A stretch of DNA of 64,000 bases from Octopus bimaculoides. Lineage: Eukaryota. The position numbers and the translations under genes are program-made. Where the stretch lies: assembly GCF_001194135.2 (NCBI RefSeq), contig NC_068994.1, positions 3,094,717 through 3,158,716 of the forward strand, given 5' to 3'. Every line of letters begins with the position of its first letter. The stretch's first letter is position 1. Under the pieces are notes generated by a model that saw nothing but the letters and a program-made list of their open reading frames with translations, ran no database searches and was not told the origin of the DNA. This document shows positions 1 through 64,000 of this stretch, in pieces.

Positions 1-17
1 ATGAATATATATATATA

Positions 18-54
<37 letters not shown>

Positions 55-367
55 TATGTATGTAAGAACCAGATAAGTAGACCATATTACAGTGGGGCCA
101 GTAGAAGTGATGTCTCATGGAGGTCAGTATTTATTTATAAATTCCTGTATTTATTGGAAAACTAAATATAAAACAAAGACAAAGAAGAGGAAAAGATGTG
201 GGGGGAGAGTGAGGTGGAGGGGTTGAGGTGGGGGTTTTATGAATGTGGCAGGTATTACCTCTAGAATCTTCTTAATTAATATAATAACTGTGTCGTGTTT
301 GGCATCATCCTCACATACACTTCCTGTTTGGCCCATTTTGCAAATGTTTGTTGATCTTTTTTTTCAC

Positions 368-370
<3 letters not shown>

Positions 371-414
<44 letters not shown>

Positions 415-745
415 TATCACCATCATCACAACGGCCATCATCATGTTCATCACCACCACCATAATCATCATCATCATAACCACCACCAAAACCATCGCAA
501 TCACCACCACCACCACCACCACCACCACCACCATCATCATCATCACCATCATCATCATCATCCAAGCTGTGTCATTATATCACCTTACCAACATATGTGA
601 TGTTCCCTCTACCAGTACCACAAACAACAACCACAAATAATTAATTGCTGTTGCCACCTGCACCACCACCACCACCGCCGCTGCCACCCCAGCCTCCAAC
701 ACCCCAGCCCCACCCCAGCCCCATCCATCCCCCACTCCCATCGTC
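371..745. repeat. Compound (CAT)n/(CAC)n trinucleotide microsatellite
   Basis: Runs of catcatcat and caccaccac are directly visible; they generate poly-I/T/D/M/V ORFs. Confidence 0.9.
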
Positions 746-1188
746 ATCAGTTCCATCAACAACATTCCAGATGCCCGTAAACATCTGTGAAATGCCAGGA
801 AGTGTAAGTGGAGTACAGAAAGAACTGCACTCCCGTAAATAGCAACACTGCACTGTTTTGTGTGCACTTGACTCAACTAGAGCAGCCACTGCAGTATAAT
901 GTGCAGCAGTTGGCCTTTGACCTCATTTCTTACACGCTCTTGCACAGTTATGCTGCACACTTAATGCAACTAAACAATAAAAATTGTACACTCACACATT
1001 GCACTCACACTGACACACTCACACTCACACACAGATTGGAGTGGGGGGATATGTATATGTATGTCTATATACGTGTGTGTGTGTGTGTATGTATATTCAT
1101 ATATATGTGTGTATACATATATATAGAGATGAGAAGAGAGAGCAGGGAAAGAGACAGACAAATAAACAGGTAGATATATCTCTCTCTT

Positions 1189-1275
<87 letters not shown>

Positions 1276-1289
1276 TCATCATCATCATC

Positions 1290-1470
1290 ATTTAACGTTT
1301 GTTGTCCATGCTGGTAAGCTTAGGAGCTGCACCAGACTCCAGTCTGATTTAGCATGGTTTCTACATCTGGATGCCTTTCCTAAAGCCAAACACTCCGAAA
1401 GTGTAACGGGTGTTTTTACATGCCATCGGCGCAGGTACCATGTGGTTGGGAAGCAAGCTTCTTGCCGCTG
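1290..1470. mobile_element. Short dispersed retroposon-type repeat (related copies near 14855-15060, 32925-33060, 37470-37610, and inverted near 60790-60900)
   Basis: Shared motifs ccatgctgg...ttggacag and tttcta..gctggatgcc(c/t)ttcct recur in all copies, usually next to (CAT)n. Confidence 0.6.
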
Positions 1471-3279
1471 CCTTGCTAAAATGAGAGCATCAATAGTGCA
1501 TCTCTCTTCTGGCTCAATAATCTGGGGCTAGTTTAGCCCAAGGGTAACACTGGTCAAACTAACCTTCTTGCCTCAGCAACATTTGACGTGTTGTGACAGA
1601 TTTTCCTCAAGCATCATGTTATTTATCTCCCCTGTTATCACTCACCACCATTGGTCTGAGCCATACATTTTGAGAGATTTTACATTGCTCTGGAGAGAAT
1701 CCAATTTTAGTTCTAAGACTTTCCAGATTAACTGAAGCCTTGTGAACACCACACAAGCTTTAATAAGCCTTGCTTCATGTCCCCTTCCCCTTTTTTGACT
1801 TGATTGATAAGGCTTCCTAAATATGTGAAGTCCTTCCACATAGTTTCTCATCCTTAATGATATGTGTAGGACTGTTAGAGTTTATGAACATGTGTTTTTT
1901 GAGGGGCTGATGTTAAGATTTATCTACTTTACATAATTGTTCAACCAGTCAGTTATCTCCTGTTGAGATATGCAAACATACACCTTCTTCTTGTCTGTTT
2001 TTAAGGAAAAATCAAAGACATGGTTTTTTAATGTTAATGTTTATTCGAAATTATTCTTTTATATGTTCTACAGTTAAATATAAATGAAAAGAAACAGTTA
2101 TATCATAACCACTTTACTGAGAACAACAACAACAACAACAACAACAGCAGCAAAAACAATTGAACAAATAACATGAAAAAAATACTTAAATTTTTATTAA
2201 AATTCAAAAGTACAATTTCATTGAAAATTAAAAATCAGATACAGTTATAATTATAATTACAATTAATGATTTTCAAAAAGGGAAAATAATCACAAAACTA
2301 CCCAACCACTTTGCTTTGTTGCTTTATTATGGACGATTTTGTATTTAAAATAGTTCTTAGCCCTGACAGCAGGGGGCAGCACAGTCAAATGTTGACAAGA
2401 TGAAAGAAGAAATATTACAAAAGATGATGACTTCCTTTAAGGTTATGGATCATTTGTTTTATTGTAAGATCAGGGATTAAATTGGATTAAAAGCATCAAT
2501 GGTAAAAGACCAAAGGCTTAAGAAGATACAATCAATTAAGAACAGGGAAGGTTTAAGGTGTCATCCTAACCCCTGAAATATTTCTGAGAATGAAGTCAGG
2601 GAGACCTGAAAGTCAGTTAATGCTTTCAGATCCAATCGGGGCTAATTGGAAGCTCTGATGACACCATGGGCAGTTACCTGGAGCACAATGAGCCAGGGAG
2701 GACTACATCATAGGTTTGTCATCTCTAAAAATACAAAGAAAAACAAATGGGAAAATAAAATTAAAACAAAATGTGAAAATTCATGAGGAAAAATTCCTGT
2801 AAAGGGGTCACGATTCAATTAGTCCAAGGAACCATCAATCTTAGCACCAAACCTGAGTACAGTTACCAAAATTTATCATTATTAAACATGGTCAGTAATA
2901 TCTTCACATCATTACCTCTGCTGCCATCTCAGCGAAACCATATTTCCTGATCAATTGGCTACTTCAGGGGACAATAATCCATTCCACTCCCTAGGAGTCC
3001 ACTCTTTTCTAACAAAAGGCTTCAACTTTCAGCTCCTTCACACACACACACACTTGCACCCCCACCAAATTCTGTAATTGCATTTGTTTATGCTGATGTT
3101 TGGGTACAAATCATTGCAATCATTCATTATTTTATTTCAATTATTGATTTTTTATATCAATAACAAGAAGCAAATATTTCTCGCACTGCCATCATGACTG
3201 AATGTATTCTTTGTGGCTCTCTCTGGACTTTTTGATATGTGTAAACGAGAAATAGGGTTTGTAGGAATTAAGTATAATG

Positions 3280-3433
3280 AAGTTATCACAACCAAGAGTG
3301 GAAAGCTGAAAGTTTTCATGATAATCTGACCCATAATCTACTCCCAATACTCCTGATTTAATCTCACTGGACTACTATGTCTGGGGCATTGTTGAGAGAG
3401 AGACCAACAAGCATGCTCACAATACCCAAGGAC
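3280..3433 (+). mobile_element. Tc1/mariner (maT/DD37D-like) transposase fragment, 5' part
   Basis: Translates as ...PNTPDLISLDYYVWGIVERETNKHAHNT, matching the SPDLNPLDY.VWG motif around the third catalytic Asp. Confidence 0.75.
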
Positions 3434-3520
3434 GGCTTGTGTAGTATCGATGTGTTATGTACTCACTGAAATGTAGTATTATTGGTCGCAGTTCAGATTT
3501 TCGGCTGCTGTTGTTCTTAC

Positions 3521-3532
3521 TCGGGGTCACCA
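3521..3532 (-). promoter_or_regulatory. Primer binding site complementary to the tRNA-Trp 3' end
   Basis: Minus strand reads TGGTGACCCCGA, 2 nt after the LTR terminal CA; metazoan tRNA-Trp ends ...TCGGGGTCA-CCA. Confidence 0.75.
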
Positions 3533-3534
3533 AT

Positions 3535-3958
3535 TGTAGGGAAGAGGTTATACACCATTAGGTGTACTCCGCTTCCGTACATAAAATTTCTAGAAGAAAC
3601 AACGGAACGCAGATTCTGAACAACACAACAATATTTATTTACAGTGGAATTCGGCTCATGCTTAGAGGGAATTCGGTAGCTCTTCGCCTTCGGTTACTGA
3701 GACGCCTTCTGAATGAAGTTCGTGGTTATTTGTGAAACTCTGGTGCTGAGATGTGAGAGAGCTCTGTGGGACGTCTCGACACGACGAAGATCAGTGAACG
3801 AAGAGGCTGAGAAAAGGCACGAACACTTGGGTGTCGAACTCTATGCATGTGCATGAGACTCTTCCTGTATTCCTTCCGGAACTAGTCCCTGCGCATGCGT
3901 GGATAAAACTCCGGACATTGAACATATAACAGTCGTCTGCTATAAAAGCGTCACTACA
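3535..3958 (-). mobile_element. LTR of a Gypsy-type LTR retrotransposon (424 bp)
   Basis: Minus strand starts TGTAGTG and ends CCCTACA (TG...CA short inverted termini). AATAAA lies about 100 nt from the 3' end, a PBS follows directly, and CpG content is above the flanks. Confidence 0.7.
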
Positions 3959-4025
3959 GACTCGTTAACGTCTGCTATTGAGTATGTTATGGCCATCACG
4001 AATAAAGATTGCCTGTTCGATGCAT
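3959..4025 (+). mobile_element. maT-like transposase fragment, continuation after the LTR insertion
   Basis: DSLTSAIEYVMAITNKDCLFDA continues the HNT(K)DSL..AI..VM..NKD pattern interrupted at 3433. Confidence 0.6.
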
Positions 4026-4270
4026 CCTTCATTTCATCCTTCATTTTCAATCTTCCACAAAAATCTGTCTGGCCTTGGAGAAATGTTTCCACACTTTTAC
4101 AGCAGGATGTCTTTCTTGTTGCCAACCCCTAGGGTCATCTCTTATGACACACAGGGACATTTCTAAAAGGGGCCACAGTATACCACTTCTACAAACCAGG
4201 ACACACACTTCATATAACAACAGTTCATAGCCACATGAAAAAGGTTCCATATTTCTACACACAGATATTC

Positions 4271-4400
4271 TGCCGAGGTTGACTTTGCCTTTCATCCTTT
4301 CATGATCAAAGATACAAGTACCAGTTGAATGCTGGGGTTGAATGCTGGACTTACCCCTCCCTCAAAATTGCTGGCCTTGTGCCAAAATTTGAAAGCAATA
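4271..4400 (+). mobile_element. tRNA-type SINE, family A (partial)
   Basis: gccgaggttgactttgcctttcatcctttc...agtaccag...ggccttgtgccaaaatttgaaa core is shared with more than 8 copies in the window. Confidence 0.75.
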
Positions 4401-4679
4401 TTTTTTTACACACAGAACAATTTATATACACTCAAAGTGAGTGTATATACTTAAACACAATGAGAGTATATATTCACACACACAGAGTAAACATGATTAT
4501 ACTCTGTATAAATAGAGTCCCTTGGATATAAACTAGATTGATAAATGCACAACAAACAGGTTTGTTCATGTTGGCGATACTTACCAATTAGCTTGCTTCC
4601 TTTATCAATATTACCTTTAAATGATTGTTAACACTATAACTACTGGCATCAATACTACGACGAACACTACCACAAATAT

Positions 4680-5040
4680 CACCACCACCACCACCACCAC
4701 CACCACCACCACCACNNNNNNNNNNNNNNNNNNNNNNNNNNNNNNNNNNNNNNNNNNNNNNNNNNNNNNNNNNNNNNNNNNNNNNNNNNNNNNNNNNNNN
4801 NNNNNNNNNNNNNNATCCCCACCACCACAATCACCACCACCACCACCACTGCTACCACCATCCCCATCACCACCTCCAACACTGCTACCACCAGCCCCAT
4901 CACTACCACCATTACCTTCACAACCACCACCACCACTGTTGCCAGCACCATCCCTGTCACCACCCCTGTTACCTTCACTACCATCACCACCATCACCACA
5001 ACCTCCACCACCACCACTGCTACCACCATACTGCCACCAC
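4680..5040. repeat. (CAC)n and degenerate CAC/CAT repeat spanning an assembly gap (N 4716-4814)
   Basis: Directly visible. Confidence 0.9.
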
Positions 5041-5394
5041 AACCATTGTTTGAGGCCCAGTCCAATTCTTCTGACAAGTTCTTCCTGTTTGAAAGAAACT
5101 GTTATCAATATTCATTTTATTGCTGATGTTGTTCATGTTGATGATAATGTTGTCATTGATGATAATGTTGTCATTGATGATAATGTTGCTGTCTGGTTAT
5201 AGGTTAATGTTGCTGTTGCTGTTGCTGTTGTTGTTTTATTAATGGGTTCTAATCATTTTGATAAAAAACCATTAGAATTGATGATTGTTTGGCGTGTTGT
5301 TGTAGCAACAAAAATAACCGCTAAAACAACAACAGCAACAACAAATGTTGCAACAGCAAATGCATCAATTAAGGCAACATTGCAAGGGTAAAGA

Positions 5395-5508
<114 letters not shown>

Positions 5509-5538
5509 AATAATAATGATGATGATGATGATGATGAT

Positions 5539-5788
5539 AAGCAGTTGTGGTCAATGAAAAAGGTGGTAGTAGTACCAGTAATTGTCGGAGCCCTGGGAAC
5601 AGTGAGTAAAAATCTCGAGAAGTACGTGGAAGAAATAGGGGCTGCAATAAGGGTGGAGCACTTGCAGAAAACAGCACTCGAATACTCCGGAAGGTGCTCG
5701 AAAAATAAGGGGTGTTACCTGAGTTCACCGGTAGTGAACAGCTGACACTGTAGTATATCTCCAGCATTAGAAGCTGTGCAAAGGCAAT
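5539..5788 (+). mobile_element. 3' end of an RLE-type non-LTR retrotransposon (R4/Dong-like) embedded in (AAT)n/(GAT)n
   Basis: LWSMKKVVVVPVIVGALGTVSKNLEKYVEEIG...LQKTAL is the typical C-terminus of restriction-like-endonuclease LINEs. Roughly 88% identical by eye to the inverted copy at 17802-18168. Confidence 0.7.
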
Positions 5789-5820
5789 GATGATGATGAT
5801 GGTGATGATAATGATAGTAA

Positions 5821-6034
5821 TCTTTTCTACTATTGGCACAAGGCCTGGAATTTGTGGGGAGGAGGATAGATAATTACATCGACCCCAGTACTTGACTGGT
5901 ACTTAATTTATCAACCCCAAAAGGATGAAAGGCAAAGTCGACCTCGGCGGAATTTGAACTCAGAGCACAACAGCAGACAAAATACTGCTAAGCATTTTGC
6001 CCGACATGCTAACGATTCTGCCAGCTTGTTGCCC
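5821..6034 (-). mobile_element. tRNA-type SINE, family A (near full length)
   Basis: Reverse complement has a ctggcagaatcgttagc head, a ctgagttcaaattcc B-box-like motif, a gtcgactttgcctttcatcc core and a tail ending in (ATT/GAT)n. Confidence 0.85.
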
Positions 6035-6036
6035 TA

Positions 6037-6068
<32 letters not shown>

Positions 6069-6227
6069 TAATAATAAAAATAATAATAATATATTGTTTT
6101 GTCTTGGTATAAAAGGTGGGCTACAGCTAATATTCTGCTCAACACCACAGATATGCATGTCATTTGTTTGTCCTTAACCAGTTGAGCATGTCCCTTGGTG
6201 GCTGACAGTATGTGCATCTCTGATCAC

Positions 6228-6279
<52 letters not shown>

Positions 6280-6384
6280 TATCACCTTCACAAGATTAAT
6301 AAATTGTCATGTGACTAATATGAAAGAGAATGAATATAATAAATGTGAAAGAAGAAAATTTTTTGCTTCCAAATTAATTTGATG

Positions 6385-6409
6385 TTTCTTTTTCTTCTTC
6401 TTCTTTCAG
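6385..6409 (+). promoter_or_regulatory. Splice acceptor 44 nt upstream of the protocadherin-1 ATG (implies an upstream non-coding exon)
   Basis: tttctttttcttcttcttctttcAG|g is a long pyrimidine tract ending in CAG at 6407-6409. Confidence 0.65.
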
Positions 6410-6453
6410 GGCCTGTAGATATATTTCTTTGAAGACCAGTGTCTGCAACTGCT

Positions 6454-9435
6454 ATGCATGAGGCTATGTTAGCGGAGCTGTTATTACTTTTTCTCCTGCT
6501 GCATAACTCATCCTGCACAGACCTTTCCTACAATGTAGCAGAAGAGAAACGCCCTGGGACGTTGATTGGTGACATCGCTCAAGACACCCACTTCCATGAC
6601 CAGTTCTCTGCCCAAGATCACAGCCAGATCACTTTTAGTCAGCTTCATGTAGGTTCATCAGAAAATTTTGAGCTTTTTAACATTTCCAAGACAGGAAAGC
6701 TTTACACGGTTAAAAGGTTGGATGCTGAAGCCCTTTGCATATATGCCACAGATTGTTTCAGGATTCTAAAATGTGTGATCCATCAAGAGGAAGCGTTTGT
6801 TAAAATATTAAAAATAAAAGTTAGTATAGAAGACATAAACGATCACAAACCAGAGTTTCCCGAGAGTCAAGTAGACCTTTGGTTCTCGGAAACTGATGGA
6901 AGGGGCACAAAGCGATCGATATCCAATGCTATAGATAGAGATGTGGGTATCTTAACTTCCAAAATTACATACGAACTTAGTAAAGATGTAGACGAACCAT
7001 TTTCATTGACAGTTTCAAAAAGAGTTGACGGCCGGGCCAAACTTGAGATTATCCTCGATGAAAAGTTAGATAGGGAAGTGAGAGACCAATATTCTTTAGA
7101 AGTTATTGCCAAAGATGAAGGATACCCACCACAACAAAGTAGTTTAAGGGTCCAAATATCCATTTCAGATGTTAACGACAACTCACCCATTTTCTCACAA
7201 AATGTTTATAATGTTTCCATTAAAAAATCCCACCCAAGGTCCATACCAGTTGTAACTCTCTCTGCAACAGATCTAGATGCAGGTGAGAACAGTCGAATAT
7301 TTTACCGTTTTAGTTCTCAGACTTCCAATATTGCCAAAGACTATTTTGATTTGAATGAAATGTCAGGGGAAATCTTCCTGCGGAGAAGATTCCCATCAAG
7401 ACAAATACTAACCTATAAATTATTTGTAGATGTCATCGATGGCGGAAATCCTCCCCTAAGTTCCACTGCTGTTGTATTTGTAAATGTTATCAACCAACAA
7501 AATAAAACTCCCCGTATTGACGTTAAATTCCTCACTTCACAATCCGAAAACTCTGCAACAATCTCAGAAGCCATTAAGGTAGGAAGTTTCATTGCCTATG
7601 TGATAATTATTGACGATGATATTGGCCAAAACGGAGAGATTTCTTGTGAACTTAACCATGATAAATTCCAACTACAGATTTTAGGCTCAAAAGAATACCA
7701 GGTAATTGCTAAAAATCCCATAGACCGAGAAGAACAAGACCATTTTGAGTTTTCTATAATATGTCAAGACAAAGGGACGCCTCCATTGAAGGCAGAACGT
7801 AAGTTTTCAATCCAAGTGACAGACGTCAATGATGTGAGACCAGAATTTACAAAAGATACATTCAAGTTCCTCTCTTATGAGAACCAGGCTCCAAATTTCC
7901 CAGTTGGTTTTGTCAATGCTACTGATCCTGATTTAGATTCTGGAGGTGAACTCCACTATTTCATGTCTGAGAAAGATGAAAATACCCTTCCTTTTCAAAT
8001 ATCAGAAAATGGGTTAATCACCACTAAAGGCTCAATAGACCGAGAAACTAAAGAATTATATGAATTTCCAGTGTTTGTCCGAGACAATGGAAGACCTTCA
8101 CTGAACACTTCTGCCAATGTTGTTGTGGAAGTGATGGATGAAAATGATAATGCACCTTTCTTTACTTTTCCAAGTGAGAATCCTGCAGTTATGGAGGTCT
8201 ACTATGAACCACAAAGTAGCAACAATATCACTTTTCTGAAAGCTTTCGATAATGACAGTCCAAGAAATGCCTTCCTTCAGTTTGAAATTGTTGGAGGCAA
8301 TGAAAGAGATTTGTTTGCGCTTGATTCTTATAATGGTTTGTTGTCTTTCACACGGGATGTTTACCGAAATGATGCTGGTTCCTATGACCTACAGTTCCTC
8401 GTCAAAGACAGTGGCATTCCCGTTCTGTCATCAACAACAACACTAACTTTAATCCTAAGTGTCAGCAATGACACACAGGAAATGATCATGCATCAGCGAA
8501 CACAGCCGAGCGACAGAATCCATCTCAATTTGGTCATAGTTATTGTACTGCTTTCTGTGATAATAGCCATATCAATATCGATCTCGTTAACAGTTTGTAT
8601 TATTCAGTGGAAAAACCAATCCAAAGCACCAGAAAGTGGACGAGTCAGCCCAACAATAAAACAAGCAGCTGAACAAAGTCTTTTGAATTATTCTGCTGAG
8701 CAAGAAATATTCCATACAGATCCGCAAGTAAACAGAAGGTCTTCAGAACAACAGAGTCTCAGTAATTCCACTCTATCCAGGAGACACAGCAATGAACGTA
8801 GTTCAGCAGAGATGTCTATACAAGAACAAAAAATAATTATTCCTGAACAGAAGATGACTCCAGAACAAATAGAAGCTGCGAATAGAAGAACATCGGAACA
8901 AAAGAAGAGGTTCATCAATCCACCAACACGGAGAACGAGTGTTTTAGAAGGAGATATTCTGCCACATGAACAAAAGATTGCGCTCAAAGAAAAAGCAGTT
9001 CAACGTGACAATCGCAAAGTTGAACTTCCGACCAAAAAGATTCCGGAAAAGAAGAAAGGCAAAGCGAGACGTCATAAAAAAGAACCGATTATTATTTGTG
9101 CTAAAAGCAATGAACCCTTAATCAAAAAGACTGCAGTGATGGCAGCTGATACGGCAGTAACCCCACCACCGCTAGTTTTAGATAACACACCCACATCGTC
9201 TCTGAAATCAAACGCAACAGCAACATCTTCTGGGAAATCATCTAGTACTACCGCCACATCATCACTCAAGTCCAATGCAACTGCGACATCATCTCTGCAG
9301 TCAGATACAATATCTTCAATGAAGTCGAATGCAACAGACCGAAGTGATCCATGCTCAAGTATGCCAAAAGGTGCATTCTATCATGTCCTTTATGCATCAG
9401 AAGAAAAACCTCCATTGGATGACAAGCAAACGTGA
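6454..9435 (+). CDS. PCDH: Protocadherin (family level): signal peptide, 6 cadherin repeats, TM helix, ~275-aa cytoplasmic tail; CDS uninterrupted
   Basis: First ATG at 6454 (alternative 6466) with a hydrophobic leader LAELLLLFLLL. EC motifs DINDHKPEF, LDRE, DVNDNSPIF, IDRE, DVNDVRPEF and DENDNAPFF. EC1 has C-x5-C. TM is LVIVIVLLSVIIAISISISLTVCII. TGA at 9433-9435. Confidence 0.95.
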   Translation: MHEAMLAELLLLFLLLHNSSCTDLSYNVAEEKRPGTLIGDIAQDTHFHDQFSAQDHSQITFSQLHVGSSENFELFNISKTGKLYTVKRLDAEALCIYATDCFRILKCVIHQEEAFVKILKIKVSIEDINDHKPEFPESQVDLWFSETDGRGTKRSISNAIDRDVGILTSKITYELSKDVDEPFSLTVSKRVDGRAKLEIILDEKLDREVRDQYSLEVIAKDEGYPPQQSSLRVQISISDVNDNSPIFSQNVYNVSIKKSHPRSIPVVTLSATDLDAGENSRIFYRFSSQTSNIAKDYFDLNEMSGEIFLRRRFPSRQILTYKLFVDVIDGGNPPLSSTAVVFVNVINQQNKTPRIDVKFLTSQSENSATISEAIKVGSFIAYVIIIDDDIGQNGEISCELNHDKFQLQILGSKEYQVIAKNPIDREEQDHFEFSIICQDKGTPPLKAERKFSIQVTDVNDVRPEFTKDTFKFLSYENQAPNFPVGFVNATDPDLDSGGELHYFMSEKDENTLPFQISENGLITTKGSIDRETKELYEFPVFVRDNGRPSLNTSANVVVEVMDENDNAPFFTFPSENPAVMEVYYEPQSSNNITFLKAFDNDSPRNAFLQFEIVGGNERDLFALDSYNGLLSFTRDVYRNDAGSYDLQFLVKDSGIPVLSSTTTLTLILSVSNDTQEMIMHQRTQPSDRIHLNLVIVIVLLSVIIAISISISLTVCIIQWKNQSKAPESGRVSPTIKQAAEQSLLNYSAEQEIFHTDPQVNRRSSEQQSLSNSTLSRRHSNERSSAEMSIQEQKIIIPEQKMTPEQIEAANRRTSEQKKRFINPPTRRTSVLEGDILPHEQKIALKEKAVQRDNRKVELPTKKIPEKKKGKARRHKKEPIIICAKSNEPLIKKTAVMAADTAVTPPPLVLDNTPTSSLKSNATATSSGKSSSTTATSSLKSNATATSSLQSDTISSMKSNATDRSDPCSSMPKGAFYHVLYASEEKPPLDDKQT

Positions 9436-9539
9436 AAATTAATCTGACCGCAAAGTTCAGGTCATTTGGTGAAAATCAATTAAAAGAGGTCAATATACTT
9501 GACCCTTAAACTTGACAACATACTCTAGCAAAATATGTT

Positions 9540-9564
9540 TGAACTGTATATATATATGTGTCTG

Positions 9565-9596
<32 letters not shown>

Positions 9597-9814
9597 TATA
9601 CACACACACACATGTATGTATGTATATACATATGTATATATATATATATATNNNNNNNNNNNNNNNNNNNNNNNNNNNNNNNNNNNNNNNNNNNATATAT
9701 ATACATATATACATATATATATACATATATATACATATATATACTTATATACATATATATACACATACACATATATATACATATAACTATATTTGAACTC
9801 TATAACTATGTACC

Positions 9815-9847
<33 letters not shown>

Positions 9848-11015
9848 CAAAGTGGATATAAATATTATATATGTGTGCATGTATGGGTGACTTTGATCAT
9901 GTGTGTGTATAGGTGTGCATGTATATATGTATATAAACACACACACATACATATGTGTGTGTGTGTGTGTGTGTGCATGCATACATGCACCCACACACAA
10001 CACATACATATGCATATATACAAATACACACACATATACATACATATATACACTTTTCCATATATCTTTACAGACATAAACACATACACACTCACATACA
10101 CATAGACACACACACATGTCCCCATTGACATCATGCAGATATGCACACAAGAGTTTCATATAGTTCTCTCTTTAAACTTCACACTTGGGTCGACTTGGCT
10201 TCATCCAAAAACAAAAAATATTGAAAGCCAACTGAGACTTCTGAAATGAATGGAAAGGTGCGGAAGAATAGGTGGGGGGAAAGGGGGATAGTTTTGAAAG
10301 AGAGAGAGAGAGTGTGTGTGTGTGTGTAAGGGGTGACTGTATGTACAAATGGGAAAAGAGAGGTGAGCGTGTGTACATGCGTGTGTGTGTGTGCATGCAT
10401 GTGCATATATGTGTGCGTATGTGTGTGTATGTGTGCATATAATTGTGTGTAAATATTTCAAAAATGATAATGATCATCAAAGAAAGACTGAGTGAGTTTT
10501 AAAATAAAATTATGATATCCACAGGGAGGCCCTAACAGAAAATATATTATATATATATATAATATATATGTATATANNNNNNNNNNNNNNNNNNNNNNNN
10601 NNNNNNNNNNNNNNNNNNNNNNNNNNNNNNNNNNNNNNNNNNNNNNNNNNNNNNNNNNNNNNNNNNNNNNNNNNNNNNNNNNNNNNNNNNNNNNNNNNNN
10701 NNNNNNNNNNNNNNNNNNNNNNNNNNNNNNNNNNNNNNNNNNNNNNNNNNNNNNNNNNNNNNNNNNNNNNNNNNNNNNNNNNNNNNNNNNNNNNNNNNNN
10801 NNNNNNNNNNNNNNNNNNNNNNNNNNNNNNNNNNNNNNNNNNNNNNNNNNNNNNNNNNNNNNNNNNNNNNNNNNNNNNNNNNNNNNNNNNNNNNNNNNNN
10901 NNNNNNNNNNNNNNNNNNNNNNNNNNNNNNNNNNNNNNNNNNNNNNNNNNNNNNNNNNNNNNNNNNNNNNNNNNNNNNNNNNNNNNNNNNNNNNNNNNNN
11001 NNNNNNNNNNNNNNN

Positions 11016-11058
<43 letters not shown>

Positions 11059-11200
11059 ATATATATATATACATGCATGCACACAGACACGACATACATA
11101 AATTCGCATATGATCTTATATATATACATAAATACATACACATATATACATACACACACACAGACACACACACATATATACATATATATATATATCAATT
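9540..11200. repeat. (AT)n/(AC)n/(GT)n microsatellite field with gaps N 9652-9694 and N 10577-11015
   Basis: Directly visible; source of the YI/CV/HT ORFs. Confidence 0.9.
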
Positions 11201-11319
11201 CTGTGCAAAACAATTGTGATTGATTTTTTTTTTTTTTCAGTTTCTCTGCAATTTCTTCAATTCGTTGGGGGTTTTTGTCTGTCCCATGGACATAAGATTC
11301 TGTTGATAATTTGACAATT

Positions 11320-11960
11320 GTTAAACTATGACAAGAAATTATGATGAGAAATTAAGAAACTCCAGTAAGAAATTCCTTGTGATACGTTCACAATAGTCAA
11401 TGACATAATATTGAGCCATTTATGATAAGCCTTAAAGCAATTTATGACAAGACCTTATACTGCTATGATAGAAGTTTAGAAACTATATTATCAAATGTTA
11501 ACAAACTATGATAATGACCAAACAGTATGAAATTACAAAGAAATACTAAGAAATTATGATGTTTTAAAAAGACTTGTCTTAGAAAATATGATGAAACATT
11601 CCAGCAATATGACAAAATATTATGATCCTATGATATAGAAATTAAGTGTTTCTGATAGACATTATAGAAACTATAGCACAAGATAGTAAGAAATTATGAT
11701 GAAACATTCAGAAAATATGATTTTTTAAAAAGACTTGTCTTGGAAAATATGATGAAGTATTGAAGCACTGTCACAAAAATTTTAAGCAAAAATATAATAA
11801 ATTCCTGATAAAATAAGATATTATGACATAAAAAATTAAACATCTAGGATAAAATATTCCACTATTGCAATAACAGATATTTAAAATATGACTAAGTATG
11901 GATAAATATGATTAAATATGAGTAAATATGATTAAATACTGAGTATCTATGACAAAATAT
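11320..11960. repeat. Degenerate AT-rich minisatellite built on aaattatga/aaatatga units
   Basis: aa(a/t)tatga recurs many times. The ~55-bp block ttttaaaaagacttgtctt.gaaaatatgatgaa occurs near 11560 and 11720. Confidence 0.6.
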
Positions 11961-12172
11961 GAAAGAGTGATGACTGAAAACAACCTACTTTACTGTATTT
12001 GTCCATTTTCAACAAATTTTAATCAAATTTTTTTATATTGTTCTTTTGTTTCTAATTTTATTCCTTTCTCCATGCAACACACCAAACAGCAACATTTACT
12101 GTAAACAATCGAAATGTCCATTTTTTTTTTCCATATCTGTTTCTTTTGTTGTTTTTCACTTTCCCTGTTTTT

Positions 12173-12203
<31 letters not shown>

Positions 12204-12207
<4 letters not shown>

Positions 12208-12488
12208 TTTACTCTTTTACTTGTTTCAGTCATTTGACTGTGGCCATGCTGGAGCACCACCTTTAGTCGAGCAAATCGACCCCAGGACTTATTCTTTGTA
12301 AGCCTAGTACTTATTCTATCGTCTCTTTTGCCGAACCGCTAAGTTACGGGGACGTAAACACACCAGAATCGGTTGTCAAGCGATGTTGGGGGGACAAACA
12401 CAGACACGCAAACATATACACACACATACATATATACACATATATACGACGGACTTCTTTCAGTTTCCGTCTACCAAATCCACTCACA
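12204..12488 (-). mobile_element. SINE family B (3' portion, truncated by gap N 12489-13039)
   Basis: tttacttgtttcagtcatttgac...gccgaaccgctaagttacggggac...gtttccgtctaccaaatccactcac also occurs at 41859-42272 and inverted at 61252-61438. Confidence 0.85.
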
Positions 12489-13039
12489 NNNNNNNNNNNN
12501 NNNNNNNNNNNNNNNNNNNNNNNNNNNNNNNNNNNNNNNNNNNNNNNNNNNNNNNNNNNNNNNNNNNNNNNNNNNNNNNNNNNNNNNNNNNNNNNNNNNN
12601 NNNNNNNNNNNNNNNNNNNNNNNNNNNNNNNNNNNNNNNNNNNNNNNNNNNNNNNNNNNNNNNNNNNNNNNNNNNNNNNNNNNNNNNNNNNNNNNNNNNN
12701 NNNNNNNNNNNNNNNNNNNNNNNNNNNNNNNNNNNNNNNNNNNNNNNNNNNNNNNNNNNNNNNNNNNNNNNNNNNNNNNNNNNNNNNNNNNNNNNNNNNN
12801 NNNNNNNNNNNNNNNNNNNNNNNNNNNNNNNNNNNNNNNNNNNNNNNNNNNNNNNNNNNNNNNNNNNNNNNNNNNNNNNNNNNNNNNNNNNNNNNNNNNN
12901 NNNNNNNNNNNNNNNNNNNNNNNNNNNNNNNNNNNNNNNNNNNNNNNNNNNNNNNNNNNNNNNNNNNNNNNNNNNNNNNNNNNNNNNNNNNNNNNNNNNN
13001 NNNNNNNNNNNNNNNNNNNNNNNNNNNNNNNNNNNNNNN

Positions 13040-13082
<43 letters not shown>

Positions 13083-13509
13083 TATATTATATATATATAT
13101 ATATATATATTCTAGTTTAATCATCCCTCCTAATCCTAAAACTGGATTTTGAGCTATGAAACCTACCCACCCCATTGAACAAGACTGAACACATCATTTT
13201 AAGATTTCTATTTTTAATATTATTTTTTATGGGAATTTTTTCATTTCTATTTGTACTTTTGTTTCAGTTTTTTTTTGTTTTTAATTCTTTCCTTCTTCAT
13301 TTTAGAAATTTCCTTTTTGGAAAAGTTTTATATAAACCAACCCACACATTCTTGGTAGCATTTTGTGTATACATACATGCATACATACATACATATATAT
13401 ATATATATAGATACACGTTTCCATGTGTATGCGTTTATGTGTGAGTTATGGTCATGCAAAGTTTATAATGCGTTTACTCACAAATGATAATATTAACGCA
13501 TACATATCA

Positions 13510-13576
<67 letters not shown>

Positions 13577-14412
13577 TTCCCTGTTTTACATAAATTTGTC
13601 CCTGTATTTTTCATATTATATGCATTTGTTTTACATGTGTGTAGGTCTGTATAAATGTGTGTGTGTGTGTGTGTGTGTATGCATGCATGTATGTATCTGT
13701 GCACACGCATATATATATTTATATGTCTATCTATCTATTTATACATATGTATATATATATATATATATAAATGTATATATGTATATATATATATATATAT
13801 GTATATTAGTTGGTGAATATAAAAGAAAAAGTGTGATAAAGAGAAAAGAAGCACATATCAATAGACAGATACAAAGAGTCTCCAGACAAACATATATAGA
13901 TACATATATATATAATATGTTATATACCTAGAACTATTTGCACTCACAAATATATACACTCACTCATACTGTTTTATATATGTTTGTGAGTGAGAAGAGC
14001 ATAAGCACATAGATGAATTAAACACACACACACACACACACACACAAATGTATGTATGTATGTATGTATGTATGTGTATATGTGTGTATGGTGACAGTGA
14101 TCACGATGTTTGTAAATAATATTTCATTTCAATTTTTTAAATTTATTTATACATTTATATTTTGTTTATTTATATTTGATTTACAAGTCTGCATGTGAAA
14201 CAATGTATAAAAGTTGCATACTTTCACTCATATGTTTTATCTATCTATTTGTCCATACATACATACATACATACATCTGTACATACCTACATACATACAT
14301 CTGTACATACATACACACATACATACACACGCACACATTCATAAACACATGTATCTATCCATCAATGTCTCTATCATTGCACACATATTTGTTTAATAAT
14401 ACATATGTGCAT

Positions 14413-14454
<42 letters not shown>

Positions 14455-14509
14455 GTAGGTATGTGTGTGTTAGTGTCAGTGCGTGGTACATGGTGTAGTG
14501 TGAGACATC

Positions 14510-14553
<44 letters not shown>

Positions 14554-15853
14554 CTTGAGGATAGACAAATACATAAGCATGTGTGTGTGAGGAGTATTTC
14601 CCATTTCTTTGTCTTTCTAAACATGGCTTGTTGTTCAATGTTTATGTTTTATAGTAAGGATCATTTCATCTTACCTGAATAGTTCTTTAGATTAGGCTTG
14701 GAACAAGAATCTTCCTGGGTGTATCAGCATGTCTTGACCCTTAGAGTGGATATTCCAAGTGGATATTCCATCATGAATTCAAGATCACCACCGCCACCAC
14801 CACCATCATCATCATAATCATCATCATAATCATCATTATCATCATCATCATTATCATCATCATTTCACATCCACCTTCCATGCCGGCATGGGTTGGACAG
14901 TTCAACAGAATCCAACAAGTCAGCAGACCAAATCGTGCTCCACTGTCTGAGTTATTTCATGATTTCTATGGTTGGTTACCTTTTCTGACACCAACCACTT
15001 TACAGAGTGTATTGGATGCTTTTTTTTTTCTTGGCACCAGCACTGGTGAGGTTGCCATGTGACATGCAAGACTAGAGAGCTATCTCAACTGAGTAGTAGT
15101 ACAGTAGAAATGGAGGGAGCTGTATGCAAAATGTCTTGAAAGGTTAAGATATGATATGAGAGGTAGAAACAGAAAAAGGGGATTATACAAGGGTGGCTGG
15201 AAGTAAATGGAATGGAACTGGAAAGAGAGATAAATATGGTGGTGATTAGGTATCAGAGCAGACCCTCAATGTACAATAAGGTGATTAGAAGGGAGAGCAG
15301 TGACAGAAGATCACGATTATTTACAAGTATATCAGGATTATCCACCAGTATATCAAACAAATGACAAATATCAAGAAATATTTTCATTATCCAAAAGAAA
15401 AGATAGAGGAAATATCGATACAGTGATGGAACTCTCAAGTTTCTGGTTTGTCAATGAAACATGAAAAATTTTTGATACAAAACATATGACTTAATACCAT
15501 GTTTTCTTTAGTATGACACACAAACATATGCATGTGTGTGTATGTGTGTGAAAGTGTGTGAATGTGTATAGAGTTGTGTTTGATTACATTATGTAATAAC
15601 ATATTTCTATAAATGCATATAAAAGCATTTGTGAATTTAGTGACACATATATACTAGCGTGTATGTGCGTCTATACACATACAAGTGCATGCGCGCACAT
15701 ATACACACACACACACACACACACAGATCTATGAGTATACATGCATTTAATATGATTGTGTGCATGTATGTATATATGTATGTATTATATATATATATAC
15801 ATATATATATATACACATATATACATACATCTATAAATGTATGTATAAATATG

Positions 15854-15912
<59 letters not shown>

Positions 15913-16307
15913 NNNNNNNNNNNNNNNNNNNNNNNNNNNNNNNNNNNNNNNNNNNNNNNNNNNNNNNNNNNNNNNNNNNNNNNNNNNNNNNNNNNNNNNN
16001 NNNNNNNNNNNNNNNNNNNNNNNNNNNNNNNNNNNNNNNNNNNNNNNNNNNNNNNNNNNNNNNNNNNNNNNNNNNNNNNNNNNNNNNNNNNNNNNNNNNN
16101 NNNNNNNNNNNNNNNNNNNNNNNNNNNNNNNNNNNNNNNNNNNNNNNNNNNNNNNNNNNNNNNNNNNNNNNNNNNNNNNNNNNNNNNNNNNNNNNNNNNN
16201 NNNNNNNNNNNNNNNNNNNNNNNNNNNNNNNNNNNNNNNNNNNNNNNNNNNNNNNNNNNNNNNNNNNNNNNNNNNNNNNNNNNNNNNNNNNNNNNNNNNN
16301 NNNNATA

Positions 16308-16339
<32 letters not shown>

Positions 16340-16744
16340 CACATATATACATACATCTATAAATGTATGTATAAATATGTATATGTATATATATATATGT
16401 ATAGGTATGTATGTATATGGATGTACATATGTATATAGTTACATATATATATAAATTTGAGTGTATGTTATATAAAATTTATTTCTTGTTAAATATATCT
16501 AAAAATTCTATACAATACAGGCTCCCTAGGGATTCAACCTATTACCAGGCCAGTAGCATTGTTTATTGTGGTGGAGAATCTATATAAGACCCTAAATCAG
16601 TTTAGCTGCCATGTGGCAGAGGCCATATAGTGACGGGGCTCCTATCAGACCAGCACTTACTTGTAGGTAGAAGACAAGTCTCAGAAAACCAGTTCTTATC
16701 AATGTCATGGAAACTGTTTATACACACACACATACATATAAATA

Positions 16745-16800
<56 letters not shown>

Positions 16801-16802
<2 letters not shown>

Positions 16803-17020
16803 CAAGTAAGCACATAAATGTGAAACAAGGTGGGGGAAAATAGTACTCAAATACTGGAGGTAGAGTAATATGCTTTATTCTTAAAGCTGCAAAGACATCA
16901 CATTCCTGTTCATGAGGCAATTGTGATTCTGATCACAACTGCCTGATGAATGGGAATGTGAAACTCTGAGTAGCAGTTTTTTGTGATATTTTTGTGATGT
17001 TTTTACAGCTTTAGTAATAA
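16801..17020. mobile_element. Unclassified palindromic repeat family with a hammerhead-like core (copy 1)
   Basis: gaaacaaggtgg...aaaatagtactcaaatactggaggtagag is shared with 22525 and 26101. Inverted arms at 16899-16926 and 16933-16960. CTGATGA-ATGGGAATGT-GAAAC at 16943-16964. Confidence 0.6.
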
Positions 17021-17801
17021 AGTATGTGTGTGTGTATGTAGACATATATGTATGTATATAGATATGTATGTGTGTGTATATGTATGTGTGCATGTTTATA
17101 TATATGTATATGTGTATGTATATATATTCATATATATATGTGTGTGTGTTTGTGTGTATATATATCTATAATTACACACACACACATACACATATATGCT
17201 CATATATGTATGTATGCATGTATGTAAATGATTCAAGATCCAAGAGTTTCATGCACAACACTTATCAACAGATATGTATATAAGTGACAGGGGAAAAATA
17301 CCCAGCGATGCCTGTTGTATGAGAAAAACAAAATAGGGGAAAATAATTGCTAACATAATCAATCTAACTTATGTAGTTAAACAAGAAATTCTGACAAGAA
17401 TTACATCCACAGTGAAAAGGAAAATTCCTCATCTAAACATTTAATTCTGTTTAAGAAAATCAGGGGAGACAACCTCCACAGGATTTCAATTAATTTAAAA
17501 TAACTAAGATTAATTTAAAAAAACAAATTACAGTAAAGAAGTGATCCTGACTTTAGCATGGATGATTCATAACTTTATACATGTTTCTACCTTATTAGAT
17601 CTCTTCATCAGATGTAACCCAGTTGAGCAAATTACAATAAGAAGAGGAGTAGAAGCTTTTGAGGTCCCTGTTATGATTATATCTTAAAGATCCTGATTCA
17701 GATTTGAATTTATCTTAAACAAATCAAAAAGGAAAAGAGTTAATATAAATACTGAGCTATATTATGTTATTTATTTATTATAATTATTATTATTATTATT
17801 A

Positions 17802-18167
17802 TTGCCTTTGCACAGCTTCTAACGCTGGAGATGTACTACGGTGTCAGCTGTTCACCACCAGTGAACTAAGGTAACACCTCTTATTTTTCAAGCTCCTTCC
17901 GGAGTATTCCAGCAGTTCCAAGTAGTGCTGTTTTCTGCAAGTGCTCTACCCTTATTACAGCCCCTATTTGTTCCATCTACTTCTCAAGATTTTTGCTCAC
18001 TGTTCCCAGGGCTCTGACAATTATTGGTACCACTATCACCTTTTTCATCGACCACAACTTCTTTACCTCCCAAGCTAACCTGTCATATCTATCGACTTTT
18101 CTTTCTTCCTTATTGCATACCTTGTTGTCAGCTGGGCATGCTATATTTATGATCCAGCATAGTTTAC

Positions 18168-18168
<1 letters not shown>
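17802..18168 (-). mobile_element. RLE-type non-LTR retrotransposon 3' fragment (R4/Dong-like), flanked on both sides by (ATT)n
   Basis: Minus translation CWIINIACPADNKVCNKEERKVDRYDRLAWEVKKLWSMKKVIVVPIIV covers the D-ia.P.D...K..KY..L..E nuclease motif region. Confidence 0.75.
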
Positions 18169-18225
<57 letters not shown>

Positions 18226-18688
18226 CATTATTATTATTATTATTATAAATACAATTGTGGAGAGCAGTAATTGGAGACAGACCAACAAGGGAGTCTCTGG
18301 GCAGTTGTTTCATGTGATAGAAATGACAGCCAAATCTCCCTCAAATCATTCATACTACCTTTAAACAAGGAATGATACATTGAACAATGTAGCCGAAGGT
18401 ACTCCTAACACTAGAGCTAGAACAACTTTCATTTTCTGCCTGCTTGTTGAGATTGATCTGGGATAAACAATAATAGCAGCCATTTCAGATATTTTCTCCT
18501 CTGGAAGACAGGTGAGAGATATAACAATTGCCAGTCCCTGGAGGGCCGGAAAATATACAGGTGTTGTGGTCATGTTATTCCCTCCAAATGATGATAAGGA
18601 GGATGACCTAGTCAGAAGACAGTAGCTTGGTTGCTAAGTGACTGGATACAAATATGGGCATACAGACATACATATGACTGTATGTATG

Positions 18689-18728
<40 letters not shown>

Positions 18729-18992
18729 AGCTTGTATGTATATATATAAATATATGTATGTATGTATGTACACAATATATAGAATGTCATTATATAAGAA
18801 TGTCATCCGTTCCATTTTCTATCATTTAGCTATTTACATTTATATATAAACTCTATGGATACTATGAAATTTCCTGATGTATATCCAGTAGCAGGAGCAT
18901 TTCCATTGTATGATGACATCAGGTAGCCAGCAATTTCGGATGAGCTTTGCATAGCATTCCACAAGGTTTTTACTAAAATTTTATTTAACTAG

Positions 18993-19030
<38 letters not shown>

Positions 19031-19722
19031 ATCCATAAATGTGATGCCAGTATCTGAACAAAAGCAAACAGGTTAGTGTTAAGGAAACAGATGTAAAGTT
19101 CCAGAACTAATCCGCACCAGTCCAGTCTTGGGTTGGTGTTCACTCGTTTGTGCTGTTGCAGGTTTCTTCAAATTATTGCAATTGGTGTTGGTGTTGTTGT
19201 TGCTGTGGTTGCTGTCAAAACAGCTCACTTCCCTTTTGCTCCATCAGTGGTGATATCCAAAGGGTTGCTGCTGTTGTCGTCATGACAACAGGCCATCACA
19301 CTCCTTTCATCTTGTTCATTATTGGATTCCTATGCTCTTATAAATGTCATCGTGTCATCATCATCATCATCATCACTATCACCATCACCATTACCATCAT
19401 ATCATTATCATGTTCATCATCATCAACATCATCATCATCATCACTATTATAACTATAGATCATGACAGGTCTAAACTCAGAGGGAATCAGAGATGAACTG
19501 AGTTCAATCCCAACTGTAACATTGGCCCTTGCGATATTCCCTTTCCCTCAGCTCCACAATAGTAACGGCTTTGGCTCACATTCTTTTTTTTTTTTCTGTT
19601 CAAGTGCCACATGACAATTGTGTCACCTCTAGTCATGTGACTGCTAGGCAGGTCATAGCTAAGTCACAAATATCCAGCCATACCACAGCTCACTATATCA
19701 CAAACATCTGTATCACAGCCAG

Positions 19723-19759
<37 letters not shown>

Positions 19760-19767
19760 TATACACA

Positions 19768-20160
19768 CAAGGGTGAGTCAAAAAGTAATGCCATTTTGTT
19801 TAGGACAGCTATAATTACCAACACAGGAACATGTATCATCCATCAAAATGAAGCTGGTCCTCTGTGGATCACATCCCTACTTCTCAACATAGTCACCGTT
19901 TTTCTCAGTAGCAATGTTCCACCTTCAAATGAGAGCATGTATCCCTGCCCCGTAAAATTCTGTTGACTGTTCTTTGAGCCACTTCTTCACTACAGTTTTC
20001 ACTTCCTCATCATTGGAATAATGTTTGCCTCTCAAACCCTCTTTCAGGAGGCCAAAGAGATGATAGTCTATTTCATCCTTCCTGCATGAGATAGAGTTAT
20101 CTCCCTTTGACCGGTTCCAGTTGTGTCCAAGAAGGTTCAGTCTACAAGTGATTTCCATTC
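19768..20160 (-). mobile_element. Mariner transposon remnant (TIR plus transposase C-terminus, internally deleted)
   Basis: TIR-like caagggtgagtcaaaaagtaatgcc at 19768. Minus translation DYHLFGLLKEGLRGKHYSNDEEVKTVVKKWLKEQSTEFY..GI..L*RWNIATEKNGDYVEK*. Confidence 0.85.
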
Positions 20161-20683
20161 TTTTTTCTTATACAAAAGAAGAAAGTAGTCAGAATTTGGA
20201 AAAATACTATTTAAGTGCTTTCATCGTCCACAGGGATTCATCATGAATTTATGACGAATTCCTAAAGAGGATAAAAGCACTCAGTAAATAGTATTTTACC
20301 AAATTCTGACTACTTACTTCTTTTGTTAACCTTTTAACACACTGCATTTTGTCTAAAATTGTTTCCCCTGTCACTGCCCTGTTACTACAGGGGAGAAAAC
20401 TCGACAGTGACATAATGCACCTACAGTGTGCTAAAGGTCAACCTATATGAAAACTACAAACAACCTGTATCATACATACATGCATGTGTGCGTATGTGTG
20501 TGTATGGAGAGAGAGAGAGAGAAAGAGTGATGGAAGTATTTGATCTGGTAACCCTGTTTATCATTCACAAGTACAGAAGTGCTCAATGTTGGCTACAGAG
20601 TAATATGTAAATGGATTTAAATCATACTGTTGGCCCAAGTGTCACAGTTGGTCATTTCATACAATTATGATGATGCCTAGCAA

Positions 20684-20733
<50 letters not shown>

Positions 20734-21203
20734 ATGATGATATATATATGTTTTTCTCTCATAATTGATGTGTCCTTCATGCTACTTCATAACTCTAGAC
20801 TGAGCACATCAACCCCTCCTGGGTCATGCAAATTTTAGACATGTGTGCAAGTGAATGTGTGAGTGTGTGCATTGCTTTAAATGAAACTCTTGTAGAGAAC
20901 TAATGTTAAGAGCAACAGTGAGGAATGAGAAGAGCGAGACACAAAGAGGAAACGTTGTTTAGTTTGCTTTCGGTCACACAGGAACTGAAGGAATACAATA
21001 TGTTATCCATAATGGATGGTAATCAGTGATAAAAGATTTTGGCAATCAAGGAATTAGGCCCCAGCTTCATTGAGAACCCTAATATTAGAAAGAAAAGTCC
21101 AAAAATATTTTTGATACAATGAAGTGAATATAGAAATCTTAACAATTTTTATATTTCCTACTGCTGCTAATGCTGCTGCTGCTAATGCTGCTGCTGCTAA
21201 TGC

Positions 21204-21263
<60 letters not shown>

Positions 21264-21784
21264 CATCGTTGTCGTCGTTGCGTAGCCTTTGTCAGTTTTC
21301 CTGAAGTTGAACATAAATATTCTAACTGCAACTCTCCCCCATTTCTCTGTCTGTCTTGGGAGCATGGCATAAGACTTCTGGTATGTATCTGCTCCCTCTA
21401 ACGGAGATGGTGATGTATATTTTCTTGTTGTTGTTGTTACTGTTAATGTTTATTCAGATGCTCTGATCATCTTTATTCACTGTTAGTCAACCTTAGTCAC
21501 CCTTCACCAAGCTCAGCCAAGTTTGGTTAAGCAGCAAAGTTCTTAAAATGGTTCCCAAAGTGTTAAGTCAAAAAGTATACTAAAGGGAATTTGATATAAA
21601 CTACAAAGAATTTTCATTCTTTCCTTCCTTGCTTCATAAATAAAACAGATTTCAATTGGTTTTCTTCTCACGAGTTTTCAAATATAATTTTGTTATTTTT
21701 GTGGTGCACCTCATTAAATCCATCTGTATACTAATTATAAACTACATATCAGCTCAAAGACTTTAGGCCTAAGANNNNNNNNNN

Positions 21785-21815
<31 letters not shown>

Positions 21816-21849
21816 CATATATATACATATATATATAAATCACTAGCCA

Positions 21850-22012
21850 CTAAACCTTTTTCTATTTTCTCTCCCTGTTTATTTTCTGTGTTCCTTTCTG
21901 TCGAAAACCATTGGCTTGAAACGTAAAAGACTTTCTCACTTCACGAGTGTTAAACTAATACATCTGTTTTCTGTTTACGCACCCGTCTTCGTCTTTTGTT
22001 TATTTGTAAATT
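21850..22012. mobile_element. Dispersed repeat between (TA)n tracts, possibly Penelope-like terminal repeat (second copy 62245-62385)
   Basis: gaaacgt(a/t)aaagactttc...ctaatacatc...tgtttac.cac..gtc.tcgtc is shared by both copies. The Penelope-like assignment is inference. Confidence 0.5.
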
Positions 22013-22524
22013 ACATATTAGTAATAGAATAATATACATACATAGATACATCACATAACATCACATACACTTTGGAAGGATATAGATATAGTGTATAGGT
22101 ATTGCATAGCTATGGTAGTATATCACAGACTATAGTGTATGTGGATATATCATCTAGACAATAGTCTACTGGTAGAGGTACATTTGTATATCAGATAGAC
22201 GCTAGAATCATTAGATACAGTTGTATATCCCATACGCCATATAATATCACTACATCAATTACATTATAATATTGAATTGATACAGGTAAATAGCTCTCAG
22301 TAAAATCTTCCAATAAATATATTTGATTAAGCTTTATTTTTTACAGAATTTTGTTTCATTTAATGATTTCTAGAATTTATAGGAATGTTTATTCATTCCA
22401 GTCTTTCTCATTGTCTTCCTTTCTCTTCTCATTATTTTATAAATACATATATACATACATACATACACACACACACATACATGTATATGTTTATACATAC
22501 ATACATATGTGTGTGTGTGTGTGT

Positions 22525-22696
22525 ACCAAAGTAAGCACATAAATATGAAACAAGGTGGGAAAAAATAGTACTCAAATACTGGAGGTAGAGTCATATGTTA
22601 TATCATTAATTCTGAATCACCACTGTCCAACAAACAGGAACATAAAACTTTGAGTAGCAGTTTTTTGTGATATTGTTGCAGCTTTAATAGTAAAGG
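22525..22696. mobile_element. Palindromic hammerhead-like repeat family, copy 2 (degenerate)
   Basis: Aligns to 16801-17020 through ...gagtagcagttttttgtgatatt. The core reads gtccaacaaacaggaacataaaac (G-to-A decayed). Confidence 0.6.
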
Positions 22697-22742
22697 ATTT
22701 AAATGCATGTGTATATGAATATATAGTTTTCATGAAGCATTG

Positions 22743-22789
<47 letters not shown>

Positions 22790-23383
22790 NNNNNNNNNNN
22801 NNNNNNNNNNNNNNNNNNNNNNNNNNNNNNNNNNNNNNNNNNNNNNNNNNNNNNNNNNNNNNNNNNNNNNNNNNNNNNNNNNNNNNNNNNNNNNNNNNNN
22901 NNNNNNNNNNNNNNNNNNNNNNNNNNNNNNNNNNNNNNNNNNNNNNNNNNNNNNNNNNNNNNNNNNNNNNNNNNNNNNNNNNNNNNNNNNNNNNNNNNNN
23001 NNNNNNNNNNNNNNNNNNNNNNNNNNNNNNNNNNNNNNNNNNNNNNNNNNNNNNNNNNNNNNNNNNNNNNNNNNNNNNNNNNNNNNNNNNNNNNNNNNNN
23101 NNNNNNNNNNNNNNNNNNNNNNNNNNNNNNNNNNNNNNNNNNNNNNNNNNNNNNNNNNNNNNNNNNNNNNNNNNNNNNNNNNNNNNNNNNNNNNNNNNNN
23201 NNNNNNNNNNNNNNNNNNNNNNNNNNNNNNNNNNNNNNNNNNNNNNNNNNNNNNNNNNNNNNNNNNNNNNNNNNNNNNNNNNNNNNNNNNNNNNNNNNNN
23301 NNNNNNNNNNNNNNNNNNNNNNNNNNNNNNNNNNNNNNNNNNNNNNNNNNNNNNNNNNNNNNNNNNNNNNNNNNNNNNNNNNN

Positions 23384-23446
<63 letters not shown>

Positions 23447-23482
23447 TGTATGTATGTATGTATGTATGTATGTGTATATATA

Positions 23483-23531
<49 letters not shown>

Positions 23532-23741
23532 GTATATAGACATAGATATGAAGAGAGAGAGAGAGAGGGAGAGAGTTGATTCCATTGTGGACACATATGC
23601 TGCCTTGATTCTTGTGACATTAGAACCCTTTCTCTCTTTCTTTAAACAGAGTTGCCAGTTTATGTTATCAATGTTGTTCTTGTTAATGTTGTTGTTCTTG
23701 TTAATGCTGTTGTTCTTGTTATTATTATCATTATAAATATC

Positions 23742-23773
<32 letters not shown>

Positions 23774-24435
23774 TATTATCAGTGGTGGTGGTGGTGGTGG
23801 TGGTTATGGTGGTGATGTTATTGATGATGTTAATGTTGTTAATTCACAGAGATACTAATATGGACATGTGTGTGCAGATGCATATATATGTGTGTACATG
23901 TGTGCATGTATATGCATGCGTGTTGGGTGGGGTATGTGCCAGTGTTAGCATGTGTGTGTTTGTGTGTGTGTGTGTGTGTGTGTTTGTTTTAAGTCTATCT
24001 GTTGCCAACGCAAGCTGGTTTTCATCATGATGATGATGATGATGGTGATTGGGATGATGGTGGTGTTGGTTGTAATGATGATGATGATTATGATGTCGAT
24101 GATGTCAATAAATATGCACAGAAAACTCAGTCATAACTTTATTACGTTTTAATAACAACAACAACAACAGTCACAATTTCCGTACTTAACAATATTATAA
24201 ACACATCTTTACAATAGATATAGACCCTTGGAGAGGTTTAATTAGCAGTGGTGGTCGTGGCAGAGGCATTGATTATGATGATGATGAATAACAAAACAAC
24301 AATGATGATGATGATGATGATGATGATGATAACAATGGCAATGATGATGATGGTGATATTTTATCAAATGTCCAGGGCAATTAAGCAACTATGACCTTAA
24401 CTCCAAAATTTCTGGCCTTTGTGCCTAAATTAGAA

Positions 24436-24506
<71 letters not shown>

Positions 24507-24920
24507 GAGCTGATGAAGCATCAGACAGAATGTTTAGCAAACATTCCTTCCAGCTCTACATTCTGAGTTCAAATTCTGTCAAGGCTGATTTTGTATTTCA
24601 TTCCTCCAGGATCAGTAAACAAAGGACCACTTGCACACTGAGCTTGATGTAATCACCTAACCCCTGACCAGAAAACTTCAATACAAAGGATTGTTATTAT
24701 TATTATTACTATTATTATTATTATTATTATTATTGCGGCGAGCTGGCAGAATCATCAGCTATGTTCTGAGTTCAAATCCCACCAAGGTCAACTTAGCCTT
24801 TCATCCATTCAGGGTCAATAAATTAAGTACCAGTTAAACACTGGGGTCGATGTAATCAACTAGTCCCCTCCCCATAAATTTCAGGCCCTGTGCCTGTAGC
24901 AGAAAGGTTTATTATTATTA
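24507..24920 (+). mobile_element. Stack of two family A SINEs separated and flanked by (ATT)n
   Basis: Two ttctgagttcaaat...tttcat.c...gtac cores at about 24560 and 24763. Confidence 0.75.
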
Positions 24921-25039
24921 TAAACTATAACCAAAAATGAAGTAGATTGACAAGTTTATTTTTTGAACCTGTGGAAGGTACACCAGATGCTGAAATATCG
25001 TTTACTTAATAACAATGGCACTCCTCTTTTTTTGGCTTC

Positions 25040-25099
<60 letters not shown>

Positions 25100-25149
25100 A
25101 CTTGATTCAAGATTGTTCTTATTCTCATCCCTGGTAGAATTTACGTGGG

Positions 25150-25318
25150 TAGTGGATTACTCCCTGTAACCTTAGATATCCACATGATTGTGCTCAGAAC
25201 ATTTCTGATCCTTAAAGATCATTGCTGTTCCTTAGAGGCAAACCTTCTGTAGAAGCTCTACAGGACATTCTACCCCAATCTCCTTTAATCATTTGTCTAT
25301 GTCATCACTCATTTGAGT
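25150..25318 (-). mobile_element. RLE-type LINE 3' fragment (second subfamily)
   Basis: Minus translation LKEIGVECPVELLQKVCL*GTA, similar to 56837-56953; next to (ACT)n/(ATT)n. Confidence 0.55.
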
Positions 25319-25330
25319 AATTATTATTCT

Positions 25331-25377
<47 letters not shown>

Positions 25378-25713
25378 TAACAACAGTAACAATAATATAG
25401 ATAATGGCAACAAAAAAAAAGTCATAAATTCTTCGGCAAAAGTAAGAAACAAAACCTTTTCTGTGACTAACAAATGATTGGCTTCGAAGTAAATGAAAGC
25501 CTCAAATGGATGAAAGATAAATTAGACCCAGTTAGGATATGAACTCAAGACTGCTAGATCCGTAGGTATTAGAAGACATGAAAAACCAGAAGTGTATCAT
25601 CTTTGTAGCAACCGTGCTGATAATAACATTTATTTCAGTAAATTTTCAAAAGCAAAGATGAGAATGATGATGATGATGATGGTGGTGGTGGTAATGATGG
25701 AAAGGATAATAAA

Positions 25714-25801
<88 letters not shown>

Positions 25802-25944
25802 GGTGCATTGTGTTTAATCATGGGTTATATTTCATCTGCTATAAATAGAACAAAAAGAATACATTCCATTTGAAGACAAAGAGAAAAAATAAATATTACA
25901 GCATGCACACACACACACACACACACATACATACACACACACAC

Positions 25945-25981
<37 letters not shown>

Positions 25982-26100
25982 GGAGGAGACAGCTTTATAT
26001 ATATCTACATATACATATACATATATATATATGCATATATATATATACATACACATACACACATACACATACATACACACACATGCACACACACACACAT

Positions 26101-26306
26101 ATAGGTGCAAAACAAGGTAGAAAAAATAGTGCTCAAATACTACAGGTAGAGTGAAATACTCATTTATTGAAACCAAAAGAAAAAAACTTCACACACTGTT
26201 TATTCAGAGTTTCATGAAAACATTCATCAGACAATTGGGATTACATTATCACAATGGTCTGTTGAAAGCTTTCACGAAATCTTGAGTAATAGTTTTTGAA
26301 GCTTTT

Positions 26307-26308
<2 letters not shown>
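26101..26308. mobile_element. Palindromic hammerhead-like repeat family, copy 3
   Basis: Inverted arms at about 26186-26237 and 26252-26304. Minus strand reads CTGATGA-ATG TTTT CAT-GAAACTCTG aataaa CAGTGT. Confidence 0.6.
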
Positions 26309-26362
<54 letters not shown>

Positions 26363-29300
26363 GTATGTATAGATGTGTACGTGTGTATATGTCTGTGTGT
26401 GTTTGTATGTACATAATATATGTTTATAACTAATCAAATAACATATACCAATTAAATACTAATGATTTCCCAAATAGACAACATGAATTCTTGGATTTAT
26501 GAAGGAGGGAAGCTGGCTAATTGTGATGTTTAATGCCTTTTATGGTCGTTGAAGAATTAAAATTGGGTGTTGTGGTCACGTGATGGCATCCACCACAATA
26601 ATGGTTAAAATTATTATAGTAATAATGAAGCAAAGAAATTTCCATTATTTTACATCATTTCAAGCAAAATATTTTCTGTGAAACATTTTATCCCACCAAA
26701 TAATGAGAAATTTGGGTTAAATTGAACAAAACCTCTGTCCAATTCTATTAGAAAACCTATCTGCAACACTGATTGTTGCAGATATAATATTTCTATTTTT
26801 TCAATCGTCATTCTGAGCATGCAGGTCCCACCTTTACCGTTTGAAAGGTAAAAGAGAGAGAGAGACGGGGGGAGGGAGGTTGCGAGTGAACTTGATACAA
26901 TTAAAAAACCTATATATGAATGATGTTGTAATGTAGCATTATTTTGTTTTATCATATTGTCATATTTTCCTTCTGCTAATGTTGAATAGCCAAAAGAGTT
27001 GTGTGAAAGCTTTGTGAGATTTTAAGTACTGGTCTGTTGCCCTCCTATTCTGCTACATACCTCATATACAGTTCTAAAGTGCAACATACTGGTTGGTCTT
27101 GGGAGGAATGGCTGAACCTGATAACTTCACTAACCTTTTGTTTTCTTTAAAAAAAATTTACATGAATTATTTATTTCTTTTCTTATTATTTGAATTATTT
27201 TCTTTTTTTTTTCCATACAAGCAACATATTGTTTAAAATTGGTATCAATTTGCCCTAAAAATAATAACATAACCTCTCAGATTTCATATCCTATCTTAAA
27301 TTTTGAGGTGGCTTGAAAACTAAAACCAGAAAGGCATGCAATAGGGCAGAGTATGACTGGATATAATAAAGCTTTAATAAAACTGTCAAGTCACGTAAAG
27401 TCGACATCAAGCAAGGATGGCAGGATTCCCTCCCTTGAAAGGTAGGGATTAAAGGATTCCCTCCCCTGAAAGTTATTTACACGAGTTCTTTATTAAAGAA
27501 ATCAACTTGATATATTTCCCTGAGTCCCTAGAATGTGAATATGGCCCCAACACATCTATCCAGCCCAAACTAATACTAGTCAACATGAAACAATTACATT
27601 TAACAACTCATAAATCAATCTTAAATCGATTTAACAAACCACACAAAGCAATCTCCACCACATGAATTTCTCAATTACAAATCACAGCTATTGACAAATA
27701 TTGTTCATAAGTTGGATAAAAATTAAATGTTTTGGTTTGTTTTGTTGTTAATTTTTTCTTGTATGTACGTATGTTTATATGTTTTTTACAGTCTGTTACT
27801 TATTTTATATATTTTCAATTTTTAATTTAAAAAAGAAAAATTGCGTTTTTCCAATATCAAATTTATTTAATCTGTGAACCTATATCACGTGTTTTGGTTC
27901 CGGCTGTAATCATGGTGACATGATGTGTTGGCTTTCATGCTGATTGATGAATTTTTTCAATGGGAAACATCAAAGCGGTTACTGACTTACAAAAAAAAAA
28001 AGGCTAATAATAAATANNNNNNNNNNNNNNNNNNNNNNNNNNNNNNNNNNNNNNNNNNNNNNNNNNNNNNNNNNNNNNNNNNNNNNNNNNNNNNNNNNNN
28101 NNNNNNNNNNNNNNNNNNNNNNNNNNNNNNNNNNNNNNNNNNNNNNNNNNNNNNNNNNNNNNNNNNNNNNNNNNNNNNNNNNNNNNNNNNNNNNNNNNNN
28201 NNNNNNNNNNNNNNNNNNNNNNNNNNNNNNNNNNNNNNNNNNNNNNNNNNNNNNNNNNNNNNNNNNNNNNNNNNNNNNNNNNNNNNNNNNNNNNNNNNNN
28301 NNNNNNNNNNNNNNNNNNNTTTTTTTTTTTTTTTTTTTTTTTTTTCTGTGTGAACTGCACCAGTGACATTTAGCTGACCTCCTTTCCCTGACATTGGGAC
28401 CAACACAGGCAAGATACAAACAAAAACAATTGTTAAACCTTCATTTGTTATTTTATCCTGCTGAAATTGAATTTTTTAATCCATTGTACAGTACAGCTTT
28501 TTTTTTATTATACATACACCTACACTCATACACACTTACACACATATATACGTACACACCTGCATACACATTTACATAAATACATATATTATTGGTTTTT
28601 CTTTCTGTTTTCAGTGTAGCACAGTCAGTGACCTCTGGTGATAAACAGGAAAGCAAAAAGGGTGTAATTTTTCAACTTCTAAAAACCACAAATTCCTGAA
28701 ACAGCCAAACAAGCACAGTAATAGTAGCCATAATAATGATAAAAGCAATTACTATTAATAATAATAATAATTATAATAATAACAACAATAATCTAGAGTA
28801 TAGTCTACCTGCACTTGGTCGATAACTGGGAAACATTCCATTAACTGCAGTTTATCTACAAAACTTGAGATCTTAACTGTTAGATACCAGCAAAGATTGT
28901 ATTATAATAATAATATAAATAATATAATTAATACATGTATTATAGCATAATATAATCTAATATGACACATATAATATGAAATATATATATATACATCTAT
29001 ATATATATATATAAATGTATGTATGTATAATACGATATAATTAATTGTGAATATGAAATGGAGTGTTGATATTTTTTCCTATAAAAAAAATCAATAAAGC
29101 AATGAAGTAATTAGGAAGAAACAATTATATATTTAAAAAAAGAAAGAAACAAGAAAACCCAACAAAAATACATCAATATATTTCATGTCATAAATATAAA
29201 TATATATATATTTAGAAACATAAGTTAATTTGTTGTTTTTTTTGTTTTTGTTTACTTTTAATTAAATCAAGAAAATGAAGAAAATTGTTTATAAAAAGGA

Positions 29301-29964
29301 AATATTTAAAAACTGCAAAATTAAAGTATTTTGTGTCAAAATCACACATATACATACTTGCATATGCATACATGCATGCATACGCACTCATATATGTACA
29401 GATACATACATACACATACATGCATATATATAGACAGACACATACAGCATATGTACATACACATATATACAAACACATGTTTACACATATACAGATTAGC
29501 CTATATAGACACATATACACTAATACAGACATACTTTTAGAGACACATCAAAAGAAGTGATTAGAATTTATTTAAAGAGTACCATCTTAGTTGAGAAGGA
29601 CAAACTGTCAAAATATCAGCCCCTCTAACTGGTTTGTGGTCAAGCCTATGGCTGCAGAGACCTCTGACATTCTTGACCCTCAGACCACATCTCTGCTCAC
29701 TGCTATCAGAGTGGAGATGGTTATCTGCAAGTGCAGGCCCCATGAGTCAGAGTGACACCTCCAGTCCATCCCCCTCACCATCCTCCAGGGCAACGCCTTT
29801 TCCATTTCGTCTGCCAGCATCATGAGGCAGACTGACAAACCCTTTTAGATATTCCTTCACTGTGAGGAAGAGGAACAATACAATGACTGGGGCAGGGCCC
29901 TCCATCAATTTTAGAAAACTATTTCATTAAACAAAGACAAAACAGAAGACAAAAGTTAAGGAGG

Positions 29965-30163
29965 TGATCTGGCAGAACTGTTAGAACTCCAGGCAACATG
30001 CTTAGTAGCATTTCATCTGTCTTTACATTCTGAGTTCAAATTCCACCATTTCGGGGTCGATAAAATAAGTACCAGCTGAGCACAGGGGAAGGGGATCAAT
30101 GTGATCAACTTATCCACTCCTATGAAATTGCTGGCCCTGTGTCAAAATTTGAAATCAATATTA
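29965..30163 (+). mobile_element. tRNA-type SINE, family A
   Basis: ctggcagaactgttag...ttctgagttcaaattcc...ttcggggtcgataaaataagtaccag...gtcaaaatttgaaatcaata. Confidence 0.8.
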
Positions 30164-30659
30164 AGACAAAGGTTAATGTTAAGACTATTTTATATCAAGA
30201 CAAAGGTTTCTGTTAGGATAAAAAAAGTTAGCATTAAAGCAGTTTGGTTATTTAAGTGCTCAACACTACTGCCAGTTACCAAGCTTCTACGACACATTCA
30301 CATCTTAAACATGGGACAAAATAGAATTATATTTAACACAGCTACATATATACAATTCAATGACCTTTCAAACACACGCACACATATACATGTATATATG
30401 TATGTATGTATGCATGTATGTATGTATGCATGTATGTATAGTGAAAGAGTGTTTTGAAACAGTATTCTTTATTACTGCTTTGATTATGATCTCTTCTGGT
30501 TGCAGTGCTGTTTGACCAAATTCTTTCATCCAATTCCATCAAACACATCAGCCCAGACTCTACCACAGGACAAACAGATAAACTTGCAATCTTATTTATT
30601 CTGTTGAATTACTAGTTATAATGTCAATGGAGAATGCTGTCTTACATTTCTCGCCATTT

Positions 30660-30740
30660 TTACTTTGACTACTTTAGGTACAACTGTGTGTTATCTATGC
30701 AGATGCATGCATAACAAACATGTGTATATATGCAGAAATG

Positions 30741-30787
<47 letters not shown>

Positions 30788-31094
30788 TATATATAGTACA
30801 TATAAAGTGTGATTGTATGTGTATGTGTATGTATGTATGTGGGTGTATACATACACATACATGCACATGCATATGTAAATATATATATACACAAATATGT
30901 ATGTTTATGTGTGTGTGTGTATACATTCTTATATATGCATATAAATGCAAATTCACAGACATGCATATGTAAGTAGATACATGCAAATCTACTGTGTATG
31001 CATAAATACATATACATACTTATGTAGATATATATGTATTTATATATATATATATATATGTGTATATTTACATGTGTGTGTCTGTATGTGTATG

Positions 31095-31129
<35 letters not shown>

Positions 31130-31174
31130 GTATATATATGTATATGTATGTATGTGTGTGTGTATTTATATATA

Positions 31175-31215
<41 letters not shown>

Positions 31216-31668
31216 ATAAGAATATATATGCATACACACATACTTGCACATGCATACAAACATATGCACATAACTATGTGTATATATATGAATATATACA
31301 TAAGTATGTGTGTGAGTGTGTATACATACATGCATACATACACACACAAGCACACACACATGCACATGCAGACACACACGCGCGCGCGCACACACACACA
31401 CACACACATTTAAGTTTCCTGACATCTGTGATCAGATGAATACAAGGTTGAACCAATCCTCTGATGGTCTAAAATGATTATTCACAGCAGAAGGTATGAA
31501 CATAACACCAGAAATGGTTATATCATTACAGATTTTATTAATATATACACATATATACATTCCCTCAAACATCCACATACATACACACATGTGCATATTG
31601 ATATACATATATGTATACGTATACGAAGGTAAGTATATATAAATGTACATATACATAGACACACACAC

Positions 31669-31704
<36 letters not shown>

Positions 31705-31714
31705 NNNNNNNNNN

Positions 31715-31754
<40 letters not shown>

Positions 31755-32064
31755 CATTTACTTATACATATATATATATATTCATACATATACGTATATA
31801 TACATACATATATAGATACATGTATATTCAATTATATATACAAACATATATATATATATATATATATATACATACACACTACATATGAGTGTGTACATTC
31901 ATATATATCACATATACATAAACTGCATATAAATATATACATCTATATATAACTATATTTGTACATATTACTTATGTGTGTGTATGAGTTTGTATACATA
32001 CATACATACACACATATACACATATATGTGTATATATATATATATAAATGTGTATATATATATG

Positions 32065-32097
<33 letters not shown>

Positions 32098-32190
32098 GTT
32101 TATATATATGTCTATGTATATATATATATAGATATATATATATATATATACACCTCTACATATGTATGTGTGTATATATCGATGTATATA
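30660..32190. repeat. Long (AT)n/(GT)n/(AC)n microsatellite field (gap N 31705-31714)
   Basis: Directly visible. Confidence 0.9.
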
Positions 32191-33300
32191 TGAGACAAAC
32201 CAGATACTATCAAATGGAAGCTTTAACATGATATACCAGACAATAAACAGTGCAAATTATTTAAGAAAATTTCTTTTTTTCTCTGAAAATTGTCATTTTT
32301 TTTCCCCAATATTTTTTTTATCAAGGAAACAAAAAAAACATTGATGAATTAATGCTATGTTTTTTTAAACTTTATGGTTTAATGGAATATAACATGAATA
32401 AAAACCTTTTTTTGATTTTTCATTGGCCTTTCTTTATTCCTGTTTCCAATGTCAGATCAGCAATATGGTTGGGGAGTATGGGATACCCAGATCAGCTCTT
32501 TCTCATGATAAACAATGTTGTTGTTGTTGTTGTTGTTTAGCCCTGGGACAGCGATGATTGAGCTGGCTTACAATCAAATGTGTTCTAGTCATGATTGTTT
32601 CATCTTGTTTTTGTATATCCAGGACATTTTCCTCTGTGTCCTTCTTGTTGTCAGTGTAGCTGCTTAGCTCCAAGTCACCTCTGACCATGCAGACCTGTGG
32701 TCAAAGTCATTCTACTCCTGACCATCATCTCCTTTTCTTCTCAGGCGTAGGACATCTAACTCAACTTTATTCAATTAGTCTTTCCTTTCATTCAATGTAA
32801 TTTGAGAGAAATTAACTGTTCTTTCTAGGAAGTCAGACAATCACATCGGTGCACCTTAAGGTTTGTTTAGTAGTCAATAATGAAATCATCGTCATCATCG
32901 TCATCATCATCATCATCATCATGCACCATCCTCATCTTAACATCCACTTTTCCATGTTTGAATATGGAGCAGACAGAATCTATTGAGGCACAGATTTTCT
33001 ACAGCCGGATGCCTTTCCTGTCACCAACTCTCACCTGTTTCCAAGCAAGGTACTAATAATCCCATTGTTCTCCATCAAACAATGACATAATGTTTATATG
33101 AAGATCACACAACATATCAAGACATAAAGCCAGACATGCTTTTATGGTTCACTGCAAACATCCAACACCAATTGTATTTGATAGCAAAGTTGTTATTTTG
33201 TTTACAAAAACCTATCATATACGTATAGACAAGGAGAAATCAAACATAATCACACACATTCATTAAAGATATATCGTCTCCGTTATCAGTTAAACAGAAT

Positions 33301-33623
33301 TTTCTGTGGCTAAAGAGTCTCTGACTCTTATTACTAGCAATGCTGGTGCTCCCTGCACTCTTGGTCACTTTTTAGTGATGATGGATTATTTCCTTTTCTG
33401 TTTTAAATTGCATCTAGCCCACATTCTGCAGAATCAGCCACTGATTCCTATAGTAAATTCCATAAATACTGACGGGAAAAAGTTCAGCTTCACCACCTGC
33501 ATTGGAGTAAGTATTACTGATGAGGATTATCTTCTATGAGGAATTAGCATGTTAATCTAATGCACCTCACTTGTGGTGGTGGTGCTTTCTGTGGCTAAAG
33601 AGTCTCTGACTCTTATTTCTAGC
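33301..33623. repeat. Two 38-bp direct repeats (33301-33338 and 33586-33623), each with an internal 7-bp palindrome
   Basis: tttctgtggctaaagagtctctgactcttatt(a/t)ctagc occurs twice, 285 bp apart, and contains AAGAGTC-tct-GACTCTT. Confidence 0.85.
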
Positions 33624-34656
33624 TGGTGAAGGTGAATTGAACGACATCAGTGCTATATATTATAAATGGATCTATATTACATGGATTATTATGAGAACTG
33701 AATAAAATATGCCTTTATAGTTGTAATAAAAACTAGTAATTTTTTATTGATAGAATCTCGACAAATGATAGCTAACAATAAATGTTGCTATTGAATATAC
33801 AGACACCTCTGAATTCAGCAGTGGCTACAGACAGTACCTTTCCTTACCGTTTCTATTGATGCCAATGTATATTAGAAATGGATGTAAATCACAAAAAAGG
33901 AAATTAAAAAACTGGGTTTTTAATTGCTGTCCCATGAGATATTTATTCTGCACCCTGTTATAGACACTCGCGTGTTAGTCTCACTGTGATAATTCTGAAG
34001 TACGCTTGAGTTCACTTTGTTGTCGCGTAGCACTATTGTCGATCAATGAAACCAGTATCAGTTAACATAACATTGATTCAATTGACTGTAAAAACATGCT
34101 TTGTGATTCATCAAAAGGAATCAATACATTACCAAAAGAAAATCCTCTTAAAATGAAGAACTGAAGCCAAAAAAACATGAACAGTTCCTTCTGATATATT
34201 TTCATTTTTACCTTCAGATTAGCAGCATTCTGATTCCTGATTGAATAACATAATTGATTTCTAAATGTCTCCCAATATAAGAAATGTTTGCTGCTGCCAG
34301 CTTTCTTTATCTTCCCTCCTCCATTTCCATTAAGCATCATTTTCTCTTACACTTTTCACATTCTACAAAATGGATATCTCAAATGAGGCAAATCAATAAA
34401 TGAGTTCCTGCTCAGAACCAACAATGCTCTGACTATTGATCTATCAATTATTGGAACATTTCCCTGCTAATCGGTGCAGATGTAGCTGCGTGCTTCACAA
34501 CTTCACTTTGTATGTAGAGTCTCAGGTTCAATCTGAGTATATGACACCTTGAGCAAGTCTCTCTGATAATAACCTTGGGTAGACTAAAGTCTTGTGAGTG
34601 GAGTTTGGTAAATGGAAACTATGTGGAAACCCACTGAGTGGCCTGTCAGTTCTTTG

Positions 34657-34990
34657 CAGGGCCGTATTAAGACCCATGGAGGCCCTAAGCACTTAAAAGG
34701 TCTTGGTGACCCCATGTATTTGTAATTCAAAATATCAACAGTAATAAATCATAAGATAAAGTTTTATTTTTCAAAATGAAACAAAACTAACAGTAAGAGG
34801 GAAAATAATGTTTATTTTTGTATATTTCCACTTTATTTGTACATGGAAAGTTTTTTCTTCTTTTTTCAGTTGCAAAGTCTTTGATCAGATCCTCAAAACT
34901 TAATTTTACATCACACATCCACTTCTATACTTAATAGAGACAAGGCATCCTGAATATTATCTTAGCAAATTCAAAGTGATTTCTTTTGTG
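34657..34990 (-). mobile_element. hAT transposon end with a transposase C-terminal fragment
   Basis: TIR-like cagggccgtattaaga at 34657. Minus translation LSLLSIEVDV*CK.SFEDLIKDFATEK resembles the hAT C-terminal dimerisation region. Confidence 0.6.
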
Positions 34991-35115
34991 CCACAAACCA
35001 TTTACCATTTCCGTGGTTTCTCCACGCTTCCCTTGATGCCACAAGCACATGTTTCTTTGACAAAATGGTTAATCCATCGCTGGTTCTTTGGACTTGACTG
35101 AATCTGTTGCCTGGT

Positions 35116-35312
35116 TTAACCCTTTCGTTACTGTATTTCTGTTGAGATGCTCTGTAACAAAGAATTTAGTAAAATAACTTAGTTATCATTCTGCTAGTGT
35201 TAAGAACATAAATTGTGACTAATATTTGGTGGAAGATTTTTATTCAGAATTTAAGAAAACAAGACTACAGAGCCAGAATCGGTTTCAGCCAGGTTGGTAA
35301 TGAAAGGGTTAA
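35116..35312. mobile_element. piggyBac-like MITE (189 bp, 35120-35308) with TTAA target-site duplication
   Basis: TTAA|ccctttcgttac...gtaatgaaaggg|TTAA; the TIRs match at 11 of 12 positions. Confidence 0.8.
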
Positions 35313-35676
35313 CAACCGACCCACCCCACACCTGGTGCTTTGGGTGACCTTAACAGACCCCACTCAATTACAAAAATCTAGGTTCTACCTTCTGACTTTG
35401 CCTAACTTCATTTGTCCCTTTCCCTCTGTCACACAGACCCTAATTAGGGTCACAAACACAGCCATTCTTGATCTCATTCTGTTGTTCTTTATTTCTTCTA
35501 TTCCTTTATTCCTGTTCTTGTTTCTCTCATGGAACTGTGAGCCCAACTGGAGCACCAACTTAAAGGTTTTTGTCAATCGAAACAAGCCCAGTCCTTATCT
35601 GGATGCTTGTATTTATTCAGTCAGTCTTTGTCCTCAAACACCTCCACCCCTCACACTCTGTATATACACAGACACG

Positions 35677-35707
<31 letters not shown>

Positions 35708-36377
35708 GTGTGTGTATGCAAGTGTATACATGTACATATAACTGGTATAGTCGTGGACACATCACCACCACCACCACAACTATCACTCCTGACACTACAA
35801 CCATCACCACCACCACCACAATCATCACCGCCACCACAACCATCACCCCTGCCACCATCACAACCATCACCACTGCCACCACAATCAACACCATTGCCAC
35901 CACAACCATCACCACCACCACGACCATTACCACCACCACCACAACTCCAACTACAACCCCTCCCCACCACCATCTCTACTTCCATCATCACTGATTCTGT
36001 CATTATTAATCTCTTCACAGCAAACAGATCTAAAATTGAAATATGTTCCTCTAAAATAAACATATCAGACACTCAATCACTCGTTTCAACCCACCCTGGA
36101 CCACCACCACCAACATTCTCTTGCATGTTACTCTCACTCCCCCCTCACCTCTTTATTTTATGAGTTGATTATCTAAATCTTAATCCAACTGTAGACTTCT
36201 ATTCTTTCTCCCTATATACACAGACATATATATATAATGTATATACACACACATCTGCATGGACAACAGATATTAAATGATGACGATGATGATGGGGGAA
36301 TGGTTGTGGTGGTGATGATGATGATGAGGATAAGGATATACATACATATACATGTGTATGCGTGTCTGTGTGTATAC

Positions 36378-36408
<31 letters not shown>

Positions 36409-36959
36409 TATATATGTATAAATATATGTATGTATGTTTATGCATATAAGTGTATGCATGTGTGTGTCTGTCATTCTTGTCTTTCCTAAACCCCACTCCA
36501 CTACCACCACCACCACCACTTGACGAAACACTAACAAAACAATCACATGACCAAAGGATACCATCCCAGTGCAGCACTGACTGCAACACTACCAATGCCT
36601 TAAACCACCCCACAACTGGAGCCACAACTACCACACCACTGGAACTTCAACAACCACACCATTGGAACTACAAAACTAAGCAGGTATGTTCATTTTACTT
36701 ATTGCATTGTTTTTACTGCAATTAACCTGATTAATTAGTGTAATTTGTTCAGTCATTTTACTTTAGTGAGATTTTGCTGACCAAGTCTCAGTTGTCTGAA
36801 CATGGCTGAATTAAACTTAGTCTTCTGTTATATTCAACATAATAGCGGTACATTGGTCCATCCATCTGTCTACCTATCTATCTATCTACCTATCTATCTA
36901 TCTATCTACCTATCTATCTATCTATCTATCTTTCTATCTATCTATCTATCTGTCTATCT

Positions 36960-37140
36960 AGTCATCTTCTGCATTCATAGCCCATGTTTCGCTATTATAC
37001 ATCATAGTTTTAACACAGGCATCATACAATATGTCTTTCACTCTGAAGGGGGAAAAAACTTCATTGCCAGCAGTGATAGAATCTCCCTGAACTTTTTTCC
37101 AGCCCATTCTTACTGTAGATGCTTTCCATTCAAGAGCGAT
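36960..37140 (-). mobile_element. RTE-clade LINE ORF fragment
   Basis: RMGWKK...RVKDILYDACVKTMMYNSETWAM matches the RTE post-RT motif K..lY.acV...mlYgsETW. Confidence 0.7.
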
Positions 37141-37932
37141 CATCTCCCAACTAATTATATCACCTAAGTAACAAAAACTTATGACTACTTCTTGTGAGGC
37201 ATTTAAAACAGTCGATTTCCAATGGACTCAGAGTACATATTGTCCCAGTGCATACAAAGTGCACTTTCTCGGTTCACTAACCTCTGGTCCCACGACACCA
37301 TTTCTGTACCCGTAACTAATAAACACCAATATATACGTCGTTGAATGCTGCAGTTGATAGATTTAGTAACGGTTGATGGAAGAAGTGATTTCATGGCTTA
37401 TTCAGCCATCGGCTATGTTAGGCAAAACTTGAAGTTTCCGTCAACACAAATTTTACAACATTCTCCTCCTCCTTCTCATGTGTGTTTTCCATGCTGGCAT
37501 GGGTTGGACAGTTTGACAGGAGCCAATGAGGCAGAGGACTACACCAAGCTTTACTGTCTACTTTGGCAGGGTTTCTGTGGCTGGATGCCCTTCCTAATGT
37601 CAACCATTTACCCCACACACACACACACACACATACATTGCAACTGCCACTGTAATTCTCCATTATTGTATCCTTGTTTGCTTTTGTTTTATATTTATTT
37701 ATGTTTTCTATTCAAAAGTGAAAGCAGTGGCATTGGCTCCTTCGATGTGAACTTTCTGGCCCCTCAAAGATGAAATTACTATAAATAAAGGCTGTCTCCT
37801 GTCTTCACCCCAAACTACCTTACCCTGTACCCATCACAGTGCTATCACTGCAGATGAATTACCTGATGTATTCTCCCTGGGGCTTCACGAGTGAAACCAC
37901 TCTCTCAAAACTGTGTCTAACTTCATTGTGTC

Positions 37933-40236
37933 ATGTTCGCACTCTTACTAGTGTTTATAAACCTCCGGTGCTACTTGTGTGTCGACTTAATATATTATGT
38001 GGAAGAAGGCGAAAAACCAAACACATATGTTGGTGACATTGCAGCTGATTCTAAGCTTCTGAACAGCATCAGTGCCAAGGAAATGGATCTGATTCGATTC
38101 AGTCAGGTGGGGCAAGGTGTAACAGACGGTTCTCATTTCTTCCGAGTGTCAGAAAAAACAGGTAAGCTGTACACTACTCAAATACTAGATGCTGAGTCGA
38201 TGTGTGTTCAGAAAATGGAATGTTCCAGAAATGTAGACATTGCAATTAAAAAAGCTGAGACTTTTATGAAAATTCTTGAGATAAAAATATGTGTGTTGGA
38301 CCTTAATGATCATCAGCCTCAATTTCCGAAGAGTAAAGTGAAAATAGAGTTTTTAGAGGATGATAAAAGGGGGAGAATAAGGAAGATCCCAAGTGCTCTG
38401 GATAAAGATATTGGGATATTAAACTCAAAGATAGAATATCAACTGAAGGTCAGTTCTAGTGATCCCTTTTCCTTGACCGTGTCCAAACGCCTGGATGAAA
38501 CAGATGAACTTTGGATTTCTCTCAAAGACAATCTTGACAGAGAAACAAAAGATATGTACGCTATGCAGGTAATTGCTAAAGACAGTGGTATTCCACCTAA
38601 AGAGAGTGTTCTGGATGTTGAAGTAGAAGTTATTGATGTCAATGATAATCCACCAGTATTTACACAGAATGTCTACAACATTACTGCCATCAATGAAAAC
38701 TATCAGACTTCTCCGATTCTGGTGTTATCAGCAAGTGATGAAGATATGGAGAAAAATGGTGACATCACATACCACTTCAGCATCAACACACCAGAGAATT
38801 TAAAATCCCATTTTGAATTGAATGAAAAGACAGGTGAATTGTTCTTGCAAAGGAAGTTTATTTCAGGGCAGAAGCTGACACATTGGTTGTACGTTGAGGC
38901 GATTGATGGAGGCAAACCTCCTCTCAGTTCTATGGCTGCTGTTCTAGTGCGTGTCATCAATCAATTGAATCAATCACCAAAGATATACTTCAACTTTGTG
39001 TCAAGAGCATCAGGAAAAACAGCCATTATATCTGAACAGATCCAAGTCAGTAGTTTCATTGCATACATTAAAGTGGAAGATGAAGACGTGGGTCAAAATG
39101 GTGACATTGAATGTCAGATGAACCATGATAAATTCCAACTGGTTGAATTAGGTCCCAAGAAGTTCAAAGTTATTATTAAAAATAAAGTTGACAGAGAGTT
39201 GAATGACTACTATGACGTCACAATCATCTGCCATGACAAGGGTAACCCACCTTTACAGACCAAAGACAAGTTCTCAGTCATCATAACAGACATTAATGAT
39301 GAACATCCAAAATTTTCTAAGAAATTGTATCAGTTTTGGGCAAAAGAAAACAACCAAGCTAACATCTCAATCGGTGTTCTTAGTGCCACAGATGCAGACC
39401 TAGGAGCAGGGGGACAGTTACATTTCTCTCTGTCTTCCAGCAATGAATCTGATACACCATTTCAAATTTCCAAAGATGGAGTGATATCAGCAAAAGAACC
39501 ATTAGACCGTGAACAACAAGGTTGTTACAAGTTTGAAGTTGTGGCTTGTGATAGAGGGTCCCCATCACTGAGTAGCACAGCAAGTATCAATGTCATAATT
39601 ACAGATGAAAACGATAATGCACCCTATTTTACATTCCCCCCAAATAACCCCTTTCCCCTGGACATTTCTTACCACAACTCCAGTCAAAACAACATTACCA
39701 TTTTAAAGGCAAAAGACATAGACTGGGGACAGAATGCTTTCCTTACATACAACATTATCTCAGGAAATAATCGAAGCTTGTTTGATATCAACCATTACTC
39801 AGGTTTACTACTATTTGCCCGCCAAATCAGTATCAACGATTCGGGTGTCCATGAGCTACAGATATCTGTGAAGGACAGCGGTACACCTTCTCTCTCGTCT
39901 CTTACTAATTTAACTCTGACAGTAACCATTAACAACAAACAAATGAAATCAAAGACATCTGCTCAAAAACAAACAGTAGTAGGATTGGATTCAAGTTTAT
40001 TGGTCGTCATAATCCTGGTGGCTGTTGTGATGTCTGTGTCGTTTGCAATTCCACTGACATGGTGGATTATTAAATGCAACAACAGGAACAATCAGCATTA
40101 TCACCGCAAAATCCGTCCATCAGATCAAAGTGCACCTGATCCAGAGGCACATGCAAGTGCATCAACATGCAGACAACCAAACTTAGATGGAGTCAACTCT
40201 TCTGTTCTTCTTGAAACAACAGAAATTACACAACAG
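37933..40236 (+). CDS. PCDH: Protocadherin 2, large first coding exon (signal peptide, 6 EC repeats, TM, start of tail)
   Basis: MFALLLVFINL leader; DLNDHQPQF, LDRE, DVNDNPPVF, VDRE, DINDEHPKF, LDRE, DENDNAPYF; EC1 C-x5-C; TM LLVVIILVAVVMSVSFAIPLTWWII. Ends at the perfect donor CAG|GTGAGT (40236/40237, phase 0), two codons before the ORF stop. Confidence 0.93.
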
Positions 40237-40443
40237 GTGAGTTGAAAAACTTGTCTAAGCTACCAATATCTACTCTCAAAGATAGAATATAGGGTTCTGA
40301 ATACCGTACCTAATATACTCCCTCATCTTAGAACAATGTCAGACTTTCGTTTCTAGTCTAAATTCTATACATTACATGCTTCTTGCTGTTGCTTAAGCCA
40401 AGGTCTGCTCCAATTCCACACCAGTTAACCTTATGTCACTCTG

Positions 40444-40625
40444 ATTCTTTTCTACACTAGGCACAAGGCCCAAAATTTGGGGGGAGGGGCCAGTCAATTA
40501 GATGCAACTGTACTTAATTTATCAACCCGAAAGGATGAAAGGCAAAGTGGACTTCAGTGGAATTTGAACTCAGAACACAAAGACAGACGAAATCCTGCTA
40601 AGCTTTTCTGCCAGCTCGCCACCCT
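40444..40625 (-). mobile_element. Family A SINE, inverted partner 1, in protocadherin-2 intron 1
   Basis: Reverse complement matches the family A head, core and tail. Confidence 0.85.
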
Positions 40626-40700
40626 CTTCTGTCATTCTGATTGAGAGGTAGGTGTGTGCGTATATGAAGGCTGTGAGCTGGCAGAGTTATTAGCATGATA

Positions 40701-40918
40701 AGGTGGCGAGTTGGCAGAAACATTATCATGCTGGGTGAAATGCTTAGTGGTATTTCATCTGTCTTTACATTCTGAGTTCAAATTCCTCCGAGGTCAACTT
40801 TGCTTTTCATCCTTTTGGGGTTGATAAATTAAATACCAGTTGCGTACTGGGGTCAATGTAATCGACTAGTCCCCTCCCACAAAATTTCAGGCCTTATGCC
40901 TATAATACAAAGGATTAT
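40701..40918 (+). mobile_element. Family A SINE, inverted partner 2, in protocadherin-2 intron 1
   Basis: ggtggcgagttggcagaa...ttctgagttcaaattcc...ggccttatgcctataatacaaaggattatt. Confidence 0.85.
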
Positions 40919-41289
40919 TGCACGCGTGCATGTGTGTATGAATGAATCTATATGTATAGTTGTATGTGTATTTATATCCTGTATGTGTGTCACATGTATC
41001 TCTGTGTATATTGTGATGTATCTATGCATGTCTGTATATGTGTACAAGTGTGCATACATGTGTATATGTTTGTGTGTATATCTGAATGTGTATGTATGTG
41101 TGTGTATCTGTCTTTGTGTATGCGTGTGTCTGTAGATGTGCAAGCATCTATGTGTTTGTATCTGCATGTGTGTGTGTGTGTGTGTACACCACCAATCTTT
41201 AGTGTAATTAAGCAAACCCTATTGCAATTCGACCCCTGTATATACTGTGACCCCTATATTCAAACTTTATCAAATCTTACTTCACCTAG

Positions 41290-41419
41290 ACCTGCGTACA
41301 AGAATTAGCCATTCCCCCTGGTGGCAGTGATGGAAACCAATTTAGTGTGAACACACTGGCAATTATGCCACCAGATCAAACAGTTCAATTGAATGGTACC
41401 GAGATCAGCTGTAACCCAG
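41290..41419 (+). CDS. PCDH: Predicted protocadherin-2 coding exon 2 (130 nt, phase 0 to 1)
   Basis: Acceptor tcttacttcacctAG|acc, an open frame TCVQELAIPPGGSDGNQFSVNTLAIMPPDQTVQLNGTEISCNP, and donor CAG|GTAGGC. The phase matches exon 1. Confidence 0.65.
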
Positions 41420-41858
41420 GTAGGCAGGTCTTCATTCCACACATGCATCCCCACATATTACTTAATGTAATGATGAAGATGAGGGTGATGGAGGACGATG
41501 GTGGTGGTGGTGGTGGTGGTGGTGGTGGTGGTGACGACGAAATACTGGGATTGGCATAATTGACTGAAAACAATTAAAGGTGGTGCCCCAGCATGACCAG
41601 AGCCCAGTATCTCAAACCAATAAAAACAAATAGATTGAGCTGTTAGAACATCAAATATGATACCTTGCAGTATTTGTTCTGACTCCCTCCATTCTGGGTT
41701 CAAATTCCACCAAGATCAGATTTGTTTTTCATCCCTTCAGAGTTAATAAAAAGGAGATCAATCGAAGGCAGAACAACTTCAAGACAGATACCTTGTGGTA
41801 TTTATTCAGATTCTTTGTATTTGGAGTTGAAATTCCATTTTGGCTGAATTCTTTCATT

Positions 41859-42272
41859 TTTATTCTTTTACTTGTTTCAGTCATTTGACGGTGACCATGC
41901 TGGAGCACCGCCTTTAGTCAAACAAATCGATCCCAGGACTTATTCTTCGTAAGCCTAGTACTTATTCTATCGGTCTTTTTTTTGCCAAACCGCTAAGTTA
42001 CGGGGGACATAAACACACCAGCATCGGTTGTCAAGCGATAGTGGGGGGACAAACACAGACACACAAACATATGCATATATATATATCAACCCATGCTAGC
42101 ATGGAAAGCGGACGTTAAACGATGATGATGATGATGATGATATACGACGGGCTTCTTTCAGTTTCCATCTACCAAATCCACTCACAAGAAGACACTTGCC
42201 CGAGGTGCCACGCAGTGGAACTGAACCCAGAACCATGTGGTCGGTAAGCAAGCTACTTACCACACAGCCACT
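41859..42272 (-). mobile_element. SINE family B (near full length)
   Basis: Minus 5' end agtggctgtgtggtaagtagcttgcttaccgaccacatggttctgggttcagttcc is a tRNA-like head, followed by a ggcacc.cgggcaagtgtcttct core. Confidence 0.85.
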
Positions 42273-42618
42273 TGATCCCTTTCCAGTTTAACATCATCGC
42301 CTGGCACGTTGGGTACCTTTGAAGGTATTTAGGTCAAGTTTTCAGTTGGAGGACACCTTCATGCCTCCCACCACTCTCAGAGACCCTGTAAAGAATCAAA
42401 GGGTGCTGGTCCTTACTTTATATTCTCCCCTTCAGGGTCCCCTACTTTGTCCCTTTAGTTTCATCAGTGTAGTTGTTGGTAAAGGAAAATTTCCCGCTGC
42501 TCACCTGTAATCTAGGGATCCACCTTACTGACAAAACAAACATCTGGGAGAAAAAGAAAAAAACACTTTCTAGTTTTCCGAACATGTAAAACCATGTTTT
42601 ATTTCTTTTATTTTACAG

Positions 42619-42965
42619 AACATTCTATCGTGCCTTACATTGATGAGAACCCAAGGGTCAGAGCTATGAAGATTCTGCACCGGGCTTTCAGCTGCCCAGA
42701 CGACCAAACCAATAATATCAGCTATCTTTACAAACTCCACCTGTCTCAGATCAGGGAACTGGTCATTTGCCAACCAAACCTAGTAAGAGGTCCAAGCATA
42801 ACTTTACATAATGAAAACCAAAGCATCGTCCCTCAGTCGAATGCTGAATCAGTCCAGTATTGCAGACAGAATCAGAAATTATACCGTATCCATTCTGTCA
42901 GGCAGAACACACAAAAGACTTGCTATAAGAAACATTGCAACACTTCCACAGAACAAAATGAATAA
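42619..42965 (+). CDS. PCDH: Predicted protocadherin-2 terminal coding exon 3 (phase 1 start)
   Basis: Strong acceptor ttttatttcttttattttacAG|aa. G+AA makes Glu in the frame of the 42594 ORF, which stays open to TAA at 42963-42965; AATAAA at 42961-42966 overlaps the stop. Confidence 0.65.
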
Positions 42966-43957
42966 ACGACACAAATATTCTGAAATTTTACTTTGTTTTT
43001 CAAGTGTGTGTGGTCTGGTGATTTAAATGTTGAGCTTATGATCATTGGGTTATAGGTTCAATACCTGCACCAGGCAGCACATTGTGTCCTTTTGCAAGGT
43101 AGTTCATTTCACATTGCTCCAGTTGACTTCAACTGAAAATGAGTTGCAGTGGTAGCTGGGGCTAAACCCTGTGACAGACTTGTGTCCCATTTAATGAGGA
43201 GTCATGTTTTCTTAGTTAAATACCTGCTGTGTTTGTTACACTAAAAGGAAAACTTTACATTTGGGGTCCTGCCTCATTTTGCACTGCAACTGTATCCCTG
43301 TTTTAGCATCAGTTCTGATTTGATCAACCACTATTAATTACTTGTAGACAATCACCATTGCCACTTGCTGGAAAGAGTACCAACATTGAGGGTCAAAGGC
43401 CCAATGACTGCAGGAGCTAACGTTCTGCAACAGAGGCATCCTGACATCAAAGACAATGATGATAGGAAATTAATCGATTGAGTTAGGGTTGCTGAATGAT
43501 ACTAGCATCTTGTTAAGTATTGAACACTGTTAAAACTGTTATTGGTCTTAAGAGCAACACTCGAACATACATACATTCGGCCTGTGAAGTGATTCCCGAT
43601 AACAGTTTGGATTGCTCCAGCTGGTACAGATATCATATGTCTCACTTTCTACCTCACTATCTTCACTCACTTGCTACTCTATTACTTATCTTTGTTTTCT
43701 TTGTGTGCAGAAAGACTTCCATGACCATCACAAGTGAAACAATGGGGCAGCTACCAGTTAATGCTACCAGCTTCAAGTGTTAGCCTCTGCTGCATTTGAA
43801 GGGGGAAAAATCAAATATTAAAATTCTTTTTAGTAATATTTTCTCAGTCAGAAATACGTGTCCGGCTGAGTTCTAATTAATTATCTCCCTTGGATCATTT
43901 CACTTTCTGAGATGAAATTACATCTATGAAAGGCCGGACTCTTGCGATCATATACGT

Positions 43958-44366
43958 ATATTGGTTTCATATTTTGGCACAAGGCAAGCAGGTTTGAGGG
44001 AAGGGCTAAATCGATTACATCGACTCCAGTACTTCACTAGTACTTATTTTATCGACCCCGAACGGATGAAAGGCATAGTGGAGACCGGCAGAATTTTAAC
44101 TCAGAACGTATAGAGGGAAGAAATACCTCTAAGCATTTTGCTCTGCATGTTAACGTTTCTTTTCTACTCTAGGCCCGAAATTTTATGGGGCGAGGGACCA
44201 GTCGATTAGATCGACCCAGTACACAACTGGTATTTAATTTGTCGACCCCGAAAGGATGAAAGGCAAAGTCGACCTCAGCGGAATTTGAACTCAGAACGTA
44301 ACGGCAGCTGAAATACCGCTAAGCATTTCGCCCGGCGTGCTAGCGTTTCTGCCAGCTCGCCGCCCT
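43958..44366 (-). mobile_element. Two tandem family A SINEs; the second retains many CpGs
   Basis: Two tcgaccccgaa(c/a)ggatgaaaggc cores at about 44052 and 44243. Confidence 0.85.
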
Positions 44367-44858
44367 TGCTACTGCAATCATATTGAAAACAAAAACCAAC
44401 ACCGACTATATATGCATGGCATAACTACAGGGTTTTAGTACTGAATAATCCTTTAGTTTAATGCAAAATTGTTCTTAATGTAAGTGGACACTAAAACGTA
44501 TTTATGTTAAACGCAGTAAAATAAAACATTTGTTGTACCTTAAAAAGCAATGACCCATTGTAGTTGCAAACGAAACTTTCTTTTAACGCCAGTTTCTTTT
44601 TTTACAACAAAATGTTTTAACAACATTTTTTATAAGAAGAGAGAAATAACATTAAAAGATCGATTTATCAAGGAGGTAAATCCATAACTACCAAAAAAAG
44701 AAAAAAAGAATTAAACAGAAGAGGTGGGGACACAATGTATATGGAGAGGCAGATAGACAGACAGGCAGATGGATGGTTCGATCGATCAATCAATCAAACC
44801 AGGAAGTTGGAAATTTTCTGTATTCACCATTAAACACATTTCATTTGCTAATAGGAAT

Positions 44859-45110
44859 TACATGCTGTCCCAAATGTCACTGATAGGTTTCAATTTTTAA
44901 TAACTTTCTTAACTTTACAAATAAATGTATGAAATTTTGATACAATGTAAAAGACATAATGGAAATTAATATGCACAACTCAAATTTTGCAACACCACTA
45001 CATCACATGAAAAATATTTGCAGTATTTTCAATTCTAATGCACACTTCACACACTGGATTGCAAACTCATCAAATGCAGCTCCGTTGTCGCCAAGTGACT
45101 ACTTCCATTT
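44859..45110. mobile_element. Possible Tc1/mariner-type terminal remnant
   Basis: TA|catgctgtcccaaatgtcactgataggtttcaatttttaataac resembles Tc1/maT TIR starts; no partner TIR was found. Confidence 0.3.
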
Positions 45111-45436
45111 TGCTTGGGGTTTCTTGCTTTTATAACTATCCAGAAGGATAGACATATCATTGAGAACAACAGATTTCGTTGGTGGCCTTGTTACCTCTGT
45201 TCTAGCTTTTGGTGGAGTGGAAGAGGCTAGAAAGGGTCAAGTGGTGAAGACATTATTTCGGCCTAGCTAAAGGCATCTGGAAAATGGAAAACTGTTGTCA
45301 CAGAAAAACCATTGTTCCACCGTGGAAAAAGTTCTGTTGCTGAGTTAATTTAAATTTCGCTATGGTGGATCGAATCCATTTCATGCATGCACGATCCACT
45401 ACAGATATTATATCAATGAAAAATTGAAGTCGATGT

Positions 45437-46135
45437 TTAGGCAAAATATTCAGCTTCTTGTTCAGCGATGGCCTTGTCTAAATTGCACTTCACTTTCTCG
45501 ATATCAACTTTACACTCACAATATTCACTGAGAGCAAATATCAGCTCGGGACACAGATCCTTTAGGCGCACTTGATTGGGCACGAGATTAATAAAAACAT
45601 AGCATTTCTTATCCAGTGTGGTTTTTTGAGCTTCAATTTTAGCATCCGATGCATCCGACTTTAGGTGTTTGGCAACTAATTTCCACGAATCGTCATCACT
45701 TATATGTTCCAAAATATTTTTTAAAACAGTGAAGTTCATATCTTTGATTTCTTCTGCTTTCTCAATAAGGTCAGCTAGGTCTTTGTTGTAAGGAATACAC
45801 TGATCTGGAAAATACATTTTAATATACCTGTCCATAACAGATTCAACTCTTTTTTTGTATTTCTCTTCAACTTCGTCATCGAAAAACTTCACAAGACATT
45901 CAATAATTGTTTCGATGCTTCGTTTTTCATTTGGGGGAGGTAAGGATTTCTCATAATAATAAAGCGGTAACATCGTAACATCATGACAAAACTCTTCAAA
46001 TACTTGCATATCTTGCAAATTTCTCTCACTTTTTTCCATTTTCATCTTCCATTTCTGCTTTTCATCTTCCAAATATTTATATTTTACCTGATTAAGTTTA
46101 TTCTGGAAATTACGATTTCTCTTTCGCTTGCTCAT
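45437..46135 (-). CDS. Orphan 232-aa protein: basic N-terminus (KRKR), charged helical middle, possible death-fold C-terminus
   Basis: A 699-bp non-repetitive ORF in AT-rich DNA with a caacaATG context. ILEHISDDDSWKLVAKHL...SDAKIE...LIFAL...VDIEKV resembles death-domain helix spacing (inference). Confidence 0.7.
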   Translation of the reverse strand: MSKRKRNRNFQNKLNQVKYKYLEDEKQKWKMKMEKSERNLQDMQVFEEFCHDVTMLPLYYYEKSLPPPNEKRSIETIIECLVKFFDDEVEEKYKKRVESVMDRYIKMYFPDQCIPYNKDLADLIEKAEEIKDMNFTVLKNILEHISDDDSWKLVAKHLKSDASDAKIEAQKTTLDKKCYVFINLVPNQVRLKDLCPELIFALSEYCECKVDIEKVKCNLDKAIAEQEAEYFA

Positions 46136-46200
46136 TGTTGCGAAGACCCGAAAAACTACGTCTAGGAAACTAGGAAGTAAAACTTTTTAAAATATATATT

Positions 46201-46745
46201 AAAAAACGAATCGGAAACGATGAAGACGAAACGTATTTACTTTGTGTATGAAGTTCTCTTGTGTTTTAATAACCAGACGTTTTACTATCGCAACCACCCA
46301 ACTAGGAAATAAAATACTAAGTAAAAGTTTTTTTAAAAAACGAATCGGAAACGATGAAGAAGAAACGTATTTACTTTGTGTATGAAGTTCTCTTGTGTTT
46401 TAATAACCAGACGTTTTACTATCGCAACCACCCAACTAGGAAATAAAATACTAAGTAAAAGTTTTTTAAAAAATGAATCGGAAACGATGAAGACGAAACG
46501 TATTTACTTTGTCTATGAAGTTCTCTTGTGTTTTAATAACCAGACGTTTTACTATCGCAACCACCCAACTAGGAAATAAAATACAAAGTAAAAGTTTTTT
46601 AAAAAATGAATCGGAAACGATGAAGACGAAACGTATTTACTTTGTGTATGAAGTTCTCTTGTGTTTTAATAACCAGACGTTTTACTGTCGCAACCACCCA
46701 ACTAGGAAATAAACTACAAAATAAAAGTTTAAAAAAAAAAACGAA
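46201..46745. repeat. Tandem array of four nearly identical 133-134-bp units
   Basis: gaatcggaaacg starts at 46208, 46342, 46475 and 46608, with a partial at 46743; only a few substitutions between units. Confidence 0.95.
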
Positions 46746-47924
46746 TTAATATAATTCTCGGTAGTATATTAAATGGCTGATTTGTTACTGTTGCCTTGAC
46801 ATTAAATAACAAGATATTTTATTTTTATATCTTCAATATATTTTCCTAATTTTACCTGTTTTCTTTCTTTTCCAATTGAAACATTATTTGGAGAGAGTTG
46901 TGATTACCTTGAATGCATCTGCTTAATAATAAGTATTGTCTGAATAGGAGCAAATAGTCATACAGGAGAGAAACTTCTTTGTCTTTTATCATCACAGTTT
47001 TGTATAAAAGGTTGGCGTTTAGCACACTGTAGGTGCATCATGTCACCATATAAGTTTGCTCCCCTGTAGTAACAGGACAGTGATGGGGGAAACATTTCTA
47101 TAGAAAATGCAATGTACTAAAGATTAAAAGGAACCCAGTACATTCTACAGCCCCCAGTATAAGGGAAATAGGAAAATCAAGAAGGCAATGGTTGAAAAAC
47201 ATGTAAGAATGTGTTTAGTGAAGCAACAATTGTAAATAAGTGATATGAAACCCTTGGTCCTGACAACCTCAGTCATATTTGTTGGAGTTAAATTTCATTA
47301 TCATTATATGTCTGTCCTCCATGCATCTATTAAACAGGTCTCCTCTCATAAAATGTATTACTACTTATAGTCTTTTGTCACCACTTTCATGTGGTCAGCC
47401 TGCATCACTTCTTCCTAATCCACAATCTAGGTGGAAATCATAAAGTCTCAAATCCAACGGTATTCTTCCTCTGAATCTGCCCATTCCTAAAGCTTACCTT
47501 GACTTCTTCTATTCCTCTTTACTTTGGCCCTCATTTCTACCCCATGCAACAGAAGCCACCGAAGGTCCTTGCTGACTGCAGAGAAAATAATGAAACAATA
47601 ACAAGAAATGAAATGTAAAAACAAAGGAAAAGACAAATGATTTCTGAGAAACAATTTTTATATGGAAAACAAAATTTATAACAAATTTTCATTGGAAGAG
47701 AAAAATATTGTCTTCTTTGTGAGTTGTGCAGTGATAAGAAGGGAAAGTTTATGAAAACTTTAATTTCCATTTGCTAAATTATTTATTGATGTTGTAGATA
47801 GACAGAACACTGGTTGTATTGATGTAAAGATGAAGATAAAGAGAAAAAGATTCAGTCTCACCCACATTGGCATCTATTCAAAATTAATTCCCTCTCTCTC
47901 TCTCTTTCGGAGAGGCACACACGG

Positions 47925-48063
47925 CAGTAACTTCCGCCTACCAAATTCAATCAAAGCTTCGGTCGGCAGCAGAAGACACTTGCCCAAGGTGCCATGCGGT
48001 GTGACTGAACCTGAAACCATGTAGCTGGGAAGCAAGCTTCCTAACCACACAGCCATGCCCATG

Positions 48064-48065
<2 letters not shown>
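47925..48065 (-). mobile_element. SINE family B 5' fragment (older copies at about 48880-49027, 52445-52590, and on + at about 34480-34635)
   Basis: agaagacacttgcccaaggtgccatgc...aagcaagcttcctaaccacacagcca. Confidence 0.75.
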
Positions 48066-48099
<34 letters not shown>

Positions 48100-50249
48100 C
48101 TGTAAGAAAGTTGGATCATAAACAACATTGTTATGTCTTTAATAATGGGAGAAGTATTATAATAACAACAGGTGGGGTATTATGCTCCAAAGTAACAGTA
48201 CAAAGACAGTTCATGAGAGTCAGTCAGATATTTCCATAAAACAGGTATCGTAGATCAGTGAATTCAAAAACATTATCAATAAAGAAAGAATTCAATACAA
48301 CAGTATTGTGTAACCAGACAGCTGTCATTAAGAAGGAAGCTGTTGCTGTATGGTTGGCAAAACATAAGCTCATAAGCAATTCTATTCAATGTCCCACTTC
48401 TAGGTACCAGTGAAATATTGGAAATGTAGTGGTTACAATTTTAGTCAAGTGAGAGACATACATCTTGTCTTTATTTTATAAGTGCAAATCACAACTGGAT
48501 CTCATGCTGTTTATATAGAAAGATGTGGTCAATGAATCAATCAGATGTTGGGTCAGTACAGTGACCTTTCACACAGTAACATGAAAAACAAATTAATCAA
48601 AAATAGGTACTGTGGATATAAACATCCTGTTTGTCAATTTTGAAAAGGATGTTTTTAATGGTTTAACCAAAGGACAATGGATGGTTGCCACCCTTTTTAG
48701 AACCTTTGAAACTAATGGGCGAAGGGAGGAAAGTATCCACAGACCTTAGATTTGGTTTGTTTGTATGAAATAGAGTGGATGTCCCTGAAGATACCCAAGG
48801 ACCAGATGGTACTGTTAAACTAAGCTATGTGTGAACTCTACCATCTAAAGACAGGAATGGTCCTATTAAGGGCAAGCCACCAGTTTCTATTTACCAAATT
48901 TCGTTCACAAGGCTTTGGTCAACCCAAAGTTATGGTAGAACACAACTAAGACATCACATGATGGGATTGAACCTAAAACCAAGTAATCAGAAAGTGAACT
49001 TCTTAACCACACAGTCACATCCATACCCTTTCACTGCTGGGTACAAGGTTGTAGTGGGTACAATTGAAAAACATTTAACTGAGATATCAAACATGGGAGT
49101 CTGTATGTCTCCAGTCAAGAAGATCAAATTCATTTTTGAATTAATAATTGTGCTCCAGCAGGGTACAACGCGTTTCTGTAGTCCCAACAATGACAATATC
49201 CTCACACACAACTTAGAAATGGCTTATAAAAAATACCACATCAGTGGTACAAGTGAAACAGAGTTGATATGTAGAGGAGTTTCTCTCAAAATGACAGACA
49301 ATATTTTCCAACATCTTAACTGTTCTTAATTCGAATATTTGTACCACAAATTATTGGCATTTTAATGTAAATTTTATTTTTTTGCCAATCTGTCATTTAT
49401 TGTAAGTAATAAATTAATAAATTCACTTCATGTTTTAAAGAATTAGTTATTTGGACGTTTTTACTTTATATATGCCAGTAAGAAAATACAGGTCTTTCCA
49501 AATTGCAGGATGGTGCCAACACTGTCAAGAGGATTAATATATGACATTTGCATACACACACCAAAAAACATACATCTATATACACAAACACCTACACAAT
49601 GAGATTTTCTCTTAGCTCAGCTTAAACAAGAAAGACAAGACTTCCCATCACACATGTTGCTGATAACAAACTTTAATTCCAAACCAGAAAAATATCAAAC
49701 CATTTGACATCGTTAAGGATTTGAAGCTAAAAGTGAAAATAGAAGGCTAAGTTTTCAAGTATTCTCGGGTAATAACAAACTAAACCCATAGTTGTTATTC
49801 TGTTTGTTACACTACAATATGTATGATGTTATTAAATATGTACTAAGGTCTACACTTGTCCAAAGTTTCAAAGAATTCATTAAAAACATTAGGGTTACCT
49901 TAGTACAAATTTAAGATGTCCTATTTTGTACAGAATCATGTTAGTCAACCCAGAGAACATGAAGCGTGTTTGTGTACAAAATGGGTTGGTTGCACCAAAC
50001 AACAGGGATGAATGATATATGAATAGTGTTATCCACACCCAGAGACAGCCATTAAATAGCCACAAGTAGTACAAAGAAAGTAGCCATGTGAGGAAATCTC
50101 CCATATAGTCTTTCATCAGTCTAAACTGCATGGCTTCCACATGTAGCTGTTCCATTTGGGGACAAACATGTCTCAGCACAAGATGAACCCCAAAGGGGCA
50201 AGATTGAAGGTTAATGGATGTGTATAACATACTGTACCACTCACTAAGC

Positions 50250-51720
50250 GCAAACCTTTCTAAGGACCACATGGATGAGAAGAGGCTGGTCATCTCATAT
50301 GTGCAATATACCTTGGTGTAACAAATACTGTTTTTTCAGAAAAAGGCCAACAATCAGGATGGACAAGTAAGACTACAGCCAGGGTAGAGAAGCAGTCAAC
50401 AAATGAATAGTTACACTGAAGGTATCCTAGGGCCAGAGAGGGTGGGGTTGAATCAGGCAAGAGATTAAAATGGCCTGAGCAACATTCTCACTCCAGGAAG
50501 TGCAATGAATCTGTGGGTTAAATGTCATCATTGAAAGCTAAAAGTGAAGAACTTTAAGAGGACGTTAAAGGCTTAAAGTGAGATTGGAGTGAGAAGAGAG
50601 AAACTTTTGGACATTGTGTAGAACTGGGAAATGAAAGTCACACTGGAAACAAATTTCCCTTAAGAAACTGTCCAAGAATTGAACAGAAATCAAAGACATG
50701 AATGAGAGATTTGCAAAAGTGACAGGGAAGCTTAACACCAGATATAGTATGAACATAGTATCCATATTTATGTACCAATGACACCAGACAATAAACAGAA
50801 AGTTGATGAACTGTATGAGGACAACATCACAGATCAAAATGAGACAAGATCATAATTGGACACTTTAACAGACAAGTTGGAAATCAAATGACGATAGAGA
50901 GTAACAGAAGCTTGAAAAAGTACAACAAAAGCTGATCTCAGAGACAAACAAAATTAGAAATCAGGGGAAAATTATGAGAAAACTGAAGGAATTTTAGAGA
51001 AATTTGTCGGGTCATGAAAAAGATATAACCCCTGTCTGCAATCATCAACAGAGAAGGGAAACATATAGTCAAATAGGTGACAAAAGAAAATACCTGAGGA
51101 CATGACAATATTATAATTGATAATACCATTGATGGAGATGAAGATATAACCTGATACCTTGGCCAAAAAGCACAACATGTGTCAACAATGAGAAAATAAC
51201 AGAACAATGGAGAGAAAAAAAAATAAGGATTAAGCAAGTAAAACAAGGGAGATAACCACGACCTAGAAGCTCAACTGGCCAATAAATGTGTCAATTAGAG
51301 AGCAGTGAAAATAATAGAGAAGACTGTGAATAACAAATTGCCATAGGAGTAGGCAGGCTTTGGAAGTGGTTTCTACAACTTACACAGCATCAACAAACTG
51401 ACTGAACATAATTCTGTACAATTTATCACTGTACTGAACTGATAGGAAGACTAAGCTGTGAAAGACATTTACATTTGCCCAGAGAAAGTTATCTCCATAG
51501 CAGCAGGAATATCAACAGACGAGGCAGAAGGAGTGATAACATTCAGATAAAGAAAGGTATGAACCAAGGTGATACCACATCACCCAAACTTTTCACAACA
51601 TTGGAAAACATTTTCAGAAAGTTAGACTGGGAGAAGCAAAGAATAAATATCAATGGGAACATCCCACATTATCTCAGATTTGCTGATATCATACAGATAT
51701 CAGATAGTCTGTAGGATACA
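50250..51720 (+). mobile_element. Degraded RTE-clade LINE (endonuclease and RT remnants)
   Basis: NT.F(F)QKRPT-like motif at about 50325, E*AGFGSGF at about 51350, and KKGMNQGDTTSPKLFTTLENIFRKLDW...YLRFAD at 51550-51690. Confidence 0.8.
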
Positions 51721-53578
51721 TAATTATGCTTAGATTCAAGAGTATAATCTAAAGCTGGGAAGGGGCTCAGCTGCACAATAAAAGGATTTCCTATGGGATG
51801 TGTAAACTGATTACCTCTGCCAAACTTCCTGCTTTTGTCACACAGCACTGGCACTGCTAAGCTAGGAAGAATATGAAAGCAAGTGTTCAGAACTCCCACC
51901 AAATCCAGTATGTGTGTGCTCCAGGAGCCAGTAGCTACTCATTGCAATAATCTTTGTGTCCATACAATACAACAGAGTGGAGTAAAAGCAATCATCGCAT
52001 TACTTCCTATAACTTATCCAGTTTGACAATATCCTGGTGATTAAAACCTGTGTTTGACAGCACTGGCCCTCTTATAGTAAGCACCCAGAAGAAACTTCCT
52101 CAGAGGAGGCCAACTATACTTGTAAGGGGTGAGATGAGACAGTGAAACCAATCTCTCAGTAATCACAATTTGACCAACTTTCTAGGATTCTGATGTCACG
52201 ATCAAAAAAAGAATGTACAAAAATAATGAAACTTATTTTATTATGTGCAGGCAAAAGACTTGACCTTAAGAACCTCTGAGACAGATGGAAAGATATTTAT
52301 CCTCAAATTATAGACCTGCCCTGAATTCCTGTAATATAGTGGGTTACACTAAAGGTACCCTAGGGCCAGTGAATGGGGTTAAACCAGGCAACAGATTAAA
52401 TTTATCACCGAATAACAGGAATGGTCTCTCCAATGGGATGCCACATGATTTCCATCAATTAATTTCATTCACAAAACTTTGCCCAATCCAGTTCTATGGT
52501 AGAAAGATACTTGTATGAGGTGCCATGCAGAGGGATTGAACCAAACACTACATGGATGCAAAGCAAACTTCATAACCACACAATCATGCCTGGGCCCAAA
52601 CTTAAAAAGAGATGACTTTGACCTGTCGGTCTTTTAATTTTTCTCTGTCTTCCCACATCCAATCAGTCATTGTCCTCATTGAAAAAAATCAATAAATACA
52701 TCATCAGTGTAGATTTATTTACATAAATATTGAAAGAACATTGCCACATAACTTGGCAGGATAAAGCTTGCAAGAAGTTTTTTAAGTATGGAGGGTGTCT
52801 AAGACAATCTATCAAGTCATTTCAAAAGTTATAAGCTGAGGTAAATAACTGAGATTTGCAATGTCTCCCTTTTCATAGAAACAAGCATAATTTTTGTTTT
52901 TTTATCACATTGGCAATCAAATTAAATGACTATAACAATAGGTTGATAAATTACTCAGTCAGGTCGATTCATATACCTATAACAATTCCTAGAACGTGAA
53001 TGGAAGACTGCAGTTTACTGAGCTATCAGGAATTAGTTCAGAATATCCCATCATATAGAAATGTAATCAATAAACTGGTGTTTCATCCAAGAGAGGCTGA
53101 AGCCAAAATACTCTGATTTTTATGTTTTTAGTTTACAAATAACGATTCACTTGTAGAGCTCAAGTCTCTATGCATAACAGAGTAGATACTGACAGCCTGG
53201 AGCCACTTCTAACAGTCTCTCATTAAAAGAAGTACAATGACTGTGACATTAAAGTACTACAAAACTGAGTACACCAACACTTAGTACTACAACTATTGCT
53301 GACTCTTCTCTAATATCCCTGGCTATCATTCTGGTCTCACGGCACAGTAACTCTGCTCTCTTTGTTCTCATTTTCCTGACTGATATAAAACCAAGGACCA
53401 CCCTTACTTCATGGTGGAGTGGTTAGCAACAGGAAGGGCCTTCATTCCGCTGTGGAATAATAGCAATAAAAAAAAGAACTATTTGATCCTGCATACATGG
53501 AAAAAAAATGAATGTAAAACAGCAAAAAATTAAACATGAGAAAAAAATAGGAGGTTTGTCTTTGTTAGAAAGTGATTA

Positions 53579-55210
53579 TCATGAGAGGTGATGGAGGACA
53601 AAGTTGGTCAAGCGTCCAGGCAAGTATTTCTGAAACTCAATGTTTGCTTGGTTCAAAACTCTGGCAGTGAGACACTGCAGAGAAAGAGGTTCTTTTACAG
53701 GAACAAGTTTAGCAGCATCAAAGACAATGTACGGTGATTCTTTGAGAAATTTTCCCAGAAACTGGTTTTGTGTTTCATGACATGTTTGGAGAATAATGTC
53801 TGTTGGCTGCCATTTGCCATGAAGCCTTAAAGAAATTGCAGGTTTACTTCCATCTGTAATGCCTTCCTGTTCAGCATGTAACGGTTCTGTCTGAGACAAA
53901 ACCTTGGTATATCGATCAAGAACAGAACAGGAGAACCTTTGAAAGCTTACTGAATCCCATTTGTGTTGGTAATGAATGAGAATTTGGAGCAAGTTCACCA
54001 CAAACAGTAACAACGTTTCCCATGCATTCACCTTGTAAGAACTTTTCAAAGATCTTTCTTCACAGTTGCTGTTTTGGAGGGATTCCCAGTTGATGACGAT
54101 ATCACTAGCAATCTGCCGAACAAGATTTATGACCTCTCTGAAGGGCATGGAATAATGTTGATCTTTACTGTATATTTTCCAAAACACCTCCAATTCAAGT
54201 GTAACAATATCAGGGCCCGTCACACACCTCATTCTTTGACAGGCTCGAAGTAAATGGCAATATATGTCCCATGCTAGTGAAACATTACCAAGGTCACACT
54301 GCAGCCATGCTGCATAACCTAATGCCTCGAGTGAGGTACAGCAAACACCTAATATTTTTTCTGTCACCATTAGTGCAGGAAATTCAAAGATATCAGTGTT
54401 GTGTTCAGCTTCATCAAGAGCTTCAATAAATATCTGTGTTGTGGTGCTGTCAAAGTACTGTTGTGGAGAATGTTGTGGGTAAGGAAAAGTTACCAGTAAA
54501 TAGACGAGTATTCTCCATTGCCAGTGTGTGGCAGCAAGCCGGAAACAATTCTCACCGAGACCATTGTATGTGTAAGGACTGAAGCCCTTCTGGAGGAGAA
54601 ATTTAAACACCTCTAAGTTACCTTTACAGGCTGCAAAATGCAGAACTGTGTCACCATTTGCATCAGTTGCATATAAATTAGCACCATTTGAAAAGAGGAG
54701 ATCTACTAACTCCGTGTTAAAGACAGCTTCCATCAATGGAGTCACTCCTTTATGGTCAGGAAAATTAACATCAGAACCTCTTTCAATAAGAAACTTAACA
54801 ATATCCACATTGCCACCTTTAACAGACATTTTCAGAGCAGTGTTACCCAAATGGTCTTTGACATTGATATTGGCTCCATAATCAAGAAGAATCTGCAACA
54901 TATTCTTGCAGCGTTCTGATGCAGCCACTAAAAGAGGCGTCACTTGAGCATCGTCATTATATATCACAGGTTGATCAACAGGAACATTGCATTCCTGCAA
55001 GAAATACTGAACAAGTTCTAAGTTGTTGTATGAAACAGCTAGAAACAGTGCAGTGAATCCCTGGATCTTTCGGCTGGCAATACGTTTGCGATGTGGCATT
55101 TTAAGAGGATCCAGTTTAGACTTCACACCAACAAGGTTACATTTTCTCACATAACGCATCACTTTGTTCGATATGGAAATAATCTGCTCCCCCGTAAGTT
55201 GTTGTGACAT
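53579..55210 (-). CDS. FEM1: Fem-1-like ankyrin-repeat protein, probable Cullin-2 E3 substrate receptor (543 aa, single coding exon)
   Basis: About 6 N-terminal ankyrin repeats (TALFLA, TPLLVAA, TALKMS, TPLMEA, TVLHFAA). ALMVTEKILG resembles the FEM1 ALxIRERILG motif, and C-terminal PLSLQCLTARVL...LPGRLTNFVLHH resembles the FEM1 VHL/BC-box end. Family-level call only. Confidence 0.85.
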   Translation of the reverse strand: MSQQLTGEQIISISNKVMRYVRKCNLVGVKSKLDPLKMPHRKRIASRKIQGFTALFLAVSYNNLELVQYFLQECNVPVDQPVIYNDDAQVTPLLVAASERCKNMLQILLDYGANINVKDHLGNTALKMSVKGGNVDIVKFLIERGSDVNFPDHKGVTPLMEAVFNTELVDLLFSNGANLYATDANGDTVLHFAACKGNLEVFKFLLQKGFSPYTYNGLGENCFRLAATHWQWRILVYLLVTFPYPQHSPQQYFDSTTTQIFIEALDEAEHNTDIFEFPALMVTEKILGVCCTSLEALGYAAWLQCDLGNVSLAWDIYCHLLRACQRMRCVTGPDIVTLELEVFWKIYSKDQHYSMPFREVINLVRQIASDIVINWESLQNSNCEERSLKSSYKVNAWETLLLFVVNLLQILIHYQHKWDSVSFQRFSCSVLDRYTKVLSQTEPLHAEQEGITDGSKPAISLRLHGKWQPTDIILQTCHETQNQFLGKFLKESPYIVFDAAKLVPVKEPLSLQCLTARVLNQANIEFQKYLPGRLTNFVLHHLS

Positions 55211-55618
55211 CTTTCCTAAAAAATAATAAAAATAGCAATAATATTAGTGAGATGTCAGAAATAATAGTTCTTTTATATTATCAAATGGAAATAATAGTTC
55301 CTTTATGTTATCATGTGGCTAATTGCAGGTAGGTTCTTCCACTCAACATCACTGTCTTAACCTTCAATAAATGCTAATTATGTAAATATTGATCAACAAA
55401 CAACCACACAGTTATATGTATGATTATGCCAGAGTTCCCAAGTAGAGAGTATCAAGATGGCATCAGTAATTAAATGAATCTATCAACATCTATAAGCCGG
55501 ATTTATTTAGAATGTAGACTTTTAATGACTAATTAATTAACAGTTAGTCAGTAAGTTTCTTTTACAATGAAATTTGTAGTCTAAAGGATTTTTAAGTATA
55601 ATGACCTTATTAACTTAC

Positions 55619-55640
55619 CTTGTATCTTAATTATCCACTT
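55619..55640 (-). other. Candidate 22-nt 5'-UTR micro-exon of the Fem-1-like gene
   Basis: Minus strand reads ttttttccctttttgttttttAG|aagtggataattaagatacaag|GTAAGT. The downstream acceptor ttttattattttttAG|gaaagATG is at 55217-55216, with a ctaat branch-like site. Confidence 0.55.
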
Positions 55641-56586
55641 CTAAAAAACAAAAAGGGAAAAAATAGCCAGCTAATTACGTGTCAGCTTGCCAAACATACT
55701 TTTAATAGTGAATACTTCCTGAACCAGCAATTAAAAGAGATCTGTCCGTTCACCTTCAACTTCCACAGGACTTTCCTGGCCCTCCACAAAACTCATAGAC
55801 AGATGACAGAACACTTACGTCCTCCACCATTTTGTAGACACAACTTTAAAACTATTTTAACTGAAATTTCCTGGCAAATCCAGTCTCCTTTCTTGCCAGC
55901 AACACAAGAAAACAAAAAGGGCTAGCCATCACACTCAACATAAAAGTACCACCCACAACTAACACAACAACACTGGGAGTTAAACCACAACATCTATGAC
56001 ACACAGAAGATGCTCAAAAGATAGCAAAATGATGCACAAACATACTTAGAGCCATCACAGTTACATTTGGCCAAAACATTGCAGTTCATACACAAGCATT
56101 ATACAATCTGCATCTCACTTTGAGAGAGAAACGTTTTATTAGCAAAAAAGGTAAAAGCTCTCCAACCCATTCTTATTCTGGCTACTCTACTTCAGGAACA
56201 TTCACCTCCACTGTTAATTAACTCACCCAAGTAACAGAAGCTACTGACCACTTCAAAGGAACCATCTCAGTGTTTGAGAGAAACTATTTCCTGTGCATGT
56301 TTAGTGTTTGTAGCCCCTGTGCAGATACCATATATCAAGTCTGCTTTCTCTTAACCTGCCTGTGATTCTCAAGAAATCGCCCTGGGTCCTATATGCAAAG
56401 TTGAGCTTCTCGTCAGCTAATTTTGTCCCTGATATTCACTATTAATAGGCTTGATTTTAATCTAGACCAGCAGTTCTCCATCACGGCTCCCAGGGCCGCA
56501 TGGACCCTCAAGCATCCTTCCAGCTGAGCCCTGATATTCTCCTCCACCCTCTATAAATATAATAAATTGTTCTTTGATTTGAGTTC

Positions 56587-56623
<37 letters not shown>

Positions 56624-56836
56624 TGCAGCCTCCTAAAAAAACTAATAACTTGGATCTGGCCAGGATATTAAAAGAGGGTGGAGAAGCACCGATTCGGAGG
56701 GTCTCTTCCTCCCAGCCTTATTCCAGAATAATACTGTTTACTGAAACATTATTATCATTTCTCTTTATCACAGGTTTTGTTGGAACTCTTGGAGTCTTCC
56801 TATCTGCAGCCTTCGGTACCATGCTATCCATTCTTT

Positions 56837-56953
56837 TCAACGATCTAATACTTTCCTAATTAATCTGGTCATGCCAAGGAGGCAAACCTTTTGTAACAGT
56901 TCTACTGGGTACTCGATTCCAATTTCCTTGATATTCCTCTTGATATTTTCTGA
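56837..56953 (-). mobile_element. RLE-type LINE 3' fragment next to (ATT)n
   Basis: NIKEIGIEYPVELLQKVCLLGMTRLIRKVL. Confidence 0.6.
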
Positions 56954-57002
56954 TATTATTATTATTATTATTATTATTATTTGTACTGCAAAACAAGTTA
57001 TA

Positions 57003-57209
57003 CAATCTCGCAGTAAATTACAAACCATTGTACAAATTCAGTACTACATAGAGTTTAACAATACATGACGGAAACAATGTTAAAATAACAATAACCAGGA
57101 AAGTGAAAATTAAAATTTAAAAAACTGGCCCCAACAATAACGGTGAATGTAAGAATCTTACTTGGATTTACCGAAGTTGTACAATGGTTTGTAATTTACA
57201 ACGAGATTG
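57003..57209. repeat. 33-bp inverted repeats (57003-57035 and 57177-57209) enclosing a segment duplicated at 58323-58443
   Basis: caatctcgcagtaaattacaaaccattgtacaa versus ttgtacaatggtttgtaatttacaacgagattg (31/33 complementary). Confidence 0.8.
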
Positions 57210-59799
57210 CTTTAAATATTATATACTTTTAATGCACAACAAACTTTTTTCCTGAATATGCGCTCTTGAAATTGGGGTGCGCCTTATTGTGCACAAACAT
57301 CTTTTATGTCAGGAAGGACTAGAGTTAAAAAGATGTGCACTTCTTTCTTTCTGATTACAAAGAAAAATTAAATAAAATTTATCGTCATAATAATCTACAT
57401 TTTCGAACACATGTATGGATGAAGTAAATACGGGGGAGAGAAAGTTGGATGATGACCTAAAGTGTAGTTATGCCAGCAATATTCTAGAGATGGTCTTACT
57501 GAACTCTCATAATTAGAAATAATATATTTCTTAATCTCCCAGAGAGATTTATGCAGTAGCAGCACGATAAAGTGACAGCATGTTGTCAACTTAATGTGAC
57601 AGTTCCATAAAAGGGAAGAATGCTACTGTTATTTAGCCCTAGGAAACACCGTTTCCTGTTGGACTGACACATGCTAGCTCTCATAAAGAAGTTTTCAATA
57701 ACTTTTTGCTTAAGAAAACAGCTTTAATTACATTTACCCAAATTAGTAACTATACAATTATCGGTTAATCTCTATGCTTTTTTTTTTTTCATTTTTTTTT
57801 GTGACCGGGTGCTAAACTAGAGAATAATACAATCACCATTACGCAATTTAACAGAAGTACTTCTCTCGTTAATAAATGTAAACAATATAATGAGAGGAAA
57901 CTGAAGTGAACATAAACAAGATCAAAAGTAAAATTAATTGGTCTGTAAAGAAGACGACTTTTTTAAAGCCTTCAACCCTCCGAACAATGGTTCTTCTCTA
58001 AAAAATACAAGTTGTACTTTTACTTTCTCGCAACAATTCTAATTTCTCCCACTTTTAACCTGATTAGAATTTTCTTAATATTCCGGCATATATCCTGCTT
58101 GTTTGTTTTTTTAAGATAACTTCTTTTCCAATTCTTTGATAAACATAAATACAAAGAGAAGAAGAAAATATCCTCGTCCACTTATTTAATGGAACGAGTT
58201 CGATCGCTTCTGTTGTTTTTCAATTTTGCTTTAATATATTTTAAGATTTTCGTCAGATGTTGGAGCGAATTATTTAATATCAATATGGTTTATTAAGAGC
58301 AAGTAGATTTTATATATTTCCTTAGAGTTTAACTATTCCTGCCGGAAACAATGTTTAAATAACAATAATCCAGAAAGTGAAAATTTAAAAAACTGGAACC
58401 GACAATAATGGGGAATATAAAAATCAAACTTGGATTTACTGAAAAGAAGAGATTCTGGTTGTGCTAAATTCAAACTTTTTTTCTATCCCTGCTTCTCTTT
58501 TTTTAACAACACATAAAACTTCATTTGGAGAAAATATAATTTCTTACAATTTACACAAAATATCGGGTTTTATATGAGAGGCTCTTTATCATACTTCTGA
58601 ACTATATTCCTAATTAATTTTGATGACTTTATACCTAATATATATTGTGTTTGTAAATATATATATAAAAGTATATAACAGGGCTATATATACATATACG
58701 TATAGGGTACACGTTTTACCTACATCGAAGGATTCCCTTTTCCGTTTCGGGAATTCAGGAAAACCAAATCAGATTTTTAAATTCTCCTAATTGTCGCTCC
58801 TAATTCTAATTACGCCGCTTTCCTCATCATATACCCTATAATAATAAATCATTTAATAATATAAATAATAAATAGACATACCAAAAATGAGATCAGTTTG
58901 ATCAAAGTGTTGAAGGCAATATGCTGTGTAAAAATGTCATTCTATTCAGAAATTAAGAAAACGATCGGTCGTCAAAGATAACAATAACAAACAAGGATGT
59001 GAAGAGTATTTACAGAAACAAACGGCCATCATTAAAATCCCGACTGACGTCGGTTACCGGTGTAAAGTTTCTCTTGTAAAATTAGTCCATTTTTTCAAAA
59101 GGCGTTTTCGCCTGGATTAAGTATGTTTCTCGTCCTTTCGGGGTCGATAAATAAAGTACCAGACCAATACTGCAGGTACTGAGAGTATCGACTAATTCCC
59201 CACTCCCTTGTGACTATATTAGAAACACTTATCAAGTAGTTTGAACTCGCAAATTTCAATGCTTTTAATATCAAAAATCTAGTTAGAAATAATTACACGA
59301 TGAGAAAAAGACATTAGATCAACGACTAACATTATTTTAATTCTTTCATTCTTTCCAGAATGATAAAAATAATATTAGTCAGTATTTAATGTTATCATTT
59401 CCTCACTGCGTAAATATTTACAATTAAATTGTTTTGAACTGACTTTACTGTTGTTTTTCATACGGATGGCGTCTCCGAGTATTTAAGTTCAGTGCCATCA
59501 GCCGAAAGAACGCACACCATTAAAGTAAACAGCGGCCAACTGTATTAAGTTTAAAAGACTTCACTTTTGTTGTCCTAATGATGTTACTAACTTCCATCAT
59601 GATTTCATAATGAAAAGACATACACCCTCATAGAGAATGCAATGGTTGCAGGTATAAACATAGTTAAGCACATTTTAAATATGTTTCCTGTTCTGCCAAA
59701 GTTTCTACAATAATAATCGATATGGAAAAGAATTCATTTCACAGGCTTAAAAGATTTAACTGATCTCTTTGCATATTATGCAAAATGAACAGAGAGAAA

Positions 59800-60410
59800 G
59801 TGAAGGTAGAAATTCCATTCTGTGTATCCAATGTAAGCTATGAACGCATAAGAGGGGCAGCAGTATCACAGGAAGGTTAATAGAGAAAGTAGTCTTTGTG
59901 TGTGGCAGGTGTGCAGGTCCAATAAACACTAAGAACATACAGGAAATGGACTTCTTCAACTGTTTGCAGTGGGGACCCTTAAAAGTAAAAGATGGCTTCC
60001 ATTAAATCAGTGATCGAGCTAGGATGTATATGTGACAGCAGAGCCTGTACAGTCTGTGGAAAGGTGTATCATTCAGTTGGAGGATTAAAAATACTTCATA
60101 CTGGAGCAGCAGTTCCTTCTGCCGCCCAGCACAACTGTGCATTGTGCAATAAAATGTGCAAATCTCTGGTGGGGGTTCAAGAGTCATATAAGGGCCTCTA
60201 TTGCATTATCAATGACTCATTTCAATGATTCTTTGTAGCAATAGCCTTGCTTCTATATGAGAAAGCAGCCACTATGTAATATGTGTATGTATGTGTATAT
60301 ACATATAATCTCAGAACATTGGGCCTCATGGAGGAAATGACAATGGCCTGAGATATCTGCTGATATGAAGTTCTTGAGAATACCCACCCACATCAGTGAA
60401 ACTGAGTTCT
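59800..60410 (+). mobile_element. Degraded LINE remnants (RTE-type Cys-rich post-RT region, CxxC fingers, RTE 3' end)
   Basis: CIQCKL*THKR...ITGRLIEKVVFVCGRCAG; CTVCGKVYHSVGGL; DLRTLGLMEEMT at about 60310. Confidence 0.5.
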
Positions 60411-60789
60411 AGAAGCACTGTGTATCCGACCCACACTTAACAAGAAAACCACATCGCTTCTCTTCCTCACATTTCCACTTCATGTACTACACTTACCTCT
60501 GACTCCCCAATCCTGTCCTCTTGGCCCTGTGCCACTGTATCATTGCTCTCCACTAGCTTTCAACCTGCGGTAGTGCACCTGTTTCTATCTTAATTCCTGA
60601 TCTCTCCTTCTCTCTCTCTCTCTGGCCAGGTAACCTTGTACTTCCTCTACAGCAAGACACCTGTTTCTGTCTCTCTGCCTCACTATAACCTTCCATCATC
60701 CGACAGATCACTTCCTCCAATGCCCCCACCCTTGCAAAAGAGTTTTTTTTTTTTGTCTTGCAAGTACTTGGTGACCCTGTCAGTGCAGG

Positions 60790-61197
60790 TGCCACTTAAA
60801 AGCACCCAGTCTACATTGTAAAGTGGCTGGTGTTCAGAAAGGCATCCAGCTGTAAGAACCTTGCCAAAATTGACCTCACCTGTACTTGTGCCACGTAAAA
60901 AGCATTAAGTCCACTCTGCTGAGTGGCTGGTGTCAGAAAGGGTACCAATCAGTCAGTACTGTCCTCGGCCACGACAATGACTTCACTTGACTCAACATGT
61001 TTTCACAAGTGTAGTTTATTGCCCAATGATTGAAGGGTACTCTTAAATGGGCTGGTTATGCTGCACTGGCATAGGCCACAGTTACGGTCTCACTTGGCTT
61101 GCTGGGTCTTCTCGAGGACAGCATATCTCCAAAGGTCTCGGTCTCTTGTCAGTGCCTCCATGAGGCCCAACATTCGAAGGTCATGCTTCACCACCTC

Positions 61198-61198
<1 letters not shown>
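60790..61198 (-). mobile_element. RTE-clade LINE 3' end
   Basis: EVVKHDLRMLGLMEALTRDRDLWRYAVLEKT is a typical RTE C-terminus (D...lGL.....DR..WR). Confidence 0.75.
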
Positions 61199-61237
<39 letters not shown>

Positions 61238-61251
61238 ATATATGTGTGTAT

Positions 61252-61438
61252 GTTTGTCTCCCCATCATTGCTTGACAACTGATGTTGGTGGGTTTACGTC
61301 CCCGTAACTTAGTGGTTCGGCAAAAGATACTGACAGGATAAGTATTAGGCTTACAAAGAATAAGATCCTGGGGTCGATTTGTCCAACTAAAGGTGGTACT
61401 CCAGCATGGCTGCAGTCAAATGACCGAAGCAAAACAAT
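61252..61438 (+). mobile_element. SINE family B 3' fragment
   Basis: Reverse complement of 12204-12400. Confidence 0.8.
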
Positions 61439-62208
61439 GTGCATGTGTGTTTGTGTGTGTGTTTGTATGTGTGCATGTTTGTGTGTGAAAGTGCGTGAGA
61501 GTGTGCACATACGCTAATTTACTAATAAACAGTAATAAATAATTTGATAACATACACAGACACACACACACATAGATATGTATGTGTGTGCATATATGTA
61601 TATATATGTATGTGTATGTATGTATGTATATATATATATATATATATATGTGCGTATGTGCATATGTGTGTGTTTGTGTGTACCTCTCTTTCTCTCCCCC
61701 CCATATATACATACATATATATATATATGTATATATATGCAAACACACACATATGTATGTATATAAATATCCTTTTGATATTATCAGTCGGTTGAGTAAG
61801 TAAAAGAGCCTACAATTGTGTGATGTTTATTGCACAAGTAAAGAAACAAGGAAGCAAGAAGCAGAACGTGATAGGAAAAGAAACAGCATTTTCAGTTTGT
61901 GGCTTGTGAAAGTAAGACTGTTGCATGTTGACATGTAAAACTGGGTTACTTCAGAAATGCAACTAGTGCAGTTCGTGCTGCAGTCATGCAATGTGTCTCT
62001 ATTGATTTTATTGATATTTCAAATTGGCATATGTAGATGATCAGTGCAGTGATGTTGCAAGTGGCAACCTTCACACAAGATGCAACCTCTATTATATTGT
62101 GATTTTGGTAAACAGGTTAAATGGTAAATGGTTCAAACTTCACTGGAAATGGGAAAATGACCCCAGTTTGGGTGGTGGATGTGTAATCCTATATATATAT
62201 ATAAAATA

Positions 62209-62239
<31 letters not shown>

Positions 62240-62393
62240 ATTTTTTTTCTCCGTATTCTTTCAGTTGAAGAGCGTAGCTCGAAACGTTAAAGACTTTCCG
62301 TATTCCCAAGCGTCATACTAATACATCCTTTTGTTGTTTACACCACCTGTCCTCGTCTGTTGTTGTTTTTTTTCGTACATTCTCCCATATATT

Positions 62394-62428
<35 letters not shown>

Positions 62429-64000
62429 CTACATCTGTGACCCATCACCTTTATTTCGACCCTGGGTTCTTAGTGAGCTCAAAATAAAGCTTCAATGGAA
62501 ACACAGACATGTGAGGTGGTTCAGTACATGTGTGAATGTGGGGAGGGGGTGTCTATGACAGAGTCATGTCAGTGTGAACTGAGTCATGAGGGTCTCTCCT
62601 AGCCCCTTTCGTTTTGAGATTTTTTTTGTTTTTAACAGGTTTTTTTTTTCACACCTGTTGTAATGTCTTCAATGTATTCTAACAAAACCTAATAAAACAT
62701 AGGGTGGGTGTGAGAGGCTGGATCTGGTTTGTTTTAACATAAAACAGGGAGAGTATTTGGGCCACACATGGACTGATTAAAGGTTAAAGGGCATATTAAA
62801 CAATCTAGTCTGGAATACTTGGAGGGAAGGTGAGATGGTCATGGTTGGAACAACTTTGATAAAAGGTCTGCTCAATCAGGGTTGACTTGGGGTTAAATAG
62901 CAGCAACCTATTGTCCACGTTCAGCAAATTAATGACTAATTTGTCACTTTATTTCCTTTCATAAACTTTTTCATTCCAGCAGATGACACTGGTACTTACC
63001 TCGCTTTTTTATAGCTACAGATGTTGTTGTTGTTGACATTCAAGTGAATTTGTTCAGCAAATGTCATCCTTGTTGCTGATGTAGACAGAAGGTGGTACAT
63101 ACACATATATGTGCACACACACACACACATGCATATATCACCTTGATAACCTTATGTCTGGTTTTTAACAAACTTGCATAGAGTGGATGTGTGTCACCAT
63201 CTCTCTCCCTCACTTTTCATACACACAACCACATACATACATATTTATATACACACACATATGTATATATATACACATACACATGTATGCATACACATAA
63301 ACACATAAAATACTAAAAACTGCATGCATTAACTGATTAAACGAGAAGCCATTCATTCTTAGCCACAGTTAATCATGTTAGTGTTGGTATAACTGATGAG
63401 GACTAATAAGGCTGAAATATGTCAGAGTTGTCTCACCTTACTGCCAGCATCAAACTCACTCTACACTACAATGTCCACATTCTATTTTTTATCACATCTT
63501 AATTTACAATTTCTGAGTTGCTTCCCTTTCCTTTTGTGACCAGAGTTGATCAATATAGTAATGATTTCTTATCTGAATACATTGAGTATGTTAGCTAGTC
63601 TGTAATCAGTGTCTCAGGCCAAAGTTTGAGCTAAGCCATCAATTAGGCTGAAAGTCAACATCAGTCGATATGTTTTCATGAACCAACAAAGGAATGATTA
63701 CACAATCATTCAGTTTGCTAGAAAAAGCAGTGTATGTGTGTGTGTGTGTATGTATATGAGTGTATGAGTCCATGAGAATATTTATGTTTTGTGATTGCAA
63801 CAACAAGATTCCAGTATTCTTCATCATAATTTCTCTTAACAATAAATCATCCTGTCTCTCTCTGAGATTTCAAAGAAGTGCAGAGTGAAACAACAAAGAA
63901 ACTCCTTAGAAAATTACTATTTGAAAATCTCACAACGAGAGATATTCAGCAACAGTACTTCGGAATAAAGATTGTTTGCCAACATAACATGGCAGCCCTG

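What the first reader, a model, noticed from the sequence alone, without database searches (positions are those of the whole stretch)
37933..42965. Hidden 3-exon structure of protocadherin 2, with two phase-compatible tail exons
Seen: the ORF stop lies 2 codons past CAG|GTGAGT. A 130-nt open exon (41290-41419, phase 0 to 1) and a 347-nt terminal exon (42619-42965, phase 1) join without a stop into a 926-aa protein (...EITQQ|TCVQELAIPP...SCNPE|HSIVPYIDENPRV...). This large-exon-plus-small-tail-exon layout resembles vertebrate clustered Pcdh genes and contrasts with the uninterrupted neighbour. No vertebrate CM-type tail motif was recognised. Intron retention would give a short-tailed 770-aa isoform.
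Basis: partly seen in the sequence, partly recalled or inferred. Interest (0 to 1): 0.7.

Follow-up and report, generated by a model that had tools for sequence, protein, structure and literature searches.

The report
Annotated three-exon octopus protocadherin gene

Summary
Exons 37933-40236, 41290-41419 and 42619-42965 have GT-AG borders and phases 0 and 1, and they join into one 926-aa reading frame.

That protein is identical to XP_052828877.1 / UniProt A0A0L8HKK5 of Octopus bimaculoides. The annotated gene spans the same 5033 bp.

Orthologues in O. vulgaris (926 aa) and Argonauta hians (924 aa) have the same three coding exons. Exon 2 is 130 nt in both and the junctions are the same. The introns differ in length and cannot be aligned with Argonauta.

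Exon 3 is under purifying selection as strong as the ectodomain (dN/dS 0.09-0.14). Exon 2 is more weakly constrained over long distances (0.6-0.7).

The likeness to vertebrate clustered protocadherins is one of layout only. A HMMER scan of the tail against 1.84 billion representative proteins found only the Argonauta orthologue and an exon-3 ORF from another octopus. None of 118 paralogues carries the tail. The upstream neighbour has its own stop codon and no in-frame consensus donor.

Three other O. bimaculoides protocadherin genes also have one large exon followed by small 3' exons. The literature already calls cephalopod protocadherins multi-exonic and states that they do not share final exons.

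The finding is ordinary and already known. I saw no RNA junction reads.

The parts
37933..40236 (+). Coding exon 1 (2304 nt, 768 codons). It encodes the signal peptide, a cadherin-repeat ectodomain (about six repeats by length), the transmembrane helix (about residues 688-713) and the first 55 cytoplasmic residues. It ends at CAG|GTGAGT in phase 0.
   Evidence: Pfam gives Cadherin_2 at residues 21-106 and six PF00028 stretches. Identity is 95% nt to O. vulgaris and 76% to Argonauta, with no frame-breaking indels. dN/dS is 0.10-0.14.
40237..41289 (+). Intron 1 (1053 nt, GT-AG). It holds an inverted pair of interspersed-repeat copies (40526-40615 / 40730-40819) and a TG-rich tract.
   Evidence: The orthologous introns are 1034 nt (O. 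vulgaris) and 769 nt (Argonauta). The Argonauta intron cannot be aligned.
41290..41419 (+). Coding exon 2 (130 nt, phase 0 to phase 1). It encodes TCVQELAIPP...EISCNP plus the first base of a Glu codon.
   Evidence: It is exactly 130 nt with the same borders in O. vulgaris and Argonauta. dN/dS is 0.11 against O. vulgaris and 0.6-0.7 against Argonauta.
41420..42618 (+). Intron 2 (1199 nt, GT-AG). It holds a (GGT)n run and a further copy of the intron-1 repeat at 41690-41750.
   Evidence: The orthologous introns are 2673 nt (O. vulgaris) and 666 nt (Argonauta).
42619..42965 (+). Coding exon 3 (347 nt including the TAA stop at 42963-42965). It encodes the conserved C-terminal 115 residues (…SIVPY..EN.RVRAMKIL.RA.SCPDDQTNN…SQIREL…HNENQSI.PQ…ESVQY…NQKLYRIHS..QNTQKT.YKKHCN). 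An AATAAA hexamer (42961-42966) overlaps the stop.
   Evidence: dN/dS is 0.09-0.14. 72 alignment columns are invariant across four octopods. Outside the orthologues there is no relative among 1.84e9 representative proteins.
6454..9435 (+). Upstream neighbour: a protocadherin paralogue with a single-exon CDS (993 aa), its own 250-aa low-complexity tail and its own stop. It is not part of this gene.
   Evidence: the exact 993-aa protein is annotated; the O. vulgaris orthologue CAI9733428.1 is also 993 aa. It shows no similarity to the exon 2/3 tail and has no phase-0 consensus donor in its cytoplasmic part.

Best explanation
This is an ordinary, already annotated member of the expanded octopus protocadherin family. 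It lies on chromosome record CM046614.1 of Octopus bimaculoides at about 3.13 Mb, and its product is XP_052828877.1. One large exon encodes the signal peptide, the cadherin-repeat ectodomain, the transmembrane helix and 55 cytoplasmic residues. Two short introns are then removed, and two small exons private to this gene add the remaining 158 cytoplasmic residues. The last 115 of these (exon 3) form a strongly conserved module restricted to octopods. It is predicted to be mostly disordered and has no detectable relatives. Shown here: the gene model, its conservation and the privacy of the tail. Inferred by analogy with vertebrate protocadherins: calcium-dependent homophilic recognition through the ectodomain, with intracellular partners docking on the conserved linear motifs of the tail. 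Diversity in this family comes from duplication of whole genes, each with its own tail, and not from splicing many first exons onto shared tail exons.
For: The joined 926-aa protein is identical to XP_052828877.1 / UniRef100_A0A0L8HKK5. O. vulgaris CAI9733427.1 (926 aa, 95% identity) and an Argonauta hians protein (924 aa, 69%) cover 100% of it. Both loci have three coding exons with a 130-nt exon 2 and GT-AG at the same junctions. Exons are free of indels while introns are riddled with them, and the Argonauta introns cannot be aligned. dN/dS for exon 3 is 0.09-0.14, equal to the ectodomain. Pfam finds cadherin repeats only. The tail was found only in the Argonauta orthologue and a genomic exon-3 ORF among 1.84e9 representatives, and only in orthologues or fused models among 126 fetched cephalopod protocadherins. 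Paralogues P0071, P0101 and P0108 have the same layout of a large exon (794-806 aa) plus small 3' exons. PMC9068888 states that cephalopod PCDHs are multi-exonic, arose by full gene duplication and do not splice multiple first exons to shared final exons. PMC6339937 cites '168 multi-exonic PCDH genes'.
Against: I saw no RNA evidence directly, neither junction reads nor a spliced transcript contig. The only Logan contigs recovered are colinear with genomic DNA, introns included. Exon 2 is only weakly constrained between Octopus and Argonauta (dN/dS 0.6-0.7). In one other octopus, the species behind SRR11869384, the exon-3 acceptor reads AA instead of AG, so the junction is not universal. An older RefSeq model gave a different 3' end and fused this gene to its neighbour. 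The ectodomain and tail functions are analogy only. The tail structure model is of low confidence (mean pLDDT 33).
Confidence: 0.93

Rival explanations
1. Exons 2 and 3 form a vertebrate-style constant region. Several upstream large protocadherin exons, the 993-aa neighbour among them, would be spliced onto them from alternative promoters.
For: The layout resembles a variable exon plus constant exons. Two gene models join the neighbour to this gene: XP_014771503.1 (older O. bimaculoides, 1869 aa) and XP_029645457.2 (O. sinensis, 1753 aa). This hints at read-through transcription.
Against: Both fused models keep this gene's whole exon 1 and do not skip to exon 2. The current RefSeq annotation splits them. 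The tail occurs in no other protein. The neighbour has its own stop and tail, and its only consensus-like donor is in phase 1, which is incompatible with exon 2. The O. sinensis donor position has no GT in O. bimaculoides. The literature states that cephalopods do not use shared final exons.
Confidence: 0.03
2. The tail exons are chance open frames carried from one annotation to another. The real product would be the 770-aa protein that ends QQVS* just inside the unspliced intron.
For: The 770-aa ORF exists, and the same ORF was called on a genomic contig of another octopus (P0002). I examined no transcript evidence directly.
Against: Exon 2 length, the phases and the splice sites are conserved out to Argonauta, where synonymous sites are saturated (dS 1.2-1.9) and the introns cannot be aligned. 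dN/dS for exon 3 is 0.09-0.14. The donor is a perfect CAG|GTGAGT. The same protein carries both a RefSeq and a UniProt accession.
Confidence: 0.03
3. The gene also makes a four-exon isoform. An internal donor in exon 3 (CTA|GTAAGA, exon ending at 42782) would be spliced to a small terminal exon at 43711-43737, replacing the last 61 residues with KDFHDHHK.
For: The older RefSeq model XP_014771503.1 ends ...ICQPNL|KDFHDHHK. The window has a phase-0 GTAAGA donor at 42783 and a pyrimidine-rich CAG acceptor ending at 43710.
Against: The terminal exon has no match within 10 kb downstream in O. vulgaris or Argonauta, and none on the Logan contig L003. The donor is absent in Argonauta. The current RefSeq model drops this end. 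It would also delete the most conserved part of the tail.
Confidence: 0.15

Closest known systems
Expanded cephalopod protocadherin family (O. bimaculoides 168 genes; Albertin et al. 2015; Albertin et al. 2022, PMC9068888; Styfhals et al. 2019, PMC6339937)
   Same: It lies on the same O. bimaculoides chromosome record as the other paralogues sampled. Its best hits are octopus, argonaut and cuttlefish protocadherins. It is multi-exonic, with one large exon plus small 3' exons like the paralogues. It has its own tail and its own stop.
   Different: Nothing essential differs. Its particular cytoplasmic tail is unique to this orthologue group (Octopus and Argonauta) and resembles no other family member's tail.
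Vertebrate clustered protocadherins alpha and gamma (variable exon plus three constant exons; Wu & Maniatis 1999/2000, as summarised in PMC7339444)
   Same: [quoted passage not shown] Small downstream exons encode the rest (for the vertebrate layout, for this gene).
   Different: There are two tail exons here, not three. They serve one first exon only, have no sequence similarity to any vertebrate constant region and are not shared. Diversity arises by gene duplication, not by promoter choice plus cis-splicing.
Vertebrate non-clustered (delta) protocadherins
   Same: Each is a stand-alone gene with a large ectodomain exon and private small 3' exons for the cytoplasmic tail. [quoted passage not shown] In gene organisation this is the closer analogue.
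   Different: The tail has no CM3 RRVTF motif and no WIRS motif. Styfhals et al. likewise found no CM1-3 motifs in O. vulgaris PCDHs.
Vertebrate beta-protocadherins (single-exon genes without constant exons)
   Same: The upstream neighbour (6454-9435) resembles these in having its whole CDS in one exon.
   Different: Gene 2 is not of this type, and the RefSeq names 'beta-15' and 'beta-16-like' do not indicate orthology.

Membership tests
Protocadherin (non-classical cadherin) | Tandem extracellular cadherin repeats followed by a single transmembrane helix | tested here: met
   Pfam gives Cadherin_2 at residues 21-106 and six PF00028 stretches, E=2e-68. A hydrophobic stretch LLVVIILVAVVMSVSFAIPLTWWII follows the ectodomain.
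Protocadherin (non-classical cadherin) | Whole ectodomain encoded by one unusually large exon | tested here: met
   Exon 1 is 2304 nt and uninterrupted. The same holds in the orthologues and paralogues.
Protocadherin (non-classical cadherin) | No classical-cadherin catenin-binding cytoplasmic domain | tested here: met
   Pfam hits are confined to the ectodomain, up to about residue 665. No cytoplasmic-domain family reached E<=0.01.
Cephalopod expanded protocadherin family | Closest relatives are cephalopod PCDHs, on the PCDH-rich chromosome | tested here: met
   One search gives 1527 hits, with octopus, argonaut and cuttlefish PCDHs on top. The gene is at CM046614.1:3.13 Mb. Paralogues lie at 1.07, 1.62 and 34.3 Mb of the same record.
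Cephalopod expanded protocadherin family | Complete multi-exonic gene with its own 3' exons (full gene duplicates, no shared final exons) | tested here: met
.
Vertebrate-type clustered Pcdh (alpha/gamma) variable-constant organisation | [quoted passage not shown] | tested here: met
   Exon 1 ends 55 residues after the TM helix.
Vertebrate-type clustered Pcdh (alpha/gamma) variable-constant organisation | Tail (constant) exons shared by many upstream first exons | tested here: not met
   The tail is found only in orthologues. The neighbour has its own stop and no phase-0 consensus donor. No RNA junction data were available, so this is a sequence-level test only.
Vertebrate-type clustered Pcdh (alpha/gamma) variable-constant organisation | Sequence homology of the tail to the alpha or gamma constant region | tested here: not met
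   phmmer of the 158-aa tail against 1.84e9 representatives returned no vertebrate protein.
Vertebrate-type clustered Pcdh (alpha/gamma) variable-constant organisation | Stochastic promoter choice through conserved promoter elements and CTCF looping | not testable with these tools
   This needs expression and chromatin data.
Delta-protocadherins | Conserved cytoplasmic motifs (CM1/CM2, and CM3 RRVTF in delta-1) | tested here: not met
   RRVTF is absent and there is no WIRS motif. CM1 and CM2 were not scanned for by pattern, but Pfam and phmmer found no relation to vertebrate tails.

The most novel reading that the evidence does not exclude
The fused gene models (neighbour plus this gene, in an older O. 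bimaculoides annotation and in O. sinensis) might reflect real, regulated read-through transcription. If so, the neighbour's promoter or large exon would sometimes be joined to this gene's exons. That would be a rudimentary shared-3'-exon arrangement arising independently in an octopus protocadherin pair.
Probability: 0.04. Interest if true: 0.55.

Novelty: already known. Interest (0 to 1): 0.08.

Why it matters
It matters little beyond confirming that the first-stage reader can rebuild a eukaryotic gene model correctly from raw sequence. The gene, its exact protein and the multi-exon nature of cephalopod protocadherins are already public. One modest point may be useful. The exon-3 tail is a strongly constrained cytoplasmic module found only in octopods, with no detectable relatives, so it is a candidate docking site for lineage-specific protocadherin signalling. 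The intracellular pathways of cephalopod protocadherins remain unknown (PMC6339937, PMC7339444).

Tried and rejected
1. A tail-only word-index search returned just one Logan ORF and missed even the 94%-identical O. vulgaris protein. I therefore did not use it as evidence of absence and ran the exhaustive HMMER scan instead.

2. I examined Logan contigs L003-L005 for spliced transcripts. All are colinear with the genome through the introns, so they say nothing about splicing.

3. An AlphaFold model of the 213-residue cytoplasmic domain from a 4-sequence alignment had mean pLDDT 33 and only a tentative helix at about residues 823-850. It was too poor for a fold search.

4. The Albertin 2015 and Wu & Maniatis 2000 papers are not held in the library. 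I cited them only through papers that quote them.

5. A search for the SRA run prefix to identify the Logan species gave one irrelevant paper.

6. The bacterial promoter/terminator scan near the stop is meaningless for a eukaryote and I ignored it.

7. I considered that exons 2 and 3 might derive from a transposon. I rejected this because the repeats in this region lie only in the introns and the tail peptide has no other relatives.
Full report
**What the window is.** The window is eukaryotic, with 35-41% G+C in the sequenced parts. It holds two large cadherin-type reading frames on the + strand, at 6439-9435 and 37933-40245. An exact-sequence look-up places it in Octopus bimaculoides. The gene behind that protein lies at CM046614.1:3132649-3137681 of assembly GCA_001194135.2. 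Its span is 5033 bp, the same as 37933-42965, and its sequence is found in the window starting at 37933.

**Checking the observation.** I re-derived the model from the sequence.
- Exon 1 (37933-40236, 2304 nt) ends CAACAG|GTGAGT. This donor matches the MAG|GTRAGT consensus at 9 of 9 positions.
- Reading on into the intron gives V, S and a stop, which explains the 770-aa ORF.
- Exon 2 (41290-41419, 130 nt) follows CTTCACCTAG| and ends CCCAG|GTAGGC.
- Exon 3 (42619-42965, 347 nt with the stop) follows TTTCTTTTATTTTACAG|.
- The phases are 0 and 1. The joined CDS has one terminal stop and gives 926 aa with the junction peptides quoted in the finding.

The sequence alone would be weak evidence, because stop-free stretches of 150 codons or more occur elsewhere in the window. 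The decisive evidence is comparative.

**Comparative evidence.**
- *Orthologues.* A database search with the 926-aa protein returned a 926-aa O. vulgaris protein (CAI9733427.1, 95% identity, 100% coverage). It also returned a 924-aa Argonauta hians protein (69% identity, 100% coverage).
- *Exon structure.* I fetched both loci and mapped the proteins back onto them. Each gene has three coding exons and exon 2 is exactly 130 nt in both. The junction sequences are the same: CAG|GTGAGT or GTAAGT, then AG|ACCTG, then CCAG|GTA, then TTTACAG|AACA. Intron lengths differ freely: 1053, 1034 and 769 nt for intron 1, and 1199, 2673 and 666 nt for intron 2.
- *Exons against introns.* Against O. vulgaris the exons are 92-95% identical with no indels, while the introns are 78-89% identical with hundreds of gap columns. 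Against Argonauta the introns and flanks cannot be aligned, but the exons still align at 64-76%.
- *Selection.* Nei-Gojobori estimates give dN/dS of 0.09-0.14 for exon 3 in all three comparisons, the same as the ectodomain (0.10-0.14). Exon 2 gives 0.11 between the two Octopus species but 0.6-0.7 against Argonauta. The 55 cytoplasmic residues encoded by exon 1 are similarly relaxed.
- *Reading.* Exon 3 is a constrained coding exon. Exon 2 is a length- and phase-conserved linker whose ends (TCVQ..., ...NPE) are kept.
- *A fourth octopus.* Logan contigs of run SRR11869384 and its siblings carry the exon-3 frame at 92-94% amino-acid identity, although the adjoining intron is only about 80% identical.

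**What the protein is.** Pfam finds an N-terminal Cadherin_2 domain and six stretches of PF00028, and nothing in the tail. The sequence shows a signal peptide, a single hydrophobic transmembrane stretch and a 213-residue cytoplasmic domain. This is a protocadherin of the expanded cephalopod family. There were 1527 significant hits, led by octopus, argonaut and cuttlefish protocadherins at 45-53% identity over the ectodomain only.

**Is the tail a shared 'constant' region?** This is the only part of the finding that could have been interesting, so I tested it in several ways.
- *BLASTP.* The 158-aa tail hit only the two orthologues among the 120 best protocadherin hits.
- *Exhaustive scan.* A phmmer scan of the tail against 1.84 billion representative proteins found two proteins only. 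One is the Argonauta orthologue and the other is the exon-3 ORF of the Logan contig.
- *Profile search.* A profile of the whole cytoplasmic domain found only orthologues and the two fused models among 126 fetched proteins.
- *The neighbour.* The upstream neighbour (6454-9435) is annotated as a 993-aa single-exon CDS with its own 250-residue tail and stop, in both O. bimaculoides and O. vulgaris. Its cytoplasmic part contains no phase-0 consensus donor that could feed exon 2. The one site matching 7 of 9 positions is in phase 1.
- *Literature.* Albertin et al. [quoted passage not shown] They attribute the diversity to full duplication of multi-exonic genes (PMC9068888).
- *Caveat.* The representative library collapses proteins above 50% identity, so an isoform hidden inside another cluster cannot be excluded. 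I had no RNA junction data.

**Is the layout unusual for the family?** It is not. Three other O. bimaculoides protocadherins on the same chromosome record were examined (853, 927 and 903 aa). Each has one large first coding exon of 794-806 codons followed by small 3' exons, spread over 11-51 kb. Styfhals et al. quote '168 multi-exonic PCDH genes' from the 2015 genome paper. Large ectodomain exons with small cytoplasmic exons are a general trait of protocadherin genes. For clustered genes this is summarised in PMC7339444. The title of Wu & Maniatis 2000 appears, and its extension to non-clustered genes is my own knowledge. In organisation this gene is closer to a stand-alone delta-type gene with private tail exons than to an alpha or gamma variable exon. 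Its tail has none of the vertebrate motifs I scanned for (RRVTF, WIRS), in line with Styfhals et al..

**How it most likely works.**
- *Shown.* This is a three-coding-exon gene with canonical splice sites, a conserved reading frame and a private, constrained tail.
- *Inferred by analogy with vertebrate protocadherins (PMC7339444).* The ectodomain mediates calcium-dependent homophilic trans recognition. The cytoplasmic domain recruits intracellular partners.
- *The tail structure.* The tail is predicted to be largely disordered, with mean pLDDT 33 and a tentative helix over RVRAMKILHRAFSCPDDQTNNISYLYKL. Its conservation is therefore best read as a string of short linear motifs.
- *Not tested.* Promoter use, the 5' UTR structure and the poly(A) site remain unknown. 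An AATAAA hexamer overlaps the stop codon, but whether it is used is not known.

**Loose ends.**
- *Fused models.* Two gene models fuse the neighbour to this gene. XP_014771503.1 (older O. bimaculoides annotation, 1869 aa) joins the neighbour's last codon to two codons upstream of this gene's ATG. It also ends with an alternative terminal micro-exon (KDFHDHHK, 43711-43737), reached from an internal GTAAGA donor at 42783. XP_029645457.2 (O. sinensis, 1753 aa) joins the neighbour at ...EAANRRT to 14 codons upstream of the ATG.
- *Why I discount them.* In O. bimaculoides the O. sinensis donor position has no GT, and the 14-codon leader contains a stop. The micro-exon has no counterpart in O. vulgaris, Argonauta or the Logan contig L003. 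The current RefSeq annotation splits the genes. I regard the fusions as prediction artefacts or read-through. In any case they keep exon 1 intact and do not support exon sharing.
- *A changed acceptor.* In the Logan species the exon-3 acceptor reads ACAA|AAC instead of ACAG|AAC. An upstream TAG| 46-48 nt away would keep the frame, both there and in O. bimaculoides, but this is speculation.

**Verdict.** It is already the public annotation, and the layout is the family norm. The suggested kinship with the vertebrate variable/constant system fails its defining test. Interest is low.

Noticed in passing
window 4716-4814, 9652-9694, 10577-11015, 12489-13039, 15913-16304, 22790-23383, 28017-28319: Runs of N (assembly gaps) lie between the two protocadherin genes. 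They explain the clusters of six-frame 'ORFs' and the apparent 20% G+C in these stretches.
   Followed up: yes
window 6454-9435 joined to 37892/37927-42965 (proteins P0126, P0123): An older O. bimaculoides RefSeq model (XP_014771503.1, 1869 aa) and an O. sinensis model (XP_029645457.2, 1753 aa) fuse the upstream neighbour to this gene. The product would be a protein with two ectodomains and two TM helices. They are probably read-through or prediction artefacts. A candidate acceptor (AG at 37890-37891) lies 41 nt upstream of the ATG.
   Followed up: partly
window 42783 (internal GTAAGA donor) and 43711-43737: An alternative terminal micro-exon encoding KDFHDHHK* was used by the older model. It has no match in the O. 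vulgaris or Argonauta loci or on the Logan contig L003.
   Followed up: partly
L003:740-760 (Logan SRR11869384), equivalent to window 42610-42620: In another octopus of unidentified species the exon-3 acceptor AG is AA, yet the exon-3 frame stays 92-94% identical at the protein level. An in-frame TAG acceptor lies about 46-48 nt upstream in both species.
   Followed up: partly
window 45437-46135 (-): A 232-aa single-ORF gene lies convergent to the protocadherin. It is conserved in the same position in O. vulgaris (59% identity) and Argonauta (42%). It has no significant Pfam family, only a weak Death-domain hint (E=0.12 in one of three orthologues; motif DDSWKLVAKHLG).
   Followed up: partly
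window 53579-55210 (-): A 543-aa ankyrin-repeat ORF. A 544-aa ankyrin gene sits at the matching place downstream of the Argonauta orthologue, which suggests the order protocadherin, small gene, ankyrin gene is kept across octopods. The two ankyrin proteins were not compared directly.
   Followed up: partly
window 46199-46730: A tandem repeat of 133 bp in 4 copies at 97% identity lies directly upstream of the start of the 232-aa minus-strand gene.
   Followed up: no
window 40526-40615 / 40730-40819 and 41690-41750: Three copies of one interspersed repeat, two of them as an 82%-complementary inverted pair, lie in introns 1 and 2. None touches an exon. A (GGT)n run at about 41497-41531 and TG-rich tracts at about 40930-41190 are also intronic.
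   Followed up: yes
window 42961-42966: An AATAAA hexamer overlaps the TAA stop codon of exon 3. Whether it serves as the poly(A) signal is unknown.
   Followed up: no
window 35215-36163: Overlapping ORFs lie over a CCACCA-rich low-complexity region (84-nt period, 2.1 copies at 35768-35942), about 2 kb upstream of the gene.
   Followed up: no
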